DNA from: Elusimicrobiota bacterium
Lineage (GTDB): Bacteria; Elusimicrobiota; Elusimicrobia; Elusimicrobiales; UBA9959
Length of the DNA stretch: 50,455 nucleotides
Assembly: GCA_027340875.1 (NCBI GenBank)
Contig: DAIENX010000068.1
Location: 1-50,455, forward strand
Direction: 5' to 3'
Shown: positions 1 to 50,455 of the stretch, one piece after another
Layout of the letters: every line of letters begins with the position of its first letter
Position numbering within the stretch: position 1 is the first letter of the stretch
Translations under genes and position numbers: made by a program
Notes under the pieces: generated by a model
What the model saw: only the letters and a program-made list of their open reading frames with translations
Databases searched by the model: none
Told to the model about the DNA's origin: nothing

Positions 1-1
1 G

Positions 2-91
2 TGGTCGATTTCGCAGGCGCAGGAAGCGCGCTGGGCGAAGCGCCTATGGAAGGCCTACAAGCCTCGGGAAAAGGAGGTGGCGGCGGTTTAA
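2..91 (+). CDS. C-terminal fragment of an unknown protein truncated by the window edge (..WSISQAQEARWAKRLWKAYKPREKEVAAV*)
   Basis: Frame 2 is open from the edge to TAA at 89-91; too short to identify. Confidence 0.4.
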   Translation, partial: WSISQAQEARWAKRLWKAYKPREKEVAAV

Positions 92-150
92 ACTAGGCTG
101 CCCATGCTTCCGAATTTACACCCAGAAAATTGACATGGCCGGCCTTACCC

Positions 151-208
151 GGCCGCTCCCGTCCGCCTTCGGCGGCCGTACAACGCAGAAAATTATTTCC
201 CGCGCCCA
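151..208 (+). repeat. Left 58-bp inverted repeat arm
   Basis: GGCCGCTCCC...CGCGCCCA is the exact reverse complement of 12732-12789. Confidence 0.95.
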
Positions 209-210
209 CT

Positions 211-222
211 GCAAAGAGTTGA
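211..222 (+). repeat. 12-bp direct-repeat core GCAAAGAGTTGA (left copy)
   Basis: Identical to 12720-12731; both copies lie on the inner side of the inverted arms. Confidence 0.85.
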
Positions 223-550
223 ACCGTTATCATTACAGACTCTGCCCGCGCTCGCCTGTGGCTGCGCCACCAGCGGCGCGGGCCTGTTCCTGTTATCTAT
301 CTTAACTGACATTCCGGTGGCCGCAGTATTTATAAAAACACCGCCCCGGCGTCCGCTGCTGCGGCCGCCGCGGCGGTCTTTTCTGTTAATTATAAGCAGC
401 CACCGGGCAGAGAATGGCGAAGACCATAAGGAAAGGGCCAGGCCGGGCGCGCCTGGCTCCCGTGTGGCCGTCGCACCCGGCCTGGCCCCTGCCTCACCTG
501 ACCCCGCCCATCTATGATACGGCGTATTAACCCACCCGACGGAGAATTAT

Positions 551-587
551 ATTTATCGGAAATTTATCGGCAATTTAACGGAAATTT
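551..587 (+). repeat. Three tandem 11-bp direct repeats (ATTTATCGGAA / ATTTATCGGCA / ATTTAACGGAA) plus a partial fourth
   Basis: Read directly from the sequence; period of about one helical turn. Confidence 0.7.
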
Positions 588-612
588 TAGGCCAAAAACG
601 CCGTTTTTAACG

Positions 613-645
613 CGACACACCCTTGTCGGGTTCGTGATATATAAT
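613..645 (+). promoter_or_regulatory. PafBC/WYL-type promoter: CGACA-N6-TGTCGG-N10-TATAAT
   Basis: CGACA 613-617, TGTCGG 624-629, TATAAT 640-645; the same architecture occurs upstream of radC. Confidence 0.65.
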
Positions 646-785
646 AAATGCGTTAAGGCATTATGATAGGAGCATTACTTCGTAATGCTCCTGTGGGGTG
701 AAGCTTGCCATGTGGCATATTAAAAAGGAATATATAGTAATAAGTGTGTAAAAGTTATAGTATTACTATAATGTAGGCGCTACAC

Positions 786-814
786 TTGACAAAATTGGAT
801 TTCTCTGGTAGACT
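786..814 (+). promoter_or_regulatory. Sigma70 promoter of the hsdM operon
   Basis: TTGACA (786-791), 17-nt spacer, TAGACT (809-814) with an extended TGn motif. Confidence 0.75.
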
Positions 815-854
815 AGTAGTGTCGGCTTAGGGTTGTGCAAGGGGCTTCAAACTT

Positions 855-2339
<1,485 letters not shown>

Positions 2340-2348
2340 GGAGGGCAT

Positions 2349-3371
2349 ATGGCTACTCTTGAACAGGAAAATACTGCGCGTAATTTTTTAAAAACTGAAT
2401 TGCCAAAGTTTAGTCAATTAAATCCAAAAGACTTCGCCCGTGATTCTGAGCTCGGAACACAGTTTGGTTTTTCAGAAGGTCTCCCATACTTTGAGCGGAT
2501 AGTGAATTTGTATAAAGAACTGTCCCAAGTTGATTTGTCAGGTGTTCCCTTCTCGGCACTTGATCCCTTGGCTAAGATATTCGTGGAGGCCATAAAACTT
2601 TTTCAGAAAATTAAGGAGTTCGATCCTAAAAAATCTGCAAACCCGAACGCTGACAGGGAGGCATTGATTAATACGGCTCGCGATCAATATGACTCTCATT
2701 TTCAACGGGTCGCCCCAGTTCTTGCATATACGACCCGAAAAGGGACGAATTTTGAGGATTATGAGCGCAAAGCCAAAGTGGCGCTCGAATCGGTAGAGAA
2801 GCTGGCTCAAGAAATTTCTGAAAAAGGAAGAGCGGCTGAAGCATCGGCAGAAAAAATCCTTAATAAATTGCAGGAAGAAGCGGCTAAACTTGGCGCTGGG
2901 CAACACTCAATTAACTTCAAATTGCAGTCGGACGAACATAAGAGAGTCTCCTTTATATGGCTTGTTTTTACGTGGCTTTCTGTCGCTCTTGGCGCATTCT
3001 TGGTGTGGTATTTTTTCTTAGGGCCACAGAAAGTGATTCTGGAGAATCTAACTGCCGGACAAGCTATATACCTAGTGGCGTCACGCATAATGCTGTTTTC
3101 GGTTGTCTCATTCGTAATATATTGGGCAGCCAAGAACCATGGCGCTCACCAGCATAACTACGTAATAAATAAACATCGGCAAAACGCCTTGGCAACTTTT
3201 CAAACATTTATTGAAGCTGCTGGGTCTGACCAATCAGTAAAAAATGCTGTTCTTCTGCAGGCGGGACAAGCTATTTATGGTCAGCAGTGCACAGGATACT
3301 CCGATGGGATTTCATCTCCTGCTGCTCCGGTTAACCTGATTGAAGTCGTTAAGAATGTCGCTGAAAGATAA
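2349..3371 (+). CDS. Hypothetical coiled-coil protein with two TM helices (candidate defence membrane effector)
   Basis: 340 aa, SD GGAG, helical/coiled-coil N-terminal part, two hydrophobic segments (about aa 200-260), AT-rich. Confidence 0.75.
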   Translation: MATLEQENTARNFLKTELPKFSQLNPKDFARDSELGTQFGFSEGLPYFERIVNLYKELSQVDLSGVPFSALDPLAKIFVEAIKLFQKIKEFDPKKSANPNADREALINTARDQYDSHFQRVAPVLAYTTRKGTNFEDYERKAKVALESVEKLAQEISEKGRAAEASAEKILNKLQEEAAKLGAGQHSINFKLQSDEHKRVSFIWLVFTWLSVALGAFLVWYFFLGPQKVILENLTAGQAIYLVASRIMLFSVVSFVIYWAAKNHGAHQHNYVINKHRQNALATFQTFIEAAGSDQSVKNAVLLQAGQAIYGQQCTGYSDGISSPAAPVNLIEVVKNVAER

Positions 3372-3390
3372 TTATATAGAGGAGACATAT

Positions 3391-3537
3391 ATGTACATGG
3401 AAGATTCTGAGATACTTATCGCAGCGTCAAACCTGGCTGCGGCAACTTCGAGGCAGAGAAGTGTGAGCCCCAAAGATTTGGTGGATGAAACCATGAGAAT
3501 CTTTAAGATGCTAAAAGCTGAAATAGAAAAGATTTAG
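3391..3537 (+). CDS. Small hypothetical protein (48 aa)
   Basis: Strong SD GAGGAG at 3379-3384 before ATG 3391; fills the gap between neighbouring co-oriented genes. Confidence 0.5.
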   Translation: MYMEDSEILIAASNLAAATSRQRSVSPKDLVDETMRIFKMLKAEIEKI

Positions 3538-3545
3538 AAATTAAT

Positions 3546-4136
3546 ATGCCCTTCAAAAGCAAAGCCGAGATAGACCGCATACTGGACGCCCTGGGTGATC
3601 AGCTTGCGGCCGCGGGGAGCGAGCCGCTGGACCTGCTGGTCTGCGGCGGCTCGGCTCTCCATGCTTTGCATCTGGTAACCCGCACCACCAAGGATGTGGA
3701 TGTGGTAGCCAGAATTGAAGGCGGTAGCGGGGCTATGCACCGCCCGGATCCCTTTCCGCAGGCTCTTGCCAGTGCAATAGCCAAAGTAGCCAGGGACTTC
3801 GGGCTGAAAGATGATTGGTTCAACCCCGGCCCTGCCTCGGCGCTGGACTTTGGCCTCCCTGATGGCGTGCTTAAACGTGCCGAGGTTGCACGCTATGGTT
3901 CCCACCTTATTGTCCGGTTCTTTAGTCGGTACGACCAGATACATTTTAAGCTATACGCTGCCGTGGACCAGGGCGGCAAGCACTATGCGGATCTGTTGGC
4001 ACTTAATCCCACTGCGGAGGAATTGCTGGCTGCCGCTAAGTGGAGCATGACGCACGACGTTTCCGAGGCCTACAGAGGCGAAGTAAAAAGAATCCTGATA
4101 GGAATGGGGCACAATGATGTCGCTGAAAGATTATAG
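3546..4136 (+). CDS. DUF6036/AbiEii-like (pol-beta superfamily) nucleotidyltransferase
   Basis: hGGSAL...R-T-T-K-D-V-D motif near the N-terminus; K...D..DL C-terminal helices. Confidence 0.8.
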   Translation: MPFKSKAEIDRILDALGDQLAAAGSEPLDLLVCGGSALHALHLVTRTTKDVDVVARIEGGSGAMHRPDPFPQALASAIAKVARDFGLKDDWFNPGPASALDFGLPDGVLKRAEVARYGSHLIVRFFSRYDQIHFKLYAAVDQGGKHYADLLALNPTAEELLAAAKWSMTHDVSEAYRGEVKRILIGMGHNDVAERL

Positions 4137-5169
4137 AGAACAATTGCTTGAGCGCCTGATAAATTTTCTGTGGCGGCAATGGTCCGCTTTGGGACTGTTG
4201 GGCGAATCCGGTGGTGACGAAGATTGGGTTATAGACCCGGAGTCTCTGCTGGTGTTTTCCCTTGAGATAGGTCGTTACGAGCCTCGCCTTTTTGACGAGA
4301 TCCTTGCCTGGCTTAAGGTTAATGCCCACCTGTTGGATACCCCTAGGTTAAGGAATATTATTGAGGCCCGCGGGGCCGCCACCGCCAGGATTATAGGTGC
4401 GGCCTTGCAGTATATTCTGGATGACGGCGGAGACCCGCGCAAATGGAAGAATCTTGTAGCTTTATGCGCGAAGTTGTCTCCTCAGGATTCTGTGCGGATA
4501 GAGGCGCTGTTTAAAGATAAAACCGGCAAAGCACATCCCATGGTCTCAGGGGAAAAGGCTGACGCGGCTTTCCTTAAATTCGGTTTTAACCGTCCGGTGT
4601 TGAAAATACAGAAAGCAGGCAAGAAAGTGCCGGTGAATGCCAAGACAAATCTGCGCTTTCTTTTGCGCTCACTTTTCGGTGTTGGCGGAAAATCCGAGAT
4701 CATTCTTTACCTGCTTACGCACGACGGAGCGAGACCGAAAGAAATCTCTGATGCTATAGGCCTTTTCTGGCTCGGAGTTACTCAGACACTTATTGATCTT
4801 TCCAATTCGGGGCTGATCCTTATACGGAGCAGAGGTAAAAAGCTGGACTACTGGCTTTCCCATAAAAAGTGGTGGGAATTCATTTCCCCGTCCGGCTCAG
4901 GTGAAGATCGGCCGAAGTGGTTGGATTGGGCGGTTATCTATTCCGCTTTCGCTACCCTGTGGCAGGCCATGGAAGCTCTGGCGGATAGCGACGCTTCGGA
5001 GTACATGAAGAGTTCCAGGCTGCAGGATAGTTTGGAGCAGGTAACGGCGGAGTTTTCTCGCGCCGGCTTTGACGTGGGTAATCCGCCCGCGCCAGGTTTG
5101 CCTGCCGAGCTGCACCAGAAAGTGTCCCTGGCCTTTCTAACAAAAATCTTAGGAGATTCTAATGACTAA
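4114..5169 (+). CDS. Hypothetical protein with winged HTH; probable partner/antitoxin of the nucleotidyltransferase
   Basis: Overlaps the NTase stop; LFG..KSEIILYL....RPKEISDAIG......TQTLIDLSNSGLI resembles a wHTH. Confidence 0.65.
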   Translation: MMSLKDYREQLLERLINFLWRQWSALGLLGESGGDEDWVIDPESLLVFSLEIGRYEPRLFDEILAWLKVNAHLLDTPRLRNIIEARGAATARIIGAALQYILDDGGDPRKWKNLVALCAKLSPQDSVRIEALFKDKTGKAHPMVSGEKADAAFLKFGFNRPVLKIQKAGKKVPVNAKTNLRFLLRSLFGVGGKSEIILYLLTHDGARPKEISDAIGLFWLGVTQTLIDLSNSGLILIRSRGKKLDYWLSHKKWWEFISPSGSGEDRPKWLDWAVIYSAFATLWQAMEALADSDASEYMKSSRLQDSLEQVTAEFSRAGFDVGNPPAPGLPAELHQKVSLAFLTKILGDSND

Positions 5170-5761
5170 CCAGATAAATAGCCTGAAAATGGGGCAGAAA
5201 TTGAAGAAGACTCCTGCCGGTGAAATACCTGTGGAGTGGGAGGCGAAAGAAATTGGTGAATTGCTGGACTATGAAAGGCCAGATAAATATATTGTGAAAA
5301 ACACAGATTATTCAAGCGATCCAGCCAGTGGTATTCCTGTGTTGACCGCAAATAAGTCTTTTATTTTGGGGTACATCGATGAGGATTTTGGTGTTTGTAA
5401 GGATACTCCAGTTATAATCTTCGATGATTTCACAACAGATAGTAAATATGTGGATTTCCACTTTAAGGTTAAATCTTCTGCGATAAAAATTCTTAGGGCT
5501 AAAGCGGGCTTTGACCTGAAATATATTTTTGAGGCTATGCAGTTAATTAATTTCGCTGTTGGTGACCATAAAAGGTATTACATTTCAGAATATCAGAACA
5601 TAGTTTTGCCTGTTCCGCCACTTGCCGAGCAGAGAAAGATTGCGGAAGTCTTGTCTGCGATGGATGACGAGATTAATAAAACTTCCATTCTTATAAATGG
5701 AATGCGGTCGGTCAAAAATGGGTTAATGCGAGCTTTGCTAACTGGCAAAGTGAGAGTATAA
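5162..5761 (+). CDS. hsdS: Type I R-M specificity subunit, half-size (one TRD plus one conserved region)
   Basis: N-terminal KKTPAGEIPVEW, a single TRD, PPLAEQRKIAEVLS, canonical C-terminal LLTGKVRV; only 199 aa. Confidence 0.9.
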   Translation: MTNQINSLKMGQKLKKTPAGEIPVEWEAKEIGELLDYERPDKYIVKNTDYSSDPASGIPVLTANKSFILGYIDEDFGVCKDTPVIIFDDFTTDSKYVDFHFKVKSSAIKILRAKAGFDLKYIFEAMQLINFAVGDHKRYYISEYQNIVLPVPPLAEQRKIAEVLSAMDDEINKTSILINGMRSVKNGLMRALLTGKVRV

Positions 5762-5774
5762 ATCAGGGGGTGCT

Positions 5775-6563
5775 ATGAGCCAATATTTGAGAGATGAATC
5801 GTTGAAGTGTATTACTGTTCCAGCAGAGTCACTTCGTAAAATCAATGAGGATCTGAATGAAATCGCGAAAGCTGTGGTGGATAAACTCCCAGAGAATGAA
5901 CGCGCAAATCATCAGCTGATTCCGATATACGTTATTCGCTTCGATGGGAAGGGCTTTAGGCTTCACGACTTTGAACAGGTGATGCGATATTTTACTGATG
6001 CGAATGTGGTTGAACGCTTGGCTATCGCTTTTCAGTCGCCAAATAATATAGCGCAGGCAAATTTTGCGGGGAAACGTATTGAAATCCATCTTGACACTAA
6101 AAATCCAGAAAACTGCTCGCTCCTTGTTGAGGATGATGACCGGGACTGGGTGGATTTTGTGTTTATGAAAATCCGGGAAAGGCTTTTAAGATACTCAAAC
6201 CGAAATTGGATTGTTCGAAGCCAGGGCGCTGGTGTTGTGATTCAGCTTTTGGGCGTTGGTGTTGGCTTTTTGTTTAGCATTTGGGCATCAATAATTATTT
6301 CGCCTGCGTTGCGTATTGAAAACGCAATGCTGTTCTCATTTATTGCGGCATTTTTGCTGTTCTCGAATATGTGGACTTTTATGCTGAATGGTATAGGGAA
6401 AATTGCTGATACCATTTGGCCCAATGTTTCCTTTCGGAAGCCTTCGGGTCTCCATTGGTTAGTTCAGGGGTTAATTGCTACAGCGGCCTTCTCATTGATA
6501 ACAGTACTGTTCCTAAAACTCTTTGCATATCTTGGTAGTATTTTTAAGCCTTTGTTGAACTAA
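5775..6563 (+). CDS. Hypothetical membrane protein (soluble N-domain plus about 3 C-terminal TM helices)
   Basis: 262 aa, SD AGGGGG, three hydrophobic stretches in the last ~110 aa. Confidence 0.75.
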   Translation: MSQYLRDESLKCITVPAESLRKINEDLNEIAKAVVDKLPENERANHQLIPIYVIRFDGKGFRLHDFEQVMRYFTDANVVERLAIAFQSPNNIAQANFAGKRIEIHLDTKNPENCSLLVEDDDRDWVDFVFMKIRERLLRYSNRNWIVRSQGAGVVIQLLGVGVGFLFSIWASIIISPALRIENAMLFSFIAAFLLFSNMWTFMLNGIGKIADTIWPNVSFRKPSGLHWLVQGLIATAAFSLITVLFLKLFAYLGSIFKPLLN

Positions 6564-6592
6564 CTGCATAGGAGTCTGTTGACTTCGAATTT

Positions 6593-7357
6593 ATGAGTTT
6601 TTTCCTGGATTGTGAGTCTGGTGAAAGTGCCATTGAGACGCTGTGTAATGGCTTTTCCTGCTCAAAAGAGGCGTTAACCGGCGTGCTGTCTTCCATTGAT
6701 ATTGATGATATTTATAGAAAGCACGCGGATGAGATAAACGTTCCCGCAGAGGAGTATTTGTACAAGCATACGGTTGATGAGCTTGGCCCCCACAAACTCC
6801 TGGCAAGCGTATGTTGGTTTCATCTTACTCGCACGATGCCTAGCAATCACTTCCGCGGTGGGGTTGTGCCTCTTGGGCAATCGCTGGATACGGTTTGGGA
6901 TATGATGCTGAGCCTCCAGCGGGACAAAACGATTCGTGACAGATTATCTAAAATGCGGAAATCTGGAGTGAATAATTGGTTGTTTGATTTAAAATCGAAA
7001 GATCCGCTTCATTGGGGGCCATACGGCATTCTGGTTAAAGATGTGGCGTTCTGTGCCAGGAAGTTGGGGCAGCATGATTACTTGGGAATGCCAGAAATAA
7101 TAGAAGACATTTGTAACGGCTATAAAGAACAATACGGGGGATCAATATTGGAAACCTATTGTGATGCATTGATCCCTAAAATCGTTAAGTTTAAAAGTGA
7201 TGTTCGATTGGATTCGGGATGTGTCGAGGCCGCGGTATCGTATGTTTATACCTACATACGAAAGCAGCCTACAGCCCGTTGGTCTGTGACCTGCTTTGAT
7301 GGCGGCGGCGTTGCGATATCTTCAAATGATATTTTGTCGGTTATCAACGTGAAATAG
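6593..7357 (+). CDS. Hypothetical soluble protein (254 aa)
   Basis: Co-oriented ORF filling the operon; conserved-looking CWFHLTR, WGPYG and PEIIEDI motifs. Confidence 0.75.
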   Translation: MSFFLDCESGESAIETLCNGFSCSKEALTGVLSSIDIDDIYRKHADEINVPAEEYLYKHTVDELGPHKLLASVCWFHLTRTMPSNHFRGGVVPLGQSLDTVWDMMLSLQRDKTIRDRLSKMRKSGVNNWLFDLKSKDPLHWGPYGILVKDVAFCARKLGQHDYLGMPEIIEDICNGYKEQYGGSILETYCDALIPKIVKFKSDVRLDSGCVEAAVSYVYTYIRKQPTARWSVTCFDGGGVAISSNDILSVINVK

Positions 7358-7381
7358 TTCTTGGTGTTTTCTGGAGAAATA

Positions 7382-8251
7382 ATGGATTTCATTGTGAGCA
7401 ATTGGCTGGCATGGGTCACGGCCTTAGGTGGCTGGGTGATTGGTGTTGTTAGTGATTTGGGCAAAGAACATTGGCGACGGCAGCGGGATATCAAAGAGGC
7501 TCACGCGAAAACCATACAAAAGGAAATTCTTGAGCCGATCTATGAGTATCTCAAAGCGTTCTATTTGCCTGTATCCAGATTGATGGAGTCCCCCATAACG
7601 GTGTCACCGGAAAATATAACCAAAAATCCGTCAAATATTACTGAGGACGCCTATGCTGGAACTCGCTTTGTTGTTTGTCCCAGAGTTGCAGAAAAACCTA
7701 CAGGGAAACTGTTGCAATCAGATTATTGGCACGAATCGGAAGGGTTTAAGCGGTACTATGCTGATGCAAAGGACAACCATTACGCGGAATTGCTCACGAG
7801 GTGGGAAGCGTTTCGAGAAAAGTTTGAGGGAATGCAGGAAAAGTCTTTGGGGTATACTGCGAATCTTGTCTCCCAGTTAAACGCCGACCTTAAAATGGAG
7901 CCATTTTCTCCAATGGGCCTTCCCAAGACTCCTTGGGCAAGTTATGAAAAGATCGCCCTCATAATCTTTAAGCGGCATTTAGGTATAGGTGCTGAGGGAA
8001 TAAGGTTTGATGAAAGCTGGGGGGTTAGCCTGCGAACGAGCATGTCACAGGAAGAAGTTCTTAAGTGTGTTTCCACTCCTGACGCAAAGAAAGCCTTGGA
8101 GATAATAAATAATATCCCGCACAAACATGAAGCCGTTGATGAAATTAAACTTTTAAGCAAGCGTCTGGAACAAGAGGCGGATAAGCTGCTGCAAGACTTT
8201 CGATTCGAGATTTCGAAAACCCCTAAAGCGGTAGGTTGCAAACTCATATGA
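7382..8251 (+). CDS. Hypothetical protein with an N-terminal membrane anchor
   Basis: SD GGAG then ATG 7382; hydrophobic first ~25 aa; stop overlaps the hsdR start (ATGA). Confidence 0.7.
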   Translation: MDFIVSNWLAWVTALGGWVIGVVSDLGKEHWRRQRDIKEAHAKTIQKEILEPIYEYLKAFYLPVSRLMESPITVSPENITKNPSNITEDAYAGTRFVVCPRVAEKPTGKLLQSDYWHESEGFKRYYADAKDNHYAELLTRWEAFREKFEGMQEKSLGYTANLVSQLNADLKMEPFSPMGLPKTPWASYEKIALIIFKRHLGIGAEGIRFDESWGVSLRTSMSQEEVLKCVSTPDAKKALEIINNIPHKHEAVDEIKLLSKRLEQEADKLLQDFRFEISKTPKAVGCKLI

Positions 8252-11200
8252 CCACACCTCGATTCAACGAAGATACTCTTTCTGAGAAGCCTGCTATCGA
8301 GCAACTTGTACGGATGGGCTACTCCTTCATCCCCGGAGAGAAGCTTGATCCGCAGGAAACCGAGGACGCGGAACGCAGTTCGCGCCGCGAGGTGATCCTG
8401 GTCGAGCGTCTGCACCGCAAACTTAAGGAGCTTAACCCCGAGGCCGGGGAGATCGCCATAGAGAAGGCCATAAGGCAGATAACAAACATACAGGGAACCA
8501 GCCTTATGGACGAGAACCGCGAGTTCCACAAGGATCTGGTGGCCAATATCTCTATCGACCAGGAGAGCGGTGCGGGCCGCAGGTCGGTTACTATCCGCTT
8601 CGTGGATTTTGACAAGCCGGAGAATAACGAGTTCCTTGTAGTCAACCAGTTCTGGATCAAAGGCCCCAAATTCCCTGACCGGCCCGATATCGTAATCTTT
8701 GTGAACGGCATCCCGCTGGCTGTTATCGAATGCAAAAGCCCGGTGGCCAGGGAAACCGGCGTAGGTGACGCGATAAAACAGCTCTGCCGCTATCAGCGCG
8801 AGATCCCGGCGCTCTTCCGCACCAACCAGATACTGCTGGGTGTGAATCTGCTAGGCGCGAAATACGGCGCTATCGGCGCGGACTACGATAATTACCACGA
8901 ATGGAAGGCCAAGCCGGAAGAGAAACTGCCTGTTCTCACAAAACATCCCACCGTGCTGGAGATGAAGTCCCTTGGCCTTCTCGAAGAAAAAGATCTGCCC
9001 GCCACGCCGGCCCCGCAGGATGTGGCTATAGCTGCGCTGTTCAATAAACGCAATTTCCTGGACATTATCCGGAACTTCACCGTTTTTGAAAGAGGTGACG
9101 GCAAGGTGAGAAAGAAGATCTGCCGCTACCAACAGTTTACCGCTGTGCAGAAACTGGCCGCGCGTGTGCTTGGCGAAAAAGAGAAGAAAGGCATAATCTG
9201 GCACTGGCAGGGTTCTGGTAAATCTTTGACCATGCTATTTGCCGCGCTTAAGCTGCGCCGCGAAGAGGCCAAGCTCAAGAACCCTTACTTCGTGGTAGTC
9301 ACCGACCGCACCGATCTGGATAAACAGATAGCCGGCACTTTCCATGATTGCGGTTTCCCCAATCCGGTCCGTGCCGAGAGCGGGCAGGACCTTTACCGCA
9401 TGCTTTCCGAGGGCGTAGGCCGCACCATAATGACCACGGTGCAGAAGTTCAGGTATCCCCCGGAGAAACCTCTATCCAACGCCGATAATATAATCGTGCT
9501 TACAGACGAGGCTCACCGAACACAGTACGGCAATTTCGCCTTTAACTTGCGCAAAGCCCTGCCCAATGCTGCTTTCTTCGCTTTCACCGGTACCCCGCTG
9601 GATAAAGAAGACCGCAATACCTATCGTCTTTTCAGCCCTCCGAACGAAACCTATATGCACCGCTACGGCATTATGGAGGCCGAAGCGGACGGCGCAACCA
9701 AACCGATAAAGTACATGAGCCGGCTGCCTTCGCTGCACCTTGTTGGCGGGTCGATAGATTCGCTGCTGGCCGGCTTGTTCCCGGATAAAGACAAAGCGGA
9801 GTTGGCGAAAATTAAGAAGCAGTACGCCAGCATGGAGGTGCTTGCCGGCGCGCCGCCCAGGATAGAGCGTGTGGCCATGGATATCGTGGAGCATTATCAC
9901 CAGGCCATCCGTCCCAACGGTCTAAAGGCCATGATAGTCGCCAAGGACAGGGCTTCGGTGGATATTTACAAAAGAGCCATGGATAAGCTTATCCCGCCAG
10001 AAGCTTCCGCCGTGGTGATGACTACCAATGACCGCGAAGATCCCGCGGATTGGAAAGAAAAGTATTATCTCTCAAGCCGCGACGAGGAAATCTTGAAAGA
10101 GCGTTTCAAGGACCCCAAAGATCCGCTGACTTTCCTCATAGTCTGCGACAAACTGCTAACGGGTTTCGACGCGCCGGTGCTGCAGGTGATGTACCTGGAC
10201 CAGCGGCTTATCGAGCATAACCTGCTGCAAGCCGTGGCCCGTACCAACCGCGTTTATCCCTGCAAGAATTACGGCCTTGTGGTGGATTATGTCGGCCTCG
10301 GCGCCGAATTAGCCGGCGCTTTAAAGAAGTTCAGCGCGGATGACCTTGCCGGTCTGTTCCGGACCGACGATGTGGAGCGGGAACTGGTTCAACTGGCGCT
10401 GCACCACAAGGCTGCTATGAAGTTCTTCGCCGGGGTTTCTTTCAGCGATAAGCCTGTGGCGATAATACAGAAATGCCTTGAGATATTGCGCCCGCCGGCA
10501 GTCAGGGGTGACTTCGACAAGATCTTCCGCGACATGGTTAAAAGCATGGACTTTCTCATGCCGGACCTGCGGGTGGAACCGTTCCTGAAGGATTTTAAGT
10601 TCCTCGGAGCGGTCCGCGAAGGGGCGAAGAACCTGTACCGCGATGAGCGTCTTAAATCTGAGGACCTGAGCGCAAAGGTGGAGGCGTTGATACAGGCCCA
10701 TATAGCCGCGGAAAAGATAGAGGAATTGTTGAAGCCGCTCACTATCACTGCCCCTGACTTTGCGAAGCAACTTGAGGCCAAGGGGTCCGACAAGGCAAAG
10801 GCCGTGCACCTGGAATATGCCTTGCGTGACACACTGCATGGTGCGGCGGCCGAGAACCCAGTGTTTTACGGGACTTTGCAGGAACAGCTGGAGGATGTTA
10901 TCGCCGCCAACAAGCAGGCGCGGGTTGATGACGCCCAGCTTCTGCTTTCGCTAATGCAGATAAAGCAGGCCGAAGAGCATAAAGACGAAGCGGCCAGAAA
11001 GCTCGGGCTTTCCGACGCCCGGGAATTCGCTTTCTTCGGACTTATAGACAGCTCGGGAGATATGCCGGCCCTAAAAAAAGAGGAACGCGCTGGCCTTGTT
11101 AAAGATATCATCGCTCTTCTAGAAGAACGCGCCGTGGCCGAGTGGACGGAGCGGGAAGACGTGCAGAAAGAGATGAGGCGCGAGATAAAGAGGTTGCTGC

Positions 11201-11283
11201 GGCGCAAGGGTTGCGATGAGGAAAAGCTGCCTGCGCTTACGCGGGAATTAATGGAACTGGCCCAGCAATGGATTAAGCGCTAA
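8248..11283 (+). CDS. hsdR: Type I R-M restriction (nuclease/translocase) subunit
   Basis: RPD...IECK nuclease motif, QGSGKS Walker A, DEAH, FTGTP, LLTGFDAP, QAVARTNR. Confidence 0.97.
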   Translation: MTTPRFNEDTLSEKPAIEQLVRMGYSFIPGEKLDPQETEDAERSSRREVILVERLHRKLKELNPEAGEIAIEKAIRQITNIQGTSLMDENREFHKDLVANISIDQESGAGRRSVTIRFVDFDKPENNEFLVVNQFWIKGPKFPDRPDIVIFVNGIPLAVIECKSPVARETGVGDAIKQLCRYQREIPALFRTNQILLGVNLLGAKYGAIGADYDNYHEWKAKPEEKLPVLTKHPTVLEMKSLGLLEEKDLPATPAPQDVAIAALFNKRNFLDIIRNFTVFERGDGKVRKKICRYQQFTAVQKLAARVLGEKEKKGIIWHWQGSGKSLTMLFAALKLRREEAKLKNPYFVVVTDRTDLDKQIAGTFHDCGFPNPVRAESGQDLYRMLSEGVGRTIMTTVQKFRYPPEKPLSNADNIIVLTDEAHRTQYGNFAFNLRKALPNAAFFAFTGTPLDKEDRNTYRLFSPPNETYMHRYGIMEAEADGATKPIKYMSRLPSLHLVGGSIDSLLAGLFPDKDKAELAKIKKQYASMEVLAGAPPRIERVAMDIVEHYHQAIRPNGLKAMIVAKDRASVDIYKRAMDKLIPPEASAVVMTTNDREDPADWKEKYYLSSRDEEILKERFKDPKDPLTFLIVCDKLLTGFDAPVLQVMYLDQRLIEHNLLQAVARTNRVYPCKNYGLVVDYVGLGAELAGALKKFSADDLAGLFRTDDVERELVQLALHHKAAMKFFAGVSFSDKPVAIIQKCLEILRPPAVRGDFDKIFRDMVKSMDFLMPDLRVEPFLKDFKFLGAVREGAKNLYRDERLKSEDLSAKVEALIQAHIAAEKIEELLKPLTITAPDFAKQLEAKGSDKAKAVHLEYALRDTLHGAAAENPVFYGTLQEQLEDVIAANKQARVDDAQLLLSLMQIKQAEEHKDEAARKLGLSDAREFAFFGLIDSSGDMPALKKEERAGLVKDIIALLEERAVAEWTEREDVQKEMRREIKRLLRRKGCDEEKLPALTRELMELAQQWIKR

Positions 11284-11284
11284 T

Positions 11285-12019
11285 ATGCCTACAGCTGTCG
11301 CTGAAAAAATAGCATTTTCATTGTTCCAGTCTGCCGGGAGCAAGACCATTTCTTTGCGCATAAACCGGGACGGTTCAGTGACTGTTCGTGCGCCCAGGCA
11401 TATATCGGAAGACGATGTGGCGGAATTCGTTTCCAGGCGCGCGTGCTGGATAGTGGAGAAACAAAAATATTTTGAACGGCTTTCGCAGGTATATCCTCCC
11501 AAGGAGTTTAAGAACGGGGAATCATTTGAGTTCCTGGGGAGAAATCTCAGGCTCAAATTGTTCCGTGCCGCAGGGCGAAAGGACACGCGATGTGAAGTCA
11601 CCGATGGGCGGCTTAAACTGTTTCTGGATGGCCAGACGGGGAAGGAATTAAAGACCGTTGCCGCCAGTGCTATCCGCAATCTGTATTCCAGGCATACGGC
11701 CTTGCGCGCGAGGGCCTTTGTCCGCAAGCACGCCGCCTCTTTGGCGATTAAGCCGGGTCGTATATTGATCGTAGATGTAAAAAAGCGATGGGGAAGTTGT
11801 GCGCGCAACGGGGATGTGCGGCTTAACTGGCGCATTTCCATGATGCCGCCTGCGGTTATCGAATATATCATCGTACATGAACTGTGCCATTTGAAGGTTA
11901 ATTCACATGCGCCAAAATTCTGGAACATTCTTAAGTCGATTCTTCCGGATTATGAAAACCGGCGCGCATGGCTGCGCCGTCATGGCCCGGCGGCTCTTCT
12001 TGTTTCTGATTGGGGGTAA
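11285..12019 (+). CDS. YgjP/DUF45 (M48-like, SprT-family) zinc metallohydrolase, commonly found after hsdR
   Basis: RWGSC, LNWR, YIIVHELCHL (HExxH), HAPKFW. Confidence 0.92.
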   Translation: MPTAVAEKIAFSLFQSAGSKTISLRINRDGSVTVRAPRHISEDDVAEFVSRRACWIVEKQKYFERLSQVYPPKEFKNGESFEFLGRNLRLKLFRAAGRKDTRCEVTDGRLKLFLDGQTGKELKTVAASAIRNLYSRHTALRARAFVRKHAASLAIKPGRILIVDVKKRWGSCARNGDVRLNWRISMMPPAVIEYIIVHELCHLKVNSHAPKFWNILKSILPDYENRRAWLRRHGPAALLVSDWG

Positions 12020-12023
12020 CGGT

Positions 12024-12731
12024 ATGGACTCAAACAAAGGGATCTCCAAACTGAATGGTTTGGAGAATGACAGGTTTCAGGAGGGGCTTCTTAAATATCC
12101 AGACGGTTTTACTTTGGTGGATGATATACTCCAGTCCTTATCGCACGGGTTTCTTGGTGAAGGCCATGATGAAAATCGGCCCTTTTTGGCTTTTTACGCC
12201 CAGGCCTGTGCAGATTTGCAGTTGGCTGTATTGTCTACGCTCAGACAGCACGATGTCCAATCATGTCTTATGCTACGTCATGCGCTTGAATCCGTAGGTT
12301 TGGCAGCCTATGCCACGGTATTTAAATCGAGCGCTGATGGGAACGAGGTCGTGGCAGCATTCGGCGATAAGGATAAAGTGTTTAAATGGATAGAGGCAGG
12401 GTTCCCGGAGGATTCCCAAAAACTCAAGGTTCTAAAGAAAAAAATTAATGACAACTTTGCGCATTCAAATATCCTTACAGCCGCTACTCGACTAAGTGAA
12501 GTAGGGGGCAAACTGAATCTTCACTTCTTTGATACAAATAGTTCGAGACTTATGGGATCCAGATTGTATGTTATCGCTGAAATAGGCTGGCTTGCTATGG
12601 ACTTGCTTGAGAAGGCGGTCAAAAAGGCGAATAATGGAATTACTGTGCAGTCTGGGATGATTGCGCGTCTAAATGACTATTCAACGCAGATTGATAAAGT
12701 GTTTGCCGAACTAAAAACGGCAAAGAGTTGA
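12024..12731 (+). CDS. Hypothetical helical protein, possibly HEPN-like (DUF5677-type)
   Basis: LRHALES and NDNFAHSN motifs resemble R..lE/H-containing HEPN-like proteins; its stop codon lies within the 12-bp core. Confidence 0.6.
   Translation: MDSNKGISKLNGLENDRFQEGLLKYPDGFTLVDDILQSLSHGFLGEGHDENRPFLAFYAQACADLQLAVLSTLRQHDVQSCLMLRHALESVGLAAYATVFKSSADGNEVVAAFGDKDKVFKWIEAGFPEDSQKLKVLKKKINDNFAHSNILTAATRLSEVGGKLNLHFFDTNSSRLMGSRLYVIAEIGWLAMDLLEKAVKKANNGITVQSGMIARLNDYSTQIDKVFAELKTAKS
12720..12731 (+). repeat. 12-bp direct-repeat core GCAAAGAGTTGA (right copy)
   Basis: Identical to 211-222; directly followed by the right inverted arm. Confidence 0.85.
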
Positions 12732-12789
12732 TGGGCGCGGGAAATAATTTTCTGCGTTGTACGGCCGCCGAAGGCGGACGGGAGCGGCC
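12732..12789 (-). repeat. Right 58-bp inverted repeat arm
   Basis: Exact reverse complement of 151-208. Confidence 0.95.
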
Positions 12790-13045
12790 CGGACGGCCCT
12801 ATTGGGTACCGGCCGGCCGCGCACAGGGGGTGTTAATAAGTGCGGGACTCCGCTTGCTGGAGCAAGTGCGAAGGCGCGAAGTGCCGAGCCTTGCGAACCC
12901 TCCTTCTCGCGGCAAGGAGCAGTGCGGGGCCGCGAAGTGGCCACGCCTGCGACGACATCTCGCGGATAAGATCCGCCTACCGCTTTCAATGGCGGTAATT
13001 ACAAGATAACCTCGGGATGCTGCGCAAAGTAGCCTGTAATTTCAC

Positions 13046-13061
13046 CCTGATAGGCCCGCCA
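13046..13061 (+). other. Probable attR: duplicated 3' end of a tRNA (CCTGA-TAGGCCC-G-CCA)
   Basis: Fits T-stem 3' strand, 7-nt acceptor strand, discriminator and CCA; a terminator follows about 20 nt later; coincides with the compositional boundary. Confidence 0.55.
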
Positions 13062-13081
13062 GAAATTTAGTCCGGCAGCAG

Positions 13082-13107
13082 AAAGCTCCCCTCCCGGGGA
13101 GCTTTTT
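13082..13107 (+). terminator. Rho-independent terminator
   Basis: AAAGCTCCCC-TCCC-GGGGAGCTTTTT. Confidence 0.8.
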
Positions 13108-13155
13108 GATTTCAGGCGCCGGCTTTTTTGTATCATAAGGGGAACAGGAGGGTTT

Positions 13156-13470
13156 ATGGGAAAAGCCAAAAAGACCATAGGCGCGGGACTGGCGGTAGCG
13201 GCCATAGCCGCGGCCGCCGTGTATTTCCTCACCGGCAAGCGCGGCCGGGAGAACCGGGAGAAGATCGCCGTCTGGACGCTGGACATGAAGGCGGAAGTGC
13301 TGCGCAAAATGAAGCAGCTCGAGATCCTGAACAAGGAAGCCTACTACGCCCTGGTGGACGCCGTGGCGGTGCGCTACGAGCGCGTCGGCCGCGCCACGAA
13401 GGACGAGGTCGCCCACCTGGCCCACGAGCTGAAGGGCGCCTGGAAGCACATAGGCAGCCAGCTGAAATAA
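13156..13470 (+). CDS. Small hypothetical protein with N-terminal membrane anchor (YtxH-like)
   Basis: SD AGGAGG; hydrophobic GAGLAVAAIAAAAVYFL followed by helical region. Confidence 0.75.
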   Translation: MGKAKKTIGAGLAVAAIAAAAVYFLTGKRGRENREKIAVWTLDMKAEVLRKMKQLEILNKEAYYALVDAVAVRYERVGRATKDEVAHLAHELKGAWKHIGSQLK

Positions 13471-13477
13471 CCCGCCG

Positions 13478-14113
13478 ATGGAAGGGCTCCAGGAGATCTA
13501 CGGGCCGGAGTTCTTCCGGGAGTGGGGGCCGGCCAACAGGGACTACGTGCTCTCGGCCGGTCTAGTGGCCGACGCCGTCTACCGCGTGTTCCGCCCGCGC
13601 AGCCTGGCCGACCTCGGCTGCGGCTGCGGCATCTACAGCCATCTTTTCCGGGAGAAAGGGCTGAAGGTCCTTTCGATAGACGGGGTCACCCCGCCGCGCG
13701 AGCATTCCTACCCGGTGGAGATAGTCAACCGCGACCTTACGCTTCCCATCAGCAACGAGTGGGGCAGGTTCGACCTGGCGCTGTGCCTGGAGGTGGCGGA
13801 ACACATACCCGAGGAGCACTCCGAGACCTTCCTGCGCAACCTGATGGGCTTCAGCGACCGCCTGCTCATTTCCGCCGCGCCGCCCGGCCAGGGCGGGCAT
13901 CACCACGTCAACGAGCAGCCCCGGCGGTACTGGGCGGACCGCCTGGCCAGGCTGGGCTACGCCTACAACCGCAAGGCCTCCGGCCTGATCATGAAGTCCG
14001 TCGAGGACTGTCCTCCCCCCAACCTCTGGATGGTCTGCCACATAGGCGTCTACGACAGGGCTACGGACCCCAAGCAGCTCAGCCACGGCCTGCCGTTCTC
14101 GGTGCGGGCCTGA
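13478..14113 (+). CDS. Class I SAM-dependent methyltransferase
   Basis: DLGCGCG motif I, FDLALCLEVAEHI, SAAPPGQGGHHHVNEQ. Confidence 0.9.
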   Translation: MEGLQEIYGPEFFREWGPANRDYVLSAGLVADAVYRVFRPRSLADLGCGCGIYSHLFREKGLKVLSIDGVTPPREHSYPVEIVNRDLTLPISNEWGRFDLALCLEVAEHIPEEHSETFLRNLMGFSDRLLISAAPPGQGGHHHVNEQPRRYWADRLARLGYAYNRKASGLIMKSVEDCPPPNLWMVCHIGVYDRATDPKQLSHGLPFSVRA

Positions 14114-14143
14114 AGTTTTGATAGAATCTAACCGGGTTAGAGA

Positions 14144-14599
14144 ATGAACAAGCTGCCTCTCACGGATTCCGACACCATCCTCTTCACGAAGATAGTGAAG
14201 AAGATAAATTTCTTCGCCTCTATGAACATGGGCCTGATGGAGAAGATCCTGAACAGGATCTATTACTACCAGTACGACTCCGGGGAGAAGGTCTGCAAGC
14301 AGGGCGAACTAGGCGACGCGTTCTACGTGATAGCGGAAGGGCGCCTTAAGGTAAGCATCCGGGAGGCATTTCTCTTCTCGAGGACCCTGGCCACGCTGGG
14401 GCCTGGCGACTGCTTCGGCGAGATGGCCCTGCTGGAGAGCAAGCCCAGGAACGCCACCGTGACCTGCGAGGAGCCGTCCAAGATCTTCGTGCTAACTTCC
14501 GAGCATTTCGACCAGGCCCTGTCGGAGAACCCTTCCTTCAAGCAGGAGATAAAGAAGCTGGCCGCCGACCGGCAGTTCGAGATCGACCACAAAAAGTAG
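14144..14599 (+). CDS. Cyclic-nucleotide-binding domain protein
   Basis: QGELGDAFYVI, GDCFGEMALL, PRNATV. Confidence 0.92.
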   Translation: MNKLPLTDSDTILFTKIVKKINFFASMNMGLMEKILNRIYYYQYDSGEKVCKQGELGDAFYVIAEGRLKVSIREAFLFSRTLATLGPGDCFGEMALLESKPRNATVTCEEPSKIFVLTSEHFDQALSENPSFKQEIKKLAADRQFEIDHKK

Positions 14600-14616
14600 G
14601 CCGCGTCCGCGGAAGC

Positions 14617-14644
14617 AAAAAGAGCCGCCTGGAGGCGGCTCTTT
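14617..14644. terminator. Bidirectional terminator between convergent genes
   Basis: AAAAAGAGCCGCCT-GG-AGGCGGCTCTTT. Confidence 0.8.
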
Positions 14645-14669
14645 GCTTTCACAGGGAATGTCCTGCCGG

Positions 14670-15287
14670 TCAGTCCCTTATATAGTGGCAGGTGTACCCG
14701 CCGGGGTGTTTCTGCAGGTAGTCCTGATGGTATTCTTCGGCCGGCCAGAACTTCCCGGCGGGAACTATCTCGGTGGTTATAGGGCGCTTCCAGCGGCCGG
14801 AGTCCCGCGCCCGCTTCACCGCGGCCTCCGCCTCCAGCTTCTGCGCCTCACTATGGTAGAAGATGGCCGAGCGGTACTGCGTGCCGATATCGTTGCCCTG
14901 GCGGTTCGGCGTCGTGGGGTCATGCATGCGGAAGAACATGTCCAGCAGCTGCCCGTAGGAGATCTTCTTCGGGTCGAAGCGCAGCTGTATGCTTTCGGCG
15001 TGGCCGGTGGTGCCGGCGTGCACGTCCTCGTAGGTCGGGTTGTCCGTATGTCCGCCGGTGTAGCCCACTACCGTTCCCTCCACCCCTGGCAGCTTGCGCA
15101 GTATGTCTTCCATGCCCCAGAAGCAGCCGCCGGCCAGCGTGGCCGTTTCCAGTCCGGACTTCGTATCGTTCTCAGACACTTTAGCCTCCATTGCGGTCCC
15201 CGCCGCAGGCGCCGGCTTCCCCCCGCCGCAGGCGCAGAGCTGCGCCGCGGCCATCAAAATCAGAACACCCGCGCGGGCGTCGCTCAC
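14670..15287 (-). CDS. msrA: Peptide-methionine (S)-S-oxide reductase, probably an exported lipoprotein
   Basis: GGCFWG, GYTGG, GTTGHAE, RQGNDIGTQYRS, AEEYHQDY; lipobox-like LCAC. Confidence 0.95.
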   Translation of the reverse strand: MSDARAGVLILMAAAQLCACGGGKPAPAAGTAMEAKVSENDTKSGLETATLAGGCFWGMEDILRKLPGVEGTVVGYTGGHTDNPTYEDVHAGTTGHAESIQLRFDPKKISYGQLLDMFFRMHDPTTPNRQGNDIGTQYRSAIFYHSEAQKLEAEAAVKRARDSGRWKRPITTEIVPAGKFWPAEEYHQDYLQKHPGGYTCHYIRD

Positions 15288-15685
15288 GCCTCCTCCAGCT
15301 CCAGCCTGATGTCCGGGTGCAGGCTGCGGCTGACCGGGCAGGCCTTCACGCAGGCCATCAGCTTGGCGCGCTGCTTGGCGTCCAGCCCCGCCGGCAGCTT
15401 CACCACGCCCGTCAGGGCCGCTATGCGCCGCGGGGCCTCCGTCATATGCTTCTCTATCTCTATGGAGGCTCCGGCCATGTCTATGCCGTCATGCTTGGCC
15501 ACCTTTACCATTATGCTGAGTATACACGAGGCCACGGAGGCGGTGGTAAGGTCCGTGGGCGAAAAAGTGCGGCCGCGCCCTCCGTTATCCGGGGGCAGGT
15601 CGGTGCGCATTTTATTGCCGCTGAGGCAGTGCTCCAGCTCCACCTGATCGTCGCCAGCGTAAACCGCGTTTATCTTGAAAGCCAT
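15284..15685 (-). CDS. OsmC family protein
   Basis: TDLPPDNGG..FSPTDL...ASC and CPVSRSL. Confidence 0.9.
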   Translation of the reverse strand: MAFKINAVYAGDDQVELEHCLSGNKMRTDLPPDNGGRGRTFSPTDLTTASVASCILSIMVKVAKHDGIDMAGASIEIEKHMTEAPRRIAALTGVVKLPAGLDAKQRAKLMACVKACPVSRSLHPDIRLELEEA

Positions 15686-15761
15686 GTTTCCTCCAGGTGC
15701 CGTCTTTTTATTATAATACTTTCTCTCTCGCTAGTATCCGTCACAGGAGGTTCCCTCAAAA

Positions 15762-16475
15762 ATGGACATCCGTCATTTGGCGTTAGTATCCGCTGCTATT
15801 TTCGCCGTTTCCTGCTCCCCGAAGGCGCCGGAAACAGCCCAGTCCGGAGCTGAGCAGCCCTCTGCGTCCGCCCCGGCCGACCTAAAGGAGATAAAACCGA
15901 ATATGGACATACTCAAAGACCCCTCCAAGGCAGTAGAGAAGGCCCCCGCCACCTTCAAGGTGAAGTTCGCCACCACGAAGGGCGATTTCACTCTGGAAGT
16001 GCACCGCGACTGGGCGCCGCTCGGCGCCGACAGGTTCTATAACCTGGTCAAGGCCGGCTTCTTCACCGACATCGCCTTCTTCCGCGTTATAGACGGCTTC
16101 ATGGCCCAGTTCGGCATACACGGCGACCCCGCCGTGGCCGCCGCCTGGCGCGGGGCCCGCATCCAGGACGACCCGGTGAAGGAGTCCAACGAAAAGGGTT
16201 ATATCTCCTACGCGATGGCCGGCCCCAACACCAGGACCACGCAGTTCTTCATCAACTACGGCAACAACTCCCGCCTCGACGGCATGGGTTTCTCCCCGTT
16301 CGGCAAGGTGGTCGACGGCATGAAAGTGATAGACAGCATCTACTCCGGCTACGGCGAGGGCGCGCCTTCGGGCATGGGCCCCGACCAGGGCAAGGTACAG
16401 ATGCAGGGCAACGCCTACCTGAAGGCCAGCTTCCCCAGGCTGGACTACATAAAGGGCGCGGAACTGCTGAACTGA
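15762..16475 (+). CDS. Cyclophilin-type peptidyl-prolyl isomerase (lipoprotein)
   Basis: WAPLGADRFYNLV, FFRVIDGFMAQFG, AMAGPNTRTTQFFIN; lipobox AVSC. Confidence 0.93.
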   Translation: MDIRHLALVSAAIFAVSCSPKAPETAQSGAEQPSASAPADLKEIKPNMDILKDPSKAVEKAPATFKVKFATTKGDFTLEVHRDWAPLGADRFYNLVKAGFFTDIAFFRVIDGFMAQFGIHGDPAVAAAWRGARIQDDPVKESNEKGYISYAMAGPNTRTTQFFINYGNNSRLDGMGFSPFGKVVDGMKVIDSIYSGYGEGAPSGMGPDQGKVQMQGNAYLKASFPRLDYIKGAELLN

Positions 16476-16488
16476 AGCCGAGGATAAC

Positions 16489-16540
16489 CCAGGGCCCCGC
16501 GCGGCCCTGGCAGGCGGCCAGTCCTACGGAGGACTGGCCG
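16489..16540. terminator. Two GC-rich hairpins between convergent genes
   Basis: CCAGGGCC/GGCCCTGG and CGGCCAGTCC/GGACTGGCCG stems; no clear U-tract. Confidence 0.45.
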
Positions 16541-16554
16541 TCCTTCGTCTCCGT

Positions 16555-18462
16555 TCACTTCAGCCTGTCCAGCCTGTTCTTGTAGAGGTAGTTCGCTCCC
16601 TGGTAGAAGGCGATGGCCTCTTCGCCCAGGTCCTTGTCGGACGGATCGGCCGTCAGGTCATTGGTGGCCTCGTCCCACTTGTAGGTCTTCAGGTATTTCT
16701 TGGGGCCGAGCACGGCCAGCTTGCCTTCCTTCAGCAGTCCCATCTTCTGGTAGGTGGACAGGAACGCGCGGCCTTCGGGCCGGCCGGCCAGCATGTCCCG
16801 GCCGAAGAAGCGGCTCTCGTACGAGGCGTTCAGCAGGCCCAGCACGGTGGGGGCCAGGTCCACCTGCGCCGACAGCGTGTCCACCGCCGCCGGCTTCACG
16901 TGCGCCGGAGAATAGATCAGCAGAGGGATATGGTAGCGGTATACCGGCATCTCGGTGCGGCCGGCCGAGTTGGCGCAGTGGTCCCCGGTAAAGACGAACA
17001 CCGTGTCCCTGAACCATGGCTTCTTGGCGGCCTCGGCCAGCAGCTCGCCTATGGCGTAGTCGGAGTATTTGAGAGCTCCGGTGCGGCTCTTGGCGGACGG
17101 AGGGATATCTATCTTGCCGTCGGGGTACGTGAAGGGCCGGTGATTGGAGGTGGTCATCACCATGTAGAAGAAAGGCTTGCCGGCCTTGTAGTCCAGGTCG
17201 GCCTCCTTAACCGTCTTCGCGAAAAGGTCGCCGTCGCAGACGCCCCAGATGTTCGCGAAGGTTATCTCGTTCTCGGCGAAGCTGGCCCGGTCCACGATGT
17301 CGAAGCCGTTGCCGGAGAAGAAGGCGTTCATGTTGTCGAAATAGCCGTAGCCGCCGTAGACGAACCTGTTCTCGTAGCCCAGCCCCTTCATCACCGAGCC
17401 CCACGAGAAGAAGTCCGCGTTGTCCGGCCTCTTGATAACCGCCTCTCCGGGCAGCGGCGGCATCGACAGGCTGATGGCCTCCAGGCCCCGCACGGTGCGC
17501 GTGCCGCTGGCGTAGAAGCGCTTGAAGAAGAGGGACTTGGGCGCCAGCGCGTCGAGGACGGGCATCACGCCCTGGCCCTTGGCGGCCCCGAAGGCCTCCA
17601 GGTACTCGGCGCTCAGGCTCTCGCCCACCACCACTATCACGTTCAGCCTCTTCAGCGGGCCGCGGCCCTTTATCTTCCGCAGTATGTCCTCGCCCCCGCA
17701 CTTGAACTCCGCTCCCGGCTGCAGCAGGTCCTTACGGAGCCTGGCGAAGACCTCGGCGTCGTCCCTGGTGGCGTAGAAACGGTCGTACGGCAGTTCGCTG
17801 TTCAGGTAAGCGGAGCCGAAGGAATAAAGGCCGTTCATCGCGACCTCGTTGTCGTACTCGTTGGAGGAGACGGCGGCCAGGCGGCCGTCCAGGAAAAGGA
17901 AGAAGACGGCCGGCGCGGCCAGCAGCGGCAGGAAGAAGGCCGCGCGCCTCCTCATCGTCAGCGGCTCGGCGAAGGAGAAGGCCAGCCGCCTCCCGAAGGC
18001 CCACAGCGCCCCGGCCGAGGCGGCCGTCACCAGCGGCAGGACCACCGGCAGGTTATAGGATTCCCTGATGTTGCCGAGCACCTCGTTGGTGTAGACCAGG
18101 TAATCCACCGCAATGAAGTTGTAGCGGACACCGAACTCGTAGAAGAAATAGTACTCCGCCGCCAGGTTGAAGGCCAGCAGGAAGGCGACGGCGAAGAACA
18201 GCCCGTACATGACCGGCCGGTGCCACGAGTGCGAATAGGCGCGTTCGGGAAGCACGAGCAGGTACAGGGCCAGCGGGGCCCCTGCGTAGCCGAACGCGGC
18301 GAGGTCGTACAGCAGGCCCGAGGCGAAGACCTTGGCCAGCGTCCACGCCCCGGCGTCCAGCTCAGGCCAGGCCATGGCCAGCAGCGTCAGGCGGGTCAGC
18401 AGGGAAAAACCGAGGAACAGGAAGAGGAAATTAAGAAAAAGGCCGCGTCGGTCTCTGTTCAT
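16555..18462 (-). CDS. LTA synthase family (membrane sulfatase/phosphoglycerol transferase)
   Basis: N-terminal TM helices; NVIVVVGESL, GTRTVRG, TTSNHRP, GDH, QVDLAPT. Confidence 0.9.
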   Translation of the reverse strand: MNRDRRGLFLNFLFLFLGFSLLTRLTLLAMAWPELDAGAWTLAKVFASGLLYDLAAFGYAGAPLALYLLVLPERAYSHSWHRPVMYGLFFAVAFLLAFNLAAEYYFFYEFGVRYNFIAVDYLVYTNEVLGNIRESYNLPVVLPLVTAASAGALWAFGRRLAFSFAEPLTMRRRAAFFLPLLAAPAVFFLFLDGRLAAVSSNEYDNEVAMNGLYSFGSAYLNSELPYDRFYATRDDAEVFARLRKDLLQPGAEFKCGGEDILRKIKGRGPLKRLNVIVVVGESLSAEYLEAFGAAKGQGVMPVLDALAPKSLFFKRFYASGTRTVRGLEAISLSMPPLPGEAVIKRPDNADFFSWGSVMKGLGYENRFVYGGYGYFDNMNAFFSGNGFDIVDRASFAENEITFANIWGVCDGDLFAKTVKEADLDYKAGKPFFYMVMTTSNHRPFTYPDGKIDIPPSAKSRTGALKYSDYAIGELLAEAAKKPWFRDTVFVFTGDHCANSAGRTEMPVYRYHIPLLIYSPAHVKPAAVDTLSAQVDLAPTVLGLLNASYESRFFGRDMLAGRPEGRAFLSTYQKMGLLKEGKLAVLGPKKYLKTYKWDEATNDLTADPSDKDLGEEAIAFYQGANYLYKNRLDRLK

Positions 18463-18482
18463 CCGGGCTATATTTTACAAAA

Positions 18483-19220
18483 TCAGGGGAACAGGGCGGG
18501 GAGTATGTCGCAGGCGTCGCCTTCCAGCCTGACGTCGGCCAGGGCGTCGTGGGCGGTGGGACCGCGGTTCACGATGATGTAGGACTTGCCGGCCCTCTTC
18601 GCGGCCAGCGGCACCGAGGCGGCAGGCTCCACGCTCAGCGTGGACCCGGCCGCGAGCACGAGGTCGCAGGCCTCCGCGGCGTGGAAGGCCTTCAGCAGGG
18701 TCTCCCGCTCCAGCGGCTGGCCGAACATGATCACGGCGGGCTTCAGCCAGCCGCCGCAGGCGCACTGCGGCGGGGCCCCGTCCGCGTTGAACTTGTCCAG
18801 GGCCTCGCCCATCGGCACCCACGAGAAACAGTCCAGGCATTCCGCGTAGAGCCCGGAGCCGTGCAGCTCCACCAGCTTGTCCGGCCCGGTGCCGGCGGCG
18901 CGGTGCAGCCCGTCTATGTTCTGGGTCACGAGCGCGAGCAGCCGGCCGGTGGCCTCGAAAGCGGCCAGCGCGCGGTGGGCCGCGTTAGGGACGGCCAGGC
19001 TGAAGGCCGGGAAGGTCTCCGCCTTGTAGCGCCAGTACTCCTGCTTGGACCTGGTGGAGGAGATGAAATCGTCGTACAGCACCGGCTCGCGCTTAGTCCA
19101 GACCCCGGAGGGGCCGCGGTAGTCCGGAATGCCGCTGCCGGTGGAGACGCCGGCGCCGGTGAAGACCAGCACCTTCCCGGCCGCCGCTATCAGTTCGCGG
19201 GCCCTGGCGGTTGCGTCCAT
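18483..19220 (-). CDS. cobB: Sirtuin NAD-dependent protein deacylase (CobB-like)
   Basis: TGAGVSTGSGIPDYRG, TQNIDGLH, ELHG, two Cys pairs, KPAVIMFG; start re-called at MDATAR. Confidence 0.9.
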   Translation of the reverse strand: MDATARARELIAAAGKVLVFTGAGVSTGSGIPDYRGPSGVWTKREPVLYDDFISSTRSKQEYWRYKAETFPAFSLAVPNAAHRALAAFEATGRLLALVTQNIDGLHRAAGTGPDKLVELHGSGLYAECLDCFSWVPMGEALDKFNADGAPPQCACGGWLKPAVIMFGQPLERETLLKAFHAAEACDLVLAAGSTLSVEPAASVPLAAKRAGKSYIIVNRGPTAHDALADVRLEGDACDILPALFP

Positions 19221-19225
19221 AGGCC

Positions 19226-19957
19226 TCAGGCCTCCAGCGGCTTCGCGCAGTCTGGGGAATCGTTCGCTGGATCGTTGACCACGTCGGAGACCCTGAAGGC
19301 GCGCATCAGGGAGGAATCGTAAGCCCTCAGCAGCGGCAGCAGTGTCTCGCTGTCGCGGAACTTCGGGTCCAGCCATAGCGCCTCGTGGCGCTGCTCCAGG
19401 ATGACCGGCATGCGGTGGTGGACGGCGCGCACCAGCGCGCTGGCGGCGGTGGTTATCACGGCGAAGGTCTCGCTCTTCTCCTCGTAGACCCCGGCCATGC
19501 CGAAAAGCCCGCCCTCGCGGAGCTCGAAGCGGTGCGGGGCCCTTACCCCGGCGGCGGAATGCCATTCATAGAAGCCGTCGGCCGGCACTATGCAGCGCGA
19601 GCGGTAGAACGCGGAACGGAAGGCCGGCCTGGAGGCTATGCCTTCGGCGCGGGCGTTGATGAAGCCCTCCCTTTCCGGCAGCGGCGCCGCCTCCGGGGCC
19701 CCCTCCTCCGAGTATTTCCGCTCCAGCGTGTTCCCGGAGGAGAACAGCGGCAGCGGGGAGCCGGCCTGTCCCGGAGAGGAGGACCAGGCAGGGAGGAAGC
19801 CCCATTTCATCAGCTTGAGGCCGCCGGCGCAGACTACCGGCACCCTGCCCCCTGGAGGTATGTTGAAGCTGGGCTTCCAGTTGAAAGGCGGCGGCTTCAG
19901 GCCGAAGCGCTTTACCACCTCGGCCAGGTCCAGCGTCTGAGAATATCTGCCGCACAT
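19226..19957 (-). CDS. SOS response-associated peptidase (SRAP/HMCES/YedK family)
   Basis: N-terminal MCGRY, INARAE, PADGFYEW, HHRMPVIL. Confidence 0.93.
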   Translation of the reverse strand: MCGRYSQTLDLAEVVKRFGLKPPPFNWKPSFNIPPGGRVPVVCAGGLKLMKWGFLPAWSSSPGQAGSPLPLFSSGNTLERKYSEEGAPEAAPLPEREGFINARAEGIASRPAFRSAFYRSRCIVPADGFYEWHSAAGVRAPHRFELREGGLFGMAGVYEEKSETFAVITTAASALVRAVHHRMPVILEQRHEALWLDPKFRDSETLLPLLRAYDSSLMRAFRVSDVVNDPANDSPDCAKPLEA

Positions 19958-19970
19958 ATGCCCTTCCTCC

Positions 19971-22442
19971 CTATTTCGCTCCGGCCGGCGGCCTGGAGGG
20001 AACGGAGAAGACCAGCAGCGTGCCGCCGCCCGCCGCGTCCTCCACCCAGATGCGCCCGCCATGGGCCTCGACGGCCAGCTTGCAGAAGGCCAGCCCCAGT
20101 CCTTTGCCTCCCCATTTCCCGGAGGCCGCCCCTTCCAGCTGCACGAACTTCTCGAACACCTTTTCCCTGAACTCCCGGGGTATGCCCGGGCCGCGGTCGC
20201 GCACGTAGAATTCCGAGTACCCTGCCCGCGCCGAGAGCCTGGAACCGGCCTCTATCTCGGAACCGGCCGGCGAGAACTTCAGCGCGTTGGACAGCAGGTT
20301 CTCCAGCACGCGGCGCAGCAGCTCCCTTTCCCCGTAGACCTGCGAAGGCGACGCCTTAAGGCTTATACGCTTGCCGTCGGAATCCGCCAGTATCTTCATC
20401 GAGCCCGCGGCGGCGCGCAGCAGCTCGTCGGCCCCCAGCTTCTCGCGCCGCAGGGAAAGCTTCCCTTCCTCCAGCCTGTTGATGTCGAGGATATCGGAGA
20501 TCATGCGCTTCATCTTCTCGGCCTGGGAGTTCAGGATGGAGAGCACTTCCCGCTGGGATTCCGAGAGCGGCTTGCCGCCGTCGTCCGACAGCATATGCCC
20601 GGCCAGGATGATGGACACCAGCGGGCTCTTCAGGTCGTGCACGATGGTGTGCGTCAGGAAATCCTTCATCGTGGAGAGACGCGCCTTTTCCTCTCCCAGC
20701 AGCGCTATCGCCACAAAATCCGCCACGGCGCCCAGCAGGTTGCGGTCGTCGATCCGCCAGGCCGGCGGGGCCGCCTTCTTCTCGGCGCAGATCACCCCGT
20801 ACGGCTTCTTGCCCACGGTCACGGGCATGACCATGACCGCCCCGGGGCGGCAGCTGGACGGCAGGCACCTGATGAATTCCGGCAGGTTGGGCCCGGCGGC
20901 CTCGTCATCCGAAGAGAGCAGCCGGCCGGAATCCAGGTGGCGGAAGAACATCGGACAGTCGGAGCGCCGTATCCTGTTCATTACGGAATGTCTGCCCGAG
21001 ATCCTGTCGAAGGCGGCGCCGCAGAGGAGGCAGGAGCGGTCCTCGCTGAAGGTCCAGATGCTTACCCGGTCCGCCGCGAGCGCCGAAGCGGCCGTCTCGG
21101 CGGCCTCGCGGAAGGCCAGCTCGGTGTCCGCGGGGAACTTCTTCCTCTTGCGGGCCAGCTCCACCAGCGCCGAGTTCTGCAGCTGCAGCCTCTCCTTGTT
21201 CAACAGCAGCTCACGCTCTATGCGCCGCCGCTCGCTGATGTCGCTGAAGGTCATCACGGCCCCGGAGACCCGGCCGTCGATTATCATCGGCCTGGCGGAG
21301 TAGCGGGCGTACATCCCGGTGCCGTCGGAGCGCCAGAGTATCTCGTCCTGGACCACGCTTTCCTTGTTAAGGGCGTAGGCTTCGTAGAGCGGGCATTCCG
21401 TTTCGGGATACGGAGAGCCGTTGCCGCGCTTCGAATGGATGGCCTTGTGCAGCGGTTTGCCCCGCAGTTCACGCAGCGTCCAGCCCAGCATCCCCTCGGA
21501 GGCTTCGTTCATGTACTGTACGCGCCCCCCGGCGTCCACCACGACTATCCCGTCGCCAACGGACCTGAGTATGATGCGCCTGAAATCCTCCGAGCGCCGC
21601 AGCGACTCCTCCGCTTCCTTCTGGCCGGTGATATCGTCCAGGCACAGCAGAAGGCGCTTCTTGCCGCCGCTGCGTATCATCGCGGTGGAGACCAGGTATA
21701 CCATGCGGCGGCCGTCCAGGCCGGTCAGCTCCGCCTGGACGCGGGAAACCCCGCGGCCGGTGCGCACGGTGGCCGCGGCCATGCGCCGCAGGTCGCATTC
21801 CGGGCAGTGTTTGCCGCGACCGCAGCGGCCGGACTCCGAATTGAAGCACTTGAGGGCCTCGCCTATGAACCTGGACCCCTCCGGCCCCGAATTGGTCCTC
21901 AGGATGTTCAGCCCCTCGTCCAGCAGCGTGAGGCTCACGGGAGTGTTCTCGAAGATGGCCTTCAGCTCCGCGGTACGCTCCTCCGCCAGCTCTTCCACCC
22001 TGGCGCGGTACTCGCGCAGCTCGTTCATCGCCTCCGTCTTCTCGGTGATATCGTGGGCGATGCCCTCCACCATATAGCAGCGGCGCGCCTTGTCCCAGAC
22101 CGGCACCTCCAGCACCTCCAGCCACCGCGGCTTTCCGTCCTTGTGGAAGATCTCCAGCCGGTACGGAGGCTGGTGGCGGCCCTTCAGGCTCTGAACGGTG
22201 TGGCGCACCACCTCTTTATTGACCGGGTTGTCGGTCAGGTAGCGGGTATAGTGCTTGAGGAAGTTCTCCTGGGTGTAGCCCAGGACGCTGCGGATGGAGG
22301 GGCTGACGTAGGTAAAGACCCCGTCGGGACCGTGCTGGTAGAAGAAATACTCGGTCTTGAGGCCTTCCACGAGGCGGCGGTACCTCTTCCCGGGCTCCAT
22401 GAGCCCGGGGTCCGTACTCTCCGCTTCTTTATTCCTCTTCAC
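19971..22442 (-). CDS. Cytoplasmic PAS-PAS-PAS-GAF sensor histidine kinase
   Basis: PAS repeats, GAF, HDLKSPL H-box, NLLSNALKF, DRGPGI, GLGL. Confidence 0.9.
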   Translation of the reverse strand: MKRNKEAESTDPGLMEPGKRYRRLVEGLKTEYFFYQHGPDGVFTYVSPSIRSVLGYTQENFLKHYTRYLTDNPVNKEVVRHTVQSLKGRHQPPYRLEIFHKDGKPRWLEVLEVPVWDKARRCYMVEGIAHDITEKTEAMNELREYRARVEELAEERTAELKAIFENTPVSLTLLDEGLNILRTNSGPEGSRFIGEALKCFNSESGRCGRGKHCPECDLRRMAAATVRTGRGVSRVQAELTGLDGRRMVYLVSTAMIRSGGKKRLLLCLDDITGQKEAEESLRRSEDFRRIILRSVGDGIVVVDAGGRVQYMNEASEGMLGWTLRELRGKPLHKAIHSKRGNGSPYPETECPLYEAYALNKESVVQDEILWRSDGTGMYARYSARPMIIDGRVSGAVMTFSDISERRRIERELLLNKERLQLQNSALVELARKRKKFPADTELAFREAAETAASALAADRVSIWTFSEDRSCLLCGAAFDRISGRHSVMNRIRRSDCPMFFRHLDSGRLLSSDDEAAGPNLPEFIRCLPSSCRPGAVMVMPVTVGKKPYGVICAEKKAAPPAWRIDDRNLLGAVADFVAIALLGEEKARLSTMKDFLTHTIVHDLKSPLVSIILAGHMLSDDGGKPLSESQREVLSILNSQAEKMKRMISDILDINRLEEGKLSLRREKLGADELLRAAAGSMKILADSDGKRISLKASPSQVYGERELLRRVLENLLSNALKFSPAGSEIEAGSRLSARAGYSEFYVRDRGPGIPREFREKVFEKFVQLEGAASGKWGGKGLGLAFCKLAVEAHGGRIWVEDAAGGGTLLVFSVPSRPPAGAK

Positions 22443-22525
22443 GACCGCCCCCTGCCGCCGCCATCTAGCCCCTTAGCCTTACCGCAATTATCGCAAAAAA
22501 AACCCCGCTGAGGAAGCGGTAACGC

Positions 22526-23413
22526 CTATATCCCCGCCTTGAGGCGCTCTATCCTCTCCTCGAGCGGCGGATGAGTGGCGAAAAGCGAGAACCGGCGCCC
22601 GCCTGAGATCTTCAGCGTGGCCAGCGACTGCTTGCGGGTGAGGTCCGCGTACTCTATGTTGCGCCGCAGCGCTTCCAGCGCGCCTATCATCTTCTCCCTG
22701 CCCGCCAGGCTGGCGCCGCCGGAGTCGGCGCGGTACTCGCGCCAGCGCGAGAAGGCGGCCACGGCTATCATTCCCAGGAAGCTCAGCACTATCTCCAGCA
22801 GGAAGATCACGAGATAGCTGGGCGCGGCCGAGCTGTCCTCGTCGCGGCCGCGGTTGGCCAGGAAGAAAGCTATCACGCGCGCCAGGAACATCACCAGCGC
22901 GTTTATGACGCCCTGCAGCAGCGTCATCGTAACCATGTCGCCGTTGGCTATATGGGAGATCTCGTGTCCCAGCACGCCCTCCACCTGGTAGCGGTCCAGC
23001 CTCTCCAGCAGGCCGGCGCTTACCGCCACCAGGGCCCTGCTTTTAGTGGGGCCGGTGGCGAAGGCGTTTATCTCGGGACTGGGATAGATGCCCACCTCGG
23101 GCATGGCCGGAAGGCCGGCAGCCGAGGCGAGGCGGTGCACGGTGCTGACCAGCTCGGAGAGGGCGGGTTCGGTGGTCGCCGGGTCTATGACCTGCACGCC
23201 CATCATCCACTTGGCCATCACCCTGGAAAGCCCCAGCGAGATGAACGCTCCGCCCATGCCCCAGACCAGGCAGAAAACCAGGAGCGCGTGGTAGTCTATG
23301 CCGCGGGCCGAGAAATAATAACGGACGCCCAGCAGGTTCAGAGTGATGGAAAGGGTAAGGATTATCAGCAGGTTGACCGCGAGGAACATCGCTACTCGCT
23401 TAGCTATAGCCAT
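22526..23413 (-). CDS. htpX: Membrane zinc protease HtpX
   Basis: NAFATGP, HEISHIANGDMVTMTL, FSRWREYRAD, THPPLEERI. Confidence 0.95.
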   Translation of the reverse strand: MAIAKRVAMFLAVNLLIILTLSITLNLLGVRYYFSARGIDYHALLVFCLVWGMGGAFISLGLSRVMAKWMMGVQVIDPATTEPALSELVSTVHRLASAAGLPAMPEVGIYPSPEINAFATGPTKSRALVAVSAGLLERLDRYQVEGVLGHEISHIANGDMVTMTLLQGVINALVMFLARVIAFFLANRGRDEDSSAAPSYLVIFLLEIVLSFLGMIAVAAFSRWREYRADSGGASLAGREKMIGALEALRRNIEYADLTRKQSLATLKISGGRRFSLFATHPPLEERIERLKAGI

Positions 23414-23555
23414 AACAGCCTCCCGCCCCGCTCTTAGGCAGGGCTCCGCCCCTATATCTTATCAAATATACGGCGCCGGCCCCGGCGGCGGCCGCCGCGC
23501 GCAAAAAAAGGCGCCTCCCGAAAGGAGTCGCCCCATGCGGCAGGAAACCGGCGTC

Positions 23556-23792
23556 TCAGAAAGGGAGCGTGTCCACCCCCTGCCGCAGCGGCCTGTAGCC
23601 GTGCATCTCCCCGGCCGCGTCCACGGCGACCTCGTATGACCTGGACAGCCCGGCCCCGCCGGGGACGGCCTCGGTGACGCGCACGGTCACGAAGTATAGC
23701 TCCCCGTCGCCGCGCACCCCGAGCACCTCCGGCGCGGAGAAGCCGGTGTTCCCGGACAGTCCTTTTCTGGCCGCCTCGGCTATCCCGGTCAC
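23556..23792 (-). CDS. Small hypothetical protein (78 aa)
   Basis: GTG at 23792 with SD GGAGGA, overlapping the upstream ORF stop (GTGA). Confidence 0.5.
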   Translation of the reverse strand: MTGIAEAARKGLSGNTGFSAPEVLGVRGDGELYFVTVRVTEAVPGGAGLSRSYEVAVDAAGEMHGYRPLRQGVDTLPF

Positions 23793-24034
23793 TCCTCCTC
23801 CCCTTTGCGCTGTCCCTTGAGGGCCAGTGTCTCCCGCTCCAGCTCCCGCCAGACCCGGCGCCAGCTGCCGCCGCCGGAGAATATCCTCCGGCCGCAGCGG
23901 AACTCGTGGGTACGGCCGTCGCTGCAGAGCATCACCAGCAGCGAGGAATGCTCGTCCACCACGGAGCATTCGATACCCCTGCAGGAATAGAAATCTATGA
24001 TCTTCCTCGCTACTTCCGTGCCCTCGCGCAGCAT
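23789..24034 (-). CDS. Small hypothetical protein (81 aa)
   Basis: SD-like GGAGGAGGG before ATG; translationally coupled to the next ORF. Confidence 0.5.
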   Translation of the reverse strand: MLREGTEVARKIIDFYSCRGIECSVVDEHSSLLVMLCSDGRTHEFRCGRRIFSGGGSWRRVWRELERETLALKGQRKGEEE

Positions 24035-24390
24035 GTTCCCTCCTCCGCCCGTTCAGCAGGCGCGGCACAGCAGCAGATTGCAGACGGACAGCATCCTCTC
24101 GGCCCTGAGAAAATAGAATTCGCGGCGCAGGCGCTGGAATCTCTTTTTCCCGGCCCCGCGGGCACGTCGTTTTGGTCTTGGATCTCTCATCTTGCCCCCC
24201 GGCAGCCTGCTGGACGGCCCTCCTCCACTGCGCTCCGCCGCCCGTATTTCCCGACGGCGGGGGCCATCCAGCAGGCTGCGCGACTAACCCTACCCCTGAG
24301 AAAAATATACGAACTAACGGAGCGGCCGGTGAATCCCCGGAACGGGCTATTCTCCGCTGGAAAATACGGCTATTCGGAAAAGGCTAACCC

Positions 24391-25026
24391 TCAGAGGATG
24401 GCTATCTTCTCCCTGATGGCGAAGCGGACCAGGTCGGTCTGCTTGTGTATGTCCAGCTTGCGGGCGATGTTGTTGCGGTGGGCGTGCACCGTGTTGGCCG
24501 ATATCTTAAGCTTCCTGGAGATCTCCTTGTCGGCAAGACCCTCGGCTATCAGCTGCACGATCTCGCGCTCCTTGGGAGTGAGCCGGGAGGCGTCGCCGGC
24601 TTCCCTTCCGGACTTGCCGCCAGGCTCCTGCGTCGCGCTGACGCTGAAATAGGTGCCGCCCCTGCTGACGGCCCTGATGGCCTTCACCAGGTCTTCGGAG
24701 GTATTCTCCTTCAGCACATAGCCGCGCACTCCGGCCTCCATGGCCCTGCGCACCAGGCCGGGGTCGTTATGCATGGTCAGCAGAATGACCTTGGCCTTCT
24801 TGTCCTCGCGCAACAGGCGGGAGGCGGCCTCCAGGCCGTTGAGCCTGGGCATGGCCGCGTCCAGCACGTAGACGTCGGCCGGTTTCTTCTTCGCCAGCTC
24901 CAGCGCCTCTTTGCCGTCGGAAGCCTCGCCGCGTATCACTATGTCGCGGCCCATTTTCTCCAGCAGGGCCCTTATCCCCTCGCGCACTATGGCATGGTCG
25001 TCAGCGATTATCAAGTTGATCGGCAT
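24391..25026 (-). CDS. NarL/LuxR family response regulator
   Basis: ADDH..VREG receiver domain, LTPKEREIV..HRNNIARKL HTH. Confidence 0.95.
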   Translation of the reverse strand: MPINLIIADDHAIVREGIRALLEKMGRDIVIRGEASDGKEALELAKKKPADVYVLDAAMPRLNGLEAASRLLREDKKAKVILLTMHNDPGLVRRAMEAGVRGYVLKENTSEDLVKAIRAVSRGGTYFSVSATQEPGGKSGREAGDASRLTPKEREIVQLIAEGLADKEISRKLKISANTVHAHRNNIARKLDIHKQTDLVRFAIREKIAIL

Positions 25027-26221
25027 TGTCCCCCCCGTTAGAGCCCGGCCTGGCCGGCAGGGTCCCCCTTACGCTGGTGCCGAACCCCGGTGCGGACCTG
25101 ATAACGACCTCCCCGCACATGGATTCGGCCTCTTCGCGCATTATCTTCAGGCCCAGGCACGAGCCCGCGGCCGCGCAGACCGTATCCGGGTCGAAGCCCC
25201 GGCCGTCGTCGCTTACCGAGAACATCACGCTGCTGCCCGAGCCGATAAGACGTATCTTTATGGTGCGCGGCGAGGCGTGCTTTATCGCGTTGCCGGCCGC
25301 CTCCTGCACCATGCGGTAGACCATGACCTTGACCAGGTCTTCTATGCGGGACTCGTCCTTTATCCTGGCGAAGCATTCCACCTTCGCGCCGCTGCAGGCC
25401 TCCAGCCTGCGGGACAGCTCGGCCACGGCCCCGGCCAGGCCCAGCATCCCCAGGGAGGGAGGCCGTATATCCCCGGCTATCCTTCTTACCGCGGAAGCCA
25501 GCTCGCCCAGCGCGCCGCCGGCCTCCTTCAGCTTGCCAAGGACTACCGGGCTTCCACCCTTCAGCTCCTCGCCGGCCAGGAAGATCGCCGTTTTGGTCCT
25601 CATTATCAGCGAGCCCAGCTCGTCGTGCAGGAAGTTCGCTATCTTCCGCTTCTCTTCTTCGCGGGCCCGTATGACCTGGCGCGACGCCCGCCTGAGCCTG
25701 GCGGCCGCCTGCCGGTACTGGCTGACGTCCCTGGCTATACCCAGCGTCCCTATCAGCGCCCCGTCCTCCCCGAGTATCGGTGTACGCACTATCTCGGTCC
25801 ACCTGGAGCGCCCGTTCGGCCCCTCGGACGAGAAAACGGAACGCGCGGGTTTGAAGGTGGCGGCCACCTTCCCCTCCTGCTCGGCATGCCTGCCGGCGAA
25901 GTCCTCGGGCCAGACGTCCCAGTCCGTCCTGCCTATGAGCCGCTTCTGCGGCACCCCGCAGGCCTCGGCGAAACGGCGGCTGGCGGCGACGAATCTCCCC
26001 GAGGAGTCCTTGACCCAGGCCACTTCCGGTATATTGTCGAACAGCGCTTTCTGGCGCACTTTCAGGCCGAGACGAGTAGCGGCCGCAGCGCCCGCCAGGG
26101 CTCCGCGGCTGAAAAGGGAATACTGCGCGCTTTCCGGGCGTGCAGTACTCCCTACGGTACCAGTCTTGGCTCTTCCGACGTCCGCCAGGTCCGCGGACGC
26201 GCGTCTTAGCAGCCTCCCCAT
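25001..26221 (-). CDS. PAS-domain HisKA_3 sensor histidine kinase
   Basis: EEEKRKIANFLHDELG, QEAAGNAIKHA, DDGRGF, GLKIMRE; start uncertain. Confidence 0.88.
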   Translation of the reverse strand: MGRLLRRASADLADVGRAKTGTVGSTARPESAQYSLFSRGALAGAAAATRLGLKVRQKALFDNIPEVAWVKDSSGRFVAASRRFAEACGVPQKRLIGRTDWDVWPEDFAGRHAEQEGKVAATFKPARSVFSSEGPNGRSRWTEIVRTPILGEDGALIGTLGIARDVSQYRQAAARLRRASRQVIRAREEEKRKIANFLHDELGSLIMRTKTAIFLAGEELKGGSPVVLGKLKEAGGALGELASAVRRIAGDIRPPSLGMLGLAGAVAELSRRLEACSGAKVECFARIKDESRIEDLVKVMVYRMVQEAAGNAIKHASPRTIKIRLIGSGSSVMFSVSDDGRGFDPDTVCAAAGSCLGLKIMREEAESMCGEVVIRSAPGFGTSVRGTLPARPGSNGGDNADQLDNR

Positions 26222-26334
26222 AACCTTACCCCCACCATTAATGTAGCAGAAAAAACGGCTAAAGTCAAATAATTCCAAAAACCACAAATTCCACAAACAG
26301 AGAAAAAATGCTAGCATGCTCGGGGGGTATCGAT

Positions 26335-27084
26335 ATGCTGCACAGAATGGTTTACGCTACGCTCACGGCAGCGGTGGTGCTGGCCGTCTTCTTTTTTCCA
26401 TACCTCAACGGGGACCGGGGAGGGAACATGAACGGAGTCGGAGGTAATCTCTACGGCGCGCGGCAGGCGATGGTGACGGAGCAGATCAAGGCGCGCGGGA
26501 TCTCGGACCCGCGCGTGCTCAGGGCCATGCTGGAGGTGCCGCGGCACGAGTTCGTTCCCGCCGACCTGGCGGACGAGGCTTATGCCGACAAACCGCTGGC
26601 TATTGGCCTGGGCCAGACCATCAGCCAGCCCTATATCGTCGCGTACATGACGGAAAAGCTGGAGCTGGCGCCGGGAGACAAGGTGCTGGAGATAGGCACC
26701 GGCTCAGGCTACCAGGCGGCCGTGCTGGCCTCGCTGGGGGCGGAAGTCTATTCAGTAGAGATCATCTGCGCTCTGGAAAAGCAGGCTAGCGAGCGGCTGG
26801 CAAGGATGGGTTACACCTGGGTCAGGACGCGCTGCGCCGACGGCTGGAAGGGCTGGCCGGAAAAAGCGCCTTTCAAAGGCATAATACTGACCGCCGCCCC
26901 GGACCGGATACCTGCCGCGCTGACGGACCAGTTGGCCGAAGGCGGCAGGCTGATAGCGCCGGTAGGCGGCAGGCTTGGGCAGGACCTGGTGCTGGTCAGG
27001 AAGGAAAAGGGAAAACTGAAGGAAGAGACGCTGCTCGCCGTGGCCTTCGTGAGGATGACCGGCGGCGAGCGGCAGGAACGCTAG
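26335..27084 (+). CDS. pcm: Protein-L-isoaspartate O-methyltransferase
   Basis: VPRHEF, GQTISQPYIVA, LEIGTGSGYQAA; alternative start at 26428. Confidence 0.93.
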   Translation: MLHRMVYATLTAAVVLAVFFFPYLNGDRGGNMNGVGGNLYGARQAMVTEQIKARGISDPRVLRAMLEVPRHEFVPADLADEAYADKPLAIGLGQTISQPYIVAYMTEKLELAPGDKVLEIGTGSGYQAAVLASLGAEVYSVEIICALEKQASERLARMGYTWVRTRCADGWKGWPEKAPFKGIILTAAPDRIPAALTDQLAEGGRLIAPVGGRLGQDLVLVRKEKGKLKEETLLAVAFVRMTGGERQER

Positions 27085-27088
27085 ACCT

Positions 27089-27511
27089 TCAGGCCGGTGT
27101 CCACTCCGAAAAGTCTTTCGTCACCTGGTCCGGGATGCGCGAGGGCCTGCCGGTCCTGTAGTTGATCCAGACCCAGACGGTGAGGCCGGCGCAGACCTTT
27201 TTGCCGTCGGAAAGCCTGAACATCTCGTAGCGGCGCTCGGACGAGACCTTTTCCGCGGTCTCCACCCAGGTGCGTATCTTCACGGTGTCGCCGGGGGGCA
27301 CCGGGAGCAGGTAATCTATCTCGTGACGGCGCACCACCCAGCCTTCGCCGGACTCCAGCATGCGCTTTATCGGCCAGCCGGCCAGGTCGGAGTGATGCGT
27401 GGCGGCCTCCATGAACCAGTCCAGGTAGACCTGGTTGTTAACGTGGCCGAGTATGTCTATCTCCTCCGGCTTCACCTTCCTGTCGTATTCCAGGACCTTG
27501 GATATGGGCAT
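27089..27511 (-). CDS. Acyl-CoA/acyl-ACP thioesterase (hot-dog fold)
   Basis: IDILGHVNNQVY, VVRRHEIDY. Confidence 0.9.
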   Translation of the reverse strand: MPISKVLEYDRKVKPEEIDILGHVNNQVYLDWFMEAATHHSDLAGWPIKRMLESGEGWVVRRHEIDYLLPVPPGDTVKIRTWVETAEKVSSERRYEMFRLSDGKKVCAGLTVWVWINYRTGRPSRIPDQVTKDFSEWTPA

Positions 27512-27539
27512 GTACCTATGTTATAAAAAAGCGCCGGGT

Positions 27540-27986
27540 CTATAAAGCGGCCTTAGGGCCGCGCACCGATACGCGCACTACCCCGGGAACGGCGTTGAGC
27601 GCGTCCAGTTCCCCGGCCCGCACCCAGCCCAGCAGACGGACGGTGCGGGTCTTCCCCTTCCTGCTGACGCGCTCCCCTTTGAAGACGAAGCCGGCCGAAA
27701 CTCGCAGGCGCTCTAGCAGCTCCGAGTAGTCGGACCGCCCCGGCAGGATGACCACGAATACATAGCCGCCGCGGCCTGCCTCGGCAACGGTGGAGGAGGA
27801 GCGGGAAGCCACGGAATCCCTGAAGCGGACGGGGTTGTTGGCCTGATTCATATAGCCGTAGGAGGTCTCCACGAAGTCCTGGAAGACCGGGTCGGAATAG
27901 ACCGGGGAACCGGCCAGCACGTCCGCCGCCTCCGCGCCGAACCCGCAGGTCAGGACCAGTACCGCCGCCAGTATCGCCTTCTTCAT
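27540..27986 (-). CDS. Secreted hypothetical protein
   Basis: SD GGAGGG; signal peptide MKKAILAAVLVLTCGFGAEA. Confidence 0.7.
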   Translation of the reverse strand: MKKAILAAVLVLTCGFGAEAADVLAGSPVYSDPVFQDFVETSYGYMNQANNPVRFRDSVASRSSSTVAEAGRGGYVFVVILPGRSDYSELLERLRVSAGFVFKGERVSRKGKTRTVRLLGWVRAGELDALNAVPGVVRVSVRGPKAAL

Positions 27987-28130
27987 CGCTCCCTCCGTTC
28001 TCCGCCGCGCGATCTCCGCTAAAACAGTGTAATACATTGTATTTCACCGCGGCCGCTTTGTCACGGGTCCCCGGGCCCAGGCCCGGCATAGGCCTTCCGT
28101 CCCCCCGTCCCTCTAATGTAGAATTACCGC

Positions 28131-28772
28131 ATGAAGACAAGGCCGGAAACGCCCAAGGGCGAGAGGACCCGCGGCAGGATAGTGCTGTCCGCCATAAAAC
28201 TGGCCGCCCGGCACGGCTTCGCCGAGGCCAGCTTCCAGATGATAGCCGATGACATCGGCCTCAGCCAGTCGGCGGTCATGTACCATTTCCCGGACAAGAA
28301 CGCCCTGTTCTCCGAGCTGGTCAAAACCATCGTGGCGCACAACCACGAAGTGGTAGCCGGCCTGATAGGGGCCGAGGACGGCGCCGGCCGCCGCCTCCTC
28401 AAGCACTGCGTAGGCAACGTCCTGTGGGCGCTGAAGTACCGCAGGCAGGACGCCCAGATACTTATACTCCTTTATTACCTTGCAGGGCGCGGCAGGAACT
28501 TCTCCGAGCTCTTCACCGGCATGATAGAGAAGGGCCGCGAGAGGATAAGGGAGCACCTGCTGGCGGGCGTGCGCGAAGGCCTCTTCGCGCTGAAGGACGA
28601 GCCCTCGGCCGTGGCCGAGACCATACAGGACGCTTTGTTCGGCGCCATGCTCTACGCGGCCTCCGCCCCGGAGGGCAGCGTGACGCCGGCCCAGCTGGAG
28701 CGGAAGTGGCGCAAGCACCTGACGGCGCTGACCGGCTGGACCGACAAGGACGTCTCCCCGCTGACGGCCTGA
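28131..28772 (+). CDS. TetR/AcrR family transcriptional regulator
   Basis: GFAEASFQMIADDIGLSQSAVMYHFPDKNALF HTH. Confidence 0.92.
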   Translation: MKTRPETPKGERTRGRIVLSAIKLAARHGFAEASFQMIADDIGLSQSAVMYHFPDKNALFSELVKTIVAHNHEVVAGLIGAEDGAGRRLLKHCVGNVLWALKYRRQDAQILILLYYLAGRGRNFSELFTGMIEKGRERIREHLLAGVREGLFALKDEPSAVAETIQDALFGAMLYAASAPEGSVTPAQLERKWRKHLTALTGWTDKDVSPLTA

Positions 28773-28773
28773 T

Positions 28774-29943
28774 CTAGATGTCTTTCTTCCCGCCGGCCCT
28801 GTAGATGGAGGACCGGCCGAACTTCTCCCTGATAGCCTCTATGGCCTTGTGGGCCTTCTCGCGCCTGGCGTCGCCGGCGTCCTCGAAAAGGCTCTCCTTC
28901 TCGTCCGCAGGCATCAGGCCGGAGACCTTGACCCCGAGCAGCCTCACCCTCTTCCTCTTCCTGTCGAAGGCCGCGTACAGCGCCAGCGCCTCTTTCGAGA
29001 TCACGTCCGCGTAGTTGGTCGAAAGCGGCAGCGTCTTCGCGCGGGTATGCGTCTCGAAGCCCTCCAGCCTTATCTTCAGCGTCACGGTGCGCCCCTTGAA
29101 GCCGCCCTCCCGCAGGCGCGAGGAGACCTTGTCGGAGAGCGCCACCAGCGACTCCTTTATCTCCCTGGCGTCGGCCGTGTCGGTCTCGAAGGTTATCTCG
29201 TTGCTGACGGACTTGGTATCGTAGTCCCCGGCGACCTCCCGCGGGTCCTCCCCCAGCGCCAGCAGCCTGAGCTCCGGGCCGTGCGAACCCAGGCCGCGCA
29301 GCTCGTCGGCCTCCGCGGCGGCCAGCTCCCCTATGGTGTTTATGCCGCGCGAACGCAGCACCTCTGCGGTCTTCGGGCCGAGCCCCCACAGCCTGGAGAT
29401 GTCCAGAGGGGCGAGGAAGGCGCGCAGGCCTTCCTCGCGCACCGCTACCAGGCCGTCAGGCTTCTCCAGGTCCGAGGCTATCTTGGCCGCCATCTTGGTC
29501 GGGGCCAGCCCCACCGAACAGGTAAGGCCGGTCTCGGCCTTCACCCTGGCCTTTATGCGGCGGCAGGTCTCGAGCGGTCCGCCGAAGAGGTGGGCGCTGC
29601 GCGTGATGTCCAGGAAAGCCTCGTCTATGCTGACCTGCTCTATGTCAGGGGTGAACTCGTTGAAGACGGCGATGACCTTTTCCGAGGCTTCGGAATATCT
29701 GCGGAAATCCGGGCGCAGATAAACGCCTTTCGGGCAGCGCCGCCAGGCCTCCGAGATGGGCATGGCCGAGCGCACGCCGAACTTCCTGGCCTCGTAGGAG
29801 CAGGTGGAGACCACGCCGCGGCCGCGCCCGCCCTTCGGGTCGGCCCCCACTATGACCGGCCTGCCCTTCAGCGAAGGGTCGTCGCGCTGCTCGATGGCCG
29901 CGAAGAAAGCGTCCATGTCCACGTGCACTATGCGCCGCTCCAT
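28774..29943 (-). CDS. dinB: DNA polymerase IV
   Basis: HVDMDAFFAAIE, SYEARKFG, SIDEAFLD, KPDG. Confidence 0.96.
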   Translation of the reverse strand: MERRIVHVDMDAFFAAIEQRDDPSLKGRPVIVGADPKGGRGRGVVSTCSYEARKFGVRSAMPISEAWRRCPKGVYLRPDFRRYSEASEKVIAVFNEFTPDIEQVSIDEAFLDITRSAHLFGGPLETCRRIKARVKAETGLTCSVGLAPTKMAAKIASDLEKPDGLVAVREEGLRAFLAPLDISRLWGLGPKTAEVLRSRGINTIGELAAAEADELRGLGSHGPELRLLALGEDPREVAGDYDTKSVSNEITFETDTADAREIKESLVALSDKVSSRLREGGFKGRTVTLKIRLEGFETHTRAKTLPLSTNYADVISKEALALYAAFDRKRKRVRLLGVKVSGLMPADEKESLFEDAGDARREKAHKAIEAIREKFGRSSIYRAGGKKDI

Positions 29944-30018
29944 CCCCAGATAGTATCAAGATATTCCGGGACCGGACAAGGCGCGATAGCCGGGCCGGAT
30001 TTTTGCTAGCATGCACTT

Positions 30019-31089
30019 ATGAAAAGATGGCTCCGCCTCATCCTAATATCCGCAGCCGCCGCGGCGGCGTTCGGCGCGCTGCTGTGGGCCAGCACCTTCG
30101 GCTGGAACTTCCTGGCCCCCTCCTACGGCGGCGGCCCATCCCGCACCAGCCCGGAGAGGCTCCGGGAGACCGTCTCCGCGCTGGCCGCGGACATAGGCCC
30201 GCGCGACCTGTTCAACAACAACAAGGCCAGGCTGCGCAGGGCGGAGGAGTACCTGCGCGCCAGGTTCAGGGCCGCCGGCTGCGAGCTGGAGGAGCAGGAG
30301 TTCTACGCCGCCGGGGTGAAGGTCCGGAACTTCATCTGCACCAGGAAGGGCTTCTCGAACCCGGGAGAGATAGTCCTGGTAGGCGCGCATTACGACACCT
30401 TCAACAACCCGGGGGCGGACGACAACGCCAGCGTCGTGGCCGGGGTGCTGGACCTGGCCGAATACGCGTCCTCCCGCAGCTACGCGAGGACGGTCAGGTT
30501 CGCGGCCTTCGCCAACGAGGAGCCGCCCTTCTTCAAGCACGAGGGAATGGGCAGCGCGGTCTACGCCGCGGCCGCCAGGAAGAACGGCGACGACATCAGG
30601 GCCGCGCTGATACTGGAGATGACCGGTTATTACAGCGACAGGAACTTCTCCCAGCGCTACCCGCCGCTGATCGGGCCGTTCATGCCGCCCAAAGGGGATT
30701 TCATAGCGCAGATATCCGATTTCGGCTCGCGCGCCGAGGCCCGGCGCATAGACAGGGCCTTCCGCGCGGCCAGCGGCCTGCCGCTGCGCACGGTCTCGCT
30801 GCCCGCCTGGGTGCCGGGCGTGGATTTCTCCGACCACCGCAGCTTCTGGGGCCAGGGCTACCCGGCGGTGATGTTCACGGACACCTCGTTCTACAGGACG
30901 CCCAACTACCACAAACCCTCGGACCTGCCGGATACGCTGGACTACGGGCGCATGGCGGCCCTGCAGGACGGCCTTAAAGCCGCCCTGGACGATCTGGCCG
31001 GCGTCAGCGCCGGCCCCGGTATGGGTGTAAAAACCGTTAACGCTTCTCCGGCAGGATCTCCAGCCAGTAGCCGTCCGGGTCCTCTATGA
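30019..31089 (+). CDS. M28 family peptidase
   Basis: GAHYDT, PGADDNAS, NEEPP, SDH, YH; N-terminal anchor. Confidence 0.9.
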   Translation: MKRWLRLILISAAAAAAFGALLWASTFGWNFLAPSYGGGPSRTSPERLRETVSALAADIGPRDLFNNNKARLRRAEEYLRARFRAAGCELEEQEFYAAGVKVRNFICTRKGFSNPGEIVLVGAHYDTFNNPGADDNASVVAGVLDLAEYASSRSYARTVRFAAFANEEPPFFKHEGMGSAVYAAAARKNGDDIRAALILEMTGYYSDRNFSQRYPPLIGPFMPPKGDFIAQISDFGSRAEARRIDRAFRAASGLPLRTVSLPAWVPGVDFSDHRSFWGQGYPAVMFTDTSFYRTPNYHKPSDLPDTLDYGRMAALQDGLKAALDDLAGVSAGPGMGVKTVNASPAGSPASSRPGPL

Positions 31090-31408
31090 AATAGAGGCCC
31101 ATGGCCTCGTTCTCGTAGCAGACGCAGCCCATCTCCTTGTGCAGGTCGTGGGCCGCCCTGTAGTCGTCCACCGTGAAGGCCAGGTGGAACTCGTTGTCGC
31201 CGAGGTCGTACTTCTTCTCCCTGTCCTTCAGCCAGGTCAGCTCCAGCTTGTGCGGAGTGCGCCCGTCGCCCAGGAAGACTAGCGAGAAGCTGCCGTCGGA
31301 GGCCTGCATGCGCCGGGTTTCTTTTAGGCCCAAGGCCTCCTTGTAGAACTTCAGGCTCTTGTCCAGGTCCAGGACGTTCAGGTTGTTGTGCGCGAAGGTG
31401 AATTTCAT
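31037..31408 (-). CDS. Lactoylglutathione lyase / VOC family protein
   Basis: HNNLNVLDLDKSLKFY, LELTW, HLAF, DPDGYWLEI. Confidence 0.9.
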   Translation of the reverse strand: MKFTFAHNNLNVLDLDKSLKFYKEALGLKETRRMQASDGSFSLVFLGDGRTPHKLELTWLKDREKKYDLGDNEFHLAFTVDDYRAAHDLHKEMGCVCYENEAMGLYFIEDPDGYWLEILPEKR

Positions 31409-31959
31409 TCAGCGCCTCCCGGGGGGTTGAACTCGGACAGGCGGATGCGGTACATGTCCTCGGAGACGGCCTTCAGCTCCTCTTTTATACGCATCGGGCG
31501 CTTCACGCCCTCCAGCTGCTTATCGGTAGTGAGGGCCTTCTTGACTATGGAGCCTTTGCCCTTTACGGTGCCGCCTGCGGCCAGCTTTATGTCGTAGGTC
31601 CAGCTCTTCAGGTCCGGGGACAGGAAGGTGACCGTGCCGGAGAAGGTCTTCCCCGCGTCGGCCGCGTCATAGACCAGCGTCTTCTTGCGGCGCGTCATCA
31701 CGGTAACTATGGTCTCCGGCTTCATCGACGGCGACGGGGCGGGCTGGGTCACCGTCTCGGTTATCCTGGCCCCGCCGGCGGATATCTCCCGCTTCACGGC
31801 GGACTCGGTATTGCCGTAAGGTAGGCGCCCGTCCGGGGAGAGGAAAGAGACGCGCCCGTAATAGTACTCCGTCCCTTCATTGACCTTCAGCGTTACCGCG
31901 GCCGCGCAGGCCGCCAGCCCGGCCGCAGCCAGGAAGATAAGTATCTTTGCCGTTCCCAT
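31405..31959 (-). CDS. Exported hypothetical beta-rich protein
   Basis: Signal peptide/lipobox LAAC; SD GGAGG. Confidence 0.7.
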   Translation of the reverse strand: MGTAKILIFLAAAGLAACAAAVTLKVNEGTEYYYGRVSFLSPDGRLPYGNTESAVKREISAGGARITETVTQPAPSPSMKPETIVTVMTRRKKTLVYDAADAGKTFSGTVTFLSPDLKSWTYDIKLAAGGTVKGKGSIVKKALTTDKQLEGVKRPMRIKEELKAVSEDMYRIRLSEFNPPGGAE

Positions 31960-32062
31960 AGGACCTCCTAGTCTTACGCCTTTATGTTACCAAAATTCCC
32001 CGCGCGCGCTACACAAAGCCCCCGCTATTTTATATGCTTGTCAGGAACGGAGGTGCCGTTTT

Positions 32063-32473
32063 ATGAAATACCTTTTGATAGCCATGCTGCTGGTCTGGAC
32101 CGGGGCTGCCGCCGCGCAGGCCGCCGGCTCCGGCAAGGACATACGGGAGCAGACCCCGGCCGAGCTGCGGCAGACCGCCGCCGAGTTGGAACAGGCGCTG
32201 ATACTTAAGCCGACGGACGTGGACCTCTACGTGAAGCTGGGCTTCGCCTACACCCGGCTGGGCCGGGCCGACGACGCCCAGCGCGCCTTCGAGAGCGCCG
32301 CCCGGCTGGACCCGCAGAGGGCCATAGCCCATTACATGCTGGGCCTGATCTACGAGAAGAAGGGCCTGAAGGACCAGGCCATAGCCTCCTGGAAGTCCTG
32401 CCTGGAGACCGCCAAGGAGCAGCACCTGAAGGACACCGCCCTTAAGCACATCAACAACCTCAGCGCCAACTGA
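32063..32473 (+). CDS. Secreted tetratricopeptide-repeat protein
   Basis: SD GGAGG, signal peptide, LGFAY..A...F and LGLIY..A TPR motifs. Confidence 0.85.
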   Translation: MKYLLIAMLLVWTGAAAAQAAGSGKDIREQTPAELRQTAAELEQALILKPTDVDLYVKLGFAYTRLGRADDAQRAFESAARLDPQRAIAHYMLGLIYEKKGLKDQAIASWKSCLETAKEQHLKDTALKHINNLSAN

Positions 32474-32474
32474 C

Positions 32475-33107
32475 ATGAAGAACCGATTGCTAATACCCGC
32501 TATACTGCTGCTTTCCGCCTGCGTGGCCCCGAAGGTCGCCATCAATCCGCGCGCCGACTTCTCCTCCATCAAGCGCGTGGCCGTGCTGTCCTTCGGCGGC
32601 CCGAAGGGCGAGTTGGCCGCCGACCTGATGACCCAGAGCCTGCTGGAGCGCGGCGCCGACGTGGTGGAAAGACAACGTCTGGATTCCGTGATGAGGGAGC
32701 AGCAGCTCACGGCCGACAGCGCCTTCGATCCCTCCACCGCCAGGCGCCTCGGCAGGCTGCTCGGGGTGGACGCGCTCTTCGTAGGCACGGTGGCCGAGAG
32801 CACGCCTCCCAGCACCTACGTGGTGAGCCAGTCCAAGGACCCTGTGGTGACCACGATGAAGAAGGTGGACGGCGGCACAGTCTACACGGAAGGCTCCGTG
32901 CTGGGGCTGCCCAACTCGCAGCTGCTGAGCACCACCGCGAACGTCTCGCTGCTGTCGCGCATGGTGGACGTGGAGACCGGCTCCATACTCTGGTCCGCCT
33001 CGATGACCTACGAGGGCTTCGACATCCCCTCGGCGATGAGCGGCATCACGGACGCCTTCGTGCGCTCCCTCTCCCCCATCTGGCCCGGCCTGTACAGGGC
33101 GAGGTAG
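32475..33107 (+). CDS. CsgG/HfaB/LpoB-like lipoprotein
   Basis: Lipobox LSAC, RVAVLSF, VVERQRLD, LGRLLGVDALFVG, RMVDVETG. Confidence 0.8.
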   Translation: MKNRLLIPAILLLSACVAPKVAINPRADFSSIKRVAVLSFGGPKGELAADLMTQSLLERGADVVERQRLDSVMREQQLTADSAFDPSTARRLGRLLGVDALFVGTVAESTPPSTYVVSQSKDPVVTTMKKVDGGTVYTEGSVLGLPNSQLLSTTANVSLLSRMVDVETGSILWSASMTYEGFDIPSAMSGITDAFVRSLSPIWPGLYRAR

Positions 33108-33121
33108 ACTGCCGGGAATAG

Positions 33122-33157
33122 AAAAGCCCCGCCCTTTGAAGGGGCGGGGCTTTTTTT
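33122..33157. terminator. Bidirectional terminator
   Basis: AAAAGCCCCGCCC stem with GGGCGGGGCTTTTTTT. Confidence 0.88.
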
Positions 33158-33173
33158 GCGCCTCGGTCCGGGC

Positions 33174-34553
33174 TTACTCGGGCCGCCAGACCTTGTCGCA
33201 CCACTCCACGAACTCGTCCCACTGCGAGGCCTGCGACAGCGACAGGTCGCTGTAGTGGGTCTCGTAGATGCCGCCCAGCGCGGGCGGCAGCTTCTTGGCC
33301 TTCATCGTCATGCCAATGGAGATGCCGCCGGACTTCGTGTAGTCATAGCCGTTCACGCCGTCCTTGTTCAGGCCGACGCTGGCCATCACCAGGCTCTTCC
33401 GGATGAACTTCATCAGCCTCTCGGCCGCCTGCGCGGTCTCGAAGCCGCTGACCATGCTGAACGTCTTCGCGAAGTCGTAGAGGTCCACGTAGGGCGCTAT
33501 CTGCTTGGTCTTGTCGTTCTTCGGGTCGAGGCTCGAGTAGCGCACCGCGTTCTCGATGGCGTACTTGGCGGCCTCGTGCTCGTTGTTCTTCATCGCGGCC
33601 AGCGCGAAAGCGTCGAGGTAGGCCGGCAGGTCGCTCAAGGGCTTCGGGTTGACCGCCGACATCGTGGCCGCGATGGCCGATAACGGTATAGTCACCGGGC
33701 CCACTATCGGCGCGCCGTGGGCGAAGAAGTCCTTCTCCCAGTCGATGAAGAACTGGCCCACCTGGTTCAGCGGCGCGGCCGGCTGGGTGTTCAGGAAGTT
33801 CAGCAGCTTCGTGTAGTCGTAGCCGTAGGCCAGCATCGTCTCCTCGGAGCCGATGAACAGGCCGGCGTTGTCCTTCATCTCGTAGAGGATCTCGGCCATC
33901 TGCTGCAGGCAGGCGTTCTGCACAACCACGTCCACGAAGCCTGCCTGGCGCAGGATCTCTCCCAGCTGGCGCGTGCGCACGTAGTTCTTGGTCTCGTCGT
34001 CGAACAGGATGCCGCGTCCGGTAGGGATGCTACCGTCCATAGCGTCGTGCATCACCGGGTCTATCCAGCCCAGGCCGTGGTTCCAGAGCACCAGCATGTA
34101 GCGCTTGGCCGGGTGTTCGGCCTTGGCCCACTTGATGAAGTCGATGACGCGCTTGTAGTCGCCCATGTCGCCCTTCGGGTCGGCGGAGACGAGCGTCTCG
34201 CCGCCTTTCGTGACGACGACGCGCTTGGCGCCCTGGCCGCTCAGGCCGTACTCGAGCAGCACGTCCACCTTGTCGGTGGAGCCGACCTTCTTCATCTCGG
34301 CCATGTCCTTCTGCGCCCATTTGCCGGAGATGCCGTACAGCATGGAATCGTCCAGGTTGTTGTGGGCGTTCATGAAGATCATTACGGTCCAGTCCTTCAG
34401 GCCTTCCTTCGGGACCTCAGCGGTAGCTTGCGGTGCGCCCGCCTTCTCGGCGTAGGCCGCCAGGTCGCCGGCCGTCACCCTTTCGAGGTCGAAGCCCTGG
34501 GCGGACGTCAGGACCGGCGCCAGCAGCAGTGCCGCTATAAGTATATCCCTCAT
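33174..34553 (-). CDS. Secreted clostripain-family (C11) cysteine peptidase
   Basis: WTVMIFMNAHNNL, LVLWNHGLGW (catalytic His), NACLQ (catalytic Cys), GSEE. Confidence 0.88.
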   Translation of the reverse strand: MRDILIAALLLAPVLTSAQGFDLERVTAGDLAAYAEKAGAPQATAEVPKEGLKDWTVMIFMNAHNNLDDSMLYGISGKWAQKDMAEMKKVGSTDKVDVLLEYGLSGQGAKRVVVTKGGETLVSADPKGDMGDYKRVIDFIKWAKAEHPAKRYMLVLWNHGLGWIDPVMHDAMDGSIPTGRGILFDDETKNYVRTRQLGEILRQAGFVDVVVQNACLQQMAEILYEMKDNAGLFIGSEETMLAYGYDYTKLLNFLNTQPAAPLNQVGQFFIDWEKDFFAHGAPIVGPVTIPLSAIAATMSAVNPKPLSDLPAYLDAFALAAMKNNEHEAAKYAIENAVRYSSLDPKNDKTKQIAPYVDLYDFAKTFSMVSGFETAQAAERLMKFIRKSLVMASVGLNKDGVNGYDYTKSGGISIGMTMKAKKLPPALGGIYETHYSDLSLSQASQWDEFVEWCDKVWRPE

Positions 34554-35308
34554 TTCAGCACCTCCCAGCCGGAGACGGCGCCATTGACCGCTCGCTCCGC
34601 GGCCTCCAGCTTGAGCTCCGTGCGGCCGCGCTCGAACAGCGCCCCTATCTCCTCAAGCTTGCCGTCGCCGCGCACGCGGTAGACGGCCTCCTGCTTCAGG
34701 TCCTGGGTGAAGGTCTTGATATGCCACTTCAGGTGCACGTCCATCCGGGCCACCGGGGCCTCGTCCGTGCCCGCGTTGACCACGCTCTCGTCGGGCACTT
34801 CCACCACGACGTCCAGCTTGGTCGCCCAGGCGGTGGTCACGCTGACCGGCTCTATCGTCACGCCGGTCAGGTACTTGCCGGCGCCCTTGAAAGAGCCGCC
34901 CCAGACATAGTGCACCTTGTAGGTGGCCGTGACGGCGGGCAGGCCGCCTATGTTCTTGGCCTTGAAGGTGTAGAGCTTCGACTCGGGGCCCTGCCAGCCG
35001 GTGAGCTGCGTCCAATGGGTCGCTCCCTCGGGGACGGCGTTGGAGTAGTCGGTCTCGATATTGACCACGGGCTTGTTCTTGACTATGAAGTTGTAGACCT
35101 TCATCGCGTAGTTGAAGATCTTCTTGAACTGGCCCACGGAATCGCTGAACGAGCCGTCTGCGGCCGCCGGCGCGAGCGTAGCCGCGCCGGGGTCGGCCGG
35201 GAGTATCATAACGGAGGCCTCGTCTATCACGGGGCCGTCCTGCGCCATAAGGCGCGCGGCGGGCAGCAGCAGCGCCCCCGCCAGCAACAGCTTAAAAGTG
35301 ACCTTCAT
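34550..35308 (-). CDS. Secreted hypothetical protein, paralog of 35319-36098
   Basis: Signal peptide; shared AVPEG, GG.F.G.G.YLTGVTI.P motifs. Confidence 0.85.
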   Translation of the reverse strand: MKVTFKLLLAGALLLPAARLMAQDGPVIDEASVMILPADPGAATLAPAAADGSFSDSVGQFKKIFNYAMKVYNFIVKNKPVVNIETDYSNAVPEGATHWTQLTGWQGPESKLYTFKAKNIGGLPAVTATYKVHYVWGGSFKGAGKYLTGVTIEPVSVTTAWATKLDVVVEVPDESVVNAGTDEAPVARMDVHLKWHIKTFTQDLKQEAVYRVRGDGKLEEIGALFERGRTELKLEAAERAVNGAVSGWEVLK

Positions 35309-35318
35309 CCGTAATGCC

Positions 35319-36098
35319 TCAGCGGCCGAAGACCAGGGAGGGCTCCAGCAGCGCGCCGGCGGAGGAAAGTCTCTCCACGCGGGGCTGCGGGAACGGGCTG
35401 ACTATCTCCTTCATCTCGCCGTTGCCCTTTATCAGGTACACGCTGTTGCCGTCCCACTCCTTGAGCACGGTGGCTATCTTGGTGGTGAGCTTCAGCTGCA
35501 TCGCGGCCAGCGGGTCCTCGTAGGTGCCGAGGTTCACGATGGTCGTGTCGGGCACGAAGGCGGACATGGACAGCTTGTAGCCCCAGCTCACGTTCATCGC
35601 GCCGGGGACTATCGTCACGCCGGTCAGGTACCGGCCCTTGCCGTCGAACTTGCCGCCGTAGGAGAAGACTACCTTGTACTTCACGGAGACGGACTCGGCG
35701 CCGTACATGTTCTTGGCGGAGAGCCTGTACTCGTAGGTCTCGGGGCCCTTCCACTCGCAGAGCTGGTTGGGCGAGCTGGCGCCCTCCGGCACGGCCGCGG
35801 CGTACTTGGTCTCCACCTCGGCTACGGGAGCGTTGTCCTTTATGATGCCCCAGATCTTGTTGGCGATGTTGATGATGGTGACTATGCTGCCTATCACGCC
35901 GCGCTCCGCCGCGGCGGGGGCGGTGACGGTCCTGGAGACCAGCTCCACGCGCACGGAATCGGGGTCTATGGTATAGCGCAGCGGGTCGGACTGCGCGGCG
36001 GTCATTTCGGCCTTGGAGAAGGCAGGGGCCGCGTCCTGACAGTAAGCCGCCGCGGGAAGCAGCGTGGCCAGGAGGGCCAGTGTAACGAGTTTCTTCAT
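35319..36098 (-). CDS. Secreted hypothetical protein, paralog of 34550-35308
   Basis: SD GAGGTG, signal peptide MKKLVTLALLA, shared motifs. Confidence 0.85.
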   Translation of the reverse strand: MKKLVTLALLATLLPAAAYCQDAAPAFSKAEMTAAQSDPLRYTIDPDSVRVELVSRTVTAPAAAERGVIGSIVTIINIANKIWGIIKDNAPVAEVETKYAAAVPEGASSPNQLCEWKGPETYEYRLSAKNMYGAESVSVKYKVVFSYGGKFDGKGRYLTGVTIVPGAMNVSWGYKLSMSAFVPDTTIVNLGTYEDPLAAMQLKLTTKIATVLKEWDGNSVYLIKGNGEMKEIVSPFPQPRVERLSSAGALLEPSLVFGR

Positions 36099-36175
36099 TC
36101 GGTTCACCTCTGTATATTTACGGCTTTAGGGGATTATACTTAATTTCCCAAAAACCGCATAAACGCGAATAACGC

Positions 36176-36203
36176 AAAAACCCCGCCTTTGGGGGGCGGG
36201 GTT
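36176..36203 (-). terminator. Rho-independent terminator (minus strand)
   Basis: AACCCCGCC/GGCGGGGTT stem with a T-run on the minus strand. Confidence 0.75.
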
Positions 36204-36226
36204 CAAGCTTGCGGCCTCGTTGCCGC

Positions 36227-36955
36227 TCAGTCAGCGGTCTGTACTTTGATGACCAGGCCGGTATCGTTGAAGGCCAGGCCGGTGAGGTGCATCTCGCCCA
36301 CCAGGTCGGTGCCTATCAGGGAATGCAGGTTCTGGGAGGAGATGGAACCGTACAGCGTCCAGGCGGCCTTGTCATAGCTCAGCTTGATGATCTGGTCCGC
36401 CTTCAGGGGCAGGTTCTTCTTCTTCAGGACGCCGTCCACGGCGGTGTAGACGGTCTTGATCATCACGTCCATCACCTGCGCCATCAGGTCTTCCTGGTTC
36501 AGCTGCGGGAGCGGCGCGGCCTTAACGGTGGGCTCCATCGCGGCGTGCAGCTGAACGCGCTGTATGCGGATGGCCAGCTTGTCGGTGGAGACGAGGTAGG
36601 GCTTGAGGATCAGCGTAGGGTTCACGATTATGCCGCCCTGGTCTATCTGTATGTTGGTGAGCTTGAGGAAGTCGCCGGACTTCATGGCCACCGGGGCGTT
36701 CTTGTCGAGGATGGAGATGCGGCCGTCCTTGGCCGAGGCCTGTTCCACCGCTTTCTTGACGACCTTGAAGGGCACGCGCACCGCCAGGTCCATACCTATG
36801 AAGTCGTCGCCTGACGCCCTGGAAGGCGCCGGCGTCTGGAAGTCCTGCGCCGGGGCCCGGAGGTCGGAGGCCTTCAGGCCTTCGAGCTCGAAAGCGTTCG
36901 CGCTGCCGGCCGAGAAGGCCGCCGCCGCTATTATCGCTATAAGGGTTTTCTTCAT
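36227..36955 (-). CDS. Secreted hypothetical protein (one domain, homologous to the N-half of 36979-38247)
   Basis: SD GGAG; signal peptide; V..PF, GI.V.PT..LKP, LAI, YD...W.L motifs shared with its neighbour. Confidence 0.85.
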   Translation of the reverse strand: MKKTLIAIIAAAAFSAGSANAFELEGLKASDLRAPAQDFQTPAPSRASGDDFIGMDLAVRVPFKVVKKAVEQASAKDGRISILDKNAPVAMKSGDFLKLTNIQIDQGGIIVNPTLILKPYLVSTDKLAIRIQRVQLHAAMEPTVKAAPLPQLNQEDLMAQVMDVMIKTVYTAVDGVLKKKNLPLKADQIIKLSYDKAAWTLYGSISSQNLHSLIGTDLVGEMHLTGLAFNDTGLVIKVQTAD

Positions 36956-36978
36956 AAATTCTCCGTAGCTCCTTATGG

Positions 36979-38247
36979 TCACAGGTGGAAGCCCAGGTAC
37001 ATCAGGCCGTTGCCTATCTTGAGCCCGTTGATCTCCGCGCCCTGGGCGAAGGAGGGCAGGAAGGCGCTGTTCTTCAGGGTTATCTGGACGGTCTTGTCGT
37101 CCAACTGCCGCGCCGTCATGACCCTAGTAAGCTGGGGGTTCGTGGTCAGCGTCTTCATCAGGGAGCTTATTATCTTGCCCTGCAGCCAGCCGTTCACGAA
37201 GCCGGGGATGCCGATGCCGTAGGCCTGGTCTATGTCCACGCGCTCCACCTTCACCGTCAGCGCGTTGGGGCCGGCGTACGTGGGAAGGATGGTAGCCTTG
37301 AAGTAGACGTTGGGCTTGCCGAAGACGTCCTTGGCGTAGATCTTGCCTGCGACCTCGAGGCGGCCGTCGCCGCGGAACTTGAGCCCGCCCTCATGACCCT
37401 TGGGGTGGAACTCAAAATCGGTGCCCTTGGTGTACTTACCGATGAAGTTGTCCAGCATGCCGTCCGAGACGGCCAGGTTGTAGCCGGGCAGCTGTGCTAT
37501 CGCGTCGGCCGAGCCGGTCTTTACGCTGAGGGCGAAGCCCTCGCGGTCGAAAGTGAAGTTGCGCAGCGTGACGTTCTCGATCAGGCCGGGCAGCAGCGGG
37601 GCCACGAAGCCGGGGTCGACCTGCGCGCGCAGGTTCCAGCTCTTGCGGTCGTAGGCGAACTTCAGCACTTCGGCGGCCTTGATGCCGGCGCGGTTCTTGG
37701 CGAGGGCGGAATCCATGGCCTGCAGCATGCCCTCGCTGACCTTGGTCATCACCATCTCCATCAGCGCGTCCTTGTCCAGCTGGGCGCCGAAGGCGGCCTT
37801 GGGTCCGAAGGCCACGTCGGCCTCCACCTTTACCACCTTGATGGCCAGCCTGTTCTCGCCTTCGAAGACCGGCTTGAGCTGTATCGTGGGCTCTACCTCT
37901 ATGCCGTTGTAGTCAACGGTCACGTTGCTGAGGGAGATATGGTCCCCCTCCTTGAAAAGTATCGGGGAGCTGGCGTCTATGGGCTGCAGCTTGATGAGCG
38001 GGATGGAAGCCAGCCTGGAAGAGAGGTCCTTGAACGGCAGCTTGACGGTCATGTCCAGGGCCGCGGCGGGCATGTTGGGGGATTTGTCGACTCCCAGCAG
38101 CACGGCCTGCGCCGCGGGGACCGCCGGCATCTCGTCCTGCGAACCGCGCAGGTCCGACGCCTTTACGGATTCAAGTCCAAAGCCGCCGGCGAAGGCCTGT
38201 CCCGCGAGGCCAGCCGAAGCTATGATGGAAAGGATGAGCTTTTTCAT
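36979..38247 (-). CDS. Secreted hypothetical two-domain protein
   Basis: Signal peptide; N-half paralogous to the downstream gene. Confidence 0.85.
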   Translation of the reverse strand: MKKLILSIIASAGLAGQAFAGGFGLESVKASDLRGSQDEMPAVPAAQAVLLGVDKSPNMPAAALDMTVKLPFKDLSSRLASIPLIKLQPIDASSPILFKEGDHISLSNVTVDYNGIEVEPTIQLKPVFEGENRLAIKVVKVEADVAFGPKAAFGAQLDKDALMEMVMTKVSEGMLQAMDSALAKNRAGIKAAEVLKFAYDRKSWNLRAQVDPGFVAPLLPGLIENVTLRNFTFDREGFALSVKTGSADAIAQLPGYNLAVSDGMLDNFIGKYTKGTDFEFHPKGHEGGLKFRGDGRLEVAGKIYAKDVFGKPNVYFKATILPTYAGPNALTVKVERVDIDQAYGIGIPGFVNGWLQGKIISSLMKTLTTNPQLTRVMTARQLDDKTVQITLKNSAFLPSFAQGAEINGLKIGNGLMYLGFHL

Positions 38248-38310
38248 ACTGATAGTTTACAGCGCGGCGGCCATTCCAGAAAGTGCCGAAAAGGCAGGAA
38301 AAAGCGCAAA

Positions 38311-38461
38311 AAAGGGCCCATATGAAAATGGGCCCTTTGGCCGGTAAAGCGAAGACCCCGGGCTTCCCCGGGGTCTTCGAGAGGCCTCAATAAGGTACCA
38401 GGTACCTTTTGAAGATAGAAGGACAGCGGCACCCCAAAAGGTACCAGGTACCTTTTGGGGT
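38311..38461. repeat. Cluster of palindromes and a duplicated 20-bp palindromic motif
   Basis: Stems at 38311-38338 and 38350-38379; AAGGTACCAGGTACCTTTTG at 38392-38411 and 38438-38457; perfect 31-bp palindrome at 38431-38461. Confidence 0.85.
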
Positions 38462-38470
38462 ATTTGGGGA

Positions 38471-40762
38471 TTAGTTGCGGCGCTTGTCCATGAAGGCCTT
38501 TAAAGCCTCCGCCATGGAACCCATCTGCTCCTCGTGATGGGTGCCGGGACCCCGGCGGTCATCCCTGCGGGGCCTGTCCGGCCCGGGGCCGGCCGCCGCC
38601 GACTGGTTGCCCCTGCTTTCGCGGGGGCCGACCACCGGGTTCGATTTCATGGAAAGAGCTATGCGATGCCTGGCCAGGTCCACGTCCAGCACGGTCACCT
38701 GCACCCGGGCACCCACCTTCACCACGGCAGCGGCGTCCTGCACGAAGCGGTCCGACAGCTCGCTGATATGCACCAGGCCGTCCTGGTGCACGCCTATGTC
38801 CACGAAGGCCCCGAAGGCGGCCACGTTGGTCACTATACCGGGCAGTTTCTGGCCGGGCTTAAGCTCCTCCATCTTGGTGGCATCTCCGAAAGCGAAAGCC
38901 TCGAACTGCTTGCGCGGGTCGCGGCCGGGCTTGGCGAGCTCGGCAACTATGTCCTTCAGCGTCGGCTCGCCGACGCCGTCAGAGATGTATTTCCTGATGT
39001 CGATCTTCTCGCGCTTGCCGCCGTCGGTCATCAGGTCTGAGACGGCGCAGCCGAGGTCGGCGGCCATCTTCTCCACTATCGCGTAACGCTCCGGGTGCAC
39101 GGCGCTCGCGTCCAGCGGGTTCTTTCCCTCGCGGATGCGCAGGAAGCCGGCCGCCTGCTCGAAAGCCTTGGGGCCGAGGCGCGGCACCTTCTTCAGACCG
39201 GAGCGGTTCTCGAAGGCCCCGTTGGCGTTGCGGTACTCCACTATGTTCTTGGCCAGGGCGGAGTTCAGGCCGGACACGTAGGCCAGCAGCTCGCGGCTGG
39301 CTGTGTTCACCTCGACGCCAACGCTGTTCACGCAGCTCTCCACGGTGGAGTCCAGGCTCTTCTTCAGCCCGTTCTGGTCCACGTCATGCTGGTACTGGCC
39401 CACACCTATGCTCTTGGGATCGATCTTGACCAGCTCGGCCAGCGGGTCCATGAGCCGGCGGCCGATGCTGACCGCGCCGCGCACGGTGACATCCTTGTCC
39501 GGGAACTCGGCGCGGGCGACCTCGGAGGCGGAGTAGACGGAAGCCCCGCTCTCGTTCACCATCACTATGGTCACTCCCTCGAGCTTCAGGCCGCGCGCGA
39601 ACTCCTCGGTCTCGCGGCCGGCGGTGCCGTTGCCTATGGCGATGACCTCGGTCTTGTACTGGGCGGCCAGCTTCTTCACTTTGTCGGCGGCCGAGGCTCC
39701 GGCCCCTTCGCCGTTGTGCGGGTACACCACGTCGTCGTGGATTAGCTTGCCGTTGCGGTCCAGGCAGACCAGCTTGCAGCCGGTGCGGAAGCCGGGGTCC
39801 AGCGCGAGGATGTTCCTATGCCCCAGCGGGGAGGCCATCAGTATCTCGCGCAGATTGCGGGCGAAAACCTCTATGGCCTGCGCGTCGGCGCGCTTCTTTG
39901 TCTCCAGCCGCGCCTCTCCCTCCATGGAAAGGGCGAGCAGGCGGTTGTAGGAATCGGCTACTGCCTCTTCGACCTGTTTGCCGCAGGCGGAGTCGTTCTT
40001 AACGAAGAGGGGCTCCAGAAGGGATATGGCCTCGTCGGCTTCCACTTCTATACGCATGGAGAGGAAGCCTTCCGTCTCGCCGCGGCGCATGGCCAGTATG
40101 CGGTGGGACGGTGCCTTGGCGGCCGGCTCCTTCCAGTCGAAATAGTCCTTGAACTTGGCCCCCTCTTCCTCCTTGCCTGACAGCACCTTGGAATGGAAGA
40201 CGCCTTTCTGCGCGAAGAGCTGGCGCAGGCGGGCGCGGGCCGTCTCGTCCTCGCTGATCCGCTCGGCAATGATATCGCGCGCGCCGGCCAGGGCTTCCTC
40301 GGCGGTCTTCACGCCCTTCTCCTCGCTGATATAGGCCGCGGCCAGGGCGGCGGGGTCGTCATTGCCCTGTTCGTAAACTTTATCCGCCAGCGGCTCCAGG
40401 CCTTTCTCCTTGGCTATAGTGGCGCGGGTGCGGCGTTTGGGACGGTACGGGAGGTATATATCCTCGAGCTTCGACATCGTTTCCGCGCCCAGGACCCTGG
40501 CCTTTAGCTCCTCGGTCAGCAGGTTGCGCTCGGTGAGGGACTTTATTATGGCCTCGCGGCGGGTATCCAGCTCCCTGAGCTGCTCCAGCCGCTCCTTTAT
40601 CTTTCCCAGCGCCACCTCGTCCAGACCGCCGGTGGCCTCCTTGCGGTAGCGGGCTACGAACGGGATGGTGGCGTCCTCGCCGAAAAGCCCTATCGCGGCG
40701 GCCACGCCGGAAGCGCTCAGCCCCAGCTCGCCGGAGATCTTGGTAACGTAAGCGTCGCTCAT
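38471..40762 (-). CDS. tex: Tex RNA-binding transcription accessory protein
   Basis: TIPFVARYRKEATG, LDPGFRTGCK, IGNGTAGRET, SIGVGQYQHD, C-terminal S1 domain. Confidence 0.96.
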   Translation of the reverse strand: MSDAYVTKISGELGLSASGVAAAIGLFGEDATIPFVARYRKEATGGLDEVALGKIKERLEQLRELDTRREAIIKSLTERNLLTEELKARVLGAETMSKLEDIYLPYRPKRRTRATIAKEKGLEPLADKVYEQGNDDPAALAAAYISEEKGVKTAEEALAGARDIIAERISEDETARARLRQLFAQKGVFHSKVLSGKEEEGAKFKDYFDWKEPAAKAPSHRILAMRRGETEGFLSMRIEVEADEAISLLEPLFVKNDSACGKQVEEAVADSYNRLLALSMEGEARLETKKRADAQAIEVFARNLREILMASPLGHRNILALDPGFRTGCKLVCLDRNGKLIHDDVVYPHNGEGAGASAADKVKKLAAQYKTEVIAIGNGTAGRETEEFARGLKLEGVTIVMVNESGASVYSASEVARAEFPDKDVTVRGAVSIGRRLMDPLAELVKIDPKSIGVGQYQHDVDQNGLKKSLDSTVESCVNSVGVEVNTASRELLAYVSGLNSALAKNIVEYRNANGAFENRSGLKKVPRLGPKAFEQAAGFLRIREGKNPLDASAVHPERYAIVEKMAADLGCAVSDLMTDGGKREKIDIRKYISDGVGEPTLKDIVAELAKPGRDPRKQFEAFAFGDATKMEELKPGQKLPGIVTNVAAFGAFVDIGVHQDGLVHISELSDRFVQDAAAVVKVGARVQVTVLDVDLARHRIALSMKSNPVVGPRESRGNQSAAAGPGPDRPRRDDRRGPGTHHEEQMGSMAEALKAFMDKRRN

Positions 40763-40947
40763 CTATATCCTCCGAAGTAAAACCTTCTGTAAAGGATATA
40801 AAAAAGCCGCCCTTCCAGGCCAATCCTAGACGAGAGATAAGACGAAGAGCGGATGCGGACTGGCTCAGGCGCCAGGTCCCGCCACGGCGCCGAAAGGCTC
40901 TGAAAAGCACGCCCCCGGGACGGGGAGCCCCGCGGAACCGAAGGAAT

Positions 40948-42882
40948 TCAGGTTCCAGAGTCCAGCACGCTCCGCACTTTGCCGGCCAGCGCGTCGGGAG
41001 AGAACGGCTTCTGCAGATAATTATCCCCGGCCGGAAGCCCTTCCAGGATTTCAGGATCGATATGGCCGGAGACGTACAGGATCTTCACACCAGGGCACCG
41101 CTCCGACACCAGCCGCGCGAGCTCTCCGCCGCCCATGCCGTGCAGCCGCATATCCGTCACCAGCAGGTCCACCGGCCTGCCGTGCTCTCTAAGCGCCGCC
41201 AGGGCCGCCGTGGCGTCGACGGCCGCCAACACTTTGTAGCCGAGTTCCGACAGGACGCGGCGGCCCAGCTTAAGCAGCGCCTCCTCGTCCTCCACCAGCA
41301 GGATGGTCTCGCTGCCGCCTGACGGCGCGGCTTCCTCTTTCGGCCCCGCTTCCTCTTTCGGCGGCGGAGCGGAATGGAAATACATCAGGAATTTAGTGCC
41401 GCGGCCGGCGGCGGTCTCGACCTCGATGTGGCCGCCGCTCTGCTTTATCGTGCCGTATACGGTGGAAAGCCCCAGCCCGGTGCCCTTGCCCTGCGCCTTG
41501 GTGGTGAAGAAGGGCTCGAACAGATGGCTTCTCACTTCCGGGGTCATGCCCGTTCCGGTGTCCGCCACGGCAAGACTGACCAGCGGCCCGGCCGGCAGAG
41601 CCGGTTTCCCGGCTCTCCAATTTTCCGGAGGGTCCTCAAGGCCCACGGCGATGGAAAGCGTGCCTCCGCCCGGCATGGCGTCGCGCGCGTTGACCGCCAG
41701 GTTCATCAACAGCTGATCGACCTGGCCCGGGTCCAAGACGACACAACAGGGAGACGCGCCGAGGCTCACCTCCAGCCGTATGTCCTCCCCTATAAGCCGC
41801 TGCAGCATCTTTACGGCGCTCCCGACCGCGGCGTTTAGGTCCAGCGTGACCGGCTTCAGCACCTGCTTGCGGCTGAAGGCCAGCAGCCGGCGCGTAAGGG
41901 AGGCGGCCCTGTCGCCGGCTATCAGTATCTCCTCCGCGTCCTGCCGTCTCGCGTCGTCCGGAGGCAGGCTCTGCAACAGCATGCGGCCGTAACCGTTGAT
42001 GGCCGTTATCAGGTTGTTGAAATCGTGCGCCACGCCTCCTGCCAGCCGTCCCACGGCCTCCATTTTCTGCGCCTGCCTGAACTGCTCTTCGCTGGAAAGC
42101 AGGGCCTTCCTGTAATCGGAAAGGCGGTCCAGCAGCAGATTGAACTGGTTCACGACCACGGAAATTTCCTTCCCCGCGGCGTGGTTGAGTTTAGAGACCG
42201 CGGGATTGACCATATCAATGGCCTGAATGGATTCCGCGAGGGCCGCCAGGGGACGGGCGAACGAGCGGTCCAGCAGCCAATAGGCCGACAGGAGGCCGGC
42301 GGCCAGCAGCAGGAAAAGCGACAGAAAAACGATTATTTCCTGCCGTTGGTGCTCCAGACGCCGCTCCGGATCCATGGTTCCCTCGGTTATCACAGCGCCC
42401 AACCACGCGCCGGTCCCGGAGTGGCAGCCGCCGCAGGACCGCTCGTTACGGAGAAGCCGCGTCACTATCCAGTAGCCGTCGCTTGCTCTTAGCGCCGAAT
42501 ACCCTGTATTCGACGCCCCGGCTATCAATCCGTTCACCCCGTGCCCGACCAGCTCATCCCGGCAAAGGCTTGAGGACGTCCAGACCGGACGTCCTGTCAT
42601 ATCGGTTATCATAGTGCCGCGAAACCCGGGAGTATTGGAGAATACGTCCTTTAGAAAGTCCTGGAATCCTTTCCCATGCTCCCCTCTGGACATGGACCGG
42701 AAAAGGCCCTCCACAACGCTCCTGTTCACCAGATCGGCCGTCATCTTGCCGTTCAGTTCCAGGGTTTTATGATACGCGTTCTGATAGATAAGCAGCAGGC
42801 CTCCGAAAAGCAGCAGCCAGAAGAACGCCAGCCCCGAAATGAATTTGGCGCGAGTACTGAGATTAGTCGATAGAGATTTCAT
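40948..42882 (-). CDS. Membrane hybrid sensor kinase (periplasmic CxxCH, HAMP, HisKA, HATPase, REC)
   Basis: Two TMs, SCGGCH, QAQKMEAVGRLAGGVAHDFNN, NARDAM, GTGLGL, receiver domain. Confidence 0.92.
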   Translation of the reverse strand: MKSLSTNLSTRAKFISGLAFFWLLLFGGLLLIYQNAYHKTLELNGKMTADLVNRSVVEGLFRSMSRGEHGKGFQDFLKDVFSNTPGFRGTMITDMTGRPVWTSSSLCRDELVGHGVNGLIAGASNTGYSALRASDGYWIVTRLLRNERSCGGCHSGTGAWLGAVITEGTMDPERRLEHQRQEIIVFLSLFLLLAAGLLSAYWLLDRSFARPLAALAESIQAIDMVNPAVSKLNHAAGKEISVVVNQFNLLLDRLSDYRKALLSSEEQFRQAQKMEAVGRLAGGVAHDFNNLITAINGYGRMLLQSLPPDDARRQDAEEILIAGDRAASLTRRLLAFSRKQVLKPVTLDLNAAVGSAVKMLQRLIGEDIRLEVSLGASPCCVVLDPGQVDQLLMNLAVNARDAMPGGGTLSIAVGLEDPPENWRAGKPALPAGPLVSLAVADTGTGMTPEVRSHLFEPFFTTKAQGKGTGLGLSTVYGTIKQSGGHIEVETAAGRGTKFLMYFHSAPPPKEEAGPKEEAAPSGGSETILLVEDEEALLKLGRRVLSELGYKVLAAVDATAALAALREHGRPVDLLVTDMRLHGMGGGELARLVSERCPGVKILYVSGHIDPEILEGLPAGDNYLQKPFSPDALAGKVRSVLDSGT

Positions 42883-43044
42883 TGTCGTACAACCTGGAAA
42901 AGCCGTCCGTTCTTCCTACAAAAAATCTGGCCGGCCATATGGCCAGCCCCCCGCAACGCCCCCCGGCGCAAACGCCCGGTCCCTCGCCCCGGCATATTCT
43001 AGCGCAAGTCGCGCCTTCATTTCAAAGCTCCCATCGCCGCGCGC

Positions 43045-43719
43045 CTACAGCAGTCCCTTCTGTTTGAAGCTCATGAAGCCCTCTTTCGTCACTATCACGT
43101 GATCCAGCAGCTCTATGCCCAGCAGTTTGCCCGCCTGGCCCAGCCTCTTGGTGAGCGACAGGTCCTCGTCCGACGGCTCAAGGCAGCCGGAAGGGTGGTT
43201 GTGGGCCACTATCACGCTGGCCGCCAAGTTCCTCACCGCCGGTTCGAACACCTCGCGCGGGTGCACGAGGTTGTAGTTCAGCGTGCCGATGGAGACTATG
43301 TCCCGCTTGATCTCCTGGTTACGCGTGTCCAGAAAGAAGACCACGAAATGCTCCTTCTTCTGGTCGCGCACGTCGCGCAGTTCCTCCCAGATGTCGCGCG
43401 GCTTCAGGTAGATGCCGGCCTTCTTGCCGTTCAGGTAGCGCCGCCCCAGCTCGAACGCCGCCATGATTTCGCAGGCCCGCGCAGGCCCCAGCCCCGGCGC
43501 CGCGCGCAGCTCTGAGAACCCGGCCTTCGCGATATCCGCCCGGCCGAAGCGCCGCAGCAGGTCCCCGGCCATGTCCAGCACGCCCCGGCCGCGCGCGCCG
43601 GTGCGCAGCAGCAGCGCCAGCAGCTCCTCGTCGGCCAGCTTCTCCGGACCATAGCGCATCAGCTTCTCGCGCGGCCGCTCCACCCTCGGCATGTCCTGTA
43701 TCGCCCCCGCTCCTTTCAT
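43045..43719 (-). CDS. radC: RadC/JAB-domain protein
   Basis: PREKL...ELLALLLRTG, HPREVF, HNHPSG..PSDED, LLDHVI. Confidence 0.95.
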   Translation of the reverse strand: MKGAGAIQDMPRVERPREKLMRYGPEKLADEELLALLLRTGARGRGVLDMAGDLLRRFGRADIAKAGFSELRAAPGLGPARACEIMAAFELGRRYLNGKKAGIYLKPRDIWEELRDVRDQKKEHFVVFFLDTRNQEIKRDIVSIGTLNYNLVHPREVFEPAVRNLAASVIVAHNHPSGCLEPSDEDLSLTKRLGQAGKLLGIELLDHVIVTKEGFMSFKQKGLL

Positions 43720-43753
43720 AGGTCCCCCTTTCCCGCCGCTTTAGCCCTGCAAT

Positions 43754-43790
43754 AGCCTAGCAGGCGAACCCGACAAGGATATGTCGGGTT
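43754..43790 (-). promoter_or_regulatory. PafBC/WYL-type promoter facing radC: palindrome plus TGTCGG-N10-TAGGCT
   Basis: Palindrome AACCCGACA-N6-TGTCGGGTT (43767-43790); on the minus strand TGTCGG (43775-43770), 10 nt, TAGGCT (43759-43754). Confidence 0.65.
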
Positions 43791-43840
43791 GAGCGGGGCC
43801 CTGTAAAGGACCCGGGCACCTGTTGTAAAATGTGGTAGAC

Positions 43841-44518
43841 ATGGAGAACAGCACATTTGAGCTCTTCGCGCCGGTGCGCAACACGATCAACAAGGCGCTG
43901 GGGGTAGTGGTAAAGGTCACGGGCGACAATATCACCGTGCAGCCCATTTCAGGTGACAGGCTGACTTTCAAGGCCCAATACCTGGCCCCGGCGGACGAGA
44001 AGGAGACCGCCGCGCTGCAGGACCTGATCACCCGCCTCAGGATAGAGGAGGAGAACCGCGGCAAGGCCAAGTCCATAAAGGCCGACCCGGCCCTGATCCG
44101 CGAGGAGTTCGAGAAGTTCGTAAAGCACATAGCCGCCCGCTACCCCAAGTCAGCGGAGACCTTCCGCGAGTTCTGGGCCGAGCTGATGGAGGCCGCGGGC
44201 GATATCCCGGGGCAGACGTGGGAGATGAAGCCGAACACGGCCAAAAATCCCGGGCCGGTGCTCAAGATCTACAACGCGCCCACCCAGAAGTGGGTATACT
44301 GCCTGTCGCTGCTGGCCGGCTGGGGGCTGCGCATGGAGATAAAGAAGGAGTTCCTTCCCCCGGGCTGCGAAAGCCTCTTCCCTATAGACCACGCGATGTT
44401 CGGCGCCGGCCGGGCCGTGGAGCTGGTCTACCGTGATTTCACCCCCGAGAAGCGCCGGCCCTACGCCGACTGCGTACGCGCCATCTACGCGAAAACCCAG
44501 CCGCCCGCGGGCGCCTGA
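43841..44518 (+). CDS. Hypothetical protein (small SH3/KOW-like N-domain plus alpha/beta C-domain)
   Basis: Host-like codon usage; GVVVKVTGDNITVQ beta pattern. Confidence 0.75.
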   Translation: MENSTFELFAPVRNTINKALGVVVKVTGDNITVQPISGDRLTFKAQYLAPADEKETAALQDLITRLRIEEENRGKAKSIKADPALIREEFEKFVKHIAARYPKSAETFREFWAELMEAAGDIPGQTWEMKPNTAKNPGPVLKIYNAPTQKWVYCLSLLAGWGLRMEIKKEFLPPGCESLFPIDHAMFGAGRAVELVYRDFTPEKRRPYADCVRAIYAKTQPPAGA

Positions 44519-44567
44519 CCCCCCCCCCTTGACTTTCGCCCGGGATACTGTAGACTATAGTTGCTTT

Positions 44568-46028
44568 ATGGATACCTTGAGAGCCCTTATCGCCGCCTGC
44601 GCGCTGGCCGCCGCCGGAGGGCCGGTTTTTGCCGCGGAGCCCGTGCAGTGGAAGGCCCAGGAACACATCACCGAGTTCAAGTTCCTTTTCGAGACCGGGA
44701 AATACAAGGCGGACTCCTGGAACGCCCTTTCCCCGGACGAGCAGCAGAACGAGCTGCGCGACTCCGCCGAGCCGGCGCAGCAGAGGCTGGAGGCGGTGCA
44801 GGCCTACTACGAGGCCGCCATGCGCCCCTGGGACACCGAACAGCTACGCGACTACGTCCAGAAGATCTCGGAGCGGGACATCTCGACGGTGCGCCTGTGG
44901 CTGGGCGAGGAGGCCGGCACGGAACTGCGCGCCAAGGTCACCGCCGTGCGCGAGGCCATGGGCAAGGCGAATTCGCAGGACGGCCTGCGCCAATCCGACG
45001 TAGACGGACTGCGGCAGTACCTTACCCCCGAGGCCATCTCCGCGCTGCGCTCCATAAAGGTCATGCGCGGGGCGCAGGGACAGAGTTCCGAATTCTTCAA
45101 GAAATCCGAGGTCCCGAAAGGGGCGGTTAACTCGACGCTAAGCAAGGTTTCCGGCTCGCTCTCATCCGGAGTGAGCGGCAGCCTTACCAAGGCCTTCGAC
45201 GGCAACGCAGCCACCGGCGACGCCTCCGCCGTGGACATGCGCGGCGGCCGGTACCAGGTCCCCAAGAACGTCATGAACGGCGTGTCAGCCGAAGTTTCTC
45301 GCCCCATGGGAGACTTCGTGGCCGAGAAGACCGCCGGCGTGCTGAATCCCGGCCAGCCCCGCGGCACCACGGCCACCACGGTCAAATCGGCCGCGCCGCA
45401 GCAATTGGGCGGCGGGACCAAGTCCACCTCCTGGACCTCGGACGCCTACGGTTACACGATAACGACTTCCGACGGCCGCACCCAGACCTTCAGGGACCAG
45501 CGCCAGGCAGAGGCCGCCATACGTGCGCTGCCTAACGGCTCGGTCAGCAAGATCATCCTCTACGGACACGGCGCACCGGGGGGACAGACCGTCGGCAGCG
45601 CCTATTACGAGGCCGGCGACACCGCGGCGCTGCTCAAGGGCAAGATGACCCCCGGCGGCGTAGTCCAGTATACCGGCTGCAACACCGCCTCCATAGGCGA
45701 CGCCACGCTGAACCCGGCCGTGGGGCTCTCCATGCTGACCCGGCGCCTGCTCTATTTCAGTGTGCCCTACTGGCAGGACAGGTTCAGCGGGGTCCCGGCG
45801 GACGAGGCCAGGAAACAGTGGGAGAAGACCTGGAACGCCGACCTCGCCAGGGACACCAGCCGCCAGATGGGCGGGACCATAGTCTGCGGCCTGAGGACCT
45901 TCGGGCTCGTGCCCGGCCGGCTGCCCGGCGTCACCCGCGTCATGGGGAACCAGGAAGCCACCACTCCGGGCTACGTGGCCGGCAAGAAGGTCTGCTACCA
46001 GGACGGCAGAGAGGTGCCTGAGCCATGA
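44568..46028 (+). CDS. Secreted protein with C-terminal caspase/CPD-like (DUF4347-type) His-Cys domain
   Basis: Signal peptide, helical domain, Ser/Gly/Thr linker, IILYGHGAPG...VQYTGCNTA. Confidence 0.7.
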   Translation: MDTLRALIAACALAAAGGPVFAAEPVQWKAQEHITEFKFLFETGKYKADSWNALSPDEQQNELRDSAEPAQQRLEAVQAYYEAAMRPWDTEQLRDYVQKISERDISTVRLWLGEEAGTELRAKVTAVREAMGKANSQDGLRQSDVDGLRQYLTPEAISALRSIKVMRGAQGQSSEFFKKSEVPKGAVNSTLSKVSGSLSSGVSGSLTKAFDGNAATGDASAVDMRGGRYQVPKNVMNGVSAEVSRPMGDFVAEKTAGVLNPGQPRGTTATTVKSAAPQQLGGGTKSTSWTSDAYGYTITTSDGRTQTFRDQRQAEAAIRALPNGSVSKIILYGHGAPGGQTVGSAYYEAGDTAALLKGKMTPGGVVQYTGCNTASIGDATLNPAVGLSMLTRRLLYFSVPYWQDRFSGVPADEARKQWEKTWNADLARDTSRQMGGTIVCGLRTFGLVPGRLPGVTRVMGNQEATTPGYVAGKKVCYQDGREVPEP

Positions 46029-46270
46029 GCGACCTGAGCGCCTTACTGGAACTAGTTCTGCTGCTGGGCATACCCTTCGTGCCGGTGGCTGCCGGAGTAC
46101 TGTTGCGCAGGAAGTTCTCCCCAGCCCCTGCCGCGGAAGGCCAGGAGCCGGCGCCGCTTACGCCGGGCCAGAAGGCCGGCCGCTTGGCCGGCACCATACT
46201 GCTCTGGGGCGGCATACTCGGCATCCTCTTCATGTTAATCGTCGCTCTCAACTTCAAGGGCAAGCTCTGA
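46025..46270 (+). CDS. Small two-TM membrane protein
   Basis: ATGA overlap with the upstream gene; two hydrophobic helices. Confidence 0.7.
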   Translation: MSDLSALLELVLLLGIPFVPVAAGVLLRRKFSPAPAAEGQEPAPLTPGQKAGRLAGTILLWGGILGILFMLIVALNFKGKL

Positions 46271-46394
46271 ACGACCGGGGTCCCTCTCCCCCTTCCAGGC
46301 AGTCGTCTCCGGATATACGTGAAAGCGACCGCGCGCGCCGGCCGGCGGTTCTCCGCCGCTTGGCGAGAGAACGGCTGGCGGTTTGGACGGCCTA

Positions 46395-47318
46395 TCAGCG
46401 GTCGTATGTGAACGCGTTCCCAATCTTGTACGAGAATGAAATGTTGTGGGTCATCCCGAGATCTCCCATCGGAGACAGGGCATAGGAGAACTCAAGGTGA
46501 GTGTCACGCAGGCCGACGCCGAAGCTCAGGCCGGGGCCGGCTCCGGAGCTCATCCCAGTCCGGTACCCGGAGCGCAGCATTACGTTCCCTTCCCTGGAAA
46601 GCGGGATTTCCGCGCCAACGCTTAGGAACGGGTCCTCGCGCAGATATTCCGTCAACTGCGCCGAGAGGGACAGAAGCCGCGGCCACCGGTAAAGGGCCCC
46701 CGCCTTCACCCCCCTGGGAAGTTCGAAGCCGGTGGAGCCCAGCTTCATGGCGGGACCGAAATTCTGCGCCGACGCTCCGAAACGCCATCTGCCGCTGGAA
46801 TAAAGAAGCCCTGCGTCCACGGCGCCCGTAAGCGCGCTCTCCGAATCCAGCCCCTGATGAAGGGCCTTGACGGTGACGCCGCCCAGCAGTGCCCCGGAAA
46901 TGCTCCCTGCGATGGATGCGCCCAGCATCCCCTCCGCGGCGCTGAAGGTCCCGGTACGGTCCCCCAATTCATTATACTTGCCTATGGGACCGCTGGTAAA
47001 CAATTCCCCGGAAAAGCCCAGCACCAGCCCTTTTTGCAAAGGCTGCACGTATACCAGGCTTTCGCAGTGCATCCCCTGGACCAGTTCCATATGCGAGAGC
47101 ATGAACTCCACGTGGGAAAGCGTGCGCAGGCCGGCTGGATTGTAGAAGACGGTTCCCGGATCGTTGGCCACCCCGACGAAGGACCCGCCCAGGGCGGCCG
47201 GGCGGGCGGAAGGGAACATTTTCAGGTAAGCGGCAGCGGTAGTCCCCGGAGCCCCTGACGCAGGCATAACGGAGGAGAAGAAGAACGCCCAGAAGATCAA
47301 AAGGCCTGTTCTTACCAT
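46395..47318 (-). CDS. PorV/PorQ-family outer-membrane beta-barrel
   Basis: YLK..PSARPAALG..F.G, YNPAGL, DAGLLY, LRSGY, GDLG.TH; amphipathic strands. Confidence 0.85.
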   Translation of the reverse strand: MVRTGLLIFWAFFFSSVMPASGAPGTTAAAYLKMFPSARPAALGGSFVGVANDPGTVFYNPAGLRTLSHVEFMLSHMELVQGMHCESLVYVQPLQKGLVLGFSGELFTSGPIGKYNELGDRTGTFSAAEGMLGASIAGSISGALLGGVTVKALHQGLDSESALTGAVDAGLLYSSGRWRFGASAQNFGPAMKLGSTGFELPRGVKAGALYRWPRLLSLSAQLTEYLREDPFLSVGAEIPLSREGNVMLRSGYRTGMSSGAGPGLSFGVGLRDTHLEFSYALSPMGDLGMTHNISFSYKIGNAFTYDR

Positions 47319-50300
47319 ATTACCGCCATTTTACCGGCCGCGCTTCCCATGTTCGAGGTCCTCACGACATAGAGGTATACTCCGCTGGCGGCTTTCCCGC
47401 CGCTGGAAACCCGCCCGTCCCAGGTGCCCACGTTCATGCTGTCCACGCCGTTGGACCGGTCCAGGACGCGGACCAGCGCGCCGGAAACGTCGTATATGTA
47501 TATCCGCACTCCCGTGGCACCGGGATGTATGTTGGATATTTTCATGGGACCGCGATCCATACGGCACGGGTTCGGGTACACTTTTACATGGTCATTGCCG
47601 AGCACTTCGGAATCGACATAACGCAGCGAATATATGGAGAAGTGCGCGACTTCCGCCTGTACACTGTTCAATGCCGGATCGCGGGTCACCCCCTCGGAAA
47701 CCAGCACCCACCTTCCCAAAGCTTCGTTCAGCCAGTAAAGGCCGACCAGTCCCTCGTTCACGTTCGTGCCGTCCACTATTCCGTTATTGTCCGCGTCGGG
47801 GTAGAACATCTTCACCTTGACCGGGACATTGAAAGACGATATCGCCCCTCCTGAAAGGGCTCTCGCGCTGAACTCCCGCTCCAGCTTAAGCCCGGTGAAG
47901 GCCAGCGAGTCGCCGCCGGCCGCCGAGGCCGTTCTGGAAGCGGGCACGGTGGTGGAGATTATCAGCGTCGCCACCGGGACCGCGCCTGGCGGGACTATCA
48001 CGGTGACTATCCCGCTGTCGACCACCACGCCCCCGGACAGAGCGCTCACGGTGGTATCCATGTAGAACGTGGACCCTGACAGGATGGCGGAGAGCGGATT
48101 TCCCGCGGCATCCGGGGATACCAGCGAGAAAGAGACCGTCCCGGTGGAATAGGAGGGCTCTATAAAGAACTCTCCCGTCCAGGCCGAGCCGGATACATGG
48201 GAAAGCTGCGCTTCCTTCCTGATGCCGCCGGGGAAATCCACATATAGCCGTGGGGGCGAAGGCAGGGGATTAGCCTCGTTTATGGTCAAATTGAACGTCA
48301 GAGGACCGGACGGGGCCGGGAGAGGAGAGGTCACCTGTATGACGGCGGACGGAGAGGTCACGTCCGGGACCTGTCCGTCCGAACACGAGAAATAAGAGGG
48401 GAGCCCGCTGTTCGGATACGCCATGACGCAGAAATAGTAGGCGGTCCCTTCCGCAAGGCCGAGGCCGGGCAGGGTAACGGACGTGGAAAGACCGTTGCTG
48501 GTCCACGGAACGAGATCAGTGGTGCCCGGCGCTGTCCCGACCGCGTACATATAGCGATTTATCCCGCGGGGATGCGAAGAGGCGGCCCAGTTCGCGGACA
48601 ACGAAGAGAGCGAAGCGTAATAGTCGATATCCGCGCCGGTCCCGTCCCTGACCTCGGAGATGAACTGCGCCCGCACTGAATCCATCAGCTGTCCGTCGGA
48701 AGAGAGCACCGAGGACTGCAGGCCCGCGTTATTCCCAGCTTTGACGGAGAAATAATAAGTGGTCCCGTCCACCAGTGAAAGGCCGGATCTCGAGACCGAG
48801 GTGCTGACGCCGTTATCCGTCCAGTCGACGAGGTCCACAGCCCCCGCGGTGGTACCAATGGCGTACCAGTACCTGGATATCCCGCTCTGCGCGTCGGAGG
48901 AAAGGTCCCAGTTCGCGGAAAGCGTGTCAATGCTGGTGGAGCAGCTTTCGTCCGCGCCCAGTCCGTCATGGACGTACGTGACCGGGGCCGGAGGCGTAGC
49001 GTCCACCAGCTGGCCGTCGGAGTTAACGGCGCCGGACTGCAGACCCGCGTTGTTCTCCGCCTTGACGGTGAAATAATACACCTGCCCGTCCGTTAGCGAC
49101 AGGCCGGTACTGATAACCGACCGGCCGATGGAATTATCCGTCCAGCCGACCACGTCAGTGCCGCCAACGGTGGTTCCTATGGCGTACCAGTACTTGGCGA
49201 TGCCGCTCTCCGCGTCCGCGGCAGCCGTCCAGTTAGCCGACAGCTGGCTGAGCGAGCCCGCATAGACCGCGTCTGCGCCGGTACCGTCATTGACGGCGCC
49301 CGGCGCGCCTGGCGCCGTGGTGTCAGCCGTCTGACCGTTGGAATTGGCCGCCGCGGACTGCAGGCCTACGCCGTTCTCAGCCTTAACTGTGAAGTAATAG
49401 ACCTGTCCGTTCGTCAGCGTCAGGCCTGTCTTCGTAACGGAAGTATTGATCCCGTTATCGGTCCAGCCGAGCACCTCCGTACCGCCAACGGTAGTACCGA
49501 TAGCGTACCAGTACTTCGCCACCCCGCTCTGCGCGTCAGAGGAGGCGGTCCAGTTAGCCTGCAGCAGGGTGACGGAAGCCGTGTATGAGATATCGACTCC
49601 GGCGCCGTCGTTCACCGCGCCCGGAACGGACGGCGCCGACGCGTCCGCCATCTGACCGTTGGAATTAACGGCGCCGGACTGCAAACCCGCGTTGTTCTCC
49701 GCCTTGACGCTGAAGTAATACACCTGCCCGTCCGTCAGCGTAAGACCGGTCTTCGTTACGAACAGAACGGCGCCGTTGTCGGTCCAGCCGACCACATCGG
49801 TGCCGCCCGCTGTCGTCCCTATAGCGTACCAATACTTCGCGATACCGCTCTCCGCGTCCGCGGCAGCCGTCCAGTTAGCCTGCAGCTGGCTGCCGGACGT
49901 GGTATAGCTGATATCCGCGCCGGTTCCATCATTGACCGCTCCAGCAGGAGACGGCGCGGATATATCTATAATCTGGCCGTTGGAATTGACGGCTCCGGAC
50001 TGCAGCCCGGAACCGTTCTCCGCCTTGACCGTGAAATAATATGCCTGACCGTTGGTCAGCGTAAGCCCGGTCTTCGTAACGGACAGGGCGGCCCCGTTGT
50101 CGGTCCAGCCGGCCACGTCGGTGCCGCCCACGGTGGTTCCTATAGCGTACCAGTACCGCGCGATGCCGCTCTCCGCGTCCGCGGCAGCCGTCCAGTTAGC
50201 CGACAGCTGGCTGAGCGAGCCCGCATAGACCGCGTCTGCGCCGGTACCGTCATTGACGGCGCCCGGCGCGCCTGGCGCCGTGGTGTCCGCCGTCTGACCG

Positions 50301-50455
50301 TTGGAATTGACCACCGCGGACTGCAGGCCTACGCCGTTCTCAGCCTTAACTGTGAAGTAATAGACCTGTCCGCTCGTCAGCGTCAGGCCTGTCTTCGTAA
50401 CGGAAGTATTGATCCCGTTATCGGTCCAGCCGAGCACCTCCGTACCGCCAACGGT
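47312..50455 (-). CDS. Large FN3-like repeat surface protein with C-terminal FlgD-Ig/T9SS-type sorting domain (5' end truncated)
   Basis: About 107-aa repeats (L.ANW, SGIA.YWYAIGT, YYF.VKA.N..GL.S), C-terminal KVYPNP...IYD..G..VR...WDG...ASGVYLY; frame is open to the window edge. Confidence 0.9.
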   Translation of the reverse strand, partial: TVGGTEVLGWTDNGINTSVTKTGLTLTSGQVYYFTVKAENGVGLQSAVVNSNGQTADTTAPGAPGAVNDGTGADAVYAGSLSQLSANWTAAADAESGIARYWYAIGTTVGGTDVAGWTDNGAALSVTKTGLTLTNGQAYYFTVKAENGSGLQSGAVNSNGQIIDISAPSPAGAVNDGTGADISYTTSGSQLQANWTAAADAESGIAKYWYAIGTTAGGTDVVGWTDNGAVLFVTKTGLTLTDGQVYYFSVKAENNAGLQSGAVNSNGQMADASAPSVPGAVNDGAGVDISYTASVTLLQANWTASSDAQSGVAKYWYAIGTTVGGTEVLGWTDNGINTSVTKTGLTLTNGQVYYFTVKAENGVGLQSAAANSNGQTADTTAPGAPGAVNDGTGADAVYAGSLSQLSANWTAAADAESGIAKYWYAIGTTVGGTDVVGWTDNSIGRSVISTGLSLTDGQVYYFTVKAENNAGLQSGAVNSDGQLVDATPPAPVTYVHDGLGADESCSTSIDTLSANWDLSSDAQSGISRYWYAIGTTAGAVDLVDWTDNGVSTSVSRSGLSLVDGTTYYFSVKAGNNAGLQSSVLSSDGQLMDSVRAQFISEVRDGTGADIDYYASLSSLSANWAASSHPRGINRYMYAVGTAPGTTDLVPWTSNGLSTSVTLPGLGLAEGTAYYFCVMAYPNSGLPSYFSCSDGQVPDVTSPSAVIQVTSPLPAPSGPLTFNLTINEANPLPSPPRLYVDFPGGIRKEAQLSHVSGSAWTGEFFIEPSYSTGTVSFSLVSPDAAGNPLSAILSGSTFYMDTTVSALSGGVVVDSGIVTVIVPPGAVPVATLIISTTVPASRTASAAGGDSLAFTGLKLEREFSARALSGGAISSFNVPVKVKMFYPDADNNGIVDGTNVNEGLVGLYWLNEALGRWVLVSEGVTRDPALNSVQAEVAHFSIYSLRYVDSEVLGNDHVKVYPNPCRMDRGPMKISNIHPGATGVRIYIYDVSGALVRVLDRSNGVDSMNVGTWDGRVSSGGKAASGVYLYVVRTSNMGSAAGKMAVIW
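49197..49492. repeat. Near-identical intragenic duplication (other copy 50160-50455, offset 963 bp)
   Basis: About four mismatches over ~296 bp by manual comparison. Confidence 0.85.

What the first reader, a model, noticed from the sequence alone, without database searches (positions are those of the whole stretch)
151..12789. Whole defence operon sits inside a split hairpin: perfect 58-bp inverted arms plus a 12-bp direct core
Seen: 151-208 is the exact reverse complement of 12732-12789. On the inner side of each arm is the same 12-mer, GCAAAGAGTTGA, in DIRECT orientation (211-222 and 12720-12731). Weaker inverted similarity continues outward (137-150 vs 12804-12818). The right core supplies the TGA stop of the last cargo gene. 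Inference: recombination between the cores would release the 12.5-kb module as a circle and leave arm-CT-core-arm, a single 58-bp-stem hairpin with a 14-nt loop. So the module looks inserted into the loop of a folded DNA target. This is reminiscent of ssDNA-structure-directed recombination (integron attC, HUH/Y1 systems) but matches neither standard attC, pdif nor IS ends. No recombinase or transposase lies between the arms, so any enzyme would act in trans. Candidate undescribed cassette-swapping system for defence cargo.
Basis: partly seen in the sequence, partly recalled or inferred. Interest (0 to 1): 0.82.

Follow-up and report, generated by a model that had tools for sequence, protein, structure and literature searches.

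The report
Defence island with spare inverted attP
The two inverted arms mark the cargo of a mobile anti-phage island that a serine integrase inserts at the end of tRNA genes; these islands carry a second, upside-down copy of their own insertion site, a layout I could not find described in print, and this copy appears to have inserted through that spare site.

Summary
The 58-bp arms and the 12-mer are exactly as reported, but the hairpin-loop cassette model is not supported. The arms are the inner ends of ~330-bp inverted repeats. The right arm runs 12732-13057; the left is cut by an IS256 end at 140. In relatives the layout is host|a-cargo-a*|b*-large serine recombinase (LSR)-b|tRNA. The internal a*b* junction is an intact, inverted attP. 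It shows the 5-bp motif shift of serine-integrase sites and encodes the LSR's true C-terminal tail, which integration cuts off. The 12-mer is an exact direct repeat in 1 of 26 paired ends (this one). The predicted empty hairpin was found in 0 of 43 genomes and not in JGI metagenomes. Here the two halves of one spare attP lie apart: one at 13057 before a tRNA-Asp-type trailer, the other behind tRNA-Asp on contig C44. That suggests the spare site recombines. Near-identical cargo occurs in three other studies without this host flank. This scan had already found the family on other DNA (42 notes, mostly Patescibacteria tRNA-Ser). I found no published description. The role of the spare site is inferred only; I favour a fold-back template for the circle junction.

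The parts
1..140 (+). Right end and 3' gene end of an IS256-family element inserted in the left arm; the contig starts inside it
   Evidence: Window 1-141 is shared with C105 (436-aa transposase ORF at 51-1361) and C110. The 8-bp target duplication pairs C105 with C110, so this is another junction whose left flank is not in the assembly. The family name IS256 is my reading of the sequence, not a profile hit.
141..208 (+).
   Evidence: (relatives align from window 141 onward)
209..222 (+). L-type inner end, with the 12-mer at 211-222; the commonest L variant
   Evidence: 33 of 106 distinct L ends carry this 12-mer
223..540 (+). Conserved hairpin-rich non-coding leader inside the L end; function unknown
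   Evidence: 79-89% identical in relatives; no Rfam match at gathering score
855..2339 (+). Type I methyltransferase HsdM
   Evidence: PF02384 E 2.7e-108, PF12161; PADLOC MTase_I
2349..3371 (+). Cargo ORF, 340 aa, no confident family
3546..5169 (+). Gene pair: 196-aa ORF with a weak DUF6036 nucleotidyltransferase hit and a 351-aa ORF; an AbiE-like pair is a guess
   Evidence: PF19502 E 0.0086, below its cut-off
5162..5761 (+). Half-size HsdS (one target-recognition domain)
   Evidence: PF01420 E 7e-9; PADLOC Specificity_I
5775..8251 (+). Three low-GC cargo ORFs without a family (262, 254, 296 aa)
   Evidence: Atlas neighbours of the 254-aa ORF carry no common Pfam family
8236..11283 (+). Type I restriction subunit HsdR
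   Evidence: PF04313, PF18766, PF11867; PADLOC REase_I
11285..12019 (+). YgjP-like metallopeptidase
   Evidence: PF01863 E 5.7e-54
11907..12731 (+). Last cargo ORF, DUF5677/DUF6988-like; it stops in the R inner end
   Evidence: lead only: families on 10-48% of members of the nearest clusters
12720..12731 (+). R-type inner end variant that here equals the L 12-mer
   Evidence: 3 of 39 distinct R ends carry it; the commonest variant differs
12732..13057 (-). Full right arm a* (326 bp); its outer tip is an attP-type half-site
   Evidence: the outer 98 bp are 98% identical to the internal arm of L135
12999..13061 (-). Orphan C-terminal tail of the LSR gene (WRAYQGEITGYFAQHPEVIL-stop)
   Evidence: the same motif appears in the internal copy of 37 of 42 LSR loci tested
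13056..13057 (+). Inferred crossover dinucleotide (CC, the two bases before GCCA of the tRNA end)
   Evidence: inferred from where identity ends and from motif symmetry
13058..13107 (+). Displaced tRNA 3' end (GCCA), tRNA-Asp-type trailer and terminator-like hairpin
   Evidence: tRNA-Asp, trailer and YtxH-like gene are contiguous in L079 and L092
13156..13470 (+). YtxH-like host gene, outside the element
   Evidence: zero depth on this flank in X5, X7, X8

Best explanation
This is the cargo module of an integrative island driven by a large serine recombinase (LSR). SHOWN by comparison: the usual layout is host|a-cargo-a*|b*-LSR-b|tRNA 3' end. The internal a*b* junction is an inverted copy of the junction the two ends would form in a circle (attP). 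attP lies inside the 3' end of the LSR gene, so integration replaces the last 15-20 residues with tRNA-antisense text and leaves the true tail in arm a. INFERRED for this copy: it recombined with tRNA-Asp through the spare (internal) attP, or underwent an equivalent double flip. An IS256 then hit the left arm, and the LSR module is missing from the assembly. INFERRED for the family (my split: about 0.45 fold-back, 0.3 gene-flip switch, 0.25 other): in a single-stranded copy of the element, a pairs with a* and b with b*. The internal copy then templates the missing circle junction, as the ICR does in DIRS retrotransposons. This gives a circle with a full-length integrase without an excisionase, and keeps the arms near-identical. 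The 12-mer is a conserved inner-boundary motif, not the crossover.
For: Arm homologues in 23 of 24 genus genomes and 0 of 16 genomes of other families. Long inverted arms around unrelated cargo in 17 of 18 stretches, which were chosen for having paired hits. LSR domains PF00239, PF07508, PF13408. tRNA or tmRNA at the LSR 3' end in 63 of 80 loci by my count of the table; most of the other 17 end at a contig edge. The same two-repeat layout occurs in records titled Saccharibacteria, Patescibacteria, Gammaproteobacteria and Bdellovibrionales. A TTCGAA-like motif lies 16 nt from the core in arm a against 11 nt in the tRNA T-loop in 30 of 36 loci (the tRNA side was anchored by construction); this matches the attP/attB 5-bp shift in PMC3783163. 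Conserved tail in 37 of 42 loci, and natural full-length genes in L144 and L197. The intact internal site of L135 matches C44 behind tRNA-Asp (93.6% over 141 bp) and window 12961-13058 (98%), and the two matches abut at the core. tRNA joined on the promoter-side repeat also in L147, L179 and C39. Near-identical cargo in three other studies with zero depth on the host flank. For fold-back: sharp inner boundaries; paired mini-hairpins forming a four-way junction in 3 of 3 non-Elusimicrobia elements folded; polarity is kept, with 54 of 56 L ends facing host DNA, whereas a flip-then-excise cycle would scramble it.
Against: No LSR lies in the window, and the two subfamily-A LSRs in the assembly belong to other tRNA sites. 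The link between C44 and the window rests on sequence match, not on a contig or reads, and the synteny check upstream of tRNA-Asp was uninformative. No free circle or intact terminal-b|L-arm junction was seen. Elusimicrobia inner ends (window, L037, L052) do not fold into the neat four-way junction. Arms differ at recurring positions 39-78 from the inner end in 6 of 8 elements, so copying is not uniform. All records are short-read assemblies, so rare flipped layouts may be mis-joins; L147's LSR is a Ser/Glu chimera and C39's two host arms are only 90.5% alike. The R-end tally is biased by loci fetched around LSR genes. No helper for single-strand production or transfer was identified, and the arm had no match in phages, plasmids or viral contigs.
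Confidence: 0.72

Rival explanations
1. Gene-flip switch: recombination between b* and b inverts the LSR gene in place and joins it to the tail in the internal arm. Full-length integrase is then made from the integrated state and excises the island by ordinary attL x attR recombination.
For: The internal copy holds the last ~45 codons plus the tail in frame. L144/L068 shows terminal b joined to an R-type arm with a full-length gene. Promoter-side b lies at a tRNA in C44, L147 and L179. Intact integrase acts as the directionality factor for archaeal suicidal integrases (PMC8371274). Earlier scan notes propose this (e1-863011).
Against: After a flip, excision and re-integration would not restore the usual polarity, yet 54 of 56 L ends face the host and 22 of 26 R ends face the promoter-side b. 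It does not explain why arm a extends 160-450 bp beyond a 60-bp tail or flanks the cargo on both sides.
Confidence: 0.3
2. One reading: the cargo was inserted into the 14-nt loop of a folded hairpin through a 12-bp direct core by an enzyme acting in trans.
For: Exact core here. L and R inner ends are related across the family: 9-10 of 12 in L052, L258 and L281. A mechanism of cargo exchange at the inner ends is not excluded.
Against: Exact in 1 of 26 pairs. No such core in non-Elusimicrobia members. Empty site in 0 of 43 genomes and 0 metagenome stretches, although long palindromes assemble badly. Conserved element sequence continues inward past both cores, so the cores are not cargo boundaries.
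Confidence: 0.05
3. Second-hit rearrangement: the island sat normally at tRNA-Glu(CTC) and its spare attP then recombined with tRNA-Asp of the same chromosome. That would leave cargo between two host trailers and the LSR between two tRNAs.
For: The closest att match L135 sits at tRNA-Glu(CTC). The genome has a b remnant at tRNA-Glu on C22 and an a end on C84. LSR modules between two tRNAs occur (L147, C39), as does cargo without an LSR module beside a tRNA (L072).
Against: C22 b matches C44 b at only 98/123, and C84 a matches the window arm at 107/137. That is below the 88-100% usual within one element, so they look like a separate element.
Confidence: 0.15
4. Assembly artefact or two chance copies of a dispersed repeat.
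For: The contig starts in a repeat 140 bp from the left arm; the genome has 5.5% estimated contamination; several arm paralogues exist in it.
Against: Independent runs hold the cargo in long contigs up to the right arm. An X3 contig spans 12990-13221 across the host junction, though X3 may be the source sample. The paired layout recurs across phyla.
Confidence: 0.04

Closest known systems
Phage-type large serine integrases and their integrated elements (A118/LI, Bxb1, phiC31; PMC3783163, passages read)
   Same: Resolvase + Recombinase + zinc-ribbon domains in the relatives' enzyme; two-base crossover; distal motif shifted 5 bp between attP-type and attB-type half-sites
   Different: attP lies inside the integrase gene's 3' end; a second, inverted attP embedded in 290-580 bp of repeat is kept inside the element; targets are tRNA/tmRNA 3' ends; no conserved directionality-factor gene was seen next to subfamily-A LSRs (by ORF inspection only)
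Archaeal suicidal tyrosine integrases (SSV1, pTN3, pT26-2; PMC8371274, passages read)
   Same: Attachment site inside the integrase gene, so integration at a tRNA splits the gene; the intact gene may act as the directionality control
   Different: Serine rather than tyrosine enzyme; bacterial, whereas that 2021 review calls self-disrupting recombinases exclusive to archaea; only a 15-20-residue tail is lost; a spare intact gene end is carried in cis
DIRS-1 retrotransposons with an internal complementary region (PMC7192593, passages read)
   Same: An internal sequence complementary to both outer ends placed side by side, i.e. an inverted copy of the circle junction; site-specific recombinase for integration
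   Different: No reverse transcriptase or RNA step seen; serine recombinase; repeats are 130-450 bp per arm against an 88-bp ICR; bacterial. A works-like analogy only
tRNA-targeted cargo islands such as tycheposons (bioRxiv 2020.12.28.424599, passages read) and Islander islands (PMC4383910, listing only)
   Same: Integration at tRNA genes with the 3' end restored; variable defence cargo; a minority of tycheposons use LSRs
   Different: No inverted-repeat layout in the passages found; no replication or packaging genes conserved in the elements seen here
Integron attC cassettes and HUH (IS200/IS605, IS91) elements (recalled, not read)
   Same: Possible role of folded single-stranded DNA
   Different: No Rfam match in the arms; the adjacent enzyme is an LSR; the crossover is at the outer tip, not in a loop

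Membership tests
Large serine integrase integrative element | Adjacent gene with resolvase, recombinase and zinc-ribbon domains | tested here: met
   Met in relatives. Not in the window itself; the LSR of this copy is missing from the assembly.
Large serine integrase integrative element | attP and attB half-sites with a distal motif offset by 5 bp around a central dinucleotide | tested here: met
   16 nt against 11 nt in 30 of 36 loci; criterion from PMC3783163.
Large serine integrase integrative element | Empty target site exists in relatives | tested here: met
   tRNA-Asp, trailer and YtxH-like gene contiguous in L079 and L092; empty tRNA-Asp in L090 against the occupied site in L043/L044.
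Large serine integrase integrative element | Excised circle or recombination activity | not testable with these tools
   Only contigs were available; no circle seen.
Large serine integrase integrative element | Single attP, plus a separate recombination directionality factor | tested here: not met
   Two attP copies per predicted circle. No conserved small gene by subfamily-A LSRs; an HTH gene precedes the subfamily-B LSR on C112.
Suicidal (SSV1-type) integrases | att site within the integrase gene, which is split on integration | tested here: met
   Conserved tail beyond the crossover in 37 of 42 loci; full-length genes in L144 and L197.
Suicidal (SSV1-type) integrases | Tyrosine recombinase in an archaeal host | tested here: not met
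   Serine recombinase domains; bacterial records.
DIRS retrotransposons | Internal region complementary to both termini | tested here: met
   Internal a*b* matches the left and right ends.
DIRS retrotransposons | Reverse transcriptase, RNase H and tyrosine recombinase | tested here: not met
   None among the window's cargo; the enzyme is an LSR. Relatives' cargo was inspected as ORFs only.
   1 of 26 pairs exact.
   0 of 43 genomes and 0 metagenome stretches; long palindromes may fail to assemble.
TIR transposon (DDE) | Transposase inside the repeats and target duplication at the outer tips | tested here: not met
   No transposase in the cargo; outer tips join tRNA trailers or the LSR module.
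Type I restriction-modification system | hsdM, hsdS and hsdR present | tested here: met
   HsdS is half-size; activity untested.

The most novel reading that the evidence does not exclude
A cross-phylum class of bacterial defence islands mobilises without an excisionase. A single-stranded copy folds into a two-loop dumbbell whose stem is a ready-made attP. The internal inverted copy templates the circle junction and thereby restores the self-split serine integrase gene, a DNA-level counterpart of the DIRS ICR. The same spare site can also recombine with a second tRNA gene, shuffling integrase and cargo modules and rearranging chromosomes.
Probability: 0.35. Interest if true: 0.9.

Novelty: new variant of a known kind. 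Interest (0 to 1): 0.7.

Why it matters
Serine integrases are taught as one attP, one attB and a separate directionality factor, and self-splitting integrases were described as archaeal. This family breaks both patterns. It is common in uncultured bacteria (arm matches in 23 of 24 genus genomes; LSR matches in 39 of 43) and moves defence genes between hosts. The window adds evidence that the spare site is used, and the Elusimicrobia set gives LSR/att pairs for tRNA-Asp, -Glu, -His, -Ser and tmRNA that could be tested for how specificity changes. The att sites are short and defined, so the open question (how a tail-less integrase gets out again) is directly testable in E. coli. tRNA-end-targeting LSRs may also be useful integration tools.

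Tried and rejected
Empty hairpin site: not found. Junction reads: only contigs were served, and no matching joint was among the 15 shown. Rfam on both arms and two LSR loci: only tRNAs. Arm in phage, plasmid and viral collections: no match, so no carrier was identified. AlphaFold2 of a natural full-length LSR (L144, 29 sequences): mean pLDDT 63.7, pTM 0.32, residues 454-507 below 50, so nothing can be said about where the tail packs; no fold search was run on it. Synteny upstream of tRNA-Asp: uninformative. The closest relative at the right flank (L077) has no tRNA there. My first idea that the islands target terminators was dropped once the tRNA appeared at the other end. Literature: eight searches aimed at this layout or its site anatomy and one on fold-back listed no paper describing it. 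The main text of the large LSR survey PMC10083194 has no 'tRNA', 'inverted repeat' or 'C-terminal'. Its supplements, which may list such att sites, were not opened, and subscription journals are not covered.
Full report
Observation. The arms at 151-208 and 12732-12789 are exact reverse complements, and the 12-mer at 211-222 and 12720-12731 is unique to these two places in the 2.8-Mb genome. The cargo is low in GC and encodes HsdM, a half-size HsdS, HsdR, a YgjP-like peptidase and seven ORFs without a confident family. The window is the start of contig C78. Bases 1-140 are the end of an IS256-type element; its 8-bp target duplication pairs two other contigs, so the DNA beyond it is not in the assembly.

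The arms are longer than 58 bp and belong to a family. The right end matched 23 of 24 genus genomes and 0 of 16 genomes of other families; the left end gave the same tally. I fetched 18 stretches chosen for paired hits. Seventeen carry inverted arms around unrelated cargo; where complete, the arms are 293-448 bp at 81-99% identity. A second island in the same genome (C11, about 25 kb, with another type I R-M set) is bounded by related arms and has no 12-bp core. Records of close LSR relatives are titled Elusimicrobia or Elusimicrobiales.

Layout. Next to one arm lies a large serine recombinase, itself bracketed by a second inverted pair b*/b of about 134 bp, with b overlapping the gene's 3' end and abutting a tRNA 3' end. 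The order is host|a-cargo-a*|b*-LSR-b|tRNA. The internal a*b* junction is the reverse complement of the junction that the two outer ends would form in a circle. Of 80 LSR loci from species genomes, 63 have a tRNA or tmRNA at the gene's 3' end by my count; most of the other 17 end at a contig edge. Targets include Asp, Glu, His, Ser and tmRNA. The same double-repeat layout occurs in records titled Saccharibacteria, other Patescibacteria, Gammaproteobacteria and Bdellovibrionales.

Site anatomy. Identity between the ends stops at a five-base core, usually GGCGG. A TTCGAA-like motif follows after 16 nt in arm a and after 11 nt in the tRNA T-loop, in 30 of 36 loci (six could not be placed; the tRNA side was anchored by construction). 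This is the 5-bp attP/attB shift described for serine integrases (PMC3783163, passages). In the window the inferred crossover is 13056-13057, followed by GCCA, a trailer, a terminator-like hairpin and a YtxH-like gene. In L079 and L092 an intact tRNA-Asp precedes that gene; in several other relatives it does not.

The integrase gene is split. An earlier scan note (e1-2244293) prompted this test. Read in the LSR frame, the internal copy continues past the core into a conserved 14-19-residue tail in 37 of 42 loci, whereas the integrated gene runs into variable tRNA-antisense text. L144 and L197 are natural full-length forms. The window's right arm holds such a tail at 12999-13061. This resembles archaeal suicidal integrases (PMC8371274, passages), but the enzyme is a serine recombinase and only the tail is lost. 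A fold of the full-length protein was too poor at the tail to interpret.

The 12-mer. Among 26 paired inner ends (one is a cross-element pair in a tandem), only the window's pair is exact; the rest match at 2-10 of 12. The sequence is the commonest L-end variant (33 of 106) and a minor R-end variant (3 of 39). The two ends are therefore related, but an exact core is not required. Non-Elusimicrobia members have mini-hairpins there instead. The predicted empty hairpin was found in 0 of 43 genus genomes and in no JGI metagenome contig, while the L-end motif alone gave 102 stretches. Long palindromes assemble poorly, so this is not proof of absence.

What is special about this copy. Usually the R end faces the LSR promoter (22 of 26 classifiable R ends) and the L end faces host DNA (54 of 56). 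Sixty-six of 149 ends had too little flank, three were of neither type, and R ends are biased by LSR-centred fetching. The window has its R end at the host side. On C44, tRNA-Asp is followed by a promoter-side b. The intact internal site of L135 matches C44 on one side (93.6% over 141 bp) and window 12961-13058 on the other (98%), meeting at the core. The simplest reading is recombination through the spare site. Other unusual products are a tRNA on the promoter side (L147, L179), an LSR between two tRNA-His copies (C39), cargo without an LSR module (L072) and flipped cargo (L194, L226). Any of these may be short-read mis-joins.

Mobility. Contigs of three other studies carry the cargo: X5 has 31 differences over about 12.3 kb, X7 has 101 over a 7.5-kb contig, and X8 is patchier. 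All three have zero depth over 13273-13746, so the island sits in other contexts there. X3 may be the window's source and is not independent. No phage, plasmid or viral carrier was found.

Mechanism. Shown: LSR family, tRNA targets, att anatomy, split gene, inverted internal attP, variable cargo. Inferred: integration of a circle; use of the spare site here; the purpose of the spare. I favour a fold-back template (about 0.45). In single-stranded form the four arms pair into a continuous stem, and the internal copy can template the circle junction, as the ICR does in DIRS-1 (PMC7192593, passages). This accounts for arms on both modules, their near-identity, sharp inner ends and retained polarity. 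Against it: no circle or helper was seen, the Elusimicrobia ends do not fold neatly, and arms keep recurring differences 39-78 nt from the inner end in 6 of 8 elements. The gene-flip switch (about 0.3) explains b and the tail, but predicts scrambled polarity that is not observed. Either model must also explain why the terminal site is used far more often than the spare.

Novelty. Nine literature searches on the layout, its anatomy or fold-back listed no description of it. The main text of PMC10083194 lacks the relevant terms; its supplements were not opened. This scan has recorded the family before on other DNA: 42 notes hold all the search words, and the eight shown concern Patescibacteria or other uncultured bacteria, mostly at tRNA-Ser. 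I had reached the layout before reading them (notes); they are not independent support. Verdict: observation real, first reading mostly replaced, new variant of a known kind, interest 0.7.

Noticed in passing
G000:C39:6003-10408: An LSR module sits between two inverted copies of tRNA-His plus the upstream host gene (1.46 kb, 90.5% identical). This is either use of both att sites on two alleles or an assembly chimera.
   Followed up: partly
G000:C11:41923-67848 and C112:24341-27622; L054, L055: A second subfamily with a different LSR, an upstream HTH gene and the same double-repeat layout integrates in the 5' end of a gene I read as miaB from its sequence. L054/L055 hold two such elements in tandem with an intact end-to-end junction.
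   Followed up: partly
L147:9590-11560: LSR whose first two thirds are 93-94% identical to tRNA-Ser-type enzymes and whose last third is 87% identical to a tRNA-Glu type, flanked by tRNA-Ser and tRNA-Glu; a possible route to changed specificity.
   Followed up: partly
L015:1350-1730 (-) and L211:9640-10020: Identical tRNA-His flank and truncated arm, followed by an R-type inner end in one assembly and an L-type in the other: cargo inversion polymorphism or alternative repeat resolution.
   Followed up: no
L199, L204, L209, L192, L194 inner arm ends: Small hairpins with three-base loops sit at both inner ends, after which the repeat resumes for about 8 bp. The loop orientation varies between elements.
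   Followed up: partly
L080, L085, L086, L090 versus L079, L092: The tRNA-Asp gene points away from the YtxH-like gene in some relatives and towards it in others.
   Followed up: no
window 48620-50449: Five tandem copies of a 321-bp unit, 65-86% alike, probably a repeat protein.
   Followed up: no
window 609-634 and 43765-43790: A 26-nt inverted match at 88% between the island leader and a distant site.
   Followed up: no
G000:C105:1419-1490: A 60-70-nt repeat beside the IS256 left end recurs on at least 20 contigs of the genome.
   Followed up: no
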